Source of the DNA: an uncultured Acidobacteriota bacterium
Lineage (GTDB): Bacteria; Acidobacteriota; Vicinamibacteria; Vicinamibacterales; JAKQTR01
NCBI GenBank assembly: GCA_963834645.1
Contig: CAWICP010000003.1
Span: 7,435-71,434, forward strand
Direction of reading: 5' to 3'
Length of the DNA: 64,000 bases
Below are positions 1 to 64,000 of this stretch, piece after piece; position 1 is the stretch's first letter, and each line of letters begins with the position of its first letter. Below the pieces are notes generated by a model, which was not told where the DNA came from, ran no database searches, and saw only the letters and a list, made by a program, of their open reading frames with translations. Made by a program: the position numbers and the translations under genes.

Positions 1-1
1 C

Positions 2-160
2 GCCTTCAAGGGGCTCGTCGCGCTCGGGCACGGCGTGACGGTGCACCCCGATTTCGATGCCGCCTTCGGCGGCGTGCACGCGGTGCTGTTCGATCACGCG
101 GCGAAGACCCTGCACGGCGGCGCGGACCCGCGCCGTGACGGGCAAGCCGCCGGGTATTAG
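2..160 (+). CDS. ggt: gamma-glutamyltransferase, C-terminal fragment (5' end lies outside the window)
   Basis: Frame 2 reads AFKGLVALGHGVTVHPDFDAAFGGVHAVLFDHAAKTLHGGADPRRDGQAAGY and stops at TAG 158-160. The GGADPRRDG.A.GY tail is the conserved end of GGT small subunits. It is absent from the ORF track because no start lies in the window. Confidence 0.6.
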   Translation, partial: AFKGLVALGHGVTVHPDFDAAFGGVHAVLFDHAAKTLHGGADPRRDGQAAGY

Positions 161-182
161 TGTGTCCGGAGGGAGTTCGACT

Positions 183-748
183 GTGAAGACGCGCATCCTG
201 ATCGCCGCAACCCTCGTCCTGGCCGTCGCGGCCGGACCGCCGGGGCCCAGACCTACGCCCTCAAGGCCCCTCTCGCCGCGAAGCCGGCCTTTCTCACGAC
301 GGTCGGCCAGAGCGCCGACATCGAGATGGTCAAGGTGCTGCTGGATCGCGGCGGCGTGCCCTACAAGGCCGACGCCCAGGCCAAGGCCGGCGACCTCGCG
401 GCCTCCGGCGCGAAGACCCTGGTGGTCGTGCTCGGCGGCAGCACGAAGGGGCTGGGCGCCGCGGGCATTTCCGCGGACGCGGAGATCGACCGCGCGAAGG
501 CGCTCCTCGCCGAGGCGAAGAAGCTCGGCATGACCGTCATCGGCGTCCACGTGGGCGGCGAGGCGCGCCGCGGCCAGCTGTCCGACAAGTTCATCCAGGC
601 CGCCGTGCCCGCCTGCCACTACGTCGTCGCGGTCGCCGAGGGCGACAAGGACGGGTTCATCAGCAAGCTCTGCGGCACCACGATTCCCATCGACAAGGTG
701 GAGCGCATGTCGAAAGCCGTCGAGCCCCTCCAGAAGGCCTTCAAGTAG
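183..748 (+). CDS. secreted or lipoprotein-like alpha/beta protein of unknown function, first gene of the TRAP-like operon (frameshift near nt 240 as assembled)
   Basis: GGAGGGAG lies 8 nt upstream of GTG 183. A signal-like VKTRILIAATLVLAVAAGPP in frame 3 joins frame 2 (AQTYALKAPLAAKPAFLTTVGQSADIEMVKVLL...), which continues as ORF 326-748. Its stop is 2 nt before the permease start. I vaguely recall this as a DUF6305-type family but cannot confirm it. Confidence 0.5.
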
Positions 749-749
749 C

Positions 750-2042
750 GTGAGCACGCCCGACACGCTGCTGCTCCTCCTGACGGCCGCGTGCTTTGTC
801 GCGCTGGTCATGGCCGCGAGGCTGCCGGTGTCCCTCAGCCTGGCCGCGACCTCCGTCGTGCTCGCGCTCGCGGCGGGGCGCGGATTCCCGGTCGCGCACC
901 TGGTCGAGGGGATGTTCAGCTACCTCGACGTCTCGCTCGTGATTCTCACCGCCATGGTGTTCATGAAGGTGATCGAAGCGAACGGGCTGCTGACGGAGCT
1001 GACGCAGGGCCTCATCGCGCTGCTCGGGCGGTCGCGGGCCCTCCTGCTCGTGGCGCTGACGGTGGTCATCATGTTCCCCGGGATGATCACGGGGTCCTGC
1101 ACCGCGTCGGTCCTCGGCACCGGCGCCATCGTCGCGCCGGTGCTCATCCGGATGGGGCTGCCGCGCGTGACGGCGGGCGCGGTGATCTCGAGCGCGGCGG
1201 TCTACGGCATGATCGCGCCGCCGGTGAACGTCCCGGTGATGATCATCGGCGGCGGGATTGACATGCCGTACGTCGGCTTCGGGCTCGTCCTCACCGTGCT
1301 GACGGTGGTCCCCGCCATCCTGACGACGATCTGGCTCGCCTGGCGGGAGATTGACGGGACCAAGCTCGGCACGGTCGTGGCGGAAAGCCGGGCGGCCCTC
1401 CGCGACAGTCCCTTCCGGGGCGGCCGCCGCCTGCTGCTGTATCTGCCGCTCGCCGCGGTCATCGTCCTCATGGTCGGGCCGAAGAGCGCGCCGCAGTGGT
1501 TCCCGGACCCGCGCCTGCCGCTCACCTTCCTGATCGGCAGCGCGCTTGGCCTGGTCTCCGGCCGCCGCGTCCCGATGGTCTCGGCCGCCCGCGCGGGCGT
1601 TGGCGAGATCCTGCCCGTCGTCGGCATCCTGGTCGGCGTCGGCATGCTCATCGAGATGATGACGCTCACGGGCCTCCGGGGCGCGATTGTCGTGGGCTCG
1701 CTGGCGATTCCGAGCGTGTTCCTGTTCGCGAGCATCGCCGTGATCCTGCCGCTCTTCGGCGGGATCTCGGTGTACGGCGGCGCCAGCGTGCTCGGCGTGC
1801 CGTTCGCCCTCGCCCTGCTCGGGCGCAACCAGGTGATCGTCCTGTCGGCGTTGTCGCTCATCGGCGCGATGGGCAGCTACATCCCGCCCGTGGCCTTCAC
1901 GCCGGTCGTCACGGCGGGGCTGCTCGGCGAGTCCTACCTGCCCATCGTGCGCCGGTGCATCGGCCCGGCGGTCGCGGCCGTCATGCTGGGCACGCTGATC
2001 CTGATCTACGCCAATCCGGTCGCCAGGTTCTTTGGAGTGTGA
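750..2042 (+). CDS. TRAP-type (DctM-like) large permease subunit
   Basis: Intact 430-aa polytopic membrane ORF with DctM-like composition and length (MFPGMITGSCTASVLGTGAIVAPVL, MIAPPVNVPVMIIGG). It is packed tightly against the neighbouring genes. Confidence 0.75.
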   Translation: MSTPDTLLLLLTAACFVALVMAARLPVSLSLAATSVVLALAAGRGFPVAHLVEGMFSYLDVSLVILTAMVFMKVIEANGLLTELTQGLIALLGRSRALLLVALTVVIMFPGMITGSCTASVLGTGAIVAPVLIRMGLPRVTAGAVISSAAVYGMIAPPVNVPVMIIGGGIDMPYVGFGLVLTVLTVVPAILTTIWLAWREIDGTKLGTVVAESRAALRDSPFRGGRRLLLYLPLAAVIVLMVGPKSAPQWFPDPRLPLTFLIGSALGLVSGRRVPMVSAARAGVGEILPVVGILVGVGMLIEMMTLTGLRGAIVVGSLAIPSVFLFASIAVILPLFGGISVYGGASVLGVPFALALLGRNQVIVLSALSLIGAMGSYIPPVAFTPVVTAGLLGESYLPIVRRCIGPAVAAVMLGTLILIYANPVARFFGV

Positions 2043-2047
2043 GCGTG

Positions 2048-2191
2048 ATGACCGTGGTCTATCGGGGCATCGTCGCCGTGGCCATCGTGCTGGTCGTGGC
2101 GGAGATCTTCTCCCAGCGCAGCCTCAAGCTCAAGATCAACGCCGGACTGGTGCTGATCCCGCTGGTGCTGCGCGCGCTCATGATCGGGTAG
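2048..2191 (+). CDS. 47-aa hydrophobic membrane peptide, possible small transporter subunit
   Basis: ATG 2048 sits 6 nt after the permease stop. It encodes MTVVYRGIVAVAIVLVVAEIFSQRSLKLKINAGLVLIPLVLRALMIG, with two hydrophobic stretches. Its stop is 4 nt before the next gene. Confidence 0.45.
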   Translation: MTVVYRGIVAVAIVLVVAEIFSQRSLKLKINAGLVLIPLVLRALMIG

Positions 2192-2194
2192 GGT

Positions 2195-3399
2195 ATGTCG
2201 ACTGGACGAAACGCCCTCGTCTCGCTGGCCGTCCTCGGGGCGAGCCTCGCGGTGGTCGCCTCCGTCGTGCCCGGCTACCGGGCGGCGGCGCAGGATGACG
2301 CCGTCAGGCGTGGCCCCGGCGTCACATCCGTGCAGCGGCTGTCGAAGTGGTTCCCGGGCATCGGCGGCACCGGCGGCGACACGGACGTCTACGTGCTGGA
2401 CTCCGGCAAGCCCGGCGCGACGGCGCTCGTGCTCGGCGGGACCCACGGCAACGAGCCGGCCGGCTACATGACCGCGATCCTCATCGTCGAGCACGCGGTG
2501 CCGACGGCCGGCAGGCTCCTGGTCGTGCCCCACGCGAACCGATCGTCGCTGACGCACACGGACTACCAGGAGGCGTCGCCCAGGTCGCTGGAGTTCCGGG
2601 GCGCGTCCGGGCGCCGCGCCTTCCGGGAGCGCTGACGCACACCGATTACCAGGAGGCGTCGCCCAGGACGCTGGAGTTCCAGGGCGCGTCCGGGCGCCGC
2701 GCCTTCCGCTACGGGAGCCGGGCGACGAACCCGACCGACCAGTGGCCGGATCCCGACATCTACGTGCATGCCGCGTCCGGGCAGCAGCTCTCGGGCGCCG
2801 AGACGCGGAACCTCAACCGCGCGTATCCGGGCCGCCCGGATGGCACGTTGACCGAGCGCGTCGCGTTCGCCATCGTGTCGCTCGTCCGCGCGGAGAAGGT
2901 GGACCTCGTCATCGATCTCCACGAGGCGTCGCCCGAGTACCCGGTCGTCAACGCGATCGTGGCCCACGAGCGGGCCATGCCGGTGGCGTCGGGGGCCGTC
3001 CTGAACCTCGAGTTCGACGACATCACGATCGGCCTCGAGCCGTCGCCGAAGAACCTGCGCGGCCTCTCGCACCGGGAGCTGGGCGATGCCACCGGGGCCC
3101 TGGCTCTGCTGTGCGAGACGTCGAACGTGTCGCAGGGCCGGCTCCGGGGCGCCACAGACGCGCGGCAGGTCGTCGAGGGCACCGACGACAAGTACCTCAG
3201 GGCGGCCGGCCTCGGCCGGCTCGCCGTGCCGTTCGACGAGCACGGATGGCCCCTCAAGCAGCGCGTCGGCCGCCACGTCGCGACCGTGATGGCCATCCTC
3301 GCGGCGTTCACGTCCACGAACCCAGGTACGCCGATTTCGGTGACCGGGCTCCCCTCTTACGCCGAGCTGATGGCGAAGGGGCTCGAGCCCTATCTGTAG
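2195..3399 (+). pseudogene. succinylglutamate desuccinylase/aspartoacylase (AstE/AspA, M14-like) family amidohydrolase, interrupted by an 83-bp tandem duplication
   Basis: Signal-like N-terminus, then GGTHGNEPAGY (zinc-site motif), DLHEASPEYP, and RNLNRAYPG. Frame 2 (ORF 2195-2635) stops inside duplication copy B. Frame 1 (ORF 2347-3399) carries the rest of the gene. Removing copy A exactly restores one ORF. Confidence 0.75.
2548..2718 (+). repeat. imperfect direct tandem duplication (copy A 2548-2630, copy B 2631-2718)
   Basis: Copy A (gctgacgcacacggactaccaggaggcgtcgcccaggtcgctggagttccgggg...ttccgggagc) is repeated as copy B (gctgacgcacaccgattaccaggaggcgtcgcccaggacgctggagttccaggg...ttccgctacgggagc). 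The copies differ by 4 substitutions and a roughly 5-nt indel. Both encode LTHTDYQEASPR(S/T)LEF(R/Q)GASGRRAFR. Confidence 0.9.
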
Positions 3400-3504
3400 G
3401 ACCGGTGCCTTATCCCGCGTACAGCGGCTGAATCGGGCCGCGAGAACGGGTCATGAAGCCGCCTCCGTCGGCAGGCCAGCGCCCGCCTTCACGAGCCGCC
3501 GAGG

Positions 3505-4804
3505 TCAGGATTCACGGATGCAGAACAGCGTCGTCTTGCTGCGGAGGAAGATGTCTCCGTCGGCCACCGCCGGTGTCGCGATGAAGACCTGGCCACTCAT
3601 GGTGTTGGTCGCCAGCACCTCGAACGCCTCGCCCATCTTCAGGACGATGACGTCTTCGTTCTCGCTCGCGAGGTAGAGGCGCCCGTCGGCGCCCGACAGG
3701 AGACGACTTGAAGCTGTACGTCTTCGGCAGGCGCGCCTGGTGATAGTACGGTTCGCCGGTCCTGGCGTTGTAGCAGCTGACCATGCCGTTATCGGTCAGC
3801 ACGTAGAGCTTGTTGTCGTAGAGCACCGGCGACGGCGTGTACGAATTGCCCCTGGTCTGTGACCAGACGATCGCGTCGGTGCCGGTGAGATCGCCCTCGC
3901 GGCCAAGCCGGATCGCCATGAGGTTCGGGTTCCGGTAACCGGTCATGACAAACACGAGGTCGTCCTGGCGGACGGGCTGCGGGATGGTGTTCGCACCGAG
4001 GCCCGCGCACTCCCAGATGACCTTGCCATTGTCCGCGTCGTAGCTGCGGGTCCTGTTGCTGCCCGCGACGATGACTTCGGTCCGCTTCCCGACCGTCGTC
4101 ACGAGCGGCGCCGCCCAGTTCGTCTTCTCGTCCCGAGCGACGCGCCAGAGCTCGCTGCCCGTGCCCTTGTCGAGCGCGACGATGAAGGAATCCCCTTCGT
4201 GGTCGAAGACCAGGATGAGCCTGTTGCCGGCGAGCACCGGAGCCATCCCTTCGCCGAAGGCCATCTTGATGCGCATCTGGATGCCGAAGTCCTTCTCCCA
4301 GATCAGATTGCCCTTGAAGTCGTAGCAGTACATGCCTCGCGAGCCGAAGAAGGCGTAGACGTGCTTCCCGTCGGTCACGGGCGAGTTGGAGGCGAAGCTG
4401 CCGTACGTGTTGTGGCCGCCTTCGTGCGGCACGGCGGTTTTCGCGGTGCGTTGCCAGAGGATCTTGCCCGTCTTGCGGTCGAGGGCGAGGACGTCGAACG
4501 TGTGCTCCACCTGGGGACCGCCGCCTGCGCCGGTCTTGATCGCGGTGGTGAGGAAGACGTAGTCGCCCCACACCACCGGACTCGAGTGCCCCAGGCCGGG
4601 AATCTCGGTCTTCCACCGGACGTTCTCGGTATCCGTCCATCGCAACGGCGCGCTGCCGGCAGCCATGCCGTCGGCGGCAGGCCCGCGCCAGTACGGCCAG
4701 TCCGGGCCAGCCGGCGCGGCGCCGCCCGCCGCGGCGGCTGCGAGCCAGAGGCCGGCCAGCGCCGTCAGGGTCCGCTTCCGCTCGATCATGTGCATCGCTC
4801 CCAT
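3505..4804 (-). CDS. PQQ-like beta-propeller repeat protein, secreted (one frameshift near nt 3700)
   Basis: ORF 3512-4804 has a signal peptide followed by DWPYWRGP...NVRWKTEIPGLGHSSPVVWGDYVFL and repeated propeller blades. The last approximately 65 aa are out of frame. The native tail ...GADGRLYLASENEDVIVLKMGEAFEVLATNTMSGQVFIATPAVADGDIFLRSKTTLFCIRES reads to the stop at 3505-3507. Confidence 0.75.
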
Positions 4805-4813
4805 CTCTCCGGG

Positions 4814-6118
4814 CTACTTCGCCGCCGTCGCCCGGCTGCCTATGCAGTAAAGGTACTTCGTCGTTCTCAGGAAGAGCTGGCCGTCCGCGAACGCCGGTGA
4901 CGAGAGCGTGTAATCGGCGAGGTCGTTCTCCGCGAGGATCTTGAACTCGGGACCCGCCTCGAAGACCGTCGTCACACCGTCCTCGGACGTCACGTAGACC
5001 TTACCCCCGGCGATCACGGGCGACGCGCTGTAGGTGCCGGGGCGCACGCGCTGGTTGCCCCAGATCTCCGCGCCGGTCTTCGCGTCGCGGCACCAGACGA
5101 TGCCCCGGTCGTTCAGGATGAAGATGTACTTGCCGTCGGTCGCAGGCGTCGGCACGTCGGGGCCCTGGTCGGTGGACCAGACCCTGTGCGACGTGGTGAT
5201 GTCGCCGCGCCCGCCCGCGCGGAACGCGATGAGCGGCCGCACGCGCGACGGCACGTAGATCATGCCGTCCAGCGCGATGGGCGACGCGACGACCCGGTAG
5301 TTCCGGTCCTTCGAGGGATTGAGGCCGCCTGCCCGCCAGAGCTCGGCGCCGGTCGCGGGGTCGTGTCCGGTCACGTAGTCGCCGCCGCTGATCACAATCT
5401 CCTCACGACCGTCGTAGCGCAGGAGCGCCGGCGTCGTGTAGGCGTCGGGCGATTCGGACACCGCATCGGTCGGCCGCTCCACCTTCCAGCGGGTCTTCCC
5501 TGACAGCGTGTCGATGGCCAGCACGTACGACGGGTCGTCGGTCTTCATGCCGTGAAGCACTTCGACGAACAGACTGTCCTTGTGCAGGAGTGGCGAGGAC
5601 GCGTAGCCCCAGTTCAACCCGAACGGGCCGTAGTCGCGCTGCAGGTCCCGCGCCCAGAGCTCCTTGCCGGCGAAGTCGAAGGCCTTCAGCACGCCGGTGC
5701 CGGTGATCACCCACACCCGGGTGCCGTCGGTCACCGGCGATGGCGACGACATGTTCTGCTTTCTGACCTTCGCGTTGCCCGAGCCGAGACGGGCCCTCCA
5801 CAGTTCGGCGCCGTTCGCGGCGATCGACGCACATGAGAAAGAGCTCGGTGCCGTCGGCGACGTTCAGGAAGACGCGGTCGTTCCAGATGATGGGCGTCGC
5901 GCCGAAAAGTCGGGCAGCGCGAGCTTCCAGGCGACGTTGTCGGTGGCGCTCCACGTCAGCGGGACGTCGCGGTCAGTGGACACGCCGTTCATCGAGGGCC
6001 CTCGCCAGTGCGGCCAGTTCCCTCCCCAGCAGACGGCCTGAGCCGCAAGCATGAAGCACGCGGACGCGATCACCGATCTCATAGGGGCCTGACCTCCGAA
6101 AGACGAGCGGAACGTCAT
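4814..6118 (-). pseudogene. PQQ-like beta-propeller repeat protein, tandem paralog of the previous gene (two frameshifts)
   Basis: Three ORF pieces (5864-6247, 5403-5954, 4814-5752) join into one protein. It starts MTFRSSFGG..signal..NWPHWRGPSMNGVSTDRDVPLTWSATDNVAWKLALP, continues [26 protein letters not shown], and then reads [19 protein letters not shown]...[12 protein letters not shown]. Confidence 0.7.
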
Positions 6119-6372
6119 GGGTGCTTCCCGGCCGCGGGCGCGGCGAAGGCGAACACCTGCGACGCGGTCATCACGCCGAGCACGCCGTTTGCCGGCACAA
6201 GCGAGCTGTAGACGCCGCTGCCCATGTTGACCTCGGTGTTCGGCCATCGCGGTCGGATTCTACACGAAAGCGCGGTCCAACTTCCGCGCGCGCCTCTGCA
6301 CGCGAATCGGGTAGCCGCCGCGCATCGGTGATACGATGCGCTCATTCACCAGATGCGCCGGAGGCCCTGCTC

Positions 6373-6771
6373 ATGAAGCGGAACTATCACTGTCCGAAGT
6401 GCTATGGGATTCTGAATCCCAACGTAAAGGTCATCCTCAAGACCGAGTGCAACGGGCGCGCGGCGCTCCTTCTGTTCAGCCCGCAGCCGGGCAACTACCA
6501 GGTGATCGCGCCGGACTCGTTCCCGCTCAAGAAAAACGACGTGGTCCGGTTCTCGTGCCCGCTGTGCTCGCGCGACCTGACGTCGAAGCGCGACAAGGCG
6601 ATGGCGGAGATCACCTTCTCCACGCCCGGCGGCCAGAGCGGGCGCGTGGTCTTCTCGCGCAGCTACGGGCACCACGAGACGTACTTCGTCACGACGGAAG
6701 AAGTGCGCAGCTTCGGCCGACACTCGGACCGCGAAGGCGTCAACTACTGGGGAGCCGGCCCGAAAGAGTAG
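6373..6771 (+). CDS. zinc-ribbon protein of unknown function (CPxC...CPxC)
   Basis: ATG 6373 lies in frame within ORF 6121-6771. The product MKRNYHCPKCYGILNPNVKV...FSCPLCSRDL has non-Arg-rich, coding-like composition, unlike the upstream part of that ORF. Confidence 0.55.
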   Translation: MKRNYHCPKCYGILNPNVKVILKTECNGRAALLLFSPQPGNYQVIAPDSFPLKKNDVVRFSCPLCSRDLTSKRDKAMAEITFSTPGGQSGRVVFSRSYGHHETYFVTTEEVRSFGRHSDREGVNYWGAGPKE

Positions 6772-6808
6772 GGACGGTCACGTCACGAGGTGGCCCGTGG
6801 AGCCGCGC

Positions 6809-7954
6809 TCACGATGCCGGCGCCTCCGCCCCGGCCACGGCGGTCGCGGGACCGTGGTCTGACGGGTAGAAACCCAGAATCCGGTACGAGACCCCTTGCG
6901 ACCCGAGCGCCGACAGGGCCCGCGCCACGTCGTCGTTGCCCGGGTCGCCGGCGAAGTCGATGAGGAAGGTGTACCTCCCCCGGCCGCCGGCGGCCGGGCG
7001 CGACTCGATGCGGGACAGGTTCACGCGGTGGTCGGCGAACGCGCCGAGCGCCTGCACGAGCGCGCCGGACCGGTCGTCGGTGGCGAGGACAATCGAGCCC
7101 TTGTCGGCCGGCCCGGTGTGGAGTTCTCTCGCGAGCACGACGAACCGGGTTTCATTCGACTCGTGGCCGGCGATGCGCTCGGCCACCACGTCGAGGCCGT
7201 AGAGGCGCGCCGCGAGCGGGCTGGCGATGGCGCCGACCGCGCGGGTGCCGTCGAACATCAGCCAGCGCGCGGCCCCGGCCGTGTCGTAGTGGGGCTCGGC
7301 CGCGATGCGGTGCCGCGCCAGAAAGCCCCGGCACTGCGCGAGCGCCTGCGGGTGCGACCTGGCGCTCCGGATGTCGGCGAGCGGCGTGCCCGGCAGCGCG
7401 AGCAGGCACTGGCTGATGGGCACCCGGATCTCGCCCACGATGGAGAGACTGGTCTCAATCAGCAGGTCGCTCACCTCGACGACCGATCCGCCGAGCGAGT
7501 TCTCCACCGGGACGATGCCGCGGTCGAAGAAGCCGGCGGAGACCCCCTCGAACACCTCCTCGAAGGTCCGGCAAGCCACCGGGATCAGGCTGGCGTCCCA
7601 GCGGTCGAGCGCCATCTCGCTCCAGGCGCCGTGTTCGCCCTGGAAGCCGCCGAACCGCGGCCGCCGGGCCTGCAGCCGCTTGCTCTCGTCGATGATCGAC
7701 CGGTAGAGCGCGCCGACGAACTCGTCGCTGAGCAGGCCGTACGCCGCGGCGCGCACGCGGGTCATCACGTCGTCCTCGCGGCTGCCGTCGGTGACCGACG
7801 GCTTGAGGCGGGCGGTCTGCAGCGCGTACTCGATGCGCTGGTCGAGCAGCCGGAGCAGCTTGCGGTCCGTGTCGTCGATCTGGGCCCGCAGGTCGGCCAG
7901 GCGCGCCAGGCTGGCGGCGTCGCGGGAGTCGGGTGGAGGCGGGTCGAGGTCCAT
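6809..7954 (-). CDS. pheA: bifunctional chorismate mutase / prephenate dehydratase (P-protein)
   Basis: Three domains are recognisable. The chorismate mutase helix reads LRAQIDDTDRKLLRLLDQRIEYALQTARLK. The prephenate dehydratase core contains GFQGEHGAWSEMA, NSLGGSV, and ESNETRFVVLAR. An ACT-like C-terminus follows. The start is taken at MDLDPPP (internal Met of ORF 6809-8074). Confidence 0.85.
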   Translation of the reverse strand: MDLDPPPPDSRDAASLARLADLRAQIDDTDRKLLRLLDQRIEYALQTARLKPSVTDGSREDDVMTRVRAAAYGLLSDEFVGALYRSIIDESKRLQARRPRFGGFQGEHGAWSEMALDRWDASLIPVACRTFEEVFEGVSAGFFDRGIVPVENSLGGSVVEVSDLLIETSLSIVGEIRVPISQCLLALPGTPLADIRSARSHPQALAQCRGFLARHRIAAEPHYDTAGAARWLMFDGTRAVGAIASPLAARLYGLDVVAERIAGHESNETRFVVLARELHTGPADKGSIVLATDDRSGALVQALGAFADHRVNLSRIESRPAAGGRGRYTFLIDFAGDPGNDDVARALSALGSQGVSYRILGFYPSDHGPATAVAGAEAPAS

Positions 7955-7984
7955 CGCCACACGATAGCGCGCCTGGAGCGGATC

Positions 7985-8057
7985 AGTGCTATTAGATTTA
8001 GTTAATAGTGTATTAATGATTATCGTCTTTGCTGATGCTCGTCGGGTTCCGCTATAA
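7985..8057 (+). promoter_or_regulatory. AT-rich divergent control region with a TTAAT-N5-ATTAA palindrome and a 13-codon uORF (MIIVFADARRVPL) ending 7 nt before ilvD
   Basis: The stretch attagatttagttaatagtgtattaatgattatcgtcttt is the most AT-rich part of the window. It contains the inverted repeat TTAATAGTGTATTAA at 8002-8016. The uORF runs from ATG 8016 to TAA 8055-8057 and uses ATT, ATC, GTC and TTT codons. Confidence 0.35.
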
Positions 8058-8064
8058 GTGAGCC

Positions 8065-9730
8065 ATGCTCCCACGACGCAGCGCCGCCCTCACGCAGGGC
8101 CCCCACCGCGCCCCGGCAAGGGCCATGCTCAAGGCCGCCGGCTTCTCGGACGGCGATCTCGCCCGGCCGCTCATCGGCGTGGCCAACACGTGGATCGAGA
8201 TCGGCCCCTGCAACCTCCACCTGCGCGATCTCGCCGCCGGGGTCAAGGCCGGCATCCGCGAGGCCGGCGGGACGCCGCTCGAGTTCAACACCGTGTCGAT
8301 TTCCGACGGCATCACGATGGGCACGGCCGGCATGAAGGCCTCGCTGGTCAGCCGCGAGGTGATCGCCGACTCGATCGAGCTGGTCGCGCGCGGCAACCTC
8401 TTCGACGGCCTGGTGGTCCTGGTCGGCTGCGACAAGACGATTCCCGGCGCCGTCATGGCGCTGGCCCGCCTCGACATCCCCGGCATGGTGCTCTACGGCG
8501 GCTCCATCGCGCCGGGCGCCTGGGAGGGCCGCGACGTCACCATCCAGGACGTGTTCGAGGCGGTCGGCGCGCACGCCGCCGGCCGCCTCGACGACGGCCG
8601 GCTGAAGGACCTCGAGGATCACGCCTGCCCCGGCGCCGGCGCGTGCGGCGGCCAGTTCACGGCCAACACCATGGCGGCCGTCTGCGAGTTCCTCGGCATC
8701 GCCGCCGATGGGCAGCGGCAGCGTGCCGGCGGTCGACCCGGCGCGGCCGGATGTCTGCGCGCGCGTCGGGCGGCTGGTGATGGACCTGGTCGGCCGCGAC
8801 CTCCGCCCGAGCCAGATTCTCACCCGGCCGGCGCTCGAGAACGCGATCGCCGGCGTCATGGCCACCGGCGGCTCGACCAACGCGGTGCTGCACCTGCTGG
8901 CCATCGCCCGCGAGGCCGGCGTGCCGCTCTCCATCGACGACTTCGACCCGGTCAACGATCGCATCCCCCTCATCGCGGACCTGAAGCCCGGCGGCCGGTA
9001 CGTCGCGAACGACCTCTACCGGGCCGGCGGCACCGCCCTGGTCGCCCGCCGACTGCTCGAAGGACGGCTGCTGCACGGTGACGCGATCACGGTCTCGGGA
9101 AAGACGATCGCGGAAGAGGCCGCCGCCGCGTCGGAGACGCCCGGGCAGGACGTCGTGCGGCCGCTCGCCGCACCGATCAAGCCCACCGGCGGCCTGGTCA
9201 TCCTCAAGGGCAACCTCGCGCCCGCGGGCTGCGTGGTGAAGGTGGCGGGCTACACGCGTCTCGCGCACGCGGGCCCGGCCCGTGTCTTCGAGAGCGAGGA
9301 AGCGGCGTTCGCCGCCGTCGAGGCGGGCGCGATCCGCGCCGGCGATGTCGTGGTCATCCGCTACGAAGGTCCGGCCGGCGGGCCCGGCATGCGCGAGATG
9401 CTCGCCGTCACGGCCGCGCTGGTCGGCGCCGGGCTCGGCGATTCGGTCGCGCTCGTCACCGACGGCCGCTTCTCGGGCGCGACTCGCGGCCTGATGGCGG
9501 GGCACGTCGCGCCCGAAGCGGCAAAGGGCGGGCCGATCGCCGCGGTGCGCGACGGCGACGGCATCACCTTCGACCTCGCCGCGCGGGAGCTCCGGCTCGA
9601 CGTGGCCGACGACGAGCTTCAGCGGCGCCTGGCCGCCTGGGCACCGCCCGCGCCGGCGTTCACCTCCGGCGTCATGGCGAAATACGCCCGCCTCGTCTCG
9701 TCGGCGTCGGAAGGGGCGGTGACGGGATGA
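8065..9730 (+). pseudogene. ilvD: dihydroxy-acid dehydratase, one frameshift near nt 8700 as assembled
   Basis: ORF 8065-9081 contains [62 protein letters not shown] 8708-9730 contains [45 protein letters not shown]. The two pieces join at [14 protein letters not shown]. Confidence 0.9.
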
Positions 9731-11483
9731 CCCGCAAGGCCGCTCGCACGGGGCGCCGCCGCCCCGAGCCGCCGACGCTCAGCGGCGCCCGGATCGTCTG
9801 GGAGTGCCTCACGCGGGAGCGCGTCACCCACGTGTTCGGGTATCCGGGCGGCGCGATCCTGCCCGTCTACGACGCGATGCCGGACTACCCCGTCCACCAC
9901 GTCCTGGTGCGCCACGAGCAGGGCGCCGTGCACATGGCCGACGGCTTCGCGCGCGCCAGCGGCGGCGTCGGCGTCGCGATGGCCACCTCCGGCCCCGGCG
10001 CCACCAACATGGTGACCGGCATCGCCACGGCCATGATGGACTCCTCGCCGATCGTCTGCATCACCGGCCAGGTGTCGAGCTCGCTCATCGGCTCCGACGC
10101 CTTCCAGGAGACCGACATCACGGGCGTCACGCTGCCGGTCACGAAGCACAACTACCTGGTGACCGAGCGCGGACGAGATCGCGCCGGCGCTCCGCGAGGC
10201 CTTCTACATCGCGCGCGTCCGGCCGTCCGGGCCCGGTGCTCGTCGACATCACGAAGGACGCCCAGCAGGGCACGTGCCAGTTCGACTGGGCCGCCGCGGA
10301 GCCCAAGCCGCCCGGCTACCGGCCCGACCACCGGCCGCGCGCGAGCGACATCCGCCACGCCCTCGACCTGATCAACGGCGCGTCGCCGCCCCGTCATCCT
10401 CGCCGGCCACGGCGTGATCGCTCGGCGCGGCCGAGGATCTCCTGCAGGCGTTCGCCGAGCGCACCACGATTCCCGTGGCGATGACGCTGCTCGGCATCGG
10501 CGCCTTCCCGGCTCGCACCCGCTGAACCTCGGCATGATGGGCATGCACGGCGAGGCGTGGGTGAACAAGGCGATCCAGCAGGCCGACCTGCTGCGTCGCC
10601 CTCGGCATGCGCTTCGACGACCGCGTCACCGGCAAGCTGGCCGACCTACGCGCCGCAGCGCCAGGAAGATCCACGTCGACATCGATCCGGCCGAGATCAA
10701 CAAGAACGTCCAGGTCGACGTCGGGCTGATCGGCGACGTGCGCGAGGTGCTCGAGACGCTGCTGCCCGGCGTGGTGCCCGACGATCACTCGGCCTGGCTG
10801 GCCCGGATCGACGAGCTCAAGGGCGACGCGACGGCCCGCGACATCCAGAACCTGCCCGACGACGGGCACCTCTACGCGGCGCACGTCATCCACGACCTGT
10901 GGCACGCCACCGGCGGCGACGGCCGTCGTCGTCACCGACGTCGGCCAGCACCAGATGTGGGAAGCGCAGTACTACCAGCACGAGTCGGCCGCGCTCGCTC
11001 ATCACCTCCGGCGGCCTCGGCACCGATGGGCTTCGCCCTGCCGGCGGCCATCGGCGCCAAGCTCGCCCGCCCCGACGCCGAGGTCTGGGTGGTGGTCGGC
11101 GACGGCGGCTTCCAGATGACGATGGCCGAGCTCGGCGACCATGGTGCAGGAGGGCGTCAAGGTCAACATCGCCATCATCAACAACGGCTACCTCGGCATG
11201 GTGCGGCAGTGGCAGGAGTTCTTCTACGGCGCGCGCTACGCCGCGACGCCGCTGGTCAACCCCGACTTCGTCAAGCTGGCCGAGGCCTACGGCATCCGCG
11301 GCATCCGCGTGACGGAGCGTCGACGGCGTCATCCCCGCGGTCGAAGCGGCCTCGGCCGCACGACGGGCCCGTCCTGATCGACTTCCGCGTCGAAACAGGA
11401 CGACGCGGTCTACCCGATGGTCGCCGCCGGCGCTGGCCTCGACCAGATGATCCGGCGTCCGGCCCAGGAGGCGATCCGGATGA
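9727..11483 (+). pseudogene. ilvB: acetolactate synthase large subunit, about 15 frame changes as assembled
   Basis: ATGA overlap with the ilvD stop. Conserved segments are scattered over all three frames: [107 protein letters not shown], and [24 protein letters not shown] at 11481-11483 overlaps the ilvN ATG. Confidence 0.9.
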
Positions 11484-12059
11484 GCTCCACCTTCGTGGTG
11501 TACGTCGAAGACAAGCCCGGCGTGCTCAACCGCGTGGCCTCGCTCTTCCGCCGCCGCGCGTTCAACATCGAGTCGCTCACCGTCGGCCACACCGACACGC
11601 CGGGCGTCTCGCGCATGACGATCGTCGTCGACACCGACCGGGACGGCGCCCGGCAAGTCGAGGCCCATCTCTACAAGCTCGTCAACGTGCTTCGGGTCGA
11701 CGACGTGACGGCCACGCCGGCCGTGTACCGCGACCTCGCGATGATCAAGGTGCAGACCACGGCCGAGACACGCGTCGCACATCATGCAGCTCGTCGACGT
11801 CTACCGCGCGCGCATCGTCGACGTCTCGCCCGAGTCGCTGATCGTCGAGATCACCGGCACCGAGGACAAGATCGACAGCCTGCTCGACGTGCTGCGGCCC
11901 TACGGCGTCCTCGAGGTCGTGCGCACGGGCCGGGTGGCCATGGCGCGCGGCGCGGCCCGCACGCCGCGGGCGCGCCGCCCGTCGGCGGCGCTGCGGGGCC
12001 CGATGCCGAGGATTCCCCGCGACACCGGCCGCGCCGACACCGTGCGGCTGTCCGCCTGA
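11480..12059 (+). pseudogene. ilvN: acetolactate synthase small (regulatory) subunit, one frameshift near nt 11775
   Basis: AGGAGG precedes ATG 11480. The product starts MSSTFVVYVEDKPGVLNRVASLFRRRAFNIESLTVG (ACT domain) and continues in another frame as IMQLVDVYRARIVDVSPESLIVEITGTEDKIDSLLDVLRPYGVLEVVRTGRVAMARG. The Arg-rich last approximately 35 codons may be out of frame. Confidence 0.85.
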
Positions 12060-12101
12060 ACCAGGGTCTGACCCCGTAGACCGGCCTCAGCGAGGAGAAC
12101 A

Positions 12102-13136
12102 ATGGCGACGATCTACTACGACAAGGACGCGGATCTCGGCCTCATCACGAGGCGGAAAGTCGCGATCATCGGCTACGGGTCGCAGGGGCACGCGCACGCG
12201 CTGAACCTGCAGGACAGCGGCGCGACGGTGCGCCGTCGGCCTGCCGGACCGGCAGCCGCTCGCGCGAAAAGGCCGAGGCCCAGGGGCTCCGCGTCACGAG
12301 CGTCCCCGACGCCGCCGCCTGGGCGGACGTCATCATGGTCCTCGCGCCCGACACCCGGCAGCCGGCGATCTACGAGACCGGCGATCGCGCCGCACCTCAC
12401 GGCCGGCAAGATGCTGATGTTCGCGCACGGGTTCAACATCCGGTTCGGCACCATCGTGCCGCCGGCGGACGTCGACGTCACGATGGTCGCGCCGAAGTCG
12501 CCCGGGCACCGCGTCCGCGAGGTCTACCAGGAGGGCGGCGGGCACGCCGGCGCTGCTCGCCATCCACCAGGACGCCACGGGCCAGGCGAGGGCGGTCGCG
12601 CTCTCCTACGCGAAGGGCATCGGCGTCACGCGGGCCGGGGTGATCGAGACGACGTTCAGCCGAGGAAACCGAAACGGATCTCTTCGGCGAGCAGGCCGTG
12701 CTCTGCGGCGGCGTGAGCGCGCTCATCAAGGCCGGGTTACGAGACGCTCGTCGAGGCGGGCTACCAGCCGGAGATCGCCTATTTCGAGTGCCTCCACGAG
12801 CTGAAGCTCATCGTCGACCTCATCTACCGCGGCGGCCTGAACTACATGCGCTACTCGGTGAGCGACACCGCCGAGCACGGCGACTACACCGGCGGGCCGC
12901 GCATCGTCACCGACGAGACGCGGCGGGAGATGCGGCAGATGCTGGCCGAGATCGACGACGGCACCTACGCGAAGGCGTGGATCGCCGAAGATCGGGCCGG
13001 CCGGCCGCAGTTCACCGCCACGCAGCGGGCCGAGCAGCAGCACCCGATCGAAGCCGTCGGCGCCAGGCTGCGCGGCATGATGCCGTTCCTCGACGCCGTC
13101 ACGGTCGAGGCCGGGCAGCCGGCGGCGGCGCCCTGA
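12102..13136 (+). pseudogene. ilvC: ketol-acid reductoisomerase, at least 5 frameshifts as assembled
   Basis: Conserved segments lie in alternating frames: [83 protein letters not shown], and [23 protein letters not shown]. Confidence 0.9.
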
Positions 13137-13275
13137 CGCACCGGGCAGGTCCGCCGCATCAGGGAACATCCTCCGTGCCGCCTTCGTCATCAACCAGGTA
13201 CAGCGAAATCCAGTGGTTCGGAGTAGGCGGCTCTTGCACGGTCGGGGCGGTGGATACCGTCCGAGGAGGTTGTCC

Positions 13276-14031
13276 ATGAAGTCGTGGCTGACAGTCGTCG
13301 CCGTCGCGCTCGTGGCGTCGCTGGTCTGTGTACCGGTGGCGTCGGCCCAGACAAAGTGGGTGCGGGGAACGGTCGTGAGTGTCACCGGAGACACATTCGT
13401 GGTGAAGGCCGCTGGCAGCCAGACGACCTTCAAAGTCGACAAGGCCACTCGACTCGTCGCCCGCGGGGCGGGAAAGGCCCAGAGCCAGGCCGAGGCCGCC
13501 GGCGCCGCCGGCGTCAAGTTCGCGGACTTCGTGAAGCCCGGCGTCGGGGTGGAGGTCCACTATCGAGACGAGGGCGGCGTGCTGGTGGCCACCGACGTGC
13601 ACTCGGGGCTCCCGCCCACCGAAGGCGCGATGTCCGGGGAATCGGCGGGCGGCAGCGCGCGGGGCGCGATCTCGGCGGTTGGCGGGTCGTCGGTGAGCGT
13701 GAAGGATGGCGACAAGGACTGGACCTTCACCGTGGACTCGAAGACCCTGGTGGTGGGCGAGGGCCTCGGCACCATCACGAGGCAGTTCAAGGCTCAGGGC
13801 AAGGAGCCGACGGTTGCCGACCTGGTGGGCGTGAACGATCAGGTGATCGTGTACTTCAAGGACGCAGCGGGCTCGAAGCGGGCGAGCGAGATTCGCGTGC
13901 TCGCGCAAGGCCGCGAAGTAGCGGGTCCGACGGGCGTTCCGGCCGCGTCCTCGCGCGGCGGTGTTAGCATGGAAGGCGTCCGGAACGCCCATGAAGCCCG
14001 TCGAGTGCGACGTCTATCTCTGCTGCCGTGA
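13276..14031 (+). CDS. secreted protein with two copies of a beta-rich module (DUF5666-like); 3' end uncertain
   Basis: GAGGAGG precedes ATG 13276, and the signal peptide is [25 protein letters not shown]. Two repeated modules are present: [34 protein letters not shown] and [33 protein letters not shown]. The last approximately 15 codons overlap the next gene. Confidence 0.55.
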
Positions 14032-15118
14032 CGGCGAAGACCGGGGAATGGCCTCCGAGGTGGCCGCCGGCCTCGCGCGATTCGGCTTCAAGGTCTGCGT
14101 GTCCGGGCGCGACGCTCCCGCCGCGCCGGGGCCGGAACGGCTCGCGTCGATCGAAAAAGCGCCGGACTTCGTGCTGCTCTCCGCTCCCGCCTCGAGCGGG
14201 CCGGCGAGCGCGCGCGACGATCCGCGGGCCGCGGACTTCGCCCACGCCTTCAAGACCCGCCGGAACATCCTCGTGCTCGCGGACCCGGCGCACGCGGACC
14301 CTCTCGCCGCGAATGGCCTCCCGGGGCGGCCGAAGCTGGCGGCCTGGCAGCGGATCGCCTACGACCCGAAGCGGCCGCGGGAGTCGATCGCGCTTCTGGC
14401 GCACAGGCTCCTCAGTTCGTCCGAGGTCAACGACCGCCGTCTCATGCGAACCGCGAAGCGGGCGTTCATCGCCCTCGCCGTGGTGCTCGCCGTCGCCGTG
14501 GCGAGCCGGGCGGTGCCCCTGGCGGTGCGCTGGTGGAACCGGCCGGCGGCGGCGCAGCCGCTGCCCCGCTTCACGCTCTACTGGACCGCCGACGGGCAGC
14601 GCATGCAGAACGGCCAGTGGGCCGCGTTTCCCCTGACGGACGGCAGCGCCGTGACCGCCGGCGATCGGATCCGACTCGCGTTCAGCACCGGGAGCGATGG
14701 TTTCGCCTACGTCGTGACCAGGGATGCGCTGGGCGGCGTGTCGGTGCTCTTCCCCGGTGCCGCGGTGCGCGGGGCCAGCCGCGTCCGGCGGGGCGAGGCG
14801 CACGAGGCCCCGGCCGACGGCCGCTGGTTCACGGTGGATGCCCGGGCCGGCCTTGCGGCCATCTACCTGATTGCCGGACACGATCCGCTCGAGAACCTCG
14901 AAGAGCTCACCGAAGACGGCGACGGAAGCCTCACGCCTGGCGCACGCATGGAACTGCTGCATTCCACCGTCTCGGGCCTGCTCGACGGGAAGCGGACCGC
15001 GGTGCCTCGGCCGGTCCGCACGCGCACGGGCAGGGAGATTGTCGACGGCCTCGCTCCCGCCTCGCCGCCGTCTCTCTGGCCCGCGCGGGCCCGGTGGCGG
15101 CGCGGCCGCGGCCCGTGA
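13991..15118 (+). CDS. TIR-like domain / single TM helix / DUF4384 domain protein (may extend to 15188 if a terminal frameshift is corrected)
   Basis: The N-terminus [41 protein letters not shown]...APDFVLLSAP follows the TIR betaA-alphaA-betaB pattern. A TM helix (AFIALAVVLAVAVASRAVPLAV) is preceded by RRLMRTAKR. The C-terminal part GDRIRLAFSTGSDGFAYVVTRDALGGVSVLFPG...AAIYLIAGHDPL matches the DUF4384 signature. Confidence 0.6.
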   Translation: MKPVECDVYLCCRDGEDRGMASEVAAGLARFGFKVCVSGRDAPAAPGPERLASIEKAPDFVLLSAPASSGPASARDDPRAADFAHAFKTRRNILVLADPAHADPLAANGLPGRPKLAAWQRIAYDPKRPRESIALLAHRLLSSSEVNDRRLMRTAKRAFIALAVVLAVAVASRAVPLAVRWWNRPAAAQPLPRFTLYWTADGQRMQNGQWAAFPLTDGSAVTAGDRIRLAFSTGSDGFAYVVTRDALGGVSVLFPGAAVRGASRVRRGEAHEAPADGRWFTVDARAGLAAIYLIAGHDPLENLEELTEDGDGSLTPGARMELLHSTVSGLLDGKRTAVPRPVRTRTGREIVDGLAPASPPSLWPARARWRRGRGP

Positions 15119-15221
15119 GCCCGCGGTCCAGATCGGCCTGGCGAGCGTCGTGATGGAGCTGCGCCTCGGGCAGGTCGGCCGGGACTGACAGACGCTCGCC
15201 ATCGAGAGTAAGATCCGACGC

Positions 15222-16251
15222 ATGCTGGCGGTTTCCGTGCCTCCCGAGTGGGCAGACCTTCCCGACGAACAACTGCTCGACCTGCGCCTGTGCGACCTGC
15301 CCATCCGCATCGAGGGCAGCCTCCTCGACGCGCGCATCGGCGACCTCCGGGCCGAGTTGACGGGCCGCGGCCTCGACCTGCCGCTGCACTGTCTACCTGG
15401 CGGAGGAGTGGTTCACGCCGGACGGCGCCTCGTCCATGGCGGTCCCCTTCTACCTGGCGCACCCGCGCCTCGAGAAACTGGAAGAGTCCCAGATGCTCGA
15501 GGTGGAAGGCGGCGACTACGACTGGTGCATGCGGATTCTGCGGCACGAGGCGGGCCACCTCGTGGACAACATGTTCGCGCTGCGCCGCCGCCGCAACCGC
15601 CGCGAGATCTTCGGGCCGTCGTCGGAGCCCTACCCCGAGTTCTACGCGCCGAAGCCGTACAGCAAGAGCTACGTGCTCCACCTCGATGCCTGGTACGCGC
15701 AGAGCCACCCCGACGAGGACTTCGCCGAGACGTTCGCCGTCTGGCTGACGCCGGGCAGCGACTGGGCGCGCCGCTACGAGGGGTGGCCCGCCCTGCGCAA
15801 GCTTCAGTACATGGACCAGCTGATGGGCTCGATCGCCGGCACGCCGCCCCGCCTGGTCCGGGCCGACGAGGTGGACGGCCTCCGCCGAATCCGCCGCACG
15901 CTCCGCCAGCACTACCGGCGGAAGCGGCGGCACTACGGCGTGGACCGGCCGGACTTCTACGACCGCGACCTGCGCCGGCTGTTCTCGGACGCGCCCGAGT
16001 ACGCCGGCAACGTGACGGCCGCCGCCTTCGTGACGCGCATCCGCCGCCAGGTGCGGCGCCTGGTCGCCAGCTGGACGGGCATCTACCAGTACACGATCGA
16101 TCAGGTGCTCGAGGACATCATCGTCCGGTGCCGTGACCTCAAACTGCGGCTCTCGGTGCCCGAAGACACGGCGCGCCGCGAGTTCACCGTGCTGCTCACG
16201 GTGCAGGCCATGAACTTCCTGCACAGCGGGCGGCACCGGCTGGCGCTATGA
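15222..16251 (+). CDS. putative zinc metallopeptidase (HExxH; Peptidase_Mx / UCP012641-like), one frameshift near nt 15390
   Basis: ORF 15222 gives the N-terminus (WADLPDEQLLDLRLCDLPIRIEGSLL). ORF 15436-16251 gives PFYLAHPRLEKLEESQMLEVEGG..ILRHEAGHLVDN..WYAQSHPDEDFAETFAVWL. The joining segment VYLAEEWFTPDG reads in the second frame. Confidence 0.7.
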
Positions 16252-17264
16252 AGAAGCTGCGCATCCTGGCGCTCGTCCACAAGCACCTCGTGCCTCCCGA
16301 CGACACCGAGGGCGTCGACGTGGTGAACGCGGAATGGAAGATGGAATACGACGTGGACGTCACGCTCGAGGGCGAGGGGCACGAGGTGCTCATCGCGGGC
16401 GTCCACGACGATCTCACGCCCATCCGATCGTCGATCGACGAGTTCCGGCCGGATATCGTCTTCAACCTGCTCGAGGGGTTCGCCGACATCAACACGTTCG
16501 ACCAGAACGTGGTCAGTTTCCTGGAACTGCTGCGGATCCCGTACACCGGGTGCAATCCGCGTGGCCTCATCCTCGCCCGCGACAAGGCGCTCGGCAAGAA
16601 GCTGCTGACGTATCACCGCGTGCCGGTGCCGGACTTCACGGTGGTGCGGCGGGGGCACGCCGTCAGGCCGACGAAGCTGCGCTTCCCGCTCATCGTGAAG
16701 TCGCTGGTGTTCGAAGCGTCCATCGGCATCTCGCAGGCCTCCGTCGTCGAAAACCACGAGCAGCTCGTGCGACGGGTGCAGTTCGTCCACGAGAGCCTGG
16801 GCACGGCGGCGCTGGTGGAGGAGTTCATCGACGGCCGCGAACTCTACGTGGGCGTGATCGGCAACGAGCGCCTGCGCGCCTTCCCGGTCTGGGAAATGTC
16901 GTTCGCGCAGATGCCCGAGCGGACGTGGCACCTGGCGACCGAGCGGGTGAAGTGGAGCACCAAGTACCAGAAGAAGCACGGCATCATGACCGACCAGGCC
17001 GTGCTGCCGGAGGGCGTGGCCGCGCAGATCCAGCACACCGCGAAACGCGTGTACCGGGCGCTCGACCTGAACGGGTACGCGCGCATCGACTTCCGGATGG
17101 ATCACGACGGCCGGTTCTACGTGATCGAGGCGAACCCGAACCCCCAGCTGGCCTGGGGCGAGGACTTCGCCGAGTCCGCCGAGCGGGCCGGGGTGCTGTA
17201 TCCGGCGCTGCTCGAGCGCATCGTGTCGCTCGGCCTGGCCTGGCAGCCCGAGCGCGTGCGCTAG
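16248..17264 (+). CDS. D-alanine--D-alanine ligase-like ATP-grasp enzyme
   Basis: Intact 338-aa ORF whose ATG overlaps the upstream stop (ATGA). It has the ATP-grasp layout: LGKKLL..VPVPDF, FPLIVKS..EASIGISQASVV, ALVEEFIDGRELYV, and YARIDFRMD..GRFYVIEANPNP. Confidence 0.8.
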   Translation: MKKLRILALVHKHLVPPDDTEGVDVVNAEWKMEYDVDVTLEGEGHEVLIAGVHDDLTPIRSSIDEFRPDIVFNLLEGFADINTFDQNVVSFLELLRIPYTGCNPRGLILARDKALGKKLLTYHRVPVPDFTVVRRGHAVRPTKLRFPLIVKSLVFEASIGISQASVVENHEQLVRRVQFVHESLGTAALVEEFIDGRELYVGVIGNERLRAFPVWEMSFAQMPERTWHLATERVKWSTKYQKKHGIMTDQAVLPEGVAAQIQHTAKRVYRALDLNGYARIDFRMDHDGRFYVIEANPNPQLAWGEDFAESAERAGVLYPALLERIVSLGLAWQPERVR

Positions 17265-17268
17265 ACAT

Positions 17269-17313
17269 GGGACACCTTCCGTTTCCGCCAGCCGGTCCGG
17301 AAACGGAACGTGT
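17269..17313. repeat. REP-like palindromic element copy 1, probable terminator 4 nt after the ATP-grasp stop
   Basis: The left arm GGGACACCTTCCGTTTCCG and right arm CGGAAACGGAACGTGT are separated by a 10-nt loop. There is one C/G mismatch at the same arm position as in the second copy at 55726-55782. Confidence 0.7.
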
Positions 17314-17326
17314 AACCGCCCCCTTC

Positions 17327-17355
17327 TTGACAGTCCGGCGCCGCGCCAATAGAGT
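17327..17355 (+). promoter_or_regulatory. sigma70-like promoter candidate for the S46 peptidase gene
   Basis: TTGACA (17327-17332), a 17-nt spacer, then TAGAGT (17350-17355), about 80 nt upstream of ATG 17434. It is flanked by the inverted repeat TCTTGAC...GTCAAGA. Confidence 0.45.
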
Positions 17356-17433
17356 CAAGAGTTGCGCCTGTCTTCCCCGCCAGGGCACGGGTTTGATGCC
17401 GTCCGCCCCATGTGTTCATTAGAGGGTATCTTC

Positions 17434-19533
17434 ATGAAATCACGCAGGTTCATCGTTCCGCTCCTCGCGCTCGCCGTGCTGGCCGGCGCGTTCGGCGTGG
17501 CACTCCGCGCCGAAGAAGGGTTCTGGCCCTACAACCTCGTCCCGAAAGCCGCGATCAAGGCCAAGTACAAGTTCGACGTCACCGACCAGTGGCTGAAGCA
17601 CCTGCAGCTGGCCACGGTGCACTTCGGCGGCGCCACCGGGTCGATCGTGTCGCCGCAGGGCCTGGTGCTCACCAACCACCACGTCGGCCTCCGTTCCCTG
17701 CAGCAGTTGAGCACGCCGGAGAAGGACCTGGTCAAGCACGGGTTCCTCGCGCCGACCATGGCCGACGAGCTGAAAGTGCCCGGCCTGTCGCTGCGGGTCC
17801 TCCAGAGCATCGAGGACGTCACGGCCAAGGTGGCCGCCGCCGTGACGCCGAACATGACGCCGCAGGAGATCGCCGCGGCGCGGCAGAAGGCCATCCAGGA
17901 GATCCAGGGTTCGCCGGAGCAGGGCGTCAGCCGGCAGGTCGTGGCGCTCTACGCCGGCGCCGTGCATCATCTCTACACCTACAAGACCTTCAACGACGTG
18001 CGGCTGGTGTTCGGCGTCGAGTACCAGACCGGGTTCTATGGCGGCGACGCGGACAACTTCACGTATCCGCGCTACAACATCGACGTCTCGATGTTCCGGC
18101 TGTACGAGAACGACAAGCCGGCCCAGACGCCCAATTACCTCAGGTGGTCTCCGAAGGGATCGGCGGCCGGCGAGCTGGTGTTCACGACCGGCCACCCGGG
18201 CTCGACGCAGCGCCTCAACACCGCGGCGCACTTCGAGTACCGCCGCGACATGGCGCTGCCCTTCTCGATCGCCAACCTCGAGATGCGCGAAGCGGCGGTG
18301 AAGAAGTGGATGGCGCAGAGCGACGAGAACGCGCGCCAGGGCACGACCGAACTCTTCGGCATCCAGAACAGCCTGAAGTCGCAGCGCGGCCAGCTGAAGG
18401 GCCTGCAGGACCCGGCGGTGATGGCCAAGAAGAAAGCCGCCGAGGCGCGGCTGCGCGCCGAACTGGCGAAGAACCCGGCCAAGCAGGCGGAACTGGGCGA
18501 CGCGTGGGACGTCATCGCGAAGTCCCTCGGCGTGGCGCGCGAGATCGACGCCGAGCGCAATTTCGTCGCGAACGCGGCGGGCCTGAACTCGACCCTGTTC
18601 GCGCAGGCGCGCCAGATGGTGCGCGCGGCCTACAATCCGCCGGCGGCGGGCGCGGCCGGCCGCGGCGGCCAGGCTCCGGCCGCCATGCCCGCGGGCGGGC
18701 CGGGCGGCGGCCGCGGAGGGGCGCAGGCGCCGATCAACCTGGCGCGCGAGAAGCTCAACCTGACCGAGTCGCTCGCGTTCATGCAGAAGCACCTGGGCGC
18801 CGACCATGCCATCGTCAAGCGCATCCTCGCCGGCAAGACGCCCGAGGCGCGCGCGGCCGAACTGGTCGACGGCACCCGGATCACGGACAGTGAAATCCGC
18901 ACGCTGCTGAGGGCGGGCGGCAGGGCCACCATCGACGCCTCGAGCGATCCGATGATCGTGCTCGCGCGCTCCCTCGAAGCGGACGCGCAGGCCGTCACCA
19001 AGCGCTTCGACAGCGACGTCGCCGCGGTCCAGGCCGCCGCGTACCCGAAGATCGGACAGGCCGTCTTCGCCGTCGACGGGGCGAAGGCGTATCCCGACGC
19101 GACGCTCACGCTGCGCCTCTCATACGGCACGGTGAAGGGGTATCTCGAGGACGGCAAGCAGATCCCGCCGTACACCAACGTCGCCGGCCTCTACGAGCGC
19201 GCCGCCCAGCACCAGGGCCAGCCGGACTACGCGCTGGCGCCCAAGTGGACCGAGGCCAAGGCGAGCCTCGACCCGAAGACGCCCTTCAACTTCGTCAGCA
19301 CCAACGACATCGTCGGCGGCAACAGCGGGTCGGCGGTGGTCAACAAGAAGGGTGAGATCGTCGGGTTGATCTTCGACGGCAACATCCAGTCGCTGCCCGG
19401 CTACTTCATCTACGACGAGTCGGTGAACCGCGCGGTGTCGGTCGACTCGCGCGTGATCCTCGAGTCCCTGAGGAAGGTGTACAAGGCCGATGCCCTCGCG
19501 AACGAGATCGCGGGCGCGCCAGCCAGAAAGTAG
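17434..19533 (+). CDS. S46 family dipeptidyl-peptidase (DPP7/DPP11-like)
   Basis: The signal peptide is followed by EEGFWPYNLVP. The catalytic His context is LTNHHVG and the catalytic Ser context is VGGNSGSAVVNKKGEIVGLIFDGN. The 700-aa reading frame is intact. Confidence 0.85.
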   Translation: MKSRRFIVPLLALAVLAGAFGVALRAEEGFWPYNLVPKAAIKAKYKFDVTDQWLKHLQLATVHFGGATGSIVSPQGLVLTNHHVGLRSLQQLSTPEKDLVKHGFLAPTMADELKVPGLSLRVLQSIEDVTAKVAAAVTPNMTPQEIAAARQKAIQEIQGSPEQGVSRQVVALYAGAVHHLYTYKTFNDVRLVFGVEYQTGFYGGDADNFTYPRYNIDVSMFRLYENDKPAQTPNYLRWSPKGSAAGELVFTTGHPGSTQRLNTAAHFEYRRDMALPFSIANLEMREAAVKKWMAQSDENARQGTTELFGIQNSLKSQRGQLKGLQDPAVMAKKKAAEARLRAELAKNPAKQAELGDAWDVIAKSLGVAREIDAERNFVANAAGLNSTLFAQARQMVRAAYNPPAAGAAGRGGQAPAAMPAGGPGGGRGGAQAPINLAREKLNLTESLAFMQKHLGADHAIVKRILAGKTPEARAAELVDGTRITDSEIRTLLRAGGRATIDASSDPMIVLARSLEADAQAVTKRFDSDVAAVQAAAYPKIGQAVFAVDGAKAYPDATLTLRLSYGTVKGYLEDGKQIPPYTNVAGLYERAAQHQGQPDYALAPKWTEAKASLDPKTPFNFVSTNDIVGGNSGSAVVNKKGEIVGLIFDGNIQSLPGYFIYDESVNRAVSVDSRVILESLRKVYKADALANEIAGAPARK

Positions 19534-19539
19534 CGTACG

Positions 19540-19577
19540 GCGAAGCGGGGTCAGACCCGGGTCTGACCCCACTTCGC
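19540..19577. terminator. bidirectional stem-loop between convergent genes
   Basis: GCGAAGCGGGGTCAGACCC/GGGTCTGACCCCACTTCGC is a near-perfect palindrome. It lies between the TAG at 19531-19533 and the minus-strand stop at 19580-19582. Confidence 0.7.
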
Positions 19578-19579
19578 GT

Positions 19580-19759
19580 CTAGGGAAGATCCTCGTCGCC
19601 CTGGTCCGGGTCGAGGTCCTGGGTGCGGCCCGACACGGCCGGGACCTGGCCGCAGCAGCCGGCCGTCATGCACTCATCGCACAGCGTCAGCCCGCACAAG
19701 CCGCAGTAATCGAATGCCTCCGCGCCGGAAGGCCCGGCCCCGCAACGTTCACACTGCAT
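19580..19759 (-). CDS. 59-aa Cys-rich (10 Cys) zinc-ribbon-like protein with an acidic tail
   Basis: The product is MQCERCGAGPSGAEAFDYCGLCGLTLCDECMTAGCCGQVPAVSGRTQDLDPDQGDEDLP, preceded by GGAAGGAGG. Only the 3' end of the 456-aa ORF 19580-20950 looks coding. Confidence 0.55.
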   Translation of the reverse strand: MQCERCGAGPSGAEAFDYCGLCGLTLCDECMTAGCCGQVPAVSGRTQDLDPDQGDEDLP

Positions 19760-19906
19760 GGCTGCGCCTCCTTCCGTCAGCTCCGGCTGATGCCGGCCGC
19801 AGGTCGAGTCTAGCGCCGCCCCGGCCGGCCGACAAGCGTCCCGCCGGGGGGCCGTCCCTCGTGTGCTACCATGCGCGGCCATGTGTGCCTTCCCAGGAGC
19901 GTGTTC

Positions 19907-22900
19907 ATGAAACGACTCTTCTTCGCTTCGACGGTCGCGGTCGCGCTGGCGGCCACGGCCATGGTCGGCGCAGGCCAGGGCCCGGGTGCGGCGCCGGGCG
20001 GCCTCACGGCCGACGTCCTCAAGGGCATCCAGCTCCGGAGCATCGGGCCGGCGCTCGCGACCGGGCGAATCGTCGACGTCCAGATCGACCCGAAGAACCC
20101 GAACGTCTGGTACGTGGTGAGCGCCTTCGGCGGCCTCTGGAAGACCGTCAACCGCGGCACCACCTTCACCCCGATCTTCGACGATGGCGGGTCGTTTACC
20201 TTGTCGACCATCGCCATCGATCCGAAGGACTCGAACGTGCTCTATCTCGGCACGGGCGAAGGCAACAGCCAGCGCAGCGCCCACTTCGGTGACGGCGTCT
20301 ACAAGTCGACCGACGCGGGCGCGACGTGGAAACGGGTCGGCCTGGAGACATCGGAGCACATCGGCAAGATCCTGATCGATCCCCGCAACTCGAACGTGGT
20401 CTACGTCGCCTCGCAGGGCCCCCTCTGGTCTCCGGGCGGCGAGCGCGGCCTGTACAAGACCACCGACGGCGGCACGACGTGGACACCGGTGCTGACGATC
20501 AGCCCCGACACGGGCATCAGCGACATCGTGTTCGACCCGAAGAACCCGGACATCCTGTTCGCGTCGGCCTACCAGCGGCGGCGGGCGGTCGGCCAGATGA
20601 TCGGCGGCGGGCCTGAAGGCGGCATCTTCAAGACCACCAACGCCGGCAAGACGTGGACGAAGCTGACCAAGGGCCTTCCCACGGGCGACATGGGCCGCGT
20701 GGGCTTCGCCGTCGACGGCCGCAAGACGCCGGCCACGCTGTTCGCCATTGTCGACGCCAAGCGGGAGGAATCCGGCTTCTATCGTTCGGATGACGGCGGC
20801 ACGACGTGGGCGCGCATCGGCCGGATGCCGCCGGCGGCAGGGTCGCGGCGGCGGGGCCGGCGGGCCCCAGGCCGTGGCGCCCCAGGCCGCCGCCGCGCGC
20901 GGCGCGCAGGCGGCTCCGCCGGCAGCCCGCCGGCAGCCGCCGGCAGCCACGCCGCAGCGCGGGGCCGGCGCCGCGCCGCAGCCGACGCCGGCCGGAACGA
21001 CGGCCGTCGACGACTGGTACCGCGGCGGCGGCGCGCAGTATTACCACGAGATCTTCGTCGACCCGCACCGGCCCGACACGATTTACTCGATGAACGTCAA
21101 CGTCGAGCGAAGCACCGACGGCGGCAAGACCTGGGGCCGCACGAACTGGGAGAACTACGGCGGCAACGGCCTCAACGTCCACGTCGATCACCACCACCTG
21201 ACGTTCGACCCGTCGGACAGGCGCCACATGCTGCTCGCCAACGACGGCGGCCTGTACGAGACCTACGACGAGGGCGCGACGTGGCGCTTCTTCGCCAACC
21301 TCCCGATCTCGCAGTTCTACCGGGTGTCGACGGACAACGCGAAGCCGTTCTACAACGTCTGCGGCGGCACGCAGGACAACTGGTCGTTCTGCGGCCCCTC
21401 GCGCTCGACCAACCGGTGGGGCGTGCGCACGAGCGACTGGTTCATCGTGGCGGGCGGCGACGGCTTCCAGACACGCAACGACCCCGAGGACCCGAACATC
21501 ATCTACGCGTCCTCCCAGGACGGCAACATCTCGCGCTTCGACGCGCGGACGGGCGTCTCGAGGTCGATCCGCCCGCCGCAGTCGCGCGCCGGCCGGGGGG
21601 AGGAGGCGGCGGCAGCGACGCGATGGGGGGCAGTGCGCCACAGGCGGCGGCGCCGCAGGCGGGCCGGGGAGGCCAGGCCGGCGCACCCGCGGGCGGCGGC
21701 GACCGGACAAACTGGGACGCGCCCTACATCATCAGCCCGCACGCGCCGAAGCGGCTCTACTGGGCGAGCAACCGCCTCTATCGCAGCGACGACCGCGGCG
21801 ACTCGTGGACGGTCATCAGCCCCGATCTCTCGCGCAACCTGAACCGGGACGAGATCCCGATCATGGGCAAGCTGTGGCCGACCGACTCGATCGCGCGCAA
21901 CACGTCGACCACCGCGCTGAGCAACATCGTCTCGCTCGACGAGTCGCCGCTTGCCGAGGGCCTGATCTACGTCGGGACCGACGACGGGCTGGTGCAGGTG
22001 ACGGAGGACGGCGGCAAGAACTGGCGCCGGGTCGAGGACTTCCCGGGCGTGCCGAAGTGGACGTACGTGACCGACGTGTTCGCGTCGCCGCGTGACGCGA
22101 ACACGGTGTTCGCGACGCTGAACAACTGGCAGCGCGGCGACTACAAGCCCTACATCGTCAGGAGCGCCGATCGCGGGCGCACCTGGACGAACATCACCGG
22201 CAACCTGCCGGCGCGGCACGATGTCTGGTCGATCATCCAGGACCACCTGAACGGCGACCTGCTGTTTGCGGGCACCGAGTTCGGGCTGTTCGCCTCGTTC
22301 GATGGCGGGAAGGCGTGGGTGCAGCTCAAGGGCGGCATGCCGCCGATCCAGGTGCGCGACATGACGGTCCAGCGCCGCGAGAACGACCTCGTGCTCGCGA
22401 CGTTCGGCCGCGGGTTCTACATCCTCGACGACTACAGCGCGCTGCGCGAGATCACGGCGCAGACGCTGGCAGAGGACGCCAGGCTCTTCCCGCTGCGCGA
22501 CGCGCCGCTGTTCAGCCAGACCGGCCTCGCACCGGCCGGCACCGCGGGCATCGGCCCGCTGGCCGGGAACTGGATCGCGCCCAACCCGCCGTTCGGGGCC
22601 GTCTTCACCTACTCGGTGGCGAAGGAGCCGGCGGCAGACGCCAAGCTGGTGCTGACCATCGCCGACGAGACGGGCAAACAGGTGCGCCGGATCGACCTGG
22701 ACAAGTCGGTCGGACTTCGCAGGGTGGCCTGGAACCTCCGCGGCGATCCGCCGGTTGCTGCTCCCGCGTCGGGCGCGGGCGGCGGGCCGGGCCAGGCCGC
22801 CGGCGGAGCGGCCGGGTTCGGCCGCGGCCAGATGGCGGCGCCAGTCGCGGCCGGGCGCTATCGCGCGACGCTCGGCACGCTGGTCGGCGACAAGGTCACC

Positions 22901-22948
22901 CCGATCGGCGAGCCCCGGGCGTTCCACGTCTTCGTGGTTCCGCAGTAG
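19907..22948 (+). CDS. BNR/sortilin (VPS10)-like repeat glycosidase-like protein, secreted; about 760 nt of the middle are out of frame between two compensating frameshifts
   Basis: AGGAG precedes ATG 19907, and a signal peptide follows. SxDxGxTW-type repeats are present ([96 protein letters not shown]). The true central part ([18 protein letters not shown]...GGTQDNWS) lies in ORF 20748-21842. Confidence 0.8.
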
Positions 22949-22972
22949 GACCGGGCCATCGCCCGCCTCTTG

Positions 22973-23014
22973 CCCCGGCTCCGCGGCGCGCGCCGCGGAG
23001 CCGGGGCCGTTTTG
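22973..23014 (+). terminator. rho-independent terminator
   Basis: A 16-bp GC-rich stem, CCCCGGCTCCGCGGCG-cg-CGCCGCGGAGCCGGGG, is followed by CCGTTTTG. It starts 25 nt after the stop at 22948. Confidence 0.8.
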
Positions 23015-23212
23015 CGCCTGCCCGATTAGACCATCCAGCCAAACTGGTCAGTCCTGTCAGGGAAGATGTCCGCCGACGGGACCAGCCTTGGGCTGGCGTC
23101 CGCGCCGGCCAGGAAATGAGCGAAGACACATGGCGAATGCCCCTTGACACGATGCCACGCAGACGCATAACGTGTGCGAAGTGGATTGGCCTTTGTGTCC
23201 TGATTCACGATG

Positions 23213-23223
23213 TGGTCAGACCA
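23213..23223. promoter_or_regulatory. candidate GntR/FadR-type operator TGGTCAGACCA upstream of the SDR-larA-gnd-kinase operon
   Basis: A perfect TGGTC-A-GACCA inverted repeat lies 66 nt upstream of ATG 23289 and downstream of a TTGACA at 23144-23149. The same GGTCAGACCA 10-mer recurs at 34125-34134 upstream of the GntR regulator gene. Confidence 0.45.
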
Positions 23224-23288
23224 AAGCGACATCTTCTGGCTCCCTCAACCAGCCCTCTGGCCGCCTGGCGCGGCCTCCGGAGATCGCC

Positions 23289-24122
23289 ATGACTGTGGCC
23301 CAGATCGATCGCGCCCGTGACTTCACCGGACAGACGGTGGCCATCACCGGGGGCACGGGAGTGCTCGGCGGCGAGATGGCGTGCGCGCTGGCCTGTCTGG
23401 GCGCCAACGTCGCGATGCTCGACCGGAACGTCGCGCACGCCGCGGCGCTCATGGAGCGGATGGGCCCGCACGCGAGCCGGGCCGCCGTCGTCGAGACCGA
23501 CGTGCTCGACCGCGCCAGCCTGGAACGGGCACTCGACCTCCTCGTGCAGCGCTTCGGCAGGGTCGATGCGCTCATCAACGCCGCCGGGGGCAATCACCCG
23601 AAGGCGACCACCGGCGCGAGCGGTTCGTTCTTCGACCTCCCGCCCGACGCCCTCCGATGGGTCTTCGACCTGAATCTCATCGGCACGATTCTGCCCTCCC
23701 AGGTGTTCGGCCGGGCGATGGCCGCGGATGGCGCCGGCACGATCCTGAACGTGTCGTCGATGAACGCGTTCAGGCCGCTCACGCGCATCGCCGCCTACTC
23801 GGCCGCGAAAGCCGGCGTGAGCAACTTCACGCAGTGGCTCGCCGTCCACATGGCGCGGGAGTACTCGCCGCGCATCCGCGTGAACGCGATTGCGCCCGGC
23901 TTCTTCCTCACCGACCAGAACCGGTTCCTGCTGACCGACGAGACAACGGGCGAACTCACGGACCGTGGCCGGACCATCATCGGCCACACGCCGATGGGCC
24001 GTTTCGGCCAGCCGGAAGACCTGCTGGGAGCCGTGCTGTGGCTCCTCTCGCCGGCGTCCGCCTTCGTGACGGGCATCATCGTGCCCATCGACGGCGGCTT
24101 CTCGGCCTTCAGCGGCGTGTAA
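23289..24122 (+). CDS. SDR family oxidoreductase, D-mannonate/fructuronate oxidoreductase-like
   Basis: It has TGGTGVLGG (cofactor motif), NAAGGN, SSMNAF, and YSAAK (catalytic YxxxK). The FFDLPPDALRWVFDLNLIGT segment is typical of UxuB/YjmF-type SDRs as I recall them. The frame is intact. Confidence 0.7.
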   Translation: MTVAQIDRARDFTGQTVAITGGTGVLGGEMACALACLGANVAMLDRNVAHAAALMERMGPHASRAAVVETDVLDRASLERALDLLVQRFGRVDALINAAGGNHPKATTGASGSFFDLPPDALRWVFDLNLIGTILPSQVFGRAMAADGAGTILNVSSMNAFRPLTRIAAYSAAKAGVSNFTQWLAVHMAREYSPRIRVNAIAPGFFLTDQNRFLLTDETTGELTDRGRTIIGHTPMGRFGQPEDLLGAVLWLLSPASAFVTGIIVPIDGGFSAFSGV

Positions 24123-24141
24123 CACGCGAGGCACAGGACCT

Positions 24142-25423
24142 ATGGTCATCGGGCACGGCGACACCACCCGCTACCTCTCGGACGCCGACGTCCGCCGCAT
24201 CGTCGCCGACGGGTTCGCCCCCGGAGGCGATCGACGGTAAACGCGTGCTCGTCCTCATTCCCGACGCCACGCGGACGATGCCGATGCCGCTGATGTTCGA
24301 GGCGCTCGCCGACACGATTGGACCGCGCGTGGCCGCGCTGGACTACCTGGTCGCCCTCGGCACGCACCAGCCGATGTCGGACGAACAACTGGGTCGCCTC
24401 GTGGGGCGCCCGGTCGCCGACGGCCGGACGGGCCGGAGCCGCGTGTTCAACCACCGGTGGGACCTCGACGGTACCTTCGCCGCGCTCGGGATCATTCCCG
24501 CCGCCGAGATGGCGGAGCTCTCGGGCGGCGTGCTCGCGGTCGACGTCCCGGTGTCGCTCAACCGGCTGCTGCTCGATTACGATCACCTCGTCATCTGCGG
24601 CCCGGTCTTCCCGCACGAGGTGGTCGGGTTCTCCGGCGGCACGAAGTACCTCGTCCCCGGCGTGGCCGGCCCCGACATCATCAACTTCACCCACTGGCTC
24701 GGCGCCCTCATCACGAGCAGCGCGGTGATCGGAGCCGGGTACACGCCCGTCCGGGCGGTGGTCGACCGCGCGGCGTCGATGGTCGATCGCCCCATGACCT
24801 GCCTGAGCCTCGTGGTGACGCACGACGGGATCGCCGGGCTGTATGTGGGGCCGCCGCGCGAATCGTGGGAGGCGGCCGCGGCGCTCTCCTCCCGGACGCA
24901 CATCGTGTGGGTGGACCGGCCCTTCACCCGTGTGCTGTCGGTGATGCCGGCGATGTACGACGATCTCTGGACGGCCGCCAAGGGGATGTACAAGCTGGAG
25001 CCCGCGATGGCCGAGGGCGGCGAAATCGTGATTTTCGCGCCGCACATCACGGAAGTCAGCTATACCCACGGCCACATCATCGACGAAGTCGGGTACCACT
25101 GCCGGGACTACTTCCTGGCGCAGTGGGACCGTTTCGGGCACTATCCGGGCGGCGTGCTGGCGCACTCGACGCACGTGAAGGGCCTCGGGACCTACGACGC
25201 GGCGGCGGGCGTCGAGACGCCCCGGATCACGGTGACGCTGGCCACCGGCATCCCGGAAGCGCGCTGCCGCCGGATCAACCTCGGCTACATGGATCCGGCG
25301 CAGGTCCGGCTGGACGAGTGGACAGGGCGCGAGGCCGACGGCATCATCGTCGTGCCGCGCGCCGGAGAGATGCTGTACCGCCTGCGCCCGGCGGCCGCCG
25401 CGGGAGCCTCACATGCAGAATGA
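24142..25423 (+). CDS. LarA-family (nickel-pincer cofactor dependent) 2-hydroxyacid racemase/epimerase homolog; N-terminal frameshift in the C5 run at 24218-24222
   Basis: The N-terminus MVIGHGDTTRYLSDADVRRIVADGFA joins EAIDGKRVLVLIPDATR. It contains ALGTHQPM and PHEVVGFSGGTKYLVPGVAGPDIINFTHW. The His-x10-Lys-x16-His spacing matches LarA His174/Lys184/His200 as I recall them. Confidence 0.75.
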
Positions 25424-26816
25424 CATCGGTGTCGTCGGCCTCGGAGTCATGGGCGCCAACCTGGCGCTCAACATGGAGCGCAACGGCTTTCGCATCGCCG
25501 GCTACGATCTCGAGGCCGCCAAGGGGCAGGCGTTCGCGGCCGGGCCGGCCGCGGGCCGCCACGTCGAGGTGGCGGCGTCGCCGGACCGGCTGATGGAGAT
25601 GCTCGCGCGCCCGCGCCGCGTCCTGATGATGGTGCCCGCCGGCGCCGCCGTCGACAGCGCCATCGCGCATCTCAAGCCGCACCTGCAGGGCGGCGACATC
25701 CTGATAGACGGCGGCAACTCCTGGTTCCTCGACACCGAGCGCCGGAGCAAGGCGCTCTCGGCCGACGGCTTCCAGTTCATCGGCACGGGCGTCTCGGGCG
25801 GCGAGCAGGGCGCGCTGTGGGGCCCCGCCATCATGCCGGGCGGGCAGCGCGAGGCGTGGGAGGCGCTCGCGCCGATCCTGCGGGCGATCGCGGCGAAAGC
25901 GGACGATGGCGAGCCCTGCGTGGATTACATGGGGCCTGGCGGAGCCGGGCACTACGTCAAGATGGTCCACAACGGCATCGAGTACGGCGACATGCAGCTC
26001 ATCGCCGAGGCGTACGACCTGCTCGCGCGCGGGCTGCGCCTCCCGGCGAAGGAACTGAGCGCGGTCTTCGAGGAGTGGAACGCCGGCGACCTGCGATCGT
26101 ACCTCGTCGAGATTACGGCCGAAGTGCTCGCGCGGACGGATCCGGAGACCGGCCGGCCGCTGGTCGACCTCATCCTCGACGAGGCGCAGCAGAAGGGCAC
26201 CGGCAAGTGGACCAGCCAGCACGCCTTCGACATCGGCGCGCCGATTCCCACCATCAACGCCGCCGTCGAGAGCCGCATCCTGTCGGCGCTCAAGGCCGAG
26301 CGCGTCCACGCGAGCCGCGTCCTGCACGGGCCGCCGCCGCACTACCACGGCCGGCGCGAGCGCCTGATCGAGGCGGTGAGGGCGGCGCTCTACGCGAGCA
26401 AGGTCACGTCGTACGCGCAGGGGTTCGGCCTGCTGCGCATGGCGTCGGCGGAGTATGGCTACGACCTGCAGGCCGGAACGATCGCGAGGATCTGGCGCGC
26501 AGGCTGTATCATCCGCGCCTCCCTGCTCGGCGACATCATGGCCGCCTACCAGCGCGACGCCGCGCTTCCGAATCTCCTGCTCGACGACACGTTCCGGCAG
26601 GCCATCGAACGCCGCCAGGGCTCATGGCGGTTCGCGGTGCAGGTCGCCGTGGAATTGGGGATCCCGGTGCCCGCGATGAGCGCGTCGCTCGCCTATTTCG
26701 ACGCGTACCGCAGCGAGCGGCTGCCGGCCAACCTGACGCAGGGACAGCGCGACTACTTCGGCGCGCACACGTACCGGCGCATCGACAAGCCCGGTGTGTT
26801 CCACACCGAGTGGTAA
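25413..26816 (+). CDS. gnd: 6-phosphogluconate dehydrogenase, decarboxylating
   Basis: Intact 467-aa ORF with GLGVMGANLALN, GGNSWF, GTGVSGGEQGA, GAGHYVKMVHNGIEYGDMQLI, and QRDYFGAHTY. It overlaps the upstream gene by 11 nt. Confidence 0.92.
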   Translation: MQNDIGVVGLGVMGANLALNMERNGFRIAGYDLEAAKGQAFAAGPAAGRHVEVAASPDRLMEMLARPRRVLMMVPAGAAVDSAIAHLKPHLQGGDILIDGGNSWFLDTERRSKALSADGFQFIGTGVSGGEQGALWGPAIMPGGQREAWEALAPILRAIAAKADDGEPCVDYMGPGGAGHYVKMVHNGIEYGDMQLIAEAYDLLARGLRLPAKELSAVFEEWNAGDLRSYLVEITAEVLARTDPETGRPLVDLILDEAQQKGTGKWTSQHAFDIGAPIPTINAAVESRILSALKAERVHASRVLHGPPPHYHGRRERLIEAVRAALYASKVTSYAQGFGLLRMASAEYGYDLQAGTIARIWRAGCIIRASLLGDIMAAYQRDAALPNLLLDDTFRQAIERRQGSWRFAVQVAVELGIPVPAMSASLAYFDAYRSERLPANLTQGQRDYFGAHTYRRIDKPGVFHTEW

Positions 26817-26849
26817 CGGCGGGAGATCGCGCGACGGGGAGATGACGAC

Positions 26850-27932
26850 ATGGCACACGACTTGACGATTCGCGAGGACGGCGCACTCGATTTCCTGTCG
26901 CTCGGGGCGCTGGTGCACCGGCTCGACCCCGGCGCGGTGCCCTTCCGGAAGGCGTCTTCCTGCGCGATTCACGTGAGCGGCGGCGAGTTCAACGTCGCGG
27001 CGAACCTCGCGGACTGCTTCCGCCTCAGGGCCGCCGTGGCGACGGCGATGGTCGACTATCCCATCGGCGATCTGATCGCCGAACGCGTCCGCGCGATGGG
27101 CGTCATCCCCCACTACAAACGGTTCGCGCACAACGGGGTCAACGGGCCCAACATGGCCACCGTGTACAGCGACCGCGGATTCGGCGCCCGGCCGCCGGTG
27201 GTCTTCTACAACCGCGCGCACGAGGCCGCCGCGCTGCTCAAGCCGGGCGACTTCGACTGGCCGGCCATCTTCGCGGGCGGCGTGCGATGGTTCCACAGCG
27301 GCGGGATCTTCGCGTCGCTCTCGGAGACGACCGGCGAGCTGATCATCGAGGCGATGAAGGCCGCGAAAGCCGCCGGCGCCGTCACGTCGTTCGACCTCAA
27401 TTTCCGCGAGAAGCTCTGGAGCATCTGGGGCGGCGCCTCCCGCGCGGCCGGCGTCATCGGGCGCATCGTCGAGCACGTGGACGTGCTCGTCGGCAACGAA
27501 GAGGACCTCCAGAAGGGCCTCGGCATCCCCGGTCCGGACGTGCACGCCGCCTCGAAGCTCGACCCGGCCGTGTTCCTCGCGATGATCGACGGCGTCGTCG
27601 CGAAGCATCCGAACGTGAAGGCGGTCGCGACGACGCTGCGGGAGGTGCACTCGACCAGCCGGCACAGCTGGAGCGCCGTGGCCTGGATGAAGGGCGAGAC
27701 ATTCGCCGCGCCGGCGTGCGATCTCGACGTGTACGACCGGGTCGGCGGCGGCGACGGGTTCGCGGCTGGATTCATCTACGGGCTGCTGGCCGGCGAGCCG
27801 CCGGCCGAAGCCGTCAAGCTCGGCTGGGCGCACGGCGCGCTGCTGACCACGTTCCCGGGCGATACGACGATGGCGACGGTGGAGCAGGTGCGCGCGTTCG
27901 CGAAGGGCGGCTCGGCGCGAATCCAGCGCTGA
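26850..27932 (+). CDS. PfkB-family sugar-acid kinase (2-dehydro-3-deoxygluconokinase-like; substrate not resolved)
   Basis: Intact 360-aa ORF preceded by a GGGGAG ribosome-binding site. It has FLSLGALVHRLDP at the N-terminus and the PfkB C-terminal motif DRVGGGDGFAAGFIYGLL. Confidence 0.7.
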   Translation: MAHDLTIREDGALDFLSLGALVHRLDPGAVPFRKASSCAIHVSGGEFNVAANLADCFRLRAAVATAMVDYPIGDLIAERVRAMGVIPHYKRFAHNGVNGPNMATVYSDRGFGARPPVVFYNRAHEAAALLKPGDFDWPAIFAGGVRWFHSGGIFASLSETTGELIIEAMKAAKAAGAVTSFDLNFREKLWSIWGGASRAAGVIGRIVEHVDVLVGNEEDLQKGLGIPGPDVHAASKLDPAVFLAMIDGVVAKHPNVKAVATTLREVHSTSRHSWSAVAWMKGETFAAPACDLDVYDRVGGGDGFAAGFIYGLLAGEPPAEAVKLGWAHGALLTTFPGDTTMATVEQVRAFAKGGSARIQR

Positions 27933-27976
27933 GGCCGGGGCTCAGCGGACATTCAGGTCGGGAGTCCCCGGCGTCT

Positions 27977-29919
27977 TCACGCCCGCGCGCGAGCCCCCGT
28001 CGCCTCGAGCCTCCGGTCGCGATACTCGTTTCGCGCGCTCGGCGCACGCTGTGCGACCGGCAGCGCGTCCATCAGGCCGTTGCGGCAGGGCTCAGAGACG
28101 CCAAGTCTCGACACGACGGCGCCGTCGGTCAGCGCGGCAAAGCTGAACGTCCCGCCGCCGCGCTCAACCGTGGCTGTCTTGTCCGGTCACGCTGATGTTC
28201 GAGGGCTGTCGCACCGTCGGTGGCGAGCATGGGCCAGCACTGACGGACGGCATCCACATCCCCTTCCACGCGGTGCTCGATCTCGGCACGGCCGTCCTTG
28301 AACAGGAGTTGCTCGACCACGGCGCTGGCGCCGCCGCGCAGGCGCCCTCGATAAGTCAGTCGCAGCTCGAGCTGCGTCGGCGTCGCTCGGGAGGAGCACG
28401 AACTCGGTTGGCTCGAGGTCGTCCCGGCCGTGGTCGGCGAGGGCATGCCAGGCGCCCGAACGGTCGCGCCACTCGGGCCCGAGCGCCAGCGAATCGCGTC
28501 GGCTTGGACGGCAGGCGATACGCCGCCGCCGAACTGACTCCGTCCGACAGCGTCTCGGGCGGAACGCCGAGCCGGTGCACACGGAGGAGCCCCGTCGGGT
28601 TGTAGTGCAGGTCGGCGCCGGTGTCGAACTCGAGGTAGAGGCCGCCCGGCAGGACGAACACCTTGTGGAATGCCGGCTGGAGCGAGAAGGCGTAGCGCCC
28701 CACATCTGCCGGGCACGGAACCAGGGCGATCCGGTCGTCCGCCCGGTCCAGGCGATGGCCAGCATTGCCGCGGCCAGCAGGTTGTACTGCGAGTGGAACG
28801 AGTACGACTCGTAGCCGTGGCGCGCCGACGGGTCCATGCGGTTCTTGACGATCCACAGTTCGCCGGACGGCCGGCGCCACCTGCCCGAGCGAGATTGCGC
28901 GAGCGGATGGCGCCGTGCTTGCACGCTCGGGCCGCGACCTCGTCGCCGCGCCTCGCGAACCGCGAGGCCCACGATTCGAACGTCACCGCCTGCTGCGCCT
29001 CGTTCCACTGGTGGTGGGCGCTGCGGCCGCCGCATGGCGCGTCGCCGTTCGGCGATTGCATGAACAGCGACATCCAGCAGCCGCGTTCGAGCAGTTCCTC
29101 CAATGCGCCTGCGTGGCGGCCACGGTACCCCTCATCCAGCAGGTCGAGCGCCCACAGCCGCGCGAAGTGGTCGTAGGCCATCGGGTCGTTCGGGTCCCGG
29201 TACATGCCCCACGGTGTGAACAACTGCAATTGGCGCTCGAGTGACGCTTCGACCCACGCCAGCGAGTTCCCGAGGCCGGCCTTCGTGCGCATCCACTCGC
29301 CCGCGGCCGCCACCAGATTCCAGTTGTTGGTCGTCGCATCGGTCGGCTGCCGGCGGTAGATCTTCTCCGGGACGATGCGAGCCAGGTCGCGCCGCCAGGC
29401 CGTCGAGGTCGACTCCGGCACGAGCGGCGCGAGCAGCCGGTCGGCGTGCATCAGCAACACCGTGTAGAAGTCGGCGTGGCCGTCGGCCGCTTTCCCGTCC
29501 GCGAGTGACGCGCACGCGAACGCCATCGCGCGCGACGACGGCCGTGCAGCGGCGCATCGTCACGCTTCGCCGCGCAGAGCGCGGCGCCGGCCAGCGCGAA
29601 CGCCGGCGTCGAGTACTGTTTCTCCGCGTGCTCGTAGGGATCGATGATGGCGCCGCGCCCGTCCTGGTGGGCCGCGAAGAAGCGGACGACTCCGGCGACG
29701 ATCGTCAGGTAGCCAGTCGCGCACGCCCTCATCGCGCGAAGTCGCCGACCGCCTCCGGCCACGCCCAGTCGCGCCGCGAAACTGCTTCACGGCTCCGGCG
29801 AGCGGGAACTCGCCGAACCGCTCCTGCACGGCGTCGGCCGCCCGCAGGCGAGCGCCCACGCTCATGCCGGCCGCGCCGGCGGCCACGCTCGCCACGAACC
29901 GCCGACGGGTCCAGTCCAT
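27977..29919 (-). pseudogene. Tat-signal secreted protein of unknown function, possibly a polysaccharide-acting enzyme; at least 7 frameshifts as assembled
   Basis: GGAGG precedes the start, and the N-terminus is MDWTRRRFVASVAAGAAGMSVGARL. Coding-like segments are spread over three frames: YLTIVAGVVRFFAAHQDGRGAIIDPYEHAEKQY, FYTVLLMHADRLL..NNWNLVAAAGEWMR..WGMYRDPNDPMAYDHFARLWALDLL..HHQWNEAQQ, WIVKNRMDPSARHGYESYSFHSQYNLLAAAMLAIAW, YLEFDTGADLHYNPTGLLRVHRLG, and DKTATVERGGGTFSFAALTDG. The last frame stops at 27977-27979. Confidence 0.5.
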
Positions 29920-30019
29920 CCGGCATGCCTCCGCGCGGCCCATTATGGCCGATTCCCGCGGGCTTGATAGAATGCTCGGCGCGCCGCGTCCGGCGCCACG
30001 CCCCTGAGTTGGCAGGCCC

Positions 30020-30910
30020 ATGGAGATTGAAATCGCCGTCGTCCCCGTCGCCGGTCTCGGCACCCGCCTGTTGCCCGCGACCAAGTCCCAGCCGAAGGAG
30101 ATGCTGCCGGTCGGCCGCAAGCCGGTCGTGCAGTACGTCGTGGAGGAACTGACCCGCGTCGGCACCAGGCAGGTGCTCTTTGTCACAGGCCCCGGCAAGG
30201 CCTCGATCGAGAACCACTTCGATCTGAACGCCGACCTCATCCAGACGCTCCGCGAAGACGGCAAAGAAGATCTCCTGGCGGAGCTGGCCTTCGAGCGGTC
30301 GGCGGTCCAGTACTTCTACACGCGGCAGCGGCAGCTGCTCGGCCTCGGGCACGCCGTGCTGTGCGCGAAGTCGTTCGTCGGCCGGCGCCCGTTCATCGTC
30401 GCGCTCGGCGACTCGATCATCGGCATGCACGCCGAGAGCGACGTCGTGCGGCGGATGGTGCGCTGCTTCCTCGAGCGGGACGCGGTGGCCGTCATCGCGT
30501 TCGAAGAGGTGCCGCGCGAGGAGGTCTCGCACTACGGCATCGCGTCGCCGGTCTCGTCGGGCGACATCTTCGAGCTGGCCGACGTCGTCGAGAAGCCGTC
30601 GCCGGACGAAGCGCCGAGCACGCTGGCCATCGCGGCCAGGTACGTGCTGTCGCCGGCGGTGTTCGACGCGCTCGAGACGACAGCCCCGGGCAAGGGCGGG
30701 GAAATCCAGCTGACCGACGCGCTGCGCGCGCTCATCCGGCAGGGCGGCAAGGCGTACGGCGTCCGCCTGACGGGCGGGGAGCGGCGTTACGACATCGGCA
30801 ACTTCGACGCGTACTTCCAGGCGTTTGTCGAGTTCGCCCTGTCCGATCCGCGGCACGGCGAGGCCCTGCGGCGCCACCTGGAGGAGCTGCTCCATGTTCC
30901 TCACGCGTAA
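30020..30910 (+). CDS. galU: UTP--glucose-1-phosphate uridylyltransferase-type nucleotidyltransferase
   Basis: Intact 296-aa ORF with VPVAGLGTRLLPATKSQPKEMLPV, LGLGHAVLCA, and VEKP. It overlaps the next gene by 17 nt. Confidence 0.85.
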   Translation: MEIEIAVVPVAGLGTRLLPATKSQPKEMLPVGRKPVVQYVVEELTRVGTRQVLFVTGPGKASIENHFDLNADLIQTLREDGKEDLLAELAFERSAVQYFYTRQRQLLGLGHAVLCAKSFVGRRPFIVALGDSIIGMHAESDVVRRMVRCFLERDAVAVIAFEEVPREEVSHYGIASPVSSGDIFELADVVEKPSPDEAPSTLAIAARYVLSPAVFDALETTAPGKGGEIQLTDALRALIRQGGKAYGVRLTGGERRYDIGNFDAYFQAFVEFALSDPRHGEALRRHLEELLHVPHA

Positions 30911-31901
30911 GCGCGCCTACGCGCGGGCCGGCCTGCTCGGCAACCCCTCGGACGGGTACCACGGGAAGACCATTTCGTTCAGCGTGCGCGACTTCTTCGC
31001 CGAGGTCGTGCTCTACGAGTGGGACTCGGTGGAGATCGTGCTGGCGGAGGGCGACCGCGCGCGCTTCAAGTCCGTGCAGGACCTCGCGCGCGACGTGCGG
31101 CTCCACGGGTACTATGGCGGCATCCGCCTGATCAAGGCCACCATCAAGCGGTTCGCCGAGTTCTGCGACGCGCAGGGCATCGCGCTGCACGATCGGAACT
31201 TCTCGGTCCGCTACCAGACGACCATTCCCCGGCAGGTGGGGCTTGCCGGGTCGAGCGCCCTGATTGTCGCCACGCTCCGCTGCCTGATGGAGTTCTACCA
31301 GATCGAGATCCCGATCGAGGCGCAGCCGACCTTCGTGCTGAACGTGGAGCAGGAAGAACTGGGGATCACGGCGGGGCTGCAGGACCGCGTGATCCAGGTC
31401 TACGAAGTCCTCGTCTACATGGACTTCGACCGGTCCCGTGAGCGCGTCGTGGCGGGGCTGCCCTGCTACCACTACGAGCGCCTCGACCCGGCGCTCCTGC
31501 CGCCTGTCTACGTCGCGTATCACATCAGCATGGGCGAGCCCACCGAGATCTTCCACAACGCCATCCGCGATCGCTACAACCGCGGCGAGGCGCTCGTCGT
31601 GGACGCCATGTCGCACTTCGCGTCGCTGGCGGCGGACGGGCGCGAGGCCATCCTGGCCGGCGATCACGAGAGGCTCTCGGCGCTTGTCGACGAGAACTTC
31701 GACACGCGGCGCCGCATCTACAACCTGGCGCCATGGCAGATCGCCCAGGTCGAGACGGCCCGCCGGTGCGGCGCGAGCGCGCAATTCGCGGGATCCGGCG
31801 GCGCGATTGTCGGCACCTATCGGGATGCGGCCATGCTCGAAGACCTCAAGCGGGAACTGGCCGCCATCGGTTCGCGGACCTTCGTGCCGGAGATCGCCTG
31901 A
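30894..31901 (+). CDS. GHMP-family kinase, glucuronokinase-like
   Basis: GGAGGAG precedes ATG 30894. The product has AYARAGLLGNPSDGYHGKTISFSV at the N-terminus and the GHMP motif IPRQVGLAGSSALIVA. It resembles plant-type glucuronokinases as I recall them. The frame is intact. Confidence 0.65.
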   Translation: MFLTRKRAYARAGLLGNPSDGYHGKTISFSVRDFFAEVVLYEWDSVEIVLAEGDRARFKSVQDLARDVRLHGYYGGIRLIKATIKRFAEFCDAQGIALHDRNFSVRYQTTIPRQVGLAGSSALIVATLRCLMEFYQIEIPIEAQPTFVLNVEQEELGITAGLQDRVIQVYEVLVYMDFDRSRERVVAGLPCYHYERLDPALLPPVYVAYHISMGEPTEIFHNAIRDRYNRGEALVVDAMSHFASLAADGREAILAGDHERLSALVDENFDTRRRIYNLAPWQIAQVETARRCGASAQFAGSGGAIVGTYRDAAMLEDLKRELAAIGSRTFVPEIA

Positions 31902-33412
31902 CGCTGCGCCAGCGTCGAGGGCTCCAGCAATGCCGGCTTCGCCTCCGTGCGATGGAGCCCGGGGGCTGCAGCCCCCGGGTTCACGCCCTCCGCCGCCTTC
32001 CCGAGCGGGAACCCGAAATAGTCGCGCGCGTTGAAGAAGCAGACGTTGGAGACCAGACGGCCGAGGAGTTCGCGGTCGTCGGGCAGGCGTCCGCGCCGGA
32101 CGTCCTCGCCGACGAGATTGCACAGGAGCCGGCGGAAGTACTCGTGGCGCGAGTAGGACAGGAAGCTGCGCGAGTCGGTGACCATGCCGACAAAGCGCGA
32201 CAGGAGGCCCATGTTCGACAGCGCGGCCATCTGGTCCGTCATCCCGTCGAGCTGGTCGAGGAACCACCAGGCTGAGCCGTACTGCATCTTCCCCGGCACC
32301 GACCCGTCCTGGAAGTTGCCGATCATGGTCGCCAGCAGCGCGTTGTCGCGGGGGTTCAGGTTGTAGAGGATCGTCTTCGCGAGCTGGTTCGTGTCGTCGA
32401 GGCGGTCGAGGAAGCGCGCGAGCGGGCGGGCGATCTCGACATCGCCTATCGAGTCGAAGCCCGTGTCGGGCCCCAGCGTGCGTCGCATCCGCGTGTTGGT
32501 GTTCCGCAGCGCCCCCAGGTGGAACTGCTGGGCCCAGCCGCGAGCGTGATCGAGGAGGGCGAGCTCGTAGAGCAGGGCGGACTTCAGCTTGAGGGCGTCG
32601 GCGGCGCCTGGCGCCCGCCCCGCACGGAGCGCGTCGAAGGCCGCGTCGAGTTCGGCGGCGGTCGCCGGCTCGACAGACAGCGTTTCCAGCCCGTGATCGG
32701 AGGCGCGGCAGCCCATCGCGTGGAACGCGTCGTGGCGCGCTGCGAGCGCCTCGACGAGCGAAGAGAAGCGCCCGCCGACCGCCTTGCCCGACGCCTGCTC
32801 GAGACGGGTCAGGTAGGCGCCAAACGCCGCCGGGTCTTCGACCGCGAAGACGCTGTCGGGCCGCCACGTGGGGTAGACGCGCGTATCGGGGTCCGGCCGC
32901 TCCGCCAGGCGCCGGTGGTGCCGCAGGTCGTCGGTCGGATCGTCGGTCGTGCACACGACCGCCACGCGGAAGCCGCGCAGCAACCCGAGGCTGGTGAATC
33001 CGTCCTCCTGGAGCCGCTGGTTGCAGCGGTCGAAGATGCCCCGCGCGGTGGAGGGCGACAGGCGTTCGTCGACGCCGAAGGGCCTCCGCAACTCCATGTG
33101 GGTCCAGTGATAGAGCGGATTGCGGAGCGTGTCGGGCACGGTCCGGGCCCACGCCTCGAACTTCTCCCACGCTGTCGCGCTCCCGGTGCAGTAGCGCTCG
33201 TCAACCCCGTTGGCCCGCATCGCCCGCCACTTGTAGTGGTCGCCGTCGAGCCAGATCTCCGTGATGGATCCGAACCGGTGGTCGTCCGCCATCTGCTCCG
33301 GCGACAGGTGGCAGTGGTAGTCGACGATGGGCAGGTCCGCCGCGTACCGGTGGTAGAGGTCCACCGCGACCGGGCTCTCGAGCAGGAAGTCGTCCGACAG
33401 GAACCTGATCAC
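31817..33412 (-). CDS. uxaC: glucuronate isomerase; the conserved core ends near 32009 and the last approximately 63 codons are doubtful
   Basis: The product starts (GTG)IRFLSDDFLLESPVAVDLYHRYAADLPIVDYHCHL and contains GDHYKWRAMRANGV and WWFLDQ. The family-typical C-terminus is NARDYFGF. The GTGA overlap with the GntR stop suggests an operon. Confidence 0.88.
   Translation of the reverse strand: MIRFLSDDFLLESPVAVDLYHRYAADLPIVDYHCHLSPEQMADDHRFGSITEIWLDGDHYKWRAMRANGVDERYCTGSATAWEKFEAWARTVPDTLRNPLYHWTHMELRRPFGVDERLSPSTARGIFDRCNQRLQEDGFTSLGLLRGFRVAVVCTTDDPTDDLRHHRRLAERPDPDTRVYPTWRPDSVFAVEDPAAFGAYLTRLEQASGKAVGGRFSSLVEALAARHDAFHAMGCRASDHGLETLSVEPATAAELDAAFDALRAGRAPGAADALKLKSALLYELALLDHARGWAQQFHLGALRNTNTRMRRTLGPDTGFDSIGDVEIARPLARFLDRLDDTNQLAKTILYNLNPRDNALLATMIGNFQDGSVPGKMQYGSAWWFLDQLDGMTDQMAALSNMGLLSRFVGMVTDSRSFLSYSRHEYFRRLLCNLVGEDVRRGRLPDDRELLGRLVSNVCFFNARDYFGFPLGKAAEGVNPGAAAPGLHRTEAKPALLEPSTLAQRQAISGTKVREPMAASSRLRSSSMAASR
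31955..31982. terminator. stem-loop between the convergent GHMP kinase and uxaC genes
   Basis: GAGCCCGGGGGC-tgca-GCCCCCGGGTTC forms a stem of approximately 12 bp. It lies inside the unusual C-terminal extension of the uxaC ORF. Confidence 0.6.
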
Positions 33413-34107
33413 GATGCTGCTCCCTCTTCTTCGGCCTGCGTCCGGTACGCGCGTTCGAGGTGATCGCGCATGGCGCGGCTCGCGCGCTCGGGGTCGCGTG
33501 CGCGCAGCGCCACGTAGATGGCGCGGTGCTCGTCGGCGGCCTGCTTCAGGTCGTGCGCGCGGTTGATGCTCTCCTGCCGCTGCTCGCGGAACTGCTCGGC
33601 CACCATGTTGACCAGCGCCGAGAGCACCGGGTTGCCGCTGGCCGCCGCGACGGCCCGGTGGAACGCGATGTCGTGCCCCAGGAAGGCCTGCGGATCGTCG
33701 AGGGACGCGAACATGCCGGTGGCTTCCTCGCTGACGGCAATCGTGTCCTCCGGCACCGCGTGCCGCGCCGCCAGCCCGGCGACGGCCACCTCGAGGACGA
33801 GACGGGCCTGGAACATCTGGTCGCGCGTGAACCCGTGGAGCGCCGCCTGGAAGCGCAGCGCGTTGGTCCCGAACGCGGGCGGCCCCCCCGCGATGAACGA
33901 TCCGGCGCCGGGCCGGATGACGACCACGCCCATCTCCGCCAGCGATCGCAGGCCGGCCCGCAGGCTCGGCCGGCTCACGCCAAGCTCCCGCGCCAGTTCG
34001 CGCTCGGCGGGCAGGCGCTCGCCGCCTTTGAACTGGCCGCGGTCAAGCAAACCGCGCACGTGCGCCACCACCAGCGCACTGGCTTCGGATCCCCGGTGTC
34101 CTCGCAT
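33409..34107 (-). CDS. GntR/FadR-family transcriptional regulator
   Basis: The winged-HTH reads GERLPAERELARELGVSRPSLRAGLRSLAEMGVV. An all-helical FCD-type C-terminal domain follows (FHRAVAAASGNPVL, EHRAIYVALRARD). Confidence 0.85.
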   Translation of the reverse strand: MRGHRGSEASALVVAHVRGLLDRGQFKGGERLPAERELARELGVSRPSLRAGLRSLAEMGVVVIRPGAGSFIAGGPPAFGTNALRFQAALHGFTRDQMFQARLVLEVAVAGLAARHAVPEDTIAVSEEATGMFASLDDPQAFLGHDIAFHRAVAAASGNPVLSALVNMVAEQFREQRQESINRAHDLKQAADEHRAIYVALRARDPERASRAMRDHLERAYRTQAEEEGAAS

Positions 34108-34123
34108 GACGCGAGTTCCTTTC

Positions 34124-34134
34124 AGGTCAGACCA
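34124..34134. promoter_or_regulatory. second copy of the GGTCAGACCA operator candidate, 17 nt upstream of the GntR start
   Basis: aGGTCAGACCAc at 34124-34134 contains the same 10-mer as 23214-23223. Confidence 0.4.
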
Positions 34135-34305
34135 CAACGGTCCTGATGCGCGCCAAGAGTTACACTCGTGCCAGAAACTGTCAAGGCTGAGCGCGAGTGG
34201 TCTTACCGTGGCCGCGCGCCCGTGAACCGCCCGGCGTGGCTTCGCCGATGGACGTTCACCCGGCCCGCGGCGGTCGGATACAATCACGGGGCCCTCGGAG
34301 CCCCT

Positions 34306-34956
34306 ATGCAGCTCATCGACGAACTCCGCGCCGAACACGACGTGATCGAGCAGGTGGCCGGCGCGTTCCTGACCTACGCCGCCTTGCCCGCCAGCGAGCG
34401 ATCCGCCGACGACGGCGCGGCGTTCCTGCGCTTCTTCAGGCTCTACGCCAATCACTTCCACCACGCGCGCGAGGAAGACACGTTGTTTGTCGCGTTGCGG
34501 GATCGCGCGGGGCTGCCGGCGGACCGCGGTCCCGTGGCGACGATGATCGCCGATCACGAACGGATGGCGGGCCTGCTCGACACCGTCGGGGCCGACCTCG
34601 AGGCCGGCCCCGACGCGGACCCTCGCCTCGAAGCGTCGGCGACCGCCTACGTGCACGCGCTGTGGCACCACATCGACGCCGAGAACTCCGTGCTCTTTCC
34701 GGAGTGCGCTCCGAGGCTCCGACGCAACGGCGTGACCGAACTCCCGTCGCGCGCGATGACCCCGGAAGAGCATGCGGCGATGACCGGGGGCCAGGTTCTG
34801 CTCGCCCGCTATCCGCCTGCCGCTCAGCCAGACGTCATGCGTGGCGACGGGTGCATCATGTGCCCGGCGTTTGGAGTCACGTGCCGGGGTCTCGAGCTCG
34901 AGTGGTGGAACGAGTGGGAGTGGGACGAGTTCGAGGATCGGATGAGCGGGGGCTGA
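34306..34956 (+). CDS. hemerythrin (HHE cation-binding) domain protein with a Cys/Trp/acid-rich tail
   Basis: It has LRAEHDVIE, ANHFHHAREED, and ALWHHIDAEN (His/Glu ligand spacing). The C-terminal tail is GDGCIMCPAFGVTCRGLELEWWNEWEWDEFED. Confidence 0.7.
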   Translation: MQLIDELRAEHDVIEQVAGAFLTYAALPASERSADDGAAFLRFFRLYANHFHHAREEDTLFVALRDRAGLPADRGPVATMIADHERMAGLLDTVGADLEAGPDADPRLEASATAYVHALWHHIDAENSVLFPECAPRLRRNGVTELPSRAMTPEEHAAMTGGQVLLARYPPAAQPDVMRGDGCIMCPAFGVTCRGLELEWWNEWEWDEFEDRMSGG

Positions 34957-34972
34957 CCGCTCGCCCGTCCGG

Positions 34973-37090
34973 CTACTTCAGCCCGCGCTTCCTGAGCAGC
35001 GGCTCCACGCTCGGCTCGCGACCGCGAAACGCCTTGTAGAGGGCCATCGGGTCTTCGGTGCCCCCCTTCTCGAGGATCGTGCGGAATCCGCGGGCCGTCG
35101 CCTGGTCGAACAGGCCCTTCTCGCGGAACGCCTCGAACGCGTCCTGATCCAGGACCTCGCTCCAGATGTAGGCGTAGTAGCCGGACGAATACCCGCCGCC
35201 CGGCCCGAAGATGTGGTTGAAGTAGGTGCTGCGGTACCGCGGGACAATCTCCCGGGGCAGCCGGACTTTCGCCATCGAGGCGTTCTCGAAGGCCGTGGCG
35301 TCCTGCACGGGCCCGGCGCCCAGCGTGTGCCAGTCCATGTCCAGGAGGCACGCGGCCAGGTACTCCACCGTCGTGAAGCCCTGGTCGAACTGCGCCGCCT
35401 TCTTGATCTTGTCGACGAGCGCCGCCGGGATCACCTCGCCGGTCTTGAAGTGCTTCGCATAGACGTTCAGCACCTCCGGCTCGAGCGCCCAGTTCTCCAT
35501 GATCTGCGACGGCACCTCGACGAAGTCGCGAGGGAAACCGCCGAGGCCCCGATACGGGCTCTTCGAGAGCAGCGAGTTCAGCGCGTGGCCGAATTCGTGG
35601 AAGAGCGTGCCGACCTCCTCGAGCGTCAGCAGTGCCGGCTCGTCGCCCGCGGGCCGCGAGAAGTTGCAGACGTTCACCACGACGGGCGTAATCCGCTTGC
35701 CGTCTTTCATGCGCGTGCCGCGGAACGTGCTGCTCCACGCGCCGACGCGCTTGCCAGGCCGCGGATGGTAGTCCGTGTAGAAGATGCCCACGTGCGACCC
35801 GTCGGCCTCCTTCACCTCGAACGCCTGCACTTCGGGGTGATACGTCGGCAGGTCCGGCCGCGGCACGACCGTGAGGCCGTAGAGCCTGTTCGCCACGTAA
35901 AACGCGCCCTGCCGGACGTTGTCGAGTTTGAAGTAGGGCCGCAGGGCCTGTTCGTCGAGCGCGAACCGCTGCTGCTTGATCTTCTCCTGGTAGTAGCGCC
36001 AGTCCGCCGCTTCGAGCGTGGACGCTCCGCCTGACGCCTTGACAAGGGCCTGCTGGTCCGCGGCCTCCCGGATGGCCATCGCCCGCGCGGGCTCCCAGAG
36101 CTGGTTCAGCAGGGCGTAGACCCTGTCCGGCGTCTTCGCCATGTTCTCCTCGAGCACGAAGTCCGCGTGGGACGCGTACCCGAGCAGCCGGGCTCGTTCG
36201 GCTCGCAACGCCGCCTGCTGCGCGACAATGGCCTTGTTGTCGTACTGGCCGCCGCGGTCGTTGCGCGTGGTGTAGGCCGTCAGGATCTGCCGCCTGAGTT
36301 CGCGGTTGTCGGCGTACTGCAGGAACGGCCAGATGCTGGGCGCCTGCAGCGTGTAGACCCACTTCCCCGCAAGCCCGGCCGCCTTGGCGGCATCGGCGCC
36401 GGCGGCCACGACCGACGGGGGCAGGCCCTTCAGGTCGGCCGCGTTCTCGACGACCAGCCTGTAGCTGTTGGTGTCGTGCAGCAGGTTGTCGCCGAACGTG
36501 ATCCCGAGGGCCGACAGCTCACCGTTGATCTTCCGGAACCGCTCCTTCTGCTCCGGCGACAGGTTGGCGCCGCCACGGACGAAGCTCTTGTACTGCTCGT
36601 CGAGCAGCCGGGCCTGCACCGGCGAAAGCTTCAGCGACTCGCGCGCGTCCCACAACGCCTTCACGCGCGCGAAGAGCGCCGGGTTCAGGCGGATGTCGTC
36701 GCGCAGGGCCGTCAGCAGCGGCGCCACGTCGCGGTTGATGGCCTGCAGCTGTTCGTTCGTGTTCGACGACTGCATGTTCGAAAAGACCGGGCTGACTTTC
36801 GACAGCAGTTCGCCGGCGTCTTCCATCGCCTCGAGCGTGTTCGCGAACGTCGGCGGCTGCGGGTTGTTCGCAATCGCCTCGATCTCCTGGCGCTGCCGGG
36901 CGATGCCGGCCTTGATGGCCGGCAGAAAATGCTCGGCCTTGATCTCGCCGAACGGCGGCACGCCGAAGGGCGTCGACCACGGCTCGAGCAGCGGGTTCGA
37001 CTCGCCGGCCGGCGCGGACGGCTGCTGGCCCGACAGCGCGATTGGCAGCGCCGCCACGAGCAGGAGCAAGACGGAGGTTCGGACGATCAT
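34973..37090 (-). CDS. dcp: M3 family peptidyl-dipeptidase
   Basis: Intact 705-aa frame with a signal peptide (MIVRTSVLLLLVAALPIALSG) and the zinc site TLFHEFGHALNSLL. The M3 length and layout are typical. Confidence 0.88.
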   Translation of the reverse strand: MIVRTSVLLLLVAALPIALSGQQPSAPAGESNPLLEPWSTPFGVPPFGEIKAEHFLPAIKAGIARQRQEIEAIANNPQPPTFANTLEAMEDAGELLSKVSPVFSNMQSSNTNEQLQAINRDVAPLLTALRDDIRLNPALFARVKALWDARESLKLSPVQARLLDEQYKSFVRGGANLSPEQKERFRKINGELSALGITFGDNLLHDTNSYRLVVENAADLKGLPPSVVAAGADAAKAAGLAGKWVYTLQAPSIWPFLQYADNRELRRQILTAYTTRNDRGGQYDNKAIVAQQAALRAERARLLGYASHADFVLEENMAKTPDRVYALLNQLWEPARAMAIREAADQQALVKASGGASTLEAADWRYYQEKIKQQRFALDEQALRPYFKLDNVRQGAFYVANRLYGLTVVPRPDLPTYHPEVQAFEVKEADGSHVGIFYTDYHPRPGKRVGAWSSTFRGTRMKDGKRITPVVVNVCNFSRPAGDEPALLTLEEVGTLFHEFGHALNSLLSKSPYRGLGGFPRDFVEVPSQIMENWALEPEVLNVYAKHFKTGEVIPAALVDKIKKAAQFDQGFTTVEYLAACLLDMDWHTLGAGPVQDATAFENASMAKVRLPREIVPRYRSTYFNHIFGPGGGYSSGYYAYIWSEVLDQDAFEAFREKGLFDQATARGFRTILEKGGTEDPMALYKAFRGREPSVEPLLRKRGLK

Positions 37091-37270
37091 GGGCCTGGCC
37101 TTTCGGGAAGGGACACTCGGGACAGCCGCGGGCGGAGGCCCACAAAATCTACCTTCCGCCCCCCGCACCGTCAAGGGGGAGCAGAGGGAGACTGCCGCGC
37201 AGGGCGCCTTGACTGCCCGCCGGGGAGGCCGGATACTGAAGCTGCGTTTCCACCCAGAAGGAGCCGTCTG

Positions 37271-37978
37271 ATGGCGGAATTGTACCGCGGCACGGCGCCC
37301 CTCCCTCCCGAGGCCTCCTACCGGGTGGCAAGGACCGCCGCCCACCCGGTGACGCTCATGCCCGGGCACGACCGCGCGTGGAAGACCTCCCAGCGCGTCG
37401 AGTGGGGTCCCCCCAGGTACCGGACGACGTTCCGCGCGTTGTGGAATGACGAGGGGCTGGCCATCCGGTTCGATGCCTGCGACGACAGGCCCTGGCACAC
37501 GATGACGCGGCTTGACGACCCGATCTGGGAAGAGGAAGTCGTCGAGATCTTCCTCGACCCGACAGCCTCGGGCCGCCATTACGCCGAGGTCGAGATCAGC
37601 CCCGTCAACGTCGTCACCGATCTGCACATCCTCGAGCCGCATCCGCATCTTGACGGGGACCGCTCGTGGAACTGGCGGGGACTGGAGAGCACGGTGGTGC
37701 CGGGCACGTGCGGCGGCCTGACGCCGGGCAGCTGGGTCGCCCTCGCCTGGCTGCCCTGGAGCGGCCTCGGGTCGCTGGCGCCGGAGGTGGCCGCGCGTGT
37801 GCCGCCGGCGGCGGGCGACGCCTGGCACTTCAACGTGTTCCGCATCAAGCGGCCGCACGGTCCGGCAGAGCCCGAGCGCGACGCGGTGTACGCGGCCTGG
37901 TCCACGCCTGACGGACCCAGCTTCCATGAGCCGGCGGCGTTCCGGAGAATGGAATTCTCACCCGGCCTACCCGCCTGA
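37271..37978 (+). CDS. carbohydrate-binding family 9 (CBM9/DOMON-like) protein
   Basis: The product has FRALWNDEGLAIRFDACDD, WEEEVVEIFLDP, and HYAEVEISPVNVVTDL, typical of CBM9-like proteins. It is the only coding-like part of ORF 36167-37978. Confidence 0.6.
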   Translation: MAELYRGTAPLPPEASYRVARTAAHPVTLMPGHDRAWKTSQRVEWGPPRYRTTFRALWNDEGLAIRFDACDDRPWHTMTRLDDPIWEEEVVEIFLDPTASGRHYAEVEISPVNVVTDLHILEPHPHLDGDRSWNWRGLESTVVPGTCGGLTPGSWVALAWLPWSGLGSLAPEVAARVPPAAGDAWHFNVFRIKRPHGPAEPERDAVYAAWSTPDGPSFHEPAAFRRMEFSPGLPA

Positions 37979-38228
37979 CCCGGAGAGGGACGGATTCGGC
38001 CAATCGGCCGCCTTCATGCTAAGATGGGGGGTCAGGTGGAAGCCCGCCTTCTGTAGCATCCGCGTTGAGAGCCGAATCGAGTCGCCTTCGACTCGCTCCT
38101 GCCGCGTCGTTTCCGCTCAGTCACGAGCTGCCATCGAGGGGCGATTTGTCTGGAATCGCCGAGTGTGAATGACGGCCGGCAGAGCCGGCCGTCCAGAGTC
38201 TCGTGAAAAGAGACGAGGAGCAATCGCA

Positions 38229-38558
38229 ATGGGTAGAAAGCTGTATGTCGGCAACCTTCCTTACACGACCGGCGAGCAGGATCTCCAGGACCTGTTCTCG
38301 CAGTACGGGGCGGTTGACTCGGTGAGCGTGATGCGCGACATGGCCACGGGCCGCGCGCGCGGGTTCGCGTTCGTCGAGATGGCGACCGACGCCGACGCGC
38401 AGAAGGCCATCACCGAGCTGCACGACAAGCCGTTCGGCGGCCGCAACCTCACGGTCAACGAGGCGCGTCCGCGCACCGAGCGGCCGGGCGGGTTCGGCGG
38501 GAACGATCGTGGCGGCGGCGGCGGCGGCCGCGGGCCTCGGCGCGAGTCGCGCTGGTAG
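38229..38558 (+). CDS. RRM-type RNA-binding protein with a Gly/Arg tail
   Basis: GAGGAG precedes ATG 38229. The product has RNP2 (LYVGNL), RNP1 (RGFAFVEM), and a C-terminal GGFGGNDRGGGGGGRG. Confidence 0.9.
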   Translation: MGRKLYVGNLPYTTGEQDLQDLFSQYGAVDSVSVMRDMATGRARGFAFVEMATDADAQKAITELHDKPFGGRNLTVNEARPRTERPGGFGGNDRGGGGGGRGPRRESRW

Positions 38559-38576
38559 GGCGCTCCCTCTGACGTC

Positions 38577-38619
38577 AACGGGGGGCCGGCGTCCTGCGCC
38601 CGCCCCCCGTTCTTCTTCC
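38577..38619 (+). terminator. rho-independent terminator after the RRM gene
   Basis: AACGGGGGGC (38577-38586) pairs with GCCCCCCGTT (38602-38611) across a 15-nt loop. CTTCTTCC follows. Confidence 0.65.
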
Positions 38620-38674
38620 CCGAACAACCGTCCCCGCGTCCGCCTGCGCGGAGGCCCCCGCGAATGGAGTCGCT

Positions 38675-38866
38675 GTGAACCGAGCCCGGCCGTCCTTTCA
38701 GAAACGTGAGCGGGAGAAATCCAAGCGCGAGAAGCAGGCCGCCAAGGCCGCGAGGCGCGCCGAGACGAAGGTGCGCAAGCCCTCGGGCGGCGGCATGGAC
38801 GACTCGGATCTCGCGGCGATCATCCCGGGGCCGCAGCCCAAGCCCTGGGAGGACGAGACCCCCTAA
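38675..38866 (+). CDS. 63-aa highly basic Lys/Arg-rich small protein (hypothetical)
   Basis: GGAG lies 5 nt before GTG 38675. The product is MNRARPSFQKREREKSKREKQAAKAARRAETKVRKPSGGGMDDSDLAAIIPGPQPKPWEDETP. Lys codons are unusual for out-of-frame high-GC noise. Confidence 0.35.
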   Translation: MNRARPSFQKREREKSKREKQAAKAARRAETKVRKPSGGGMDDSDLAAIIPGPQPKPWEDETP

Positions 38867-39624
38867 CGCGCGACGACGACCAGGTCGGTCGAGTCGTGGT
38901 CCGCGTACGGCGCCTGCCCCATGGTGCCGAACAGATCGCGGGCGGTGAAGCCGGCCGCGTCCAGCGCCGCTTCCATCTCCGCCCGCTTCCACCCCCGCAA
39001 CGGCACGTTGTGGCTCGTGATGACCTCGAGCGCCGGGTCGCCGTCCTTGCGGTAGCGCAGCAGCGACGGTGTGAACGTCACGCTCCCGTCGTCGTGGTGG
39101 GTCATCACCCGCAGGAAGATCGCCTCGCCTTCTTCGTCCTGGATGAAGGTGAGCGGCAGGCAGCGCTGGCCGCTGTGCACCAGGCGCTCGTAGTTCAGCA
39201 CCTGGATGATGAGCGGGGCGCCTGGCAGCAGCACGGCGCGCACGCCCTTGAACAGCTGCGTCAGCGTGTCCTGGTCCATGATGTGCGCGAGGGTGTTGCC
39301 GAGGCAGACCGCCCCGCCGAACTTGCCTGTCACGACGGACTCGACGTGGACCAGGTCGCCCTTCAGGAACTGTACGCCTGCCGGCGCGCCGCCTTCCCTG
39401 GCGCGCGTCAGCATCGCGTCTGAGACGTCGACGCCGACGACCTCGAAGCCCTTCTCCGCGAAGTACCGCGCGTGTTCGCCTGTCCCGCAGCCGAGGTCGA
39501 GCAGCCGCCGCGACGCAAGCGCCCCCAACGGCGCCGAGAGAAACGCCCACTCCCGCTCCAGGCGCTTCGGCCACGCGATCATCTTGCTGTAGTCGATATG
39601 TGCGTAGTGATTCGTCGAACTCAT
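38863..39624 (-). CDS. class I SAM-dependent methyltransferase
   Basis: Motif I is LLDLGCGTGEHARYFA and the post-I acidic residue is in VVGVDVS. The frame is intact. I prefer ATG 39624 over the TTG at 39627 used by the ORF track. Confidence 0.8.
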   Translation of the reverse strand: MSSTNHYAHIDYSKMIAWPKRLEREWAFLSAPLGALASRRLLDLGCGTGEHARYFAEKGFEVVGVDVSDAMLTRAREGGAPAGVQFLKGDLVHVESVVTGKFGGAVCLGNTLAHIMDQDTLTQLFKGVRAVLLPGAPLIIQVLNYERLVHSGQRCLPLTFIQDEEGEAIFLRVMTHHDDGSVTFTPSLLRYRKDGDPALEVITSHNVPLRGWKRAEMEAALDAAGFTARDLFGTMGQAPYADHDSTDLVVVAR

Positions 39625-39693
39625 CAAGGCCCCCCTGAGTGCGACTGTATGGCCGGCGGCGCACCGGCGTCAATACAGCGGGTGCCCGGCGGC

Positions 39694-42358
39694 CTACCGC
39701 ACGTTGAAGGCCAGCCGTGAAGGTGCGTCCGCGCGCCGGCGCGAACTGGAACTGCTCCCTGTAGTACCGGTCCGCCAGGTTCTCGACGGCGAAGACGAGA
39801 CCGAGCCGGCCGGATCGCGGGCGGAAGTTCACGCCCCACGCCACGCGCTGCACGGTGAACCCGGCCAGGCCGAGCAGGTCCTGCGGGATCAGGTACGGCG
39901 AGTTCACGAGCGTGTCCGCCACGCGGGTGACCTCAGCCTGCGTCCGCATGCCGTACTCCACCCACCAGCGGTCGCGCGCGTCGTTGAACCGCACGCCGAG
40001 AATCGCCTTGAGCGGCGAGATGCTGTCCTGCGGCGTGCCGGCGAGCGACTCGCCCGTCAGCGGATTGGTTCCGGAGAGGACCGTCCCTCTGGTGAAGGCG
40101 GCATTGCCGAAGAAGGTCAGCACGCCCGGCCTGGTGAGGACGGGCAGATCGAGATCCGCCTCGACGCCCTGGATGCGGACGTCGCTGAAGTTGATCGCCT
40201 GCGAGACCGGGCCTGACGGGGTCGTCGCCACGATCTCGGTCGAGATGAAGCCGTCGTACGCGTTGTGGAAGTAGGACACGGAGCCCGTCAGCCGGCCGGC
40301 CCGCACGCTGACCCCGACATCGATGTTGTTGCCGGTCTCCGGCCGCACGCGCATGTTGGGCACGATGGCGCCGACCGTCGCCGGCCCCGAGAACAGCAGT
40401 TCTTCGAGGTTCGGGTGGCGGTAGCTGCGGCCGTAGCGCGCGCGCAGGTTCACGGCGTCGTTCACACGCAGCACCGCGCCGATGTCGCCGGTCACCGCCG
40501 TGCGCGCCAGCTGCGAGCCGTTGGCGTCCGGCAGCGCGCCCGGATCGATGGGCGGCTGCGCGCCTGCCGTCAGCGACAGCGCGTCGTAGCCGGGCGTCGC
40601 CTGCGAGTTCACCCTGTAGCCGTCCACTCGCAGGCCCGCGACGAGGCGCAGCGCCGCCGTCACGCTCCACTCATCCTGGGCGAAGAGCCCGATGTCGCGG
40701 AACGACGAGTCCGGCACCCTCACCGGGTGCGTCGTCGACGCCGGGCCGAGCACGACCGGCTCGCTGAACACGTTGGGCGCCGGGCCGCGCGCGCCCATGG
40801 CCACGTTGCCGATGATCGTGCTCTGCGACGTGCTCGTGCGCGTGTCCTGGCTCCGGTCGGTGTAGAGCATCAGGCCCGCCGTCAGCAGGTGTCCGCGGGC
40901 CGGCACGAAGGTGGCCTGGACGTCCAGTCCCGGCGTCTGCACGTGCTGCTCGGAGTCGCTGACGAGATTGAGCCGGAACACGTTGATCGGGAAGAACGCC
41001 GGCGACGGCACCGGAAACTGGACCGGAAACTCGGTGCGAAGCAGGCGTCGCTGGTCCTGGAAGTAGCCGGTCACTTTCAGGTTGGTGAACCACGGCGCGA
41101 GGGCCCGCGCCTCGTAGCGGGCCGACACGCGGTCGAGGTTGCTGAACGGCAGGGTCGTGCGGGAGAAGAAGACGGGCTGCTCGAAGTCCGGGAACCCGAC
41201 GTTGTCCATCTGCCGCCGGATGTACTTCACCTGCAGCGTCTGCGTCCCCGTGAGCGCGACGACGCCGCTGGCATTGAGGCTGCTGCCGCTCGCACCCGAC
41301 ATCGGGATGACCGCGGACGTGCGCACGTACGGCGCGTTGAACGGGTCCGGAAACGCGTTGAAGTTGAACCCGAAGTTGTCGTCGATCGTGTCGGCGTTCT
41401 TGATCCGGCCGCTCGTGAAGTACGACGTCGTGTCCTCGCGGCTGCCGGCCGCGCCGGCACGGTAGTCGTCGTACGACTCCAGCCCCGTGATGACCTGCAG
41501 CGCGAACCGCCGGCCGGTCGCTCCCAGCGACACCGAGCCGCGCCGCCCGTTTTCGTTCGAGCTGAAGTAGCCGTCGAGCCCGTAGGTGAAGCGCAGCCCG
41601 TCGCTGAACCGGGGCTGATGCGTCAGGATGTTGATGGTGCCGGAGAGCGCGTCGGTGCCGTAGAGCACCGACCCCGCGCCGCTGGCCACCTCGAGGCTCG
41701 CCACGCTGTTGAGATCAATCAGGCCCACCTCGATGCCCGCGCGGTCCGTCGCCGTGCGCGCGTTGTTCAGGCGCTCGCCGTCGACCAGCACCAGCACGCG
41801 CGTCGAGTCGAGGCCGCGGAGCCTCGGCCTCACCTGCATCGGACCGTTGCCGACTGGCGTCACGCCGGGCGCCCGGAGGAGGGCGTCGCCGACCGACAGC
41901 GGCGACATCCGGTCCAGTGCGTCGCGCCCGATCGTGTCCGTGCGCAGCGGCACGGCGCTCGCCTCGCGCTCGCTGCGCGCGGCGGTCACGGTCACCCCCA
42001 CCTCGAGGCGCCCGGGAACGAGCGAGAACGTCACCTCGGCCGGCGTCCCGTCAGCGCCGACCGTGACGGCCCGCGAGGCGCGCGAGAAGCCCGGCGACTC
42101 GACGACGACCAGGTACGGTCCTGCCTCGAGATTCTCAAAACGGAACCTGCCTTCCAGATCGGCCTGCGCGAACTGCTCTGCGCCCGTCGCCAGGTTGCGC
42201 AGCGTCACCTGCGCCGCCGGAAGGACGGCACCGGTGGCATCCGCGACGAGCCCGACGAGGTCTCCGGCGGACGCGGTCCGGGCGGCCGCGAACATCAGCA
42301 CGATGCTCAGACACACGACGACTGACTGACGAACGACATGCTTGCCAGATAGGGACAT
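39694..42358 (-). CDS. TonB-dependent receptor with an N-terminal CarboxypepD_reg domain (frameshift about 5 codons before the stop)
   Basis: The signal peptide is followed by GLVADATGAVLPAAQVTLRNL...GRFRFENLEAGPYLVVV. Plug motifs follow (VGDALLRAPGV, VLVLVDGERLN, GSVLYGTDALSGTINI). The barrel ends ...ENLADRYYREQFQFAPARGRTFTAG, then FNVR-stop at 39694-39696 in the adjacent frame. The rest of the 1365-aa ORF is read-through. Confidence 0.85.
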
Positions 42359-42518
42359 GACTCTGCGCCTCGCGTGACGACACGCCGATTCAGGAACCGG
42401 GACTCGCGGCCGGATCGGCCGCAGGGCTCAAGTGCTGACACGGCTTCCAGTGAATCCTGGCCGGACGGCAGGCGCCGTCCGCATCGAGACCAGGGGCTAT
42501 CGGAGGGAGCGCGAATCG

Positions 42519-43053
42519 TCAGGCGAGAGGCGGAGGCCGGGGAGAGAAGCAGAAGACGTAGCCGGAAGAAGGGAGCCCGCCGATGAGGAGCGGGACGAAG
42601 TACGCCGGGCGGCCCCCAGCCCAGGGCCGGGCGGCGGCAACGAAGACGGACGCAATCGCCGCGCCGAGCACCGCCGTCGTGACCGAGAGTTGCGCCAGTA
42701 CCGGTCACCGACTCGGGAATGGCCGTGCGAAGCGCCGCAGCATTGCCGTCGGACGCCGCGCTGCAGTGGATCAGCACGACGAGCAGCCAGAGCGCGGCGG
42801 CTCGCCGCCCCGTGAACAGCGGGAGGCCGCGGTGGCTGAGCGCCCGGAAGCCCGCCAGCACCAGCACCGCCAGGGTCCAGCGGGCTGCCGTGGCCGGCTC
42901 GAACGCGCGCCCGTCGAGCAGGTGGAGCCCGAGCAGCCAGGCGTGGAATACCGCGAGCGCCGCGAATGCCAGGTGGCCGGCGGCGCGCACGGCGGACGTC
43001 GCGAGGTCGGCAGGCCTCGTGGCGACACGTCGGGCGGCGGGGGCAGCTCTCAT
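42519..43053 (-). pseudogene. small polytopic membrane protein of unknown function (one frameshift)
   Basis: The first part reads MRAAPAARR...GHLAFAALAVFHAWLLGLHLL..WTLAVLVLAGFRAL..ALWLLVVLIHCSAA. It continues in another frame as LAQLSVTTAVLGAAIASVFVAAARPW..AYFVPLLIGGLPSSGYVFCF, to the stop at 42519-42521. Confidence 0.4.
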
Positions 43054-43259
43054 TCGGTTACGTTCGCGGCGCATCGTGCCGGGGATCCGGCAACTTGCTG
43101 GCGACGTTCAGAATTTGAGCATGATCCGTACCAACCGCACAACCGGCTGATTTCGGCCCCGTTTGCGGCGCGCCTGCCTTGCCGCGCCGGTTCTACACTC
43201 GAAGACGGTAATTCTTTCCGTTTGACGAAAGACGGGGCGGTGCGTAAGTTGGTGGGCAG

Positions 43260-44416
43260 ATGGACACCCCGGTCCCCATCGTCTCCAGGCTCCAGGATGT
43301 CGGCGTCAGCATCTTCGCGGTGATGACGCGGCTGGCCCTCGAGCATGGCGCCATCAACCTCTCGCAGGGCTTTCCCGATTTCTCCTGCGATCCGGATCTG
43401 GTCGAGGCCGTCTCCCGGCACATGCGGGCCGGCGAGAACCAGTACGCCCCGATGCCGGGCGTGCTCGCGCTGCGCGAGGCGCTCTCGGCCAAGATTCGCC
43501 GGCTCTACGGCGCCGAGTACGATCCGGCCACCGAGTTGACGGTGACCTCGGGGGCCACCGAGGCGCTGTTCGACAGTCATCTCGGCGTTTGTCCGCCCGG
43601 GCGACGAGGTGATCCTCTTCGAGCCGTGCTACGACTCGTACGTGCCGGTGGTGCGGCTCAACGGCGGCACGCCCCGCTTCGTCACGCTCCGCGCGCCCGG
43701 ACTACCGGATCGACTGGGCGGAGGTCCGCCGGCTCCTCTCGCCGCGCACGCGCCTGCTCGTCATCAACTCTCCCCACAACCCCACCGGGTCGATCCTCGA
43801 GGCCGACGACCTGCGCGCGCTGGCGGCCGCGCTCGACGGCACGGGCGTCATCGTGCTGAGCGACGAGGTGTACGAGCACATCGTCTTCGACGGCGCGCGG
43901 CACGAGAGCGTGGCCCGGCACCCCGCGCTCCGGGAGCGCGCGTGCGTGGTCAGCTCGTTCGGCAAGACGTATCACACCACCGGCTGGAAGGTGGGCTACG
44001 TCGCGGCGCCGCAGGCCCTGACGGCCGAGATTCAGCGCGTGCACCAGTTCGTCACGTTCGCCACGAACACGCCGGCGCAGCAGGCCTACGCCGAGTTCAC
44101 CAGGCGCCGCGCGCACTACGACGACCTTGCCGCCTTCTACCAGGACAAGCGCGACCGCTTCCTCGAGTTGCTCGACGGATCGCGCTTCACGCCGGTGCCG
44201 AGCCGCGGCACCTACTTCCAGCTGCTCGACTACTCGGCGATTAGCGCGGAGGGCGACGCGGCGTTCGCGATGCGGCTGCTGCGGGAGCACGGCGTGGCGT
44301 CGATCCCGACATCGGCGTTCCTCTACGCCAGCGAGGCGCCGCGGGTGCTGCGGTTCTGCTTCGCGAAAAAGGATGAGACACTCGAGCGGGCGGCGGAGCG
44401 GCTGCGCGCCGTCTGA
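43260..44416 (+). pseudogene. PLP-dependent aminotransferase (methionine aminotransferase / YbdL-like), two frameshifts
   Basis: Three consecutive frames carry the gene. The first has INLSQGFPDF..ENQYAPMPG..VTSGATEAL. The second has GDEVILFEPCYDSYVP. The third has LLVINSPHNPTGS..VLSDEVYEHIVF..SFGKTYHTTGWKVGY (PLP lysine)..RFCFAK. Confidence 0.8.
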
Positions 44417-44438
44417 TCGCGCGCGGAACGGAGGGGGC

Positions 44439-45062
44439 ATGACGGCGGGTCCGGTGGTCATCGGCGTGGCGGGCGGCTCGGGTTCGGGCAAGACGACCGT
44501 CGTGCGGCGCATCGTGGAGAGCCTCGGCAACGACCAGGTGACCGTGCTCGAGCACGACCGCTATTACCGCGATCGCGGCGACCTGCGCCTCGAGGAGCGG
44601 GCCGCCCTCAACTACGACCATCCCGACTCGCTCGAGACCGATCTGATGGTGCGGCACCTCGAGCAGCTGCGGGCGGGCCGGGCCGTCGAGGTGCCGCTCT
44701 ACGACTTCGCCCGCTACGCGCGGCTCGCCGCCACCGATCTGGTCCAGCCGCGCCGGGCCATCATCGTCGAGGGCATCCTCATCTTCACCGACGCGGCGCT
44801 GCGCGGCCTGCTGGACATCAAGGTCTTCGTGGACGCCGACGATGACATCCGCTTCATCCGGCGTCTGCGGCGCGACGTGGCGGAACGGGGCCGGACGATG
44901 GAGTCGGTGATCGAGCAGTATCTGGGCACCGTCAAGCCCATGCACCTGGATTTCGTCGAGCCCAGCAAGCGGTACGCGGACGTCATCGTGCCGCAGGGCG
45001 GGCACAACGTGGTGGCGATTGATATGCTGCTGACGCTGATTCGAAGCCTGGCGCACGCGTAG
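44439..45062 (+). CDS. udk: uridine kinase
   Basis: It has the P-loop GVAGGSGSGKTT, plus NYDHPDSLE, VEGILIF, DADDDIRFIRRLRRDV, and ERGRT. The frame is intact. Confidence 0.9.
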   Translation: MTAGPVVIGVAGGSGSGKTTVVRRIVESLGNDQVTVLEHDRYYRDRGDLRLEERAALNYDHPDSLETDLMVRHLEQLRAGRAVEVPLYDFARYARLAATDLVQPRRAIIVEGILIFTDAALRGLLDIKVFVDADDDIRFIRRLRRDVAERGRTMESVIEQYLGTVKPMHLDFVEPSKRYADVIVPQGGHNVVAIDMLLTLIRSLAHA

Positions 45063-45101
45063 GGCAGCCGGGCACGCGGCATCGGCGAAGAGGAGGCGGA
45101 C

Positions 45102-45980
45102 ATGAGGTGGCAGCGGGGCACCAGCGGCGCCGACATCGAGGACCGTCGCTCGTCGAGCGGCGGCGGCGGGTTCCGGCGGTTCCCGGGCGGCGGAGGCCTG
45201 CGCCTCGGCCTCGGCGGACTCATTCTCATCGGCGTCCTGAGCCTGGTCTTCAAGCAGAACTTCTTCGCCCTGCTCGGCGATCTCCCCGCGGACACGTCCA
45301 TGACGCAGACGGAGATGCCGGGAGCGCCGGCCTCGACGACGGCGGAAGAGGACGAGCGCTTCGAGTTCGTGAAGTTCGTGCTGAACGACGTCCAGGACAC
45401 CTGGACGTCGGTGCTGCCCAAGGAGACCAACAGCCAGTACCCGCGGGCGACGCTGGTGGTGTTCAGGGGGGCGGTCGAGTCGGCGTGCGGATTCGCGGAA
45501 TCCGCGTCGGGCCCGTTCTACTGCCCAGGCGACCAGAAGGTGTACATCGACCTGAGCTTCTACGACGAACTGCATTCTCGCTTCGGCGCGTCGGGAGATT
45601 TCGCCCAGGCGTACGTCATCGCCCACGAGATCGGCCACCACATCCAGAACGTCCTCGGCATCGACAACCAGATGCGGAGGGCGCAGCAGCAGAGGCCGGA
45701 CCTGGCCAACCAGCTGTCGGTGCGCCTCGAACTGCAGGCTGACTGCCTGGCGGGCGTGTGGGGCCGCTCGACCGCGCAGCGCAATCTGCTCGAACAGGGC
45801 GACATCGAGGAGGGGCTGAACGCGGCCGCGGCGATCGGCGACGACCGGATTCAGAGCCGGTCAGGGAGAGGCGTGCAGCCCGACAAGTTCACGCACGGTT
45901 CGTCGGCCCAGCGCCTCGAGTGGTTCAAGCGCGGCCTCGAGTCAGGCCGGATGGCCGCCTGCGACACGTTCGGGCGATAG
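45102..45980 (+). CDS. YpfJ-family neutral zinc metallopeptidase
   Basis: GAGGAGG precedes ATG 45102. The product has MRWQRGTSGADIEDRRSS at the N-terminus, a TM segment, and AHEIGHHIQN. Confidence 0.85.
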   Translation: MRWQRGTSGADIEDRRSSSGGGGFRRFPGGGGLRLGLGGLILIGVLSLVFKQNFFALLGDLPADTSMTQTEMPGAPASTTAEEDERFEFVKFVLNDVQDTWTSVLPKETNSQYPRATLVVFRGAVESACGFAESASGPFYCPGDQKVYIDLSFYDELHSRFGASGDFAQAYVIAHEIGHHIQNVLGIDNQMRRAQQQRPDLANQLSVRLELQADCLAGVWGRSTAQRNLLEQGDIEEGLNAAAAIGDDRIQSRSGRGVQPDKFTHGSSAQRLEWFKRGLESGRMAACDTFGR

Positions 45981-46469
45981 GAGCAATTCCCTCACGCGCC
46001 GCTGGCGGAAGCGGAAGATCCCGTCGATCTCGCGGCGGACGAGCGGGAGCGCCAGGCGGCCGAGCGGGTCGAGCGGAAGCCGGTAGCGCACCTCGTCGTC
46101 GATGATGGTCCCGCCGTCCGCCGCGTCAGAGAACCGGTGCGTGTGGATCCACTGCGCGTACGGGCCTTTCAACTGTTCGTCCACGAATGCGTCGGGCGGC
46201 GACCATCTCGAGATGAGCGTGCGCCACGTCATGGGGACGCCGTGCAGCGCGATCCGGTAGTCGATGAGCGTCCCCGGCGCCATCGGGATCGGCCCGGGCG
46301 TCAGGATGCTGAACTTCAGCGCCGCCGGCGTGATGGTCTCGAGGTTGCGGGCGTCGGAGAAGAACGCGAAGACCTCGGCGCGCGGGTTCGGCAGCCGCAT
46401 CGACGCCCGCAGGATGTAGGTGCCGGGCTCGCCGTCCGCCGGCTCGTGGATGATGCGATCGTCGTTCAT
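45942..46469 (-). CDS. SRPBCC (START/cyclase-dehydrase) family protein
   Basis: Intact 175-aa ORF with FAFFSDARNLETITP, GVPMTWRTLISRW, and FVDEQLKGPYAQWIHTHRF. The 3' end overlaps the convergent peptidase gene by 39 nt. Confidence 0.7.
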   Translation of the reverse strand: MNDDRIIHEPADGEPGTYILRASMRLPNPRAEVFAFFSDARNLETITPAALKFSILTPGPIPMAPGTLIDYRIALHGVPMTWRTLISRWSPPDAFVDEQLKGPYAQWIHTHRFSDAADGGTIIDDEVRYRLPLDPLGRLALPLVRREIDGIFRFRQRRVRELLLSPERVAGGHPA

Positions 46470-46591
46470 GATGCCTCGTACCTGATCCTATGACGCCGGA
46501 GGGAGAGCTGCGGGTCCTGTCCGCGATCTTCGTTTAGAATCAACGTTGCCATGCCTGTGACTCGTGCCACGCCGCCGCCCAGGGGGCGTCG

Positions 46592-47750
46592 GTGACGACG
46601 TTCGAGTTCGCGACCGCCGGCCGCATCGTGTTCGGAGAAGGCTGCGCGGCGTCCGTCCCCGCATGGGCCGGCACCTACGGCGCCAGCACGCTGGTCGTCA
46701 CGGGCCGAGAGGCCGCACGCGCCGAGTGGCTCGTGGACGCGCTCCAGCAGCAGGGCGCGGAGGTCGTGCTGCTCTGCGTCGACGGTGAGCCCGACGTCGC
46801 GTTCGTGTCCGGCGGCGCGCGCGCTGGCCCGCCGCCGGTCCATCGACGTCGTCGTCGGCCTCGGCGGGGGCAGCGCGCTCGACGCGGCAAAGGCGATCGC
46901 GGCGCTGACGACCAACACCGGCGACCCGCTCGACTACCTCGAGGTCGTTGGTTCCGGCAAAGCCCTCGCCAACGCTCCCCTTCCGCTCATCGCCATCCCG
47001 ACGACGGCCGGCACGGGTTCCGAAGTGACCAGGAACGCGGTCCTGACCGTCCCCGATCGCCGCGTCAAGGTGAGCCTGCGCAGCCCGATGATGCTGCCCC
47101 GCCTTGCCGTCGTGGACCCGCTGCTGACGCACGAACTGCCGCCTCGCTGACGGCCACCACGGGCCTCGACGCGCTGACGCAGCTCATCGAACCGTTCCTG
47201 TCCGTGCGCGCGAACGCGATGACCGACGCGCTCTGCCGGGACGGCATCGCGCGCGTGGCCCGCTCGCTTGCACGCGCGTGCGCCGACGGGCACGATGCCG
47301 CCGCGCGCGCAGACATGGCGCTGGCCAGCCTCTTCGGCGGCATCGCGCTCGCCAACGCGGGGCTGGGCGCGGTGCACGGACTCGCCGCGCCCATCGGCGG
47401 CATGTGTCGCGCGGCGCACGGCGCCGTGTGCGCGGCGCTCCTCCCCCACGTCATGGCCGCCAACGTCAGGGGGCTGCGGGGCGGCGGGGTCACGGGCCAG
47501 GCCCTCGGGCGCGCCGACGAGGTCGGACGTTTGCTGCTGGGACGGGAGGACGCCGACGCCGATGCCGCGCGTCGGATGGCTCCGCGACACGGTGGCGGGC
47601 CTTGGCGTCCCGCGACTGGGGGAACTTGGCGTGCGCGTGGCCGACCTGCCGGCCATCGCGGATCAGGCGCAGCGCTCGAGCAGCATGAAGGGAAACCCGG
47701 TCGCGTTGGGCGCGAGCGAGCTGATCCACATCCTCGAGGCCGCGCTCTGA
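46592..47750 (+). pseudogene. iron-containing alcohol dehydrogenase family protein, three frameshifts
   Basis: Conserved segments alternate between two frames: FEFATAGRIVFGEG, IDVVVGLGGGSALDAAKAIAA, LIAIPTTAGTGSEVT, VVDPLLT, TGLDALTQLIE, HGLAAPIGG, and RSSSMKGNPV. Confidence 0.8.
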
Positions 47751-47766
47751 GGCCGGCCTGCGTGCG

Positions 47767-48510
47767 TTAGACCTGCACGACCAGCCCGTCGTGGGCGGCG
47801 TCGAGGCCGAGCGCCGACACGCGCGCCAGCATCTCCTCTCCCATGTGCGTGAGCAGCAGGCGGCGGCACGTCAGCGCGGGCCGGTGCGCGTCGAGTGTCC
47901 GGTAGTCCAGGTGGTGCGGCGGCGCGCTCTCGTATCCGAAGCACTCGCAGACGAAGAGATCGGCGCCGGCTGAGAGTTCGACCAGCGTGTCGGTCCACTC
48001 CGTGTCGCCGGAGAATGCCAGCACGCGCCCGCCCACTTCGAGCCGAAGCCCGTAGCACGGCGTCACGGTCGAGTGCCGCACGGGAAACGGCGTGACCGTC
48101 GCCGGGCCCGCCGCAGCGGCCTCCCCGTCGCTCCACTCCGTGTATGTCACCTGAAACCGCGGCGCAAGCCCTCCCGAGCCGGGGAACAGCGCCTCGTGCG
48201 CGCGCGCGACGGCCGCCTCCACGCCCGCCGGCCCCGCGACACGCAGCGGGCGGGTGCGGCCGCTGGCGTAATGCGCGTCCATCAGCAGGAACGGCACGCC
48301 GCCGAAGTGGTCCCCGTGCAGGTGCGTGAGCACGATGGCCTCCACCGCGTTCGGATCGAACGCGGCGCGGCGCAGGGCCGCGAGCGTGGACGGCCCGCAG
48401 TCGACGAGCAGGCTGCCCCCGGCCGACCGGACGAGCGCGGCGCTGTGGAGCCGGCCGCCGCTGCCGAACGCGTCACCCGTCCCGAGGAATCGAACCTCGA
48501 CGCCGCTCAT
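47767..48510 (-). CDS. MBL-fold metallo-hydrolase
   Basis: It has VRFLGTGDAFGSGGR and VLTHLHGDHFGG (HxHxDH). The 247-aa frame is intact. Confidence 0.8.
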   Translation of the reverse strand: MSGVEVRFLGTGDAFGSGGRLHSAALVRSAGGSLLVDCGPSTLAALRRAAFDPNAVEAIVLTHLHGDHFGGVPFLLMDAHYASGRTRPLRVAGPAGVEAAVARAHEALFPGSGGLAPRFQVTYTEWSDGEAAAAGPATVTPFPVRHSTVTPCYGLRLEVGGRVLAFSGDTEWTDTLVELSAGADLFVCECFGYESAPPHHLDYRTLDAHRPALTCRRLLLTHMGEEMLARVSALGLDAAHDGLVVQV

Positions 48511-48564
48511 CCCGCTCCACCTCCTGGCGCCGGAAGACCCGGCCCGCCTCGCACAGGCCGTGAA

Positions 48565-49338
48565 CTACCCTGCCGTCAGTCGGGCCACCGCGGCGACGGC
48601 GACCCGGACGGCGTTGGATTCGCCGCTCTCGAGGTCGGCTTTCGTCACGTGCTCCCCCCGGGCGCGATTGACGACGACGCCCGCCACGCACCCGCCGCGC
48701 AGCCCCATCGACGCGGTGAGCGTCAGCACCGTCGAGGACTCCATCTCGTAGTTGAGGACGTGCAGGCGGCGCCACTCCTCCGTGATGCCCTGGAACCGGC
48801 GCGGGACGTAGCCGGAGAACGAGTCGTAGCGTTCCTGGCCCGGGTAGAACGTATCGCACGACGCGCTCACACCCGTCCGGAACGGCACACCGAGGTCGGC
48901 GGCGGCCGCCGCCGCGGCCTGGACGACATCGGGATGCGCCACCGCGGGGTACTCGATCGGCGCGTAGTGCGTGGAGGCGCCATCGAGGCGCACGGCGCCC
49001 GTGGTGATGACGACGGTGCCGATGTCGATGTCCTCCTGGATCGCGCCGGTGGTGCCGACGCGCAGGAACGTCCGCACGCCGAGCTGGGCCAGTTCGTCGA
49101 TGGCGATCGAGGCGGACGGCCCGCCGATCCCGGTCGAGGTGACCAGCACGGGCGTCCTGCCGATGTAGGCGATCCAGGTGCGGTACTCGCGCTTGTTCGC
49201 GAGTTCCCGCCCGCGCTCGAGTGGCGCGGTCAGGGCCAGGGCCTGCACGCGGCCGGGGTCGCCGGGCAGGAGCGCCACGGTCGCGCCCTCGATCCGGTCA
49301 GAGTCGATGTCCAGGTGATACACGGTGCGCAGCGGCAT
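48565..49338 (-). CDS. udp: uridine phosphorylase
   Basis: GAGGAGG precedes the start. The product aligns by eye with E. coli Udp along its full length: GATVALLPGDPGRV, STGIGGPSASIAIDELAQLGVRTFLRVGTTGAIQ, VRLDGAS, SCDTFYPGQERYD, and NYEMESST. Confidence 0.9.
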   Translation of the reverse strand: MPLRTVYHLDIDSDRIEGATVALLPGDPGRVQALALTAPLERGRELANKREYRTWIAYIGRTPVLVTSTGIGGPSASIAIDELAQLGVRTFLRVGTTGAIQEDIDIGTVVITTGAVRLDGASTHYAPIEYPAVAHPDVVQAAAAAAADLGVPFRTGVSASCDTFYPGQERYDSFSGYVPRRFQGITEEWRRLHVLNYEMESSTVLTLTASMGLRGGCVAGVVVNRARGEHVTKADLESGESNAVRVAVAAVARLTAG

Positions 49339-49394
49339 GCGGGCCTCCTCGCTCTGTGACGTCCGGCCGTCGGCCGCACATCGCGGCAGTCTAT

Positions 49395-49968
49395 CTAGAA
49401 TCGCGCATCGACGTCGAGCGCCGCTCCGAGCGCGTCGAGGTACTGGTCCCTGGGGATTTCCACGGCGCCGCAGGAGGCGAGAAACGGCGTCAGCCACTGG
49501 ATGTCCAGCAGCCCGAACCCCCGGCCGCGCAGGCGCTCCACCAGGGCCCACAGCGCCATCTTCGAGGCGTCGCTCACGCGGTGGAACATCGACTCGCCGA
49601 AGAACGCGCCTCCCAGGGACACGCCGTACAGGCCGCCCGCCAGCTCGCCGCCGGCCCAGACCTCCACCGAGTGCGCGAGACCCTGCTCGTGGAGGGCGCC
49701 GTAGCTGTCGAGTATCTCCCCGTTGATCCAGGTCCCGTCCTCGCGATCGGCGGCGCACGCCTCCATCACGTCGCGGAACGCGCGGTCGACGGAGATCTCG
49801 AACCGGCGCGACCGGATCAGTGCGGAGCAGGCGGCGCGGCGCGTGGAATCGATCGAGCGGCAGCACGCCCCGCGGATCGGGAGAATACCATCGGATCTCG
49901 CCATCATCCATGGCCATCGGGAAGTAGCCGGCCTGGTAGGCCGCGACAAGCAGCGACGGCGAGAGCAT
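49395..49968 (-). pseudogene. aat: leucyl/phenylalanyl-tRNA--protein transferase, one frameshift near nt 49850
   Basis: One frame reads LLVAAYQAGYFPMAMDDGEIRWYSPDPRGVLPLDRFH. The second reads RSRRFEISVDRAF..WINGEILDSY..HSVEVW..GGLYGVSLGGAFFGESMF and ends at 49395. Confidence 0.85.
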
Positions 49969-49975
49969 GCCGGGA

Positions 49976-50464
49976 TCAGGCGTGGACCAGTTCACTCACG
50001 ATCGCCTCGAGGGGAGCCCAGGTGGCCGGGTCCTGGGCCGCCAGCGTCAGCAGGTAGATGCGGACGTCCGCGGCCGGGTACGCCGCGAGCAGGGCGGCCG
50101 ACGCCTCGCGGAGCTTCGCCTCGTCGGGCGCGGCCTTCTCGCCATCGGCGATGAGCCCGTCCTCGTGCGCGATGCCGAGGGCATCGAGGAACGCCTCGAG
50201 CATCGGCCGCCGCGAGGTCAGGTGGTAGACGACCAGGGCGCGGCTCGCCAGCGACTCGGACACCGTGCGCAGCGCCGCGAGATGGCGCGCCCGCTTCTCA
50301 GGGGCGAGCTTCAGCACGCTCTGCGGCCTGAAGCGCAGCTGCCGGGCGATGGCCTGCACCGCCTCGGCCTGCTGCGGCACCGAGTCGGCGTCGGACCACA
50401 GCGCGCTGGCCGCGGTCAGGCGCTGTTCCGCGGTCATCTCACGCCAGATGTGTGCGGGGGTCAT
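49976..50464 (-). CDS. hypothetical all-alpha protein
   Basis: The product reads MTPAHIWREMTAEQRLTAASALWSD...VVYHLTSRRPMLEAFLDALGIAHEDGLI, with coding-like composition. It lies directly upstream of aat on the same strand. I recognise no family. Confidence 0.45.
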   Translation of the reverse strand: MTPAHIWREMTAEQRLTAASALWSDADSVPQQAEAVQAIARQLRFRPQSVLKLAPEKRARHLAALRTVSESLASRALVVYHLTSRRPMLEAFLDALGIAHEDGLIADGEKAAPDEAKLREASAALLAAYPAADVRIYLLTLAAQDPATWAPLEAIVSELVHA

Positions 50465-50589
50465 GGGCGCTTCATGTTGTGACACCGGTTGCTCCTCGAC
50501 GCCGGCCCGCCACCCGGGCCATTTCTCTGAGCTTAGCATGTAGCTTAAGATGCGGTCGTACACCGGACGGCGTGCCGCGAGGAGATCCC

Positions 50590-51036
50590 ATGAGCCTGTC
50601 TCGATGGTGGCGGGAATGGCGGTTCGAACGGTCGTTCCGCCGCGCAATCCGTGCCGACCTGGCGCGCATCGGCAAGGAGTACGAGGCGAAATTCAAGCGG
50701 CTGGCGACCGGCAACGACTTCGACGCGGCCATGGCCGAGTACCTGGCGGCATGCCGCCTCCCCGACCTCCGCGCCGAGACCCTCCGCAGCCGCCAGCTGA
50801 GGCGCCGGGCCGACGCGGCCGGGGTGGGACTGCCGCGGGAATGGTGGGAGCACGACGAGGAGCACGACCTGTGGTTCCTGACGCCGGACGGACGCCGGCA
50901 GGCCAGGCGCCAGATTACGGAAGAGCGCGTCTGGTCGGTGAAGCAGTGGCTGCAGGTCCTCACGCCGGCCGTGGCGCTCATCGTCGGCCTCGCGGGCGTG
51001 GTGATCGGGTTGTTGAGCATGTGGAGGTGGCCGTGA
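50590..51036 (+). CDS. hypothetical protein with a C-terminal membrane anchor
   Basis: GAGGAG precedes ATG 50590. The product starts MSLSRWWREWRFERSF and ends with the TM segment LTPAVALIVGLAGVVIGLLSMW. Confidence 0.45.
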   Translation: MSLSRWWREWRFERSFRRAIRADLARIGKEYEAKFKRLATGNDFDAAMAEYLAACRLPDLRAETLRSRQLRRRADAAGVGLPREWWEHDEEHDLWFLTPDGRRQARRQITEERVWSVKQWLQVLTPAVALIVGLAGVVIGLLSMWRWP

Positions 51037-51040
51037 CGGC

Positions 51041-51078
51041 GGGACTCGGGGCTTCGGGGCTCAGGGCTCGTCCGGGCT
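51041..51078 (+). repeat. G-tract / GGGGCT-type short repeat (five G-runs, G-quadruplex-compatible)
   Basis: The sequence is GGGACTCGGGGCTTCGGGGCTCAGGGCTCGTCCGGGCT. Its first 13 nt differ by one base from GGGACTAGGGGCT at 56198-56210. Confidence 0.6.
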
Positions 51079-51160
51079 ACGGCGTGGCGAGCGGTGATCG
51101 GGATGCGAGAGTCGGGTCTCGCGTGCAAGCTGGGCGTTGCGTCCGCGGTCGCACTCGCTC

Positions 51161-52268
51161 ATGTTGGCCACCCCTCGTCGCCCAGGAGCTGCGGCCGCGC
51201 GCGCGCGATCTGGGCGTCGCGCCGGGGGTGTTTCCGCCGGGCCCGCTGAATGCCATCACCGACGTCGCCGGCGTCCGCGTCGGGCACACGACGATGATCG
51301 ACGGCGACCGCGTCCGCACGGGCGTGACGGCGGTGGTGCCGCACGGGGGCAACCTGTTCCAGGAGAAGGTCCCCGGCGCGGTCTTCGTCGGCAACGCCTT
51401 CGGCAAGCTCGCCGGATCGACGCAGGTCGACGAGCTTGGCACGATCGAAACGCCGATCGTGCTGACCAACACGCTGAGCGTGGGCGTCGCGGTGGCCGCC
51501 GCGGCCGCATGGACGCTCGCGCAGCCCGGCAACGACGCCGTCCGCTCGGTCAATGCGCTGGTCGGCGAGACCAACGACGGCGGCTTGAACGACATCCGCG
51601 GGCAGCACGTCACGCAGGCGCACGTGCTGGCCGCCATCGCGGCGGCCCGCGAAGGCCCGGTCGACGAAGGGTCCGTCGGCGCGGGCACGGGCACGCAGGC
51701 GTTCGGCTGGAAGGGCGGCATCGGGACGTCGTCGCGGATCGTGCCGGCCGGCGACGCCCGCTACACGCTCGGCGTGCTCGTGCAGATCGAACTTCGGCGG
51801 CGTGCTCACCATCGACGGCGTGCCCGTGGGAAAGCTGCTGCGGACGCTATGCCTTCGGACCGTCTGCTCCCGGGCAGACCGGCACCGACCAGGCCGACGG
51901 CTCGTGCATGATCGTCGTCGCCACCGACGCGCCGCTCGACGCCCGCGACCTGAAGCGGCTGGCCGCGCGCGCGGTCTTCGGCCTCGCGCGCACGGGGTCG
52001 TCGTTCAGCCACGGCAGCGGCGACTACGCCATCGCGTTCTCGACGGCGCCGGGCTTGCGAACGCGCATGGGCGACGCGACGCCGACCGCCCGGACCATCC
52101 TGCCCTCCGACGGGGTGTCCGCGCTGTTCCAGGCCGCGCTCGAGGCCACCGAGGAGGCGGTCTACAACTCGCTCTTCCGCGCGACGACGATGACGGGCAA
52201 CGGCCGCACCGTCGAGGCGATCCCCCTGGACGCGGTCCGGGGATTCCTGGCGCACTCGCCCGCGTTAG
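51161..52268 (+). pseudogene. DmpA/P1 (S58) family aminopeptidase, about four frameshifts; 3' end approximate
   Basis: Conserved segments are spread over three frames: RARDLGVAPGVFPPGPLNAITDVAGVRVGH, TGVTAVVP, NALVGETNDGGLNDI, GAGTGTQAFGWKGGIGTSS, LTIDGVPVG, GSCMIVVATDAPL, and GLARTGSSFSHGSGDYAIAFST. There is no in-frame stop before the convergent gene. Confidence 0.75.
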
Positions 52269-53404
52269 GCCGGCTCGGGGCGGCCGGGGAACACCGCCTC
52301 GCAGTCGAGAAACTGCGGGCCCTTCTCGGTGCACACGGCGTACTTCGACGCGTACAGCGACACGCCGGCGTGCTCGCCCTTCGCGTTGACGATGTAGAAC
52401 TGGATCTGGAAGCGGGGCGCGCCGGTCGAGTCGAGCAGCCGCTTCTCGACCGTGTTGGCCCTGATCCGCTGCAGCGCGTCCATTCCGGCGTCTTTCGGCG
52501 CCATTCCGCGCCGCATGTGCTCGACGATGAGGAAGGAGCTGAGGTTGTAGAGGTTGGCTTCGCCGCGCCCGGTCGACCCCGCGGCGCCGACCTCGCCGTC
52601 CACGTAGAGCCCTGCGCCCAGGATGGGCGAGTCGCCGACGCGGCCCGGGATCTTCCACGCGAGGCCGCTGGTGGTGGTCACGCCGCAGATCTCGCCCTTC
52701 GGGCTGACGCCGTTGCAGTTGATGGTGCCCCAGAAGTGGTCGAAGTCGATGAGGCCGTCCCGCACCATCTGGAGGCCGGCCTCGTAGTACGCGGCGGAGC
52801 GCTTGACGGGGTCGAGGTAGTGGACCGGATCGGCGCGGCGCTTCCATTCGAGCCAGAGCCGCCTCGACCGCTCGGTGTTCAGGTCGGCCTCGATGGTGAA
52901 GCCCATGTTCCGCGCGAAGTCCCGGGCGTCGGCGCCGACGAGCAGGTGGTGGTCGGTCGATTCCATCACGGCCTTCGCCACCAGCGACGGCGTCCGGACA
53001 CCCTCGAGGCAGGCGACCGCGCCGGCGCGTTTCTTCGGCCCGTGCATGCAGGAGGCATCGAGCTGGACCACGCCGTCGGCGTTCGGAAGGCCGCCGTAGC
53101 CGACGCTGGTCTCGGTCGGGTCCAGTTCGCAGAGATTGACGCCCGCGATCAGGGCGTCGAGGACGTCCGCCCCGCCGGTGATCAGGTTGAAGGCCTTCAC
53201 CACGCCGGTGACGTCGCCCCCGTTCGTGTACACGTTCCCGTTACTGGAGGCGATCACGACGGGCGCCACCGTCTTCTTCACCATCATCGTCGGGGCCTGG
53301 GCCGGCGACGGCGCCTCGGCGGCCGCGGCCTTGATCGCGGCGGCGCCCACGACGGCCGCGGCACCCGACATCACGAACTCGCGGCGGTTCACGCGTTTCG
53401 ACAT
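52265..53404 (-). CDS. N4-(beta-N-acetylglucosaminyl)-L-asparaginase / isoaspartyl-peptidase family Ntn hydrolase, Tat-signal
   Basis: It has MSKRVNRREFVMSGAAAVVGAAAI at the N-terminus, plus SVGYGGLPNADG, HFWGTINCNGV (autoprocessing Thr context), and GAAGSTGRGEAN. The 379-aa frame is intact. Confidence 0.8.
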   Translation of the reverse strand: MSKRVNRREFVMSGAAAVVGAAAIKAAAAEAPSPAQAPTMMVKKTVAPVVIASSNGNVYTNGGDVTGVVKAFNLITGGADVLDALIAGVNLCELDPTETSVGYGGLPNADGVVQLDASCMHGPKKRAGAVACLEGVRTPSLVAKAVMESTDHHLLVGADARDFARNMGFTIEADLNTERSRRLWLEWKRRADPVHYLDPVKRSAAYYEAGLQMVRDGLIDFDHFWGTINCNGVSPKGEICGVTTTSGLAWKIPGRVGDSPILGAGLYVDGEVGAAGSTGRGEANLYNLSSFLIVEHMRRGMAPKDAGMDALQRIRANTVEKRLLDSTGAPRFQIQFYIVNAKGEHAGVSLYASKYAVCTEKGPQFLDCEAVFPGRPEPA

Positions 53405-53565
53405 GCGGCTCTCCAGCGTTGATTCGGACGCGCCGATTGTACTCGCGCCCGCCGGCCGTCACAACGCGGATCCCGGGCGCCGTTCCGGCCCGGGCGTTGA
53501 CGCCGGCCCGCACCCGCCGGTACGATGACACCTTTGCGTCACTCGTCACGGGAGATACCACTGGC

Positions 53566-55721
53566 ATGACGGCTTCATTTCCGGGACTGCCGGACCGGAT
53601 CAAGGAACTCGGCGAACTCGCGTCCGACCTGTGGTGGAGCTGGCACTACCGCGCGCGGGACCTCTTCCGGAGGCTGGACTACACGCTCTGGCGCTCCTCC
53701 GCCCACAACCCGGTGGCGATGCTGCGCCAGATCGCGCCGGAGCGGCTCGAGGCGGTCAGCCGCGACCGGGCGTTCCTGGCGCTCTACGACGACGCCGTCC
53801 GGGACCATCGCGCGGCGCGCGCGTCGCGCGAGTCGTGGTGGAGCCGCACCCACGGCGAGGCGTCCAAGGCCACGATCGCGTATTTCTCGGCCGAGTTCGC
53901 GCTGCACCAGTCGCTGCCCATCTACGCGGGCGGCCTCGGCGTGCTCGCCGGCGACTTCTGCAAGGAGGCGAGCGACCTCGGCATGCCGTTTGTCGGCGTC
54001 GGCTTCATGTATCCGCAGGGCTACTTCCATCAGAAGGTCACCGCCGACGGCTGGCAGGAAGAGACCTACGAGATCATCGACTGGGACGACACGCCCGACG
54101 CGGCCGGCCGTCCATCCCGACGGCTCGCGGTGCGTCGTGTCGGTGCCGCTCGGCACGCGGACCGTCCACGCGGCGGTGTGGCAGGTCCGGGCCGGCAAGG
54201 TGCGGCTGTTCCTGCTGGACACCGACCTCGAGGAGAACGCGCCGTGGGACCGCGGGCTGTCGGCGCGCCTGTACGGCGGCAACCAGGACACTGCGCCTCC
54301 AGCAGGAGATCGTCCTCGGCCTCGGCGGCGTCAGGGCGCTCAAGGCGATGGGCATCGAGCCCACCGTGTGGCACCTGAACGAGGGGCACGCCGCCTTCGT
54401 CGCCCTGCAGCGCATCTGGGACCACATCGAGCAGGGCGCGAGCTTCGACGCGGCGCTCGAGCAGGTCCGGGCCTCGACGGTGTTCACGACCCACACGCCG
54501 GTGCCGGCCGGCCACGACGCGTTCCCCTTCCCGCTGGTCGAGACGCACATGGCCGGGGCCTGGGGCAGCCTGGGCGAGTACCGCGAGCGCTTCATGGCGC
54601 TGGGCGCCCACGACAACGGCATGGGCCCGCAGTTCAACATGACCGCCCTCGCGATGCGCACCGCCGCCGGCGTCAACGCGGTCAGCCAGTTGCACGGCGA
54701 GGTGACGCGGGGCATGTTCACGTCGCATCTGGCCGGGCACGCCCAAGGACGGCCTGCCGATCAAGGCGGTCACCAACGGCGTGCACGCGAACACCTGGGT
54801 GGCCGCCCACATGGGCAAGCTCTTCGACCAGTTCCTGGGCACCGAGTGGCGCGCCCGGATCGACGAGCCCGACTTCTGGGACCGCGTGCTCGACATCCCG
54901 GACGAGGAACTCTGGAACGTCCGCCTGGCGATGCGCAGCGATCTGTTCCGCTTCATCCGGGACCGCGCCCGCGAGCGCTGGACCACGACGAGCGTCAGCG
55001 GCGCCCAGGCGGTCGCCATCGGCACGCTGCTCGACCCCTCGGCCCTGACCATCGGCTTCGCCCGCCGCTTCACCGCGCTACAAGCGGCCGGACCTGATCT
55101 TCAGGAACCCCGCCCGCCTGGCGGCCATCCTCTCGGCGCTGCGACGACCGGTCCAGATCGTCTTCGCCGGCAAGGCGCACCCGGCAGACGAGGACGGCAA
55201 GCACCACCTGCAGCAGATCTACCGGCGCGCGACCGACCCGGCCTACGGCGGCCGGATGGCGTTCATCGACGACTACGACCTGCACGTGGCGCAGTACCTC
55301 GTGCACGGCTGCGACGTCTGGCTCAACAACCCGCGCAAGCCGCTCGAGGCCAGCGGCACGAGCGGGATGAAGGCCGCCATCAACGGCGTCCCCCACCTGA
55401 GCATCGGCGACGGCTGGTGGGCCGAAGGGTTCAGCGGCACCAACGGATGGCTGATCGAAGGCCGGCCCTCCGGCGGAAGCCACGACGAGATCGACGAGGC
55501 CGACGCGAACGCGCTCTACACGCTGCTCGAGGAGCAGGTCGTGCCCGGCGTTCTACGACCGGGACGCCCGCGACATTCCGCGCGCGTGGCTGCGCACGGT
55601 GAAAGAGTCGGTGCGCACGATCATGCCGATGTACACCACGCGGCGCATGATGAAGCAGTACGTGGACGAGCTGTACGGCCCCGCGATCGCGGCCACGACG
55701 CGCGTCGGACTGGGAGACTGA
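53566..55721 (+). pseudogene. glgP: alpha-glucan phosphorylase (GT35), five frameshifts as assembled
   Basis: Five frame segments carry the gene: DLWWSWH..IAYFSAEFALHQSLPIYAGGLGVLAGD, FLLDTDLEEN, WHLNEGHAAF..TTHTPVPAGHD, NGVHANTW, LTIGFARRF, and LNNPRKPLEASGTSGMKAAINGV (PLP lysine). The stop is at 55719-55721. Confidence 0.88.
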
Positions 55722-56176
55722 AGACGGGGACACGTTCCATTTCCGGGCTGCACCTCGGCCACCGGAAATGGAAGGTGTCCCCGTACTGCCCGCTGATGGG
55801 CGGGTGGTGGATGATCTGGACGCGGTTGCCGTCAGGGTCGCGGAAGTAGCAGGACCGCGCCCCGTCGCGGTGCGTCTTCGGGCGCATGTCGAGGGCGACC
55901 CCGTTCGAGTCGAGAAACGCCGCCCACGCGTCGACCAGGTCCGGCGACGCCACAATCAGCCCCAGGTGATCGAGCGCGCCCGGCCCCGCCGGCTCCGGCC
56001 CCGCCGGCCTCGTGGAGCGCCAGGTTGTCCCGTCCCGACGTCAGGTAGACATTCGCCGGGTCCGGTTCCCACTCCACCCGGAATCCGAGCACGTCCACGT
56101 AGAACGCCTTCATGTCCGCCATGCGCCGGACGTTGAGCGCCAGGTGCCGGAGGCCGAGATGGGTTGGGCGGGGCAT
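55621..56176 (-). pseudogene. VOC (glyoxalase/bleomycin-resistance/dioxygenase) family protein, one frameshift; true 3' end probably near 55790
   Basis: The first frame reads MPRPTHLGLRHLALNVRRMADMKAFYVDVLGFRVEWEP. The second reads LDHLGLIVASPDLVDAWAAFLDSNGVAL..SCYFRDPDGNRVQIIHHPP. The ORF then runs through the hairpin into glgP with no nearby stop. Confidence 0.65.
55726..55782. repeat. REP-like palindromic element copy 2, probable bidirectional terminator 4 nt after the glgP stop
   Basis: GGGGACACGTTCCATTTCCGG and CCGGAAATGGAAGGTGTCCCC are 21-nt arms separated by a 15-nt loop. They carry a single G/C mismatch at the same arm position as in copy 1, in inverted orientation. Confidence 0.75.
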
Positions 56177-56300
56177 GGGGACATCGTACTGGGGCTAGGG
56201 ACTAGGGGCTAGGGGCTAGTCGAGCGGCGCCGCTCCAGGAGCTGACGCCTGGCGACGAGCCGGTCCGACTAGCGTCCAGCGCCGAGTCCCCAGCCCCTGA
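56161..56300. repeat. G-tract block, four GGGGCTA heptamers and a degenerate inverted copy (imperfect long palindrome)
   Basis: GGGTTGGGCGGGGCATGGGG spans 56161-56180. The heptamers GGGGCTA GGGACTA GGGGCTA GGGGCTA span 56191-56218. The reverse complement of 56266-56297 matches 56191-56222 at 26 of 32 positions without gaps. The central 14-nt palindrome GAGCGGCGCCGCTC lies at 56222-56235. Confidence 0.75.
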
Positions 56301-56313
56301 TAAGATCCGCCCG

Positions 56314-56775
56314 ATGGCGTCACGAAAAAGCGCGGACCGTCCCAAGTGCGCACTGTGCGGGTCCAAGGACATCTCCGAACCCCGCGGCGACGAGCGCTAC
56401 TGCCGGGACTGCTGGGACAAGAAGATCGCCGTCGAGGAAATCGTCGCCAAGGAATTCGTCCTGAAGCGGTACATCCGCGCACAGAGCGCCGAGAAGTACC
56501 TGATCTATCACTCGACGCTCAAGCGCCCCTGCGGGCAGCTGATCGTCATCGACGACGGCTACGACCTGTTCCTCACGCTGTCGCTCTATCCGACCTTCTC
56601 GTGGGACGACCCGGCGTATCACCTCGAAAGCGACCCCGAGCTGCGGACCTTCGCCGAAATCATGGTGGATGTCATCGTCACGGAGGTCATCGAGCCCTGG
56701 GGCGGGGGCAAGTGGCACCTCGAGGTGCACCGGTCGGCGACGCCGGACCCCGAAGAGTGGAATGGTGAGGTATAA
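56314..56775 (+). CDS. hypothetical protein with an N-terminal CxxC...CxxC zinc ribbon
   Basis: The product starts MASRKSADRPKCALCGSKDISEPRGDERYCRDCWDKK and continues with a non-repetitive domain rich in Lys, Ile, Tyr and Phe. It has lower G+C than its surroundings. I recognise no family. Confidence 0.55.
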   Translation: MASRKSADRPKCALCGSKDISEPRGDERYCRDCWDKKIAVEEIVAKEFVLKRYIRAQSAEKYLIYHSTLKRPCGQLIVIDDGYDLFLTLSLYPTFSWDDPAYHLESDPELRTFAEIMVDVIVTEVIEPWGGGKWHLEVHRSATPDPEEWNGEV

Positions 56776-56827
56776 TCCTGCCGGTTATTGCGGACCTGCA
56801 TGGTCTTAACGGCCCCCTGGAGGGTGT

Positions 56828-57241
56828 ATGACGCGCCTAGTCAAGGTTGTGCTGACCATTATTGCAATCGTAGGGATTGGTGCCGCTTCACTCCCGGCAC
56901 AGACGAAGGTGGCCACGCCGATCCGCGGCGACGCCGAGATCGGGTATTTGAGGCCGGTGACCGCCGTCGACCACAAGGCCGGCATCGTCCGGACGACCAT
57001 CAAGGTGAAGAACCTCTCCACCACCGGGTCGATTGCCGGACTGAAGGTCGAGGAGTTCTGGTTCGACAAGGCCGGCAACCCGGTGACCGGATCGAGGGCC
57101 CGCCTGCAGAAGCCGCTGCAGCCAGGGGAGACGGCCGAGATGAAGCTCGAGACGCCCCGGGACCCGAAGATGGACCGGAACAGCTACACCTTCTCGCATG
57201 CGAACGGGAAGATCCGGACCAAACTGCTGAAGCAGTTCTAG
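56828..57241 (+). CDS. small secreted beta-rich protein (hypothetical)
   Basis: GGAGGG precedes ATG 56828. The signal peptide is MTRLVKVVLTIIAIVGIGAASLPAQ. The 5' end has lower G+C, at about 50% over the first 60 nt counted by hand. Confidence 0.6.
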   Translation: MTRLVKVVLTIIAIVGIGAASLPAQTKVATPIRGDAEIGYLRPVTAVDHKAGIVRTTIKVKNLSTTGSIAGLKVEEFWFDKAGNPVTGSRARLQKPLQPGETAEMKLETPRDPKMDRNSYTFSHANGKIRTKLLKQF

Positions 57242-57265
57242 GCGGGCGGGTCCTCTCGAAGCGTC

Positions 57266-57292
57266 GCGCCGGCCCATCGCGCGGGCCGGCGC
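57266..57292. terminator. stem-loop between convergent genes
   Basis: GCGCCGGCCC-atcgcgc-GGGCCGGCGC forms a 10-bp perfect stem. Confidence 0.6.
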
Positions 57293-57308
57293 GCCTCTCA
57301 CGTACTGT

Positions 57309-59502
57309 TCAGCGCACAATCCGAATCTGCACGTCGCGCGACACCGGGGGCAACTTGCCCAGGCTGGACTTCGCCTCGATCGTGAGCACGTACAGGCCCT
57401 GCCGCCAGATCCTTCAGCGGGATCCTGGTCGTGTAGCCATACCCGCCCCTGGCGCCGCCGAGTTCCTTGCTCGATCGCGTTTCCGCGTTGGTGAACACCT
57501 GCACGCGGCCCTCCGCCTTGAGTGTCGCGGTGATGTCGACCGAGTGCGACTGCGCCCCCTGGTTGTCGTAGATTTCGGCGAGCACCGCCAGTTCGTCGGA
57601 CGAGGAAAACGTCCGGGCGGTCGTCGGCGGACCGGGCAGCGCGTCGCCGAGGTCGGGGATGGCGCCGGCGGTGGGAACGCCGCCAGCGGCCGCCGAGGTC
57701 ACGACGATGCCGCTGAGGCTGAGCGGCGCTTTCGCGAAGTCCGGCACGACAAGGTCGTAGTGGACCGACCCGATCGTCCCGCCGCTCGTGCGCGCCGCCA
57801 CGCGAAGCTGGTAGGTGCCCGGCGGGAGTTCGGTCCGCGTGATCACGCGGAATCCCGACTGCAGGACGCGCCGGTGGGTCTCGGGCTTCAGCGACAGATC
57901 GACGAAGTCCCGCTTGCCGTCGGTCACCTTGCCCTGTTTGTCGATGGCCACGTACGACATCTCGATCCTGTCGGTGAACTTGCCGTCCTTCTCCACGAAC
58001 GCGAACTGGCTTCCCGTGAACTGGGTCACGATGCCGATGGCCGCCTTCGACGCCGGCCCCTTCAGCGGGACGGTGAACACACTCATCTTGAGCGCGGATT
58101 CCTGGAGCGGGCTGTTGAGCGCTTCCCGCAGCTCCTTCGACGTGCCCGCGCTCGCCCCGACGGACTTGTCGGCCGCGGCCTTCCCGCGAGGCGCCGCGTA
58201 GCCCTTGCGGGCGTTGACGTCCAGCCCGGGCCGGGCCAGCCTGACCTCGATCTTGCGGTAGCGCCCGTCGCGTTTCTCGTTGGTCGAGTAGTACCCGAGC
58301 ACGTAGTAGGTGCTGTTCGCGTCGACGATGCGCTGGAACGCGGTGGAGAAGTCGTTGCTCGACACCGAGGCGAAGCCGCCCGTCTCCTCCGAGACCCCGC
58401 GAAGCGTGTCCTGCGACATGCGCAGCTCGTCCTGGAGCGCGAACATGCCGAGGCCCAGCGCCTCCGCGTCGGTCGGGAGCCCCGAGATCTGCATGGCCTC
58501 ATCTCCGGGGAAGTAGAGCCCCCGGGGATCGATCGCGTAGATGCTGACATTCGCCCGCGTGGCGGCGGCGATGACGTCGCGCATCTCGCTCACCAGCAAC
58601 GATCCGTCGCCGCGGCTCAGCACGTTCACGCCGTTCACCGACGTGCCGGCGGGCCCCGCGTTGTCCCAGATGTTGTAGTCGATGCCCTCGCTGACGAACA
58701 CCAGGGCCTTGCGCCGGCCGCGGACGCCGGCGAGCCATTCCGACAGGTTCGTGAGCGTCGAGAGCATCGTCCGGGCGTTGTGCATCCGCTCGGCCTGCTC
58801 GGCGTCGGCGATGGTCGGCGCCTGGGCCCCGCCGCGGGTCAGGTTGTAGCTGTCGATCTTGTTCAGCGTCGGCGAGCGCAGCTTGCGCCCCATGAACGTG
58901 TCGACGGCCTTCGTGAGCAGTCGCCGGCTGCTGGTGAAATCCTGCGACCCGTCGGACCGGCCGCTCGTGTGCAGGACGGCCGCCAGGTCGTTCGCGCCCA
59001 GGTTGCGTTCGATGAACTGCCGCGCCGCCTGGCGCACGCGGACCGATCGCGTCGGGTGGGTGTGGATGTCGTCGAGGAGCAGCACGTACAGCCGCCCCTC
59101 GGGCGCGCTGGCGTTCGACCTCACGTCCGGCTCGATGTCCCCGGGCAGGAACAGCGCGCGCTCGGAGCGCTCGACGGGGATGTCGACGAGCGAAAACGCC
59201 GTCACCTTCTGCGGGACACCGTCCTCGAGCACCTGGAACTCGTCCGGGCGAAGGTCGCGGACGAAGTTCCCCCGTGCATCGCGGACCACGGCGTCGACCT
59301 CGACGTAGTTCACCTCGGAACGGAAGGTGATCGGCGGCATCTGGGGGTCCGGCTGCTGCGGGGCCGCGGGCGGAGCCGGCGGCGGCGCCTGCTGGCCGGC
59401 GAGCGCGACGGAGCAGAGCACGAGAGCAAGGGCGAGGAAACGGCTTCGGTACACAGTGACTCTCTTCAGCGAGGGGCGGGAGGCAGGACCCGGCCCTTCC
59501 AT
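57309..59502 (-). CDS. VWA domain protein of the Acidobacterial VWFA-related type (TIGR03436-like); frameshift about 28 codons before the stop
   Basis: It has PITFRSEVNYVEVDAVVRDARGNFVRDLRPDEFQVLEDGVPQKVTAFS, then a VWA core (LYVLLLDDIHT). The native C-terminus LYVLTIEAKSSLGKLPPVSRDVQIRIVR reads in the adjacent frame to the stop at 57309-57311. Confidence 0.8.
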
Positions 59503-59552
59503 AGCGACTCAAGACAGGCTCGGCGCTGGCGGCGGCTCTCTTGATTATAGGG

Positions 59553-61445
59553 CTATTTCACCGCCACTTCCCTGCGGTCGACCCCTCCCCGCGTGGAGGC
59601 GACGGCCACGGTCGCGGCTCCCGCGCCCTTCACCTGCCACGTCACGGTCTTCGACTCGCCGGGTTTCAGCCAGCCGATGTCGATCGCGGGCCTCTGGGCT
59701 TTCCCGTCGGCGGTCTTCACGAGCTCCTGCCCGGATCCGAGGCGGATGGTGCAGGAGTCCGGCCGGACGATCTTCACGCGCTTGGCGATGTCGAGCGCCG
59801 TCGGGATCAGGCCTTCGTTGGTCACGACGGCCTTCACCTCGAACACGCCGGCGCCCGCTGCCGACGGGCTCACCGTCACCGAGGCGATCTTCACCTGGGC
59901 GAGCTGCTGCGCGAGGTAGAGGTTGAACATCGCCTCGTTCCGGGCCCAGGTCTCGATCATGTCGGGCGGCGGGTTCTGGCCCCAGAACTTGGGGTTGAGG
60001 CCGCCAATCTCCACGTCGCCGAGCTGCGGGTGCTTGAACGGCGTCCACGGCTGGAAATCGCCCTTGCCGGGGCGGTTCTCGTCGAGCCACCTGAGGGTCT
60101 CGGCTTCGTCGACGCGGCCGTCCTTGTCGTAGTCGGTGAAGCGGCCGCCGTTCCAGATTTCGTCGCCGTACCAGATGACGCCGTAGTACGAGTAGCCGAA
60201 GTCGGGCCCGTGGCCGAAGATGGGCGAGTCGCGGGGCGGCTCTCCGGTCGATCGGGTTCCCGCCGCCGCGCGTCGCGTAGACGTGGTAGGTGTCGCCGGC
60301 CCAGGGGTAGCCGGTGATCTCCATCCCTTTCTTGTCGAACTTCGCCGCAAGCGCGGCGTCCTCCGGGTACATGCCGTCCTCGGACGAGGCCGTCGACGGG
60401 CCGCGCAGGATCATCGGCACCGACGTGTCGAGCGACTGGGCCAGGCCCACGTTCGGGTGCGTCATCAGGAACAGGAAGACCGCCCGGGTCTCGGGCTCGG
60501 ACAGCGGGAACTCGCCGGCCCCGCCCTGCGCGTAGCCGCGGCCGGTCGCCTCGCTCATCGGCCGCCAGTTCTCGGGATAGTTGCGGTGCAGGTCGAGCCC
60601 GCCGATGCCGTCCTCGTTGTAACGGCCGTCGAGGTCGTTGTCCACGCCCTCCGGAAACGTCTCGTAGTCGCCCTGCCCCTGCGGCACCCGCCGCATGGCC
60701 CGTCCCTGCGGGTCCTTCGGGTCCTTTGACGCGTTCCCCTTGCCCGGCCCCACGTAGCGGCGCATCTGGCGGATGAACCCGTCGCCGTCGAGGTCCTCGC
60801 CCGCGTCCTCGTCGAGCAGGCCGTCGCCGTCGGTGTCGAACGGCCGACGGTGCTGCGCAGCGTCTGGGCCGTCAGGTGGTACAGCGTGTTGCCGTCCGGG
60901 TTGTTGTTCGGCCGCACGTAGAGGGCCTTCGAGTCGACCAGCGCCGTCAGCGCCGGGTCGGTGCCGTAGCCCGAGAGCACGTGATGGACGAAGTAGAGGG
61001 AGGCCTCGATGCCGCTGATCTCTCCCGAGTGACGGCCGCCCTCGAGGAAGAACGCGGGTTTGTCGGTGTCCTTGCCGGTCTTCTTGTTCGTGATCGTCAT
61101 CTGCCAGATCTCCCGCCCCTCGAAAGACTGGCCCGCCGAGTACAGGTCGACGAGATCCGGGTACTTCGCCGCCCACATCTTCAGCAGCGAAGCCGTCTCC
61201 TCGTACGAATGGTAGTGCTTGAAGTCGACCTCGCCGGCCTTCACGGGCTTGAGTTGGGCGTAGTCAACCTTCGGGAAGACCGAGACGCCGTCACGAACGC
61301 CGGCAACGCGATGGACGGGTGCGACCCTGGCGGGCGGCCCTCCCCGGCCCTCCCGTCTGCCCTCCTGGGCCGTCAACAACGCCCCACCGACCCCGAGCAC
61401 GAACAGCACGGTCACCACGCGACTGCGACGGACATCCCTGGACAT
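59553..61445 (-). pseudogene. M14 family zinc carboxypeptidase, secreted, two frameshifts
   Basis: The first frame has HSYEETASLLKMWAAKYPDLV..GREIWQMTITN..FFLEGGRHSGEISG (HxxE zinc site)..VRPNNNPDG. The second has DTDGDGLLDED..GGLDLHRNYP..GEFPLSEPET. The third has FGYSYYGVIWYGDEIWN... Confidence 0.8.
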
Positions 61446-61657
61446 GAAGGCCTCCACATGGGCGGCCCTGGAACCCGTTCCCGAACGGCACGCAGGTCCC
61501 GAGGCCGGGCCGGAAAAACCCGAAAGGCGTCATCGGCGTCAAAGTACAGGAGTGTACGCCTGGCGCGTATACTAATAAATTGGTGGCCAGTCTGGAAGGT
61601 CGGCCGCGCCCCGGCGGGCCCGCACGACGCCGGCCCGTCCCGTGTTGGAGGAAAGCA

Positions 61658-63180
61658 ATGTCCAGCCGTAAGACCACGTTGTTCTACGCCGTGCTCATCG
61701 CCGTGGCGTCTCTCGCCGTGGGCATGGTGCTCGCGTCGCGTCTCGACCTCTCGCCGCGCTCCGAGGCCGTCACGCTGACCCCCCAGGTCGGCGCGAGCGG
61801 CCCGATCACGGGGACCATCGACGCCCAGACATTCCGCACCATCGCGAAGAACGTGACACCCACCGTCGTCAACATCCGGACGACGTCGAAGCGCCGGGCG
61901 CAGGACATGTCGGAGTTCTTCGGCGGGCAGGACAATCCGCTCGAGCGCTTCTTCGGCATGCCCCAGCCGCGGGGACGCCAGCCGCGTGAAGAAGTCACCC
62001 AGGCCGCAGGCACGGGGTTCGTCATCAGCAAGGACGGCTACATCCTCACGAACAACCACGTCGTCGAGGGCGCCACGAAGATCGAGATCGCGCTCTTCGG
62101 CGGCGAGGACGGCGAGGTCTACGAGGCCAAGATCGTCGGCCGCGACCAGCTGACCGACAGCGCCCTCATCAAGCTGACCCAGCTGCCCGCGGCGCCGCTC
62201 CAGGAAGCCAAGCTGGGCGATTCCTCGCAGATGGCGCCCGGCGACTGGGTGATGGCCATCGGCAATCCCTTCGGCCTCGCCCACACGATCAGCGTCGGCG
62301 TGGTCAGCGCGATCGGGCGGCCGATGGCGATGGCCGAGGGCAGGTACGAGGACGTCATCCAGACGGACGCGGCCATCAACCCCGGCAATTCCGGCGGGCC
62401 GCTGCTCAATCTCCGGGGCGAAGTCATCGGCGTCAACACCGCCATCTACACGAGCGGCCAGACCGGGACCAACATCGGCATCGGCTTCGCGGTGCCCATC
62501 AACGCGGTCCGCGACATCCTGCCGCAGCTCGAGACGGGCAAGGTCGTGCGCGGGCGCATCGGCGTCGCAGGTGCGCGACGTGCCGCGCGACGCCCTCGCC
62601 GAGTTCGGCCTGAAGGAGCGCAAGGGTGCGCTGGTGTCCATCGTCATCGCCGAACGGCCCCAGCGCGAAGGCCGGCCTCGAGCCCGGCGACGTCATTCTC
62701 GAGTTCAACGGCAAGCCGGTCACGGGCCGCAACGCGCTCGTGCAGATGGTGATGGCGACCAAGCCTGGCACGACGGTCCCGATGAAGGTCCTGCGGGACA
62801 AGGCGGAGAAGAGCCTCTCGGTGACGGTCGAAGAACTCAACCTCGAGACCGAGAGCGGCGGCGGCGGCGAGGAATCGCAGCAGGAAGAAGCCGGAAGCGG
62901 GTTCGGCATCACGCTCGGCCCCCTCGGGGCCGAGATGGCCCGCCGCCTGCGCGTGCCGTCGGGGACGCGCGGCGTCCTGGTCACCGAGGTCGACCCGGTG
63001 TCGGCGGCGGCCCGGGAGGGCGTGCGGCCGGGAGACGTCATCCTGAAGATCAACGGCCAGGCGGTCGAGACCGTCCGCGACGCCAGCCAGGCGCTGCAGG
63101 CGATCAAGCCGGGCGGCGCGGCGCGGATGCTGCTCTGGAAGGGCGGCCAGGAGACGTTCGTGGTCGTGTCGAAGGAGTAG
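61658..63180 (+). pseudogene. htrA: Do/DegP/HtrA-family serine endoprotease with two PDZ domains, two frameshifts near 62565-62650
   Basis: GGAGGAAAG precedes ATG 61658. The catalytic triad contexts are LTNNHVV, DSALIKL and GNSGGPLLN. PDZ segments GLEPGDVILEFNGKPV and GVRPGDVILKINGQAV follow. Confidence 0.88.
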
Positions 63181-63200
63181 CCGCCGCTCACCCGGCCGTG

Positions 63201-64000
63201 ATGGACTCCGCCTGCCGCGCGCTCGTCGTCGAACGCATCCAGCGGCGGGGCCCCATCACGGTGGCCGAGTTCATGGACCTCGCGCTCTACGCGCCCGAGG
63301 TCGGCTATTACGCCCGTGCGGCCCGACGATCGGGCCGCGCGGGCGATTTTTTTACCAGCGTCGATACCGGGCCCGTCTTCGGCGCCCTGCTCGCGGAGCA
63401 CTTCGCGGCGCTCGTGGCGCAGGTCCGGGGCGGGCCGGTGCGATCTCGTCGAGGCGGGCGCCGGCAACGGACGACTGACCCGCGACATCCTCGACGCCGC
63501 GTCCCGGCGCGACCCGGATTTCTATCACGCCATCGCGGCGCACCTGGTCGAACGCAGCGCCCCGGCCCGCGCGGCCCATCGCGTGACGCTCGCCGCGCAC
63601 ACGGACTCGCCTCGCGTACTCCGGCGAGGAGATGCCGGGCCGCATCGACGGCATCGTCTTCGCGAACGAGCTGCTGGACGCGTTCCCCGTCCATCTGGTC
63701 GAGATGGGAGATGCCGGCCTCCTCGAGGTCTATGTCGACCTCGAGGCCGGCCGCCTCGTGGACCGGCACCGGACCGCTCTCGGACCCGGCCCTGGCAGGC
63801 TACCTCCGCCACGCCGGCGTGAGCCTCGAGCGCGGGGCGCGGGCGGAGATCAATCTCGCGGCCGTCGACTGGGTCGCCGGCGCCGCCGCGCGCCTGCGCA
63901 GCGGGTTCCTGGTGCTCATCGACTACGGGTACGAGGCGGCGGAACTGTATTCGGCGGCCCGCTCGCAGGGCACCCTGGCGACGTACCATCGGCATCTGGT
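63201..64000 (+). pseudogene. MidA/NDUFAF7-type (DUF185) SAM-dependent methyltransferase, 3' end outside the window, several frameshifts
   Basis: Conserved segments shift between frames: GPITVAEFMDLALYAPEVGYYA, GDFFTSVDTGPVFGALLA, DLVEAGAGNGRLTRDIL, GIVFANELLDAFPVH, and FLVLIDYGY. Confidence 0.7.

Follow-up and report, generated by a model that had tools for sequence, protein, structure and literature searches.

A shunt that carries hexuronates into the pentose phosphate pathway was proposed for Thermotoga maritima by Rodionova et al. (2012) and is encoded there by the operon gnd-uxaRED-gntEK (PMC3750489, PMC6978723). For this route, activity of the epimerase was demonstrated in 2020 (PMC7583248, PMC3750489, PMC6978723), and GntE2 is now a proven D-gluconate 2-epimerase (Desguin 2020, PMC7583248). 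Among LarA homologs (LarAH), GntE1 is the only characterized enzyme of group 19; its Km for mannonate is 120 mM, and its authors doubted that mannonate is the native substrate and suspected a related compound (PMC7583248). For LarAH group 18, the published gene context comprises an SDR (36%), 6-phosphogluconate dehydrogenase (32%), a ribokinase-family kinase (16%) and glucuronate isomerase (12%).

Here we describe a locus within a 64-kb stretch of DNA (hereafter the window) in which an operon of a soil acidobacterium most likely channels glucuronate to the pentose phosphate pathway via a nickel-cofactor mannonate/gluconate epimerase. We lean towards reading positions 23289-27932 as one operon for the lower steps of a hexuronate-to-pentose-phosphate shunt, the counterpart of T. 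maritima gnd-uxaRED-gntEK. The initial annotation had inferred the UxaC-SDR-LarA-kinase-Gnd route; the epimerase branch, the synteny and a shared operator motif all speak for it, but the route is not new, having been proposed for T. maritima in 2012.

Layout, regulation and conservation of the locus

The features of the locus, in window coordinates, are as follows.

23144..23172, plus strand: candidate promoter, weak, read from the sequence (TTGACA at 23144-23149, CATAAC/ATAACG 16-17 nt 3')
23213..23223, no strand: operator-like palindrome TGGTCAGACCA, 66 nt 5' of the SDR start
23289..24122, plus strand: SDR-type fructuronate reductase / D-mannonate oxidoreductase, 277 aa (NCBIfam PRK08277 D-mannonate oxidoreductase, 358.5 bits, cutoff 281; Pfam adh_short)
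24142..25423, plus strand: LarA homolog, group 19 (GntE1 type), predicted NPN-dependent hexonate C2-epimerase (from frame, family and homologs)
25413..26816, plus strand: decarboxylating 6-phosphogluconate dehydrogenase gnd, 467 aa (TIGR00873), its start overlapping the LarAH stop by 11 nt
26850..27932, plus strand: PfkB-family sugar-acid kinase of KdgK ancestry, 360 aa (family and structure matches)
28013..29919, minus strand: remnants of a Tat-signal protein (645 aa, family not assigned; tblastn with the intact homolog from related locus L003)
30020..30910, plus strand: GalU-like sugar-1-phosphate nucleotidyltransferase, 296 aa (Pfam NTP_transferase)
30894..31901, plus strand: GHMP-family sugar kinase, 335 aa, overlapping the galU-like gene by 17 nt (family and start-codon evidence)
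31817..33412, minus strand: uxaC, glucuronate (uronate) isomerase (Pfam UxaC 637 bits; PRK02925 600 bits, cutoff 387)
33409..34107, minus strand: GntR/FCD-family regulator, 232 aa (Pfam GntR and FCD; homolog in L003)
34124..34134, no strand: second operator-like site, AGGTCAGACCA, located 17 nt 5' of the gntR start

Profile and ORF calls placed the SDR, the LarA homolog, gnd and the PfkB kinase in that order on the plus strand, tightly packed with a 19-nt gap, an 11-nt overlap and a 33-nt gap, in exact agreement with the spacings first reported for these genes. A consensus scan gave no call at the candidate promoter. Downstream, the Tat-signal gene is disrupted in the window by about five changes of frame, and its protein had no match in Pfam, NCBIfam or PDB. 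The galU-like product scored 284 bits against the TIGR01099 galU model, under the cutoff of 327, and the last 4 nt of gntR lie within the start of uxaC. The initial annotation was thus right about uxaC, the GntR regulator and the galU-like gene as neighbors, but its "glucuronokinase-like" label for the GHMP kinase was unsupported, as the similarity is weak and is to heptose kinases. Pfam scans of the called ORFs and tblastn probes found no UxuA, Eda or GntK in the window, which bears out the absence of mannonate dehydratase and KDPG aldolase claimed for it. UxuA likewise had no match in any related locus, and searches of the window and the loci turned up neither an FGGY nor a P-loop GntK. This absence of UxuA applies to the 64-kb window and the loci examined, and uxuA, eda and gntK may lie elsewhere in the genome.

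The two operator-like sites are the only ones in the 64-kb window with at most one mismatch to the motif, and both lie in promoter regions. In relatives, the motif occurs upstream of SDR or UxaE operons (L001, L002, L004, L009, L010, L064, L075, L077, L082), and the site upstream of gntR is conserved in L003, L004 and L006. These sequence matches support a common operator-like motif linking the four-gene operon to gntR-uxaC, and we propose that the GntR regulator may bind TGGTCAGACCA ahead of both operons.

The arrangement was then compared across 81 species-level loci that carry LarAH. An SDR was present in 54, in each case immediately 5' of LarAH, while Gnd and a PfkB ortholog were each found in 26; the PfkB gene lay on the same strand directly 3' of LarAH or Gnd in all but one of its 26 loci (25/26), and was the only kinase type consistently linked to LarAH and Gnd. 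Two gene orders were seen, LarAH-Gnd-PfkB and LarAH-PfkB-Gnd. The SDR-LarAH-Gnd-PfkB linkage extends through Vicinamibacteria, Terriglobia, Holophagales and Solibacteraceae of the Acidobacteriota and into Chloroflexota, so that an arrangement noticed in one genome proved to be conserved across phyla. Other neighbors in the related loci included UxaE, GH88, an MFS transporter and transaldolase. Because it recurs in many species-level genomes, the gene arrangement is beyond chance.

Family and active-site residues of the LarA homolog

The LarA homolog matched Pfam Lar_N (PF09861) with 75 bits (cutoff 23). Its best solved structure was T. maritima GntE2 (4NAR), matched over the full length at E = 1.7e-64, compared with E ~1e-6 for the Mar2 and LarA structures. 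The GTH and PHEVVGFSGGTKYLVPGVAGPDIINFTHW motifs and the H-x10-K-x16-H spacing, picked out when the sequence was first read, were all present. In LarA numbering, Asp72, His108, His174 and Lys298 are catalytic and Arg75, Lys184 and His200 bind NPN; the equivalents here are D41, H75, H158 and K280, and R44, K168 and H184, respectively. All seven are invariant across 74 relatives, the only exception being a single K-to-R substitution at the tether.

We compared the protein with the 20 logo positions of the group-19 signature (D R H H E V K H V W T A K G L A S T H R; Desguin 2020). Nineteen were identical and the last was K, as in the group-19 member Npun_F5335. Identity was 55-56% to group-19 members and 42% to the characterized GntE1 (42-56% over five group-19 members), 34% to GntE2 of group 20 and 29-32% to group 18. 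By its sequence, then, the protein is a member of LarAH group 19 as published, the GntE1-type D-gluconate 2-epimerases, and its earlier placement in the gluconate 2-epimerase branch held up on both the structure match and the signature. The 4NAR match together with the group-19 signature and identity places it apart from the lactate and malate racemases.

With the NCBIfam model NF052594 (NPN_18_hexonate), whose cutoff is 500 bits, the protein scored 166 bits over positions 23-326 of the 411 in the model. Searches of the window, and of about 10 kb around LarAH in the 81 loci, found no larB, larC or larE, and a PP-loop (LarE-like) motif was absent both from the window and from the related loci, which were covered for up to 10 kb on each flank of LarAH. 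The lack of larBCE nearby, the score far below the group-18 cutoff and the frameshift in the gene as assembled are observations that run against the route proposed below.

The proposed route and its alternatives

In the route that we propose, UxaC, from the nearby operon with the GntR-type regulator, would convert D-glucuronate to D-fructuronate, and the SDR would reduce this to D-mannonate, probably with NADH. The group-19 GntE-type LarA homolog would then invert C2 to yield D-gluconate, using a nickel-pincer nucleotide and, as in LarA, a mechanism of proton-coupled hydride transfer with two histidines. The PfkB kinase, which may have been recruited from the KdgK lineage, would phosphorylate C6 to give 6-phosphogluconate, and Gnd would decarboxylate it to ribulose-5-phosphate. 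This pathway is well supported by the group-19 membership, the conserved synteny and the shared operator.

The final enzyme scored well above the equivalog cutoffs for Gnd (TIGR00873, 652 bits, cutoff 427; PRK09287, 674 bits, cutoff 413). In place of the N-R-T/S of NADP-type enzymes it reads Y-D-L-E, with D-L-E at the positions of N32-R33-T34. T. maritima Gnd, which has N32-R33-T34, prefers NADP, and the engineered N32D/R33L change abolishes its use of NADP+ (PMC5090862). Seventeen Gnd orthologs beside LarAH carry D-L-E/D/A or D-V-D, and four more distant ones (L054, L072, L077, L082) retain N-R-T. The cofactor motif of the window Gnd therefore looks NAD-type, so that the SDR and Gnd steps would balance redox.

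Phosphorylation could instead come first, with the PfkB kinase acting on D-mannonate and the LarA homolog serving as a 6-phosphomannonate 2-epimerase that gives 6-phosphogluconate for Gnd. Both activities have been demonstrated in Lactobacillus suebicus extracts, with no genes assigned (PMC6978723). This order would explain the poor binding of free mannonate by GntE1, and the 11-nt overlap suggests translational coupling of LarAH to Gnd, which fits a LarAH product that is the Gnd substrate. Moreover, a KdgK-derived kinase would see the C4-C6 part common to KDG, mannonate and gluconate. Against this, we know of no LarA homolog shown to act on a phosphorylated substrate, and nothing in the sequence tells the two orders apart. 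GntE1 and GntE2 both epimerize free mannonate in vitro (PMC7583248), and the partner kinase in T. maritima is taken to be a gluconate kinase (PMC7583248, PMC6978723). We therefore regard the kinase-first order as unlikely, though far from negligible; if true, the locus would supply the genes for two orphan L. suebicus activities found biochemically in 2020.

Returning to the epimerase-first route, the kinase by homology is a KdgK relative and not an FGGY GntK. This ancestry and the Km of GntE1 both count against the route. The best structure match was the T. maritima KdgK TM0067 (2AFB, E = 5e-47, 33% identical), also its best characterized homolog; the top NCBIfam matches were KDG kinases and an Eda-kinase fusion, the best being the kinase half of that fusion with Eda (KDPG aldolase) at 239 bits, and the carboxylate-site motifs Y-x-R and D-x-N-x-R are those of KdgKs. 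The cluster could accordingly be a mosaic with an ordinary KDG kinase, in which KDG arises from mannonate via UxuA/ManD and gluconate is phosphorylated by GntK, both encoded elsewhere; T. maritima retains both routes (PMC3750489), and in L072 the operon has an Eda gene 9 kb away. However, every KdgK equivalog model fell far under its cutoff (KDG_KDGal_kin_Halo 123/440, KDG_KDGal_kin 65/400, DhDoxglucKinKdgK 26/400), and the operon would then be left without an enzyme that produces the substrate of Gnd. LarAH-linked kinases from the recurring lineages are 72-95% identical to the window kinase (blastp), whereas the separate paralog in a KdgK-KduI-KduD-Eda cluster of the same phylum is only 46% identical, and 12 positions are fixed differently between the LarAH-linked kinases and the KdgK group. 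UxuA and Eda are absent next to this PfkB type in 25 of 26 loci, and KduI and KduD do not adjoin it either; apart from the case in L072, Eda occurs only beside the Eda/KduI-linked KdgK paralogs of L051, L068 and L060, which are 33-46% identical to the window kinase. With only this kinase consistently tied to LarAH and Gnd, an ordinary KDG kinase seems improbable to us. Instead, genomic context predicts a hexonate (gluconate or mannonate) 6-kinase. To our knowledge, no PfkB-family gluconate kinase has been characterized, and a hexonate kinase derived from KdgK would add a third, unrecognized family to the gluconate/mannonate kinases.

For the epimerase gene, the initial annotation had treated 24142-25423 as a single product and missed a frameshift: the ATG frame ends at a TAA (24238-24240) after 32 codons, and the remainder of the protein is encoded in the +1 frame. 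At 24218-24222 the window reads C5, against C4 in three relatives, and deleting one C restores a 426-aa LarA homolog collinear with 426-aa homologs. Because the window is full of such frameshifts, which also fragment ilvD, ilvB, ilvN, ilvC and two neighboring genes, the extra C is probably an assembly error. That the break is real, making the gene a recently inactivated pseudogene and the route defunct in this organism, is highly unlikely given that the inserted base sits in a homopolymer, that the gene is otherwise intact and shares 96% identity with its homolog P0001, that the fragmented ilv genes are essential and point to assembly indels, and that an in-frame GTG at 24245 could yield a 392-aa product.

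Comparison with known systems

The classical Ashwell isomerase pathway (UxaC-UxuB-UxuA-KdgK-Eda) shares with this locus UxaC, the fructuronate reductase step and a kinase descended from KdgK; here, LarAH and Gnd appear to replace UxuA and Eda, which the window lacks. Like the predicted route, the L. suebicus route runs from uronate through mannonate and 6-phosphogluconate to ribulose-5-phosphate, is redox-neutral and bypasses UxuA, KdgK and Eda (PMC6978723). Unlike here, the kinase-first order was shown in that organism, and its candidate kinases are GntK homologs rather than PfkB proteins (PMC6978723).

Among the epimerases, GntE1 of Corynebacterium glutamicum (LarAH19) has the same loop E-V, helix 11 W-T-A-K and helix 14 G-L-A-S-T-H and a similarly uronate-related context, but its physiological substrate has been questioned. 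Published group-19 contexts hold LarB, LarC, LarE, UxaC, a UxuB-type dehydrogenase and beta-glucuronidase, without the Gnd or ribokinase-family kinase found here. The putative hexonate epimerases of group 18 (NF052594) share the gene set of this locus in their published context; they differ in their signature (W-V/L-N-K and L-I-H-S) and, unlike group 19, have no characterized member.

The closest system is that of T. maritima. In both, an SDR fructuronate/mannonate oxidoreductase adjoins a LarA-family gluconate 2-epimerase, the kinase and Gnd share one regulon, a GntR-family regulator is present and UxaC supplies fructuronate; all of these components are co-located here, and the genes predict the same passage from uronate to ribulose-5-phosphate without UxuA or Eda. 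T. maritima also has UxaE, which is missing from the window but present in related loci, and its epimerase belongs to group 20 rather than group 19. Its kinase is an FGGY-type GntK (COG1070) and its Gnd is of the NADP-preferring type, whereas the acidobacterial operon pairs a kinase of the KdgK-derived PfkB family with an NAD-type Gnd motif, and it is these two features that set it apart from Thermotoga.

The operon and the identity of its LarA homolog

The four closely packed genes of the initial annotation were confirmed, with a 19-nt gap, an 11-nt overlap and a 33-nt gap between them. Of the neighborhood described around them, uxaC, a GntR regulator and a galU-like gene were present, but the label "glucuronokinase-like" for the GHMP kinase was unsupported, because this protein resembles only heptose kinases, and weakly; glucuronokinase was dropped as its identity.

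Features of the operon and its neighborhood (window coordinates, strand, assignment)
23289-24122, +, SDR (NCBIfam D-mannonate oxidoreductase, 358 bits against a cutoff of 281)
24142-25423, +, LarA homolog, LarAH (Pfam Lar_N, 75 bits)
25413-26816, +, gnd (TIGR00873, 652 bits)
26850-27932, +, PfkB kinase (Pfam PfkB)
30020-30910, +, galU-like nucleotidyltransferase, below the GalU cutoff
30894-31901, +, GHMP kinase, overlapping the galU-like gene by 17 nt
31817-33412, -, uxaC, neighbor of the operon
33409-34107, -, GntR/FCD regulator gene, neighbor of the operon

The galU-like/GHMP kinase pair, also seen near LarAH in two related loci (L020 and L026), may be a sugar-1-kinase/pyrophosphorylase salvage pair. 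Consensus scans of 22900-28200 called no sigma-70 promoter upstream of the SDR and returned a sole terminator-like site, at 28157, within chance expectation. Genes around the locus include a large TonB-dependent receptor (1351 aa; 38261-42316, -) and several secreted peptidases (S46, M3; among 17410-19533 and 34973-37090), and a 718-aa protein (57298-59454, -) had no Pfam match.

The LarAH gene had been read as a single open frame, overlooking a frameshift: the ATG frame stops at a TAA (24238-24240) and the rest of the protein lies in the +1 frame. Alignment with three relatives indicated a run of C that is one base longer in the window (C5 at 24218-24222 versus C4), and removal of one C yields a 426-aa protein collinear with 426-aa homologs. 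Were the extra C genuine, the gene would be either a pseudogene or the source of a 392-aa product begun at GTG 24245. The window has a G+C content of about 70%, and similar lesions were found throughout: ilvD, ilvB, ilvN and ilvC are present only as fragments (8708-13136), a BNR/sortilin-type protein (19901-22948) carries two frame changes relative to intact homologs, and a 645-aa protein (28013-29919, -) carries about five. Unpolished long-read assemblies typically show indels in this pattern. Among the related contigs, many bear names in the style of long-read MAG assemblies; one of these, L003, also has a truncated galU-like gene. Because small indels are so numerous in the window, we took isolated frameshifts here as probable assembly errors, and the extra C in LarAH is probably one of them. 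The uxaC reading frame extends 54 codons beyond the end of its 477-aa L003 homolog (31817-31981, -) and there runs into the convergent GHMP kinase gene at its 3' end; the extension may reflect another indel near the stop codon.

The nearest relatives of LarAH are annotated as Vicinamibacterales, phylum Acidobacteriota. Its best match by far among solved structures was 4NAR (full length, E = 1.7e-64), the T. maritima GntE2 (LarAH20), which works with the nickel-pincer nucleotide cofactor and for which epimerization of D-mannonate to D-gluconate was shown by Desguin et al., 2020 (PMC7583248). The supplementary dataset of the same study (PMC7583248) provided, group by group, the LarAH sequences and signatures of 20 positions.

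Identity of group representatives to the window LarAH
Group 19, Nostoc punctiforme and Roseiflexus castenholzii: 55-56%
Group 19, Planctomyces brasiliensis and Frankia: 48-50%
Group 19, C. glutamicum GntE1 (characterized): 42%
Group 20, T. maritima GntE2: 34%
Group 18, two Granulicella proteins: 29-32%

Of the 20 signature positions of group 19, LarAH agreed at 19. The motifs quoted in the initial annotation and the H-x10-K-x16-H spacing were found in the sequence, and the catalytic Asp, two His and Lys, as well as the cofactor-binding Arg, Lys and His, were invariant in 74 relatives from 74 loci, one K-to-R excepted. Together, the group-19 identities, signature, residues and structure matches mark LarAH, by sequence, as a GntE1-type (group 19) homolog, grouping with gluconate epimerases and away from lactate and malate racemases. 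A lactate or malate racemase identity was ruled out, as those structures matched at only about 1e-6 compared with 1e-64 for GntE2. Membership of the only LarAH group with an NCBIfam model, group 18 ("putative hexonate epimerase"), was dismissed at 166 bits against a cutoff of 500. A PP-loop motif scan for LarE-like genes found none in the window or in any fetched locus.

Conservation and shared operator-like sites

We collected 369 LarAH relatives, from one genome per species, and fetched 80 loci; counts are over 81 non-redundant loci. Close relatives share the window order: SDR, LarAH, Gnd, PfkB, the 645-aa protein on the opposite strand, the galU-like gene, the GHMP kinase, and uxaC with gntR on the opposite strand. 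The SDR lies immediately upstream of LarAH in 54 of the 81 loci, Gnd lies within 6 kb in 26, and a kinase at least 60% identical to that of the window occurs in 26, all but one of these kinases (25/26) directly following either LarAH or Gnd in the same orientation. Two orders were seen, LarAH-Gnd-PfkB and LarAH-PfkB-Gnd, and the arrangement is present in Vicinamibacteria, Terriglobia, Holophagales, Solibacteraceae and Chloroflexota. Further recurrent neighbors are UxaE (tagaturonate epimerase), a GH88 unsaturated glucuronyl hydrolase, an MFS transporter and a GFO/IDH/MocA oxidoreductase; transaldolase was a neighbor at one locus. The SDR-LarAH-Gnd-kinase linkage thus recurs in related genomes, and this recurrence, together with the uronate-related neighbors, identifies the locus type as a hexuronate-catabolic island that keeps LarAH, kinase and Gnd together.

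Two other proteins accompany these loci. The 645-aa protein, intact in L003 (13794-15731, -) with a twin-arginine-like signal (MDWTRRRFVASVAAGAAG), holds its place in Vicinamibacterales loci, with the kinase on one side and the galU-like gene on the other; it had no match in Pfam, NCBIfam or PDB sequence searches and could be an unrecognized uronate-releasing enzyme. In Terriglobia, SDR-LarAH is followed by an oppositely oriented gene whose product, about 630 aa long, matches UxaE only weakly and in part (75 bits) and may be a divergent UxaE-like enzyme; it was seen in L052 (3098-4987, -) and in about 22 further Terriglobia loci.

With up to one mismatch allowed, the palindrome TGGTCAGACCA occurs at only two sites in the window:
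23213-23223, operator-like site 1, 66 nt upstream of the SDR start
34124-34134, operator-like site 2, 17 nt upstream of the gntR start

This motif also lies upstream of the SDR operon in five related loci (L001, L002, L004, L009, L010) and of gntR in three (L003, L004, L006), and a variant, TGGTCATACCA, precedes UxaE-LarAH-PfkB operons in L064, L075, L077 and L082. No site of this type was found ahead of the galU-like/GHMP pair in the window. A half-site pattern of this kind is typical of FadR/GntR-family operators, and its sharing suggests that one regulon spans both operons.

Order of steps and the substrate of the kinase

Were a hexonate the substrate of the kinase, UxaC, SDR, LarAH, kinase and Gnd would carry glucuronate to ribulose-5-P in five steps without a gap. 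A viable alternative in this operon is that the kinase acts first, on mannonate, and LarAH then epimerizes 6-phosphomannonate. Two reports make this order worth considering: the Km of GntE1 for mannonate is 120 mM and its authors doubt that substrate (PMC7583248), and in extracts of L. suebicus mannonate phosphorylation precedes epimerization of 6-phosphomannonate, two orphan activities (PMC6978723). Our literature search for a mannonate kinase or 6-phosphomannonate epimerase returned nothing beyond the latter paper (PMC6978723). In many Acidobacteriota and Chloroflexota, translational coupling joins LarAH to gnd, with genes for a mannonate oxidoreductase and a sugar-acid kinase alongside; this setting argues that group 19 serves to channel mannonate (or 6-phosphomannonate) to 6-phosphogluconate. 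This supplies a physiological context for a group in which the native substrate of GntE1 is doubted.

By homology, the window kinase is a relative of the 2-keto-3-deoxygluconate (KDG) kinase KdgK: its best structure match was T. maritima KdgK TM0067 (E = 5e-47, 33% identity) and its top NCBIfam match the kinase half of a KDPG-aldolase/kinase fusion (239 bits). However, it scored far below cutoff for all KdgK equivalog models, and as a KdgK it would leave the operon without an enzyme making the substrate of Gnd and without the enzymes before and after KdgK. Eda, moreover, adjoins only kinases 33-46% identical to that of the window, in L051, L068 and L060 (tblastn, Pfam-confirmed), with one further Eda 9 kb from the operon in L072. 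The tblastn queries for Eda, UxuA and GntK were approximate E. coli sequences; the Eda probe was usable, since the matched ORFs were KDPG aldolase by Pfam, and the lack of UxuA and GntK matches is a weak negative. Genomic context therefore argues against KDG as the substrate. The kinase appears to be a non-orthologous replacement of gluconate kinase, drawn from the KdgK lineage.

Across the lineages in which the arrangement occurs, blastp identity of the LarAH-linked kinases to that of the window is 72-95%. Twelve positions are fixed differently between these kinases and four KdgKs, including the middle residue of the conserved Y-x-R motif (N121 versus D), and are candidate specificity positions. 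A literature search for a KdgK structure paper giving substrate contacts returned nothing usable. In L051 (11347-18568), from a Terriglobia MAG, the genes after LarAH are IclR, an MFS transporter and a full KdgK-KduI-KduD-Eda cluster, with an IS605 OrfB/TnpB-type transposase between KduD and Eda, an insertion element inside a canonical KDG cluster; its KdgK is 46% identical to the window kinase.

Cofactor preference and comparison with known systems

NADP-dependent 6PGDHs carry N-R-T/S at the 2'-phosphate-binding loop, and natural NAD-preferring enzymes have Asp at the N32 position; the T. maritima enzyme showed a 460-fold higher Km for NADP+ with N32D and a value above 100 mM with N32D/R33L/T34S (PMC5090862). 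Gnd was of two types across our loci. The window Gnd has D-L-E at these positions, and 17 orthologs beside LarAH among loci L001-L082, at least 14 of them directly following it, have D-L-E/D/A or D-V-D, while four more distant Gnds (L054, L072, L077, L082) retain N-R-T. The LarAH-linked Gnd thus looks NAD-type. An exact look-up of the window Gnd among public assemblies gave no record. In the SDR, strand beta-2 ends in an Asp (LDRN), a usual if weak marker of NAD(H) use in classical SDRs. Together, these loop and strand residues predict common use of NAD(H) by SDR and Gnd, so that conversion of fructuronate to ribulose-5-P and CO2 would be redox-neutral and NAD-linked.

The route from glucuronate through mannonate and gluconate put forward in the initial annotation has good support as a pathway model, but its outline was published before: Rodionova et al., 2012 are credited with proposing it for T. 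maritima (PMC3750489; PMC6978723; PMC7583248), where the genes form a UxaR-regulated gnd-uxaR-uxaE-uxaD-gntE-gntK cluster (PMC3750489). Homologs of gntE in Acidobacterium and Terriglobus have been pointed out (PMC6978723), and GntE activity was proven in 2020 (PMC7583248). With the pathway concept dating from 2012, these data open no new field. Abundant aerobic soil Acidobacteriota would catabolize plant and microbial uronic acids by way of the nickel-pincer cofactor. In the context table of Desguin et al., SDR, 6PGDH, a ribokinase-family kinase and UxaC surround group 18, an uncharacterized group, whereas group 19 is listed only with lar genes, UxaC, dehydrogenases and beta-glucuronidase (PMC7583248). 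What is new here is the linkage of a group-19 LarAH to Gnd and a KdgK-derived kinase in Acidobacteriota and Chloroflexota, and the apparent NAD type of the linked Gnd. The kinase family is a further difference: T. maritima uses an FGGY GntK, in contrast to the KdgK-derived PfkB kinase of the window operon.
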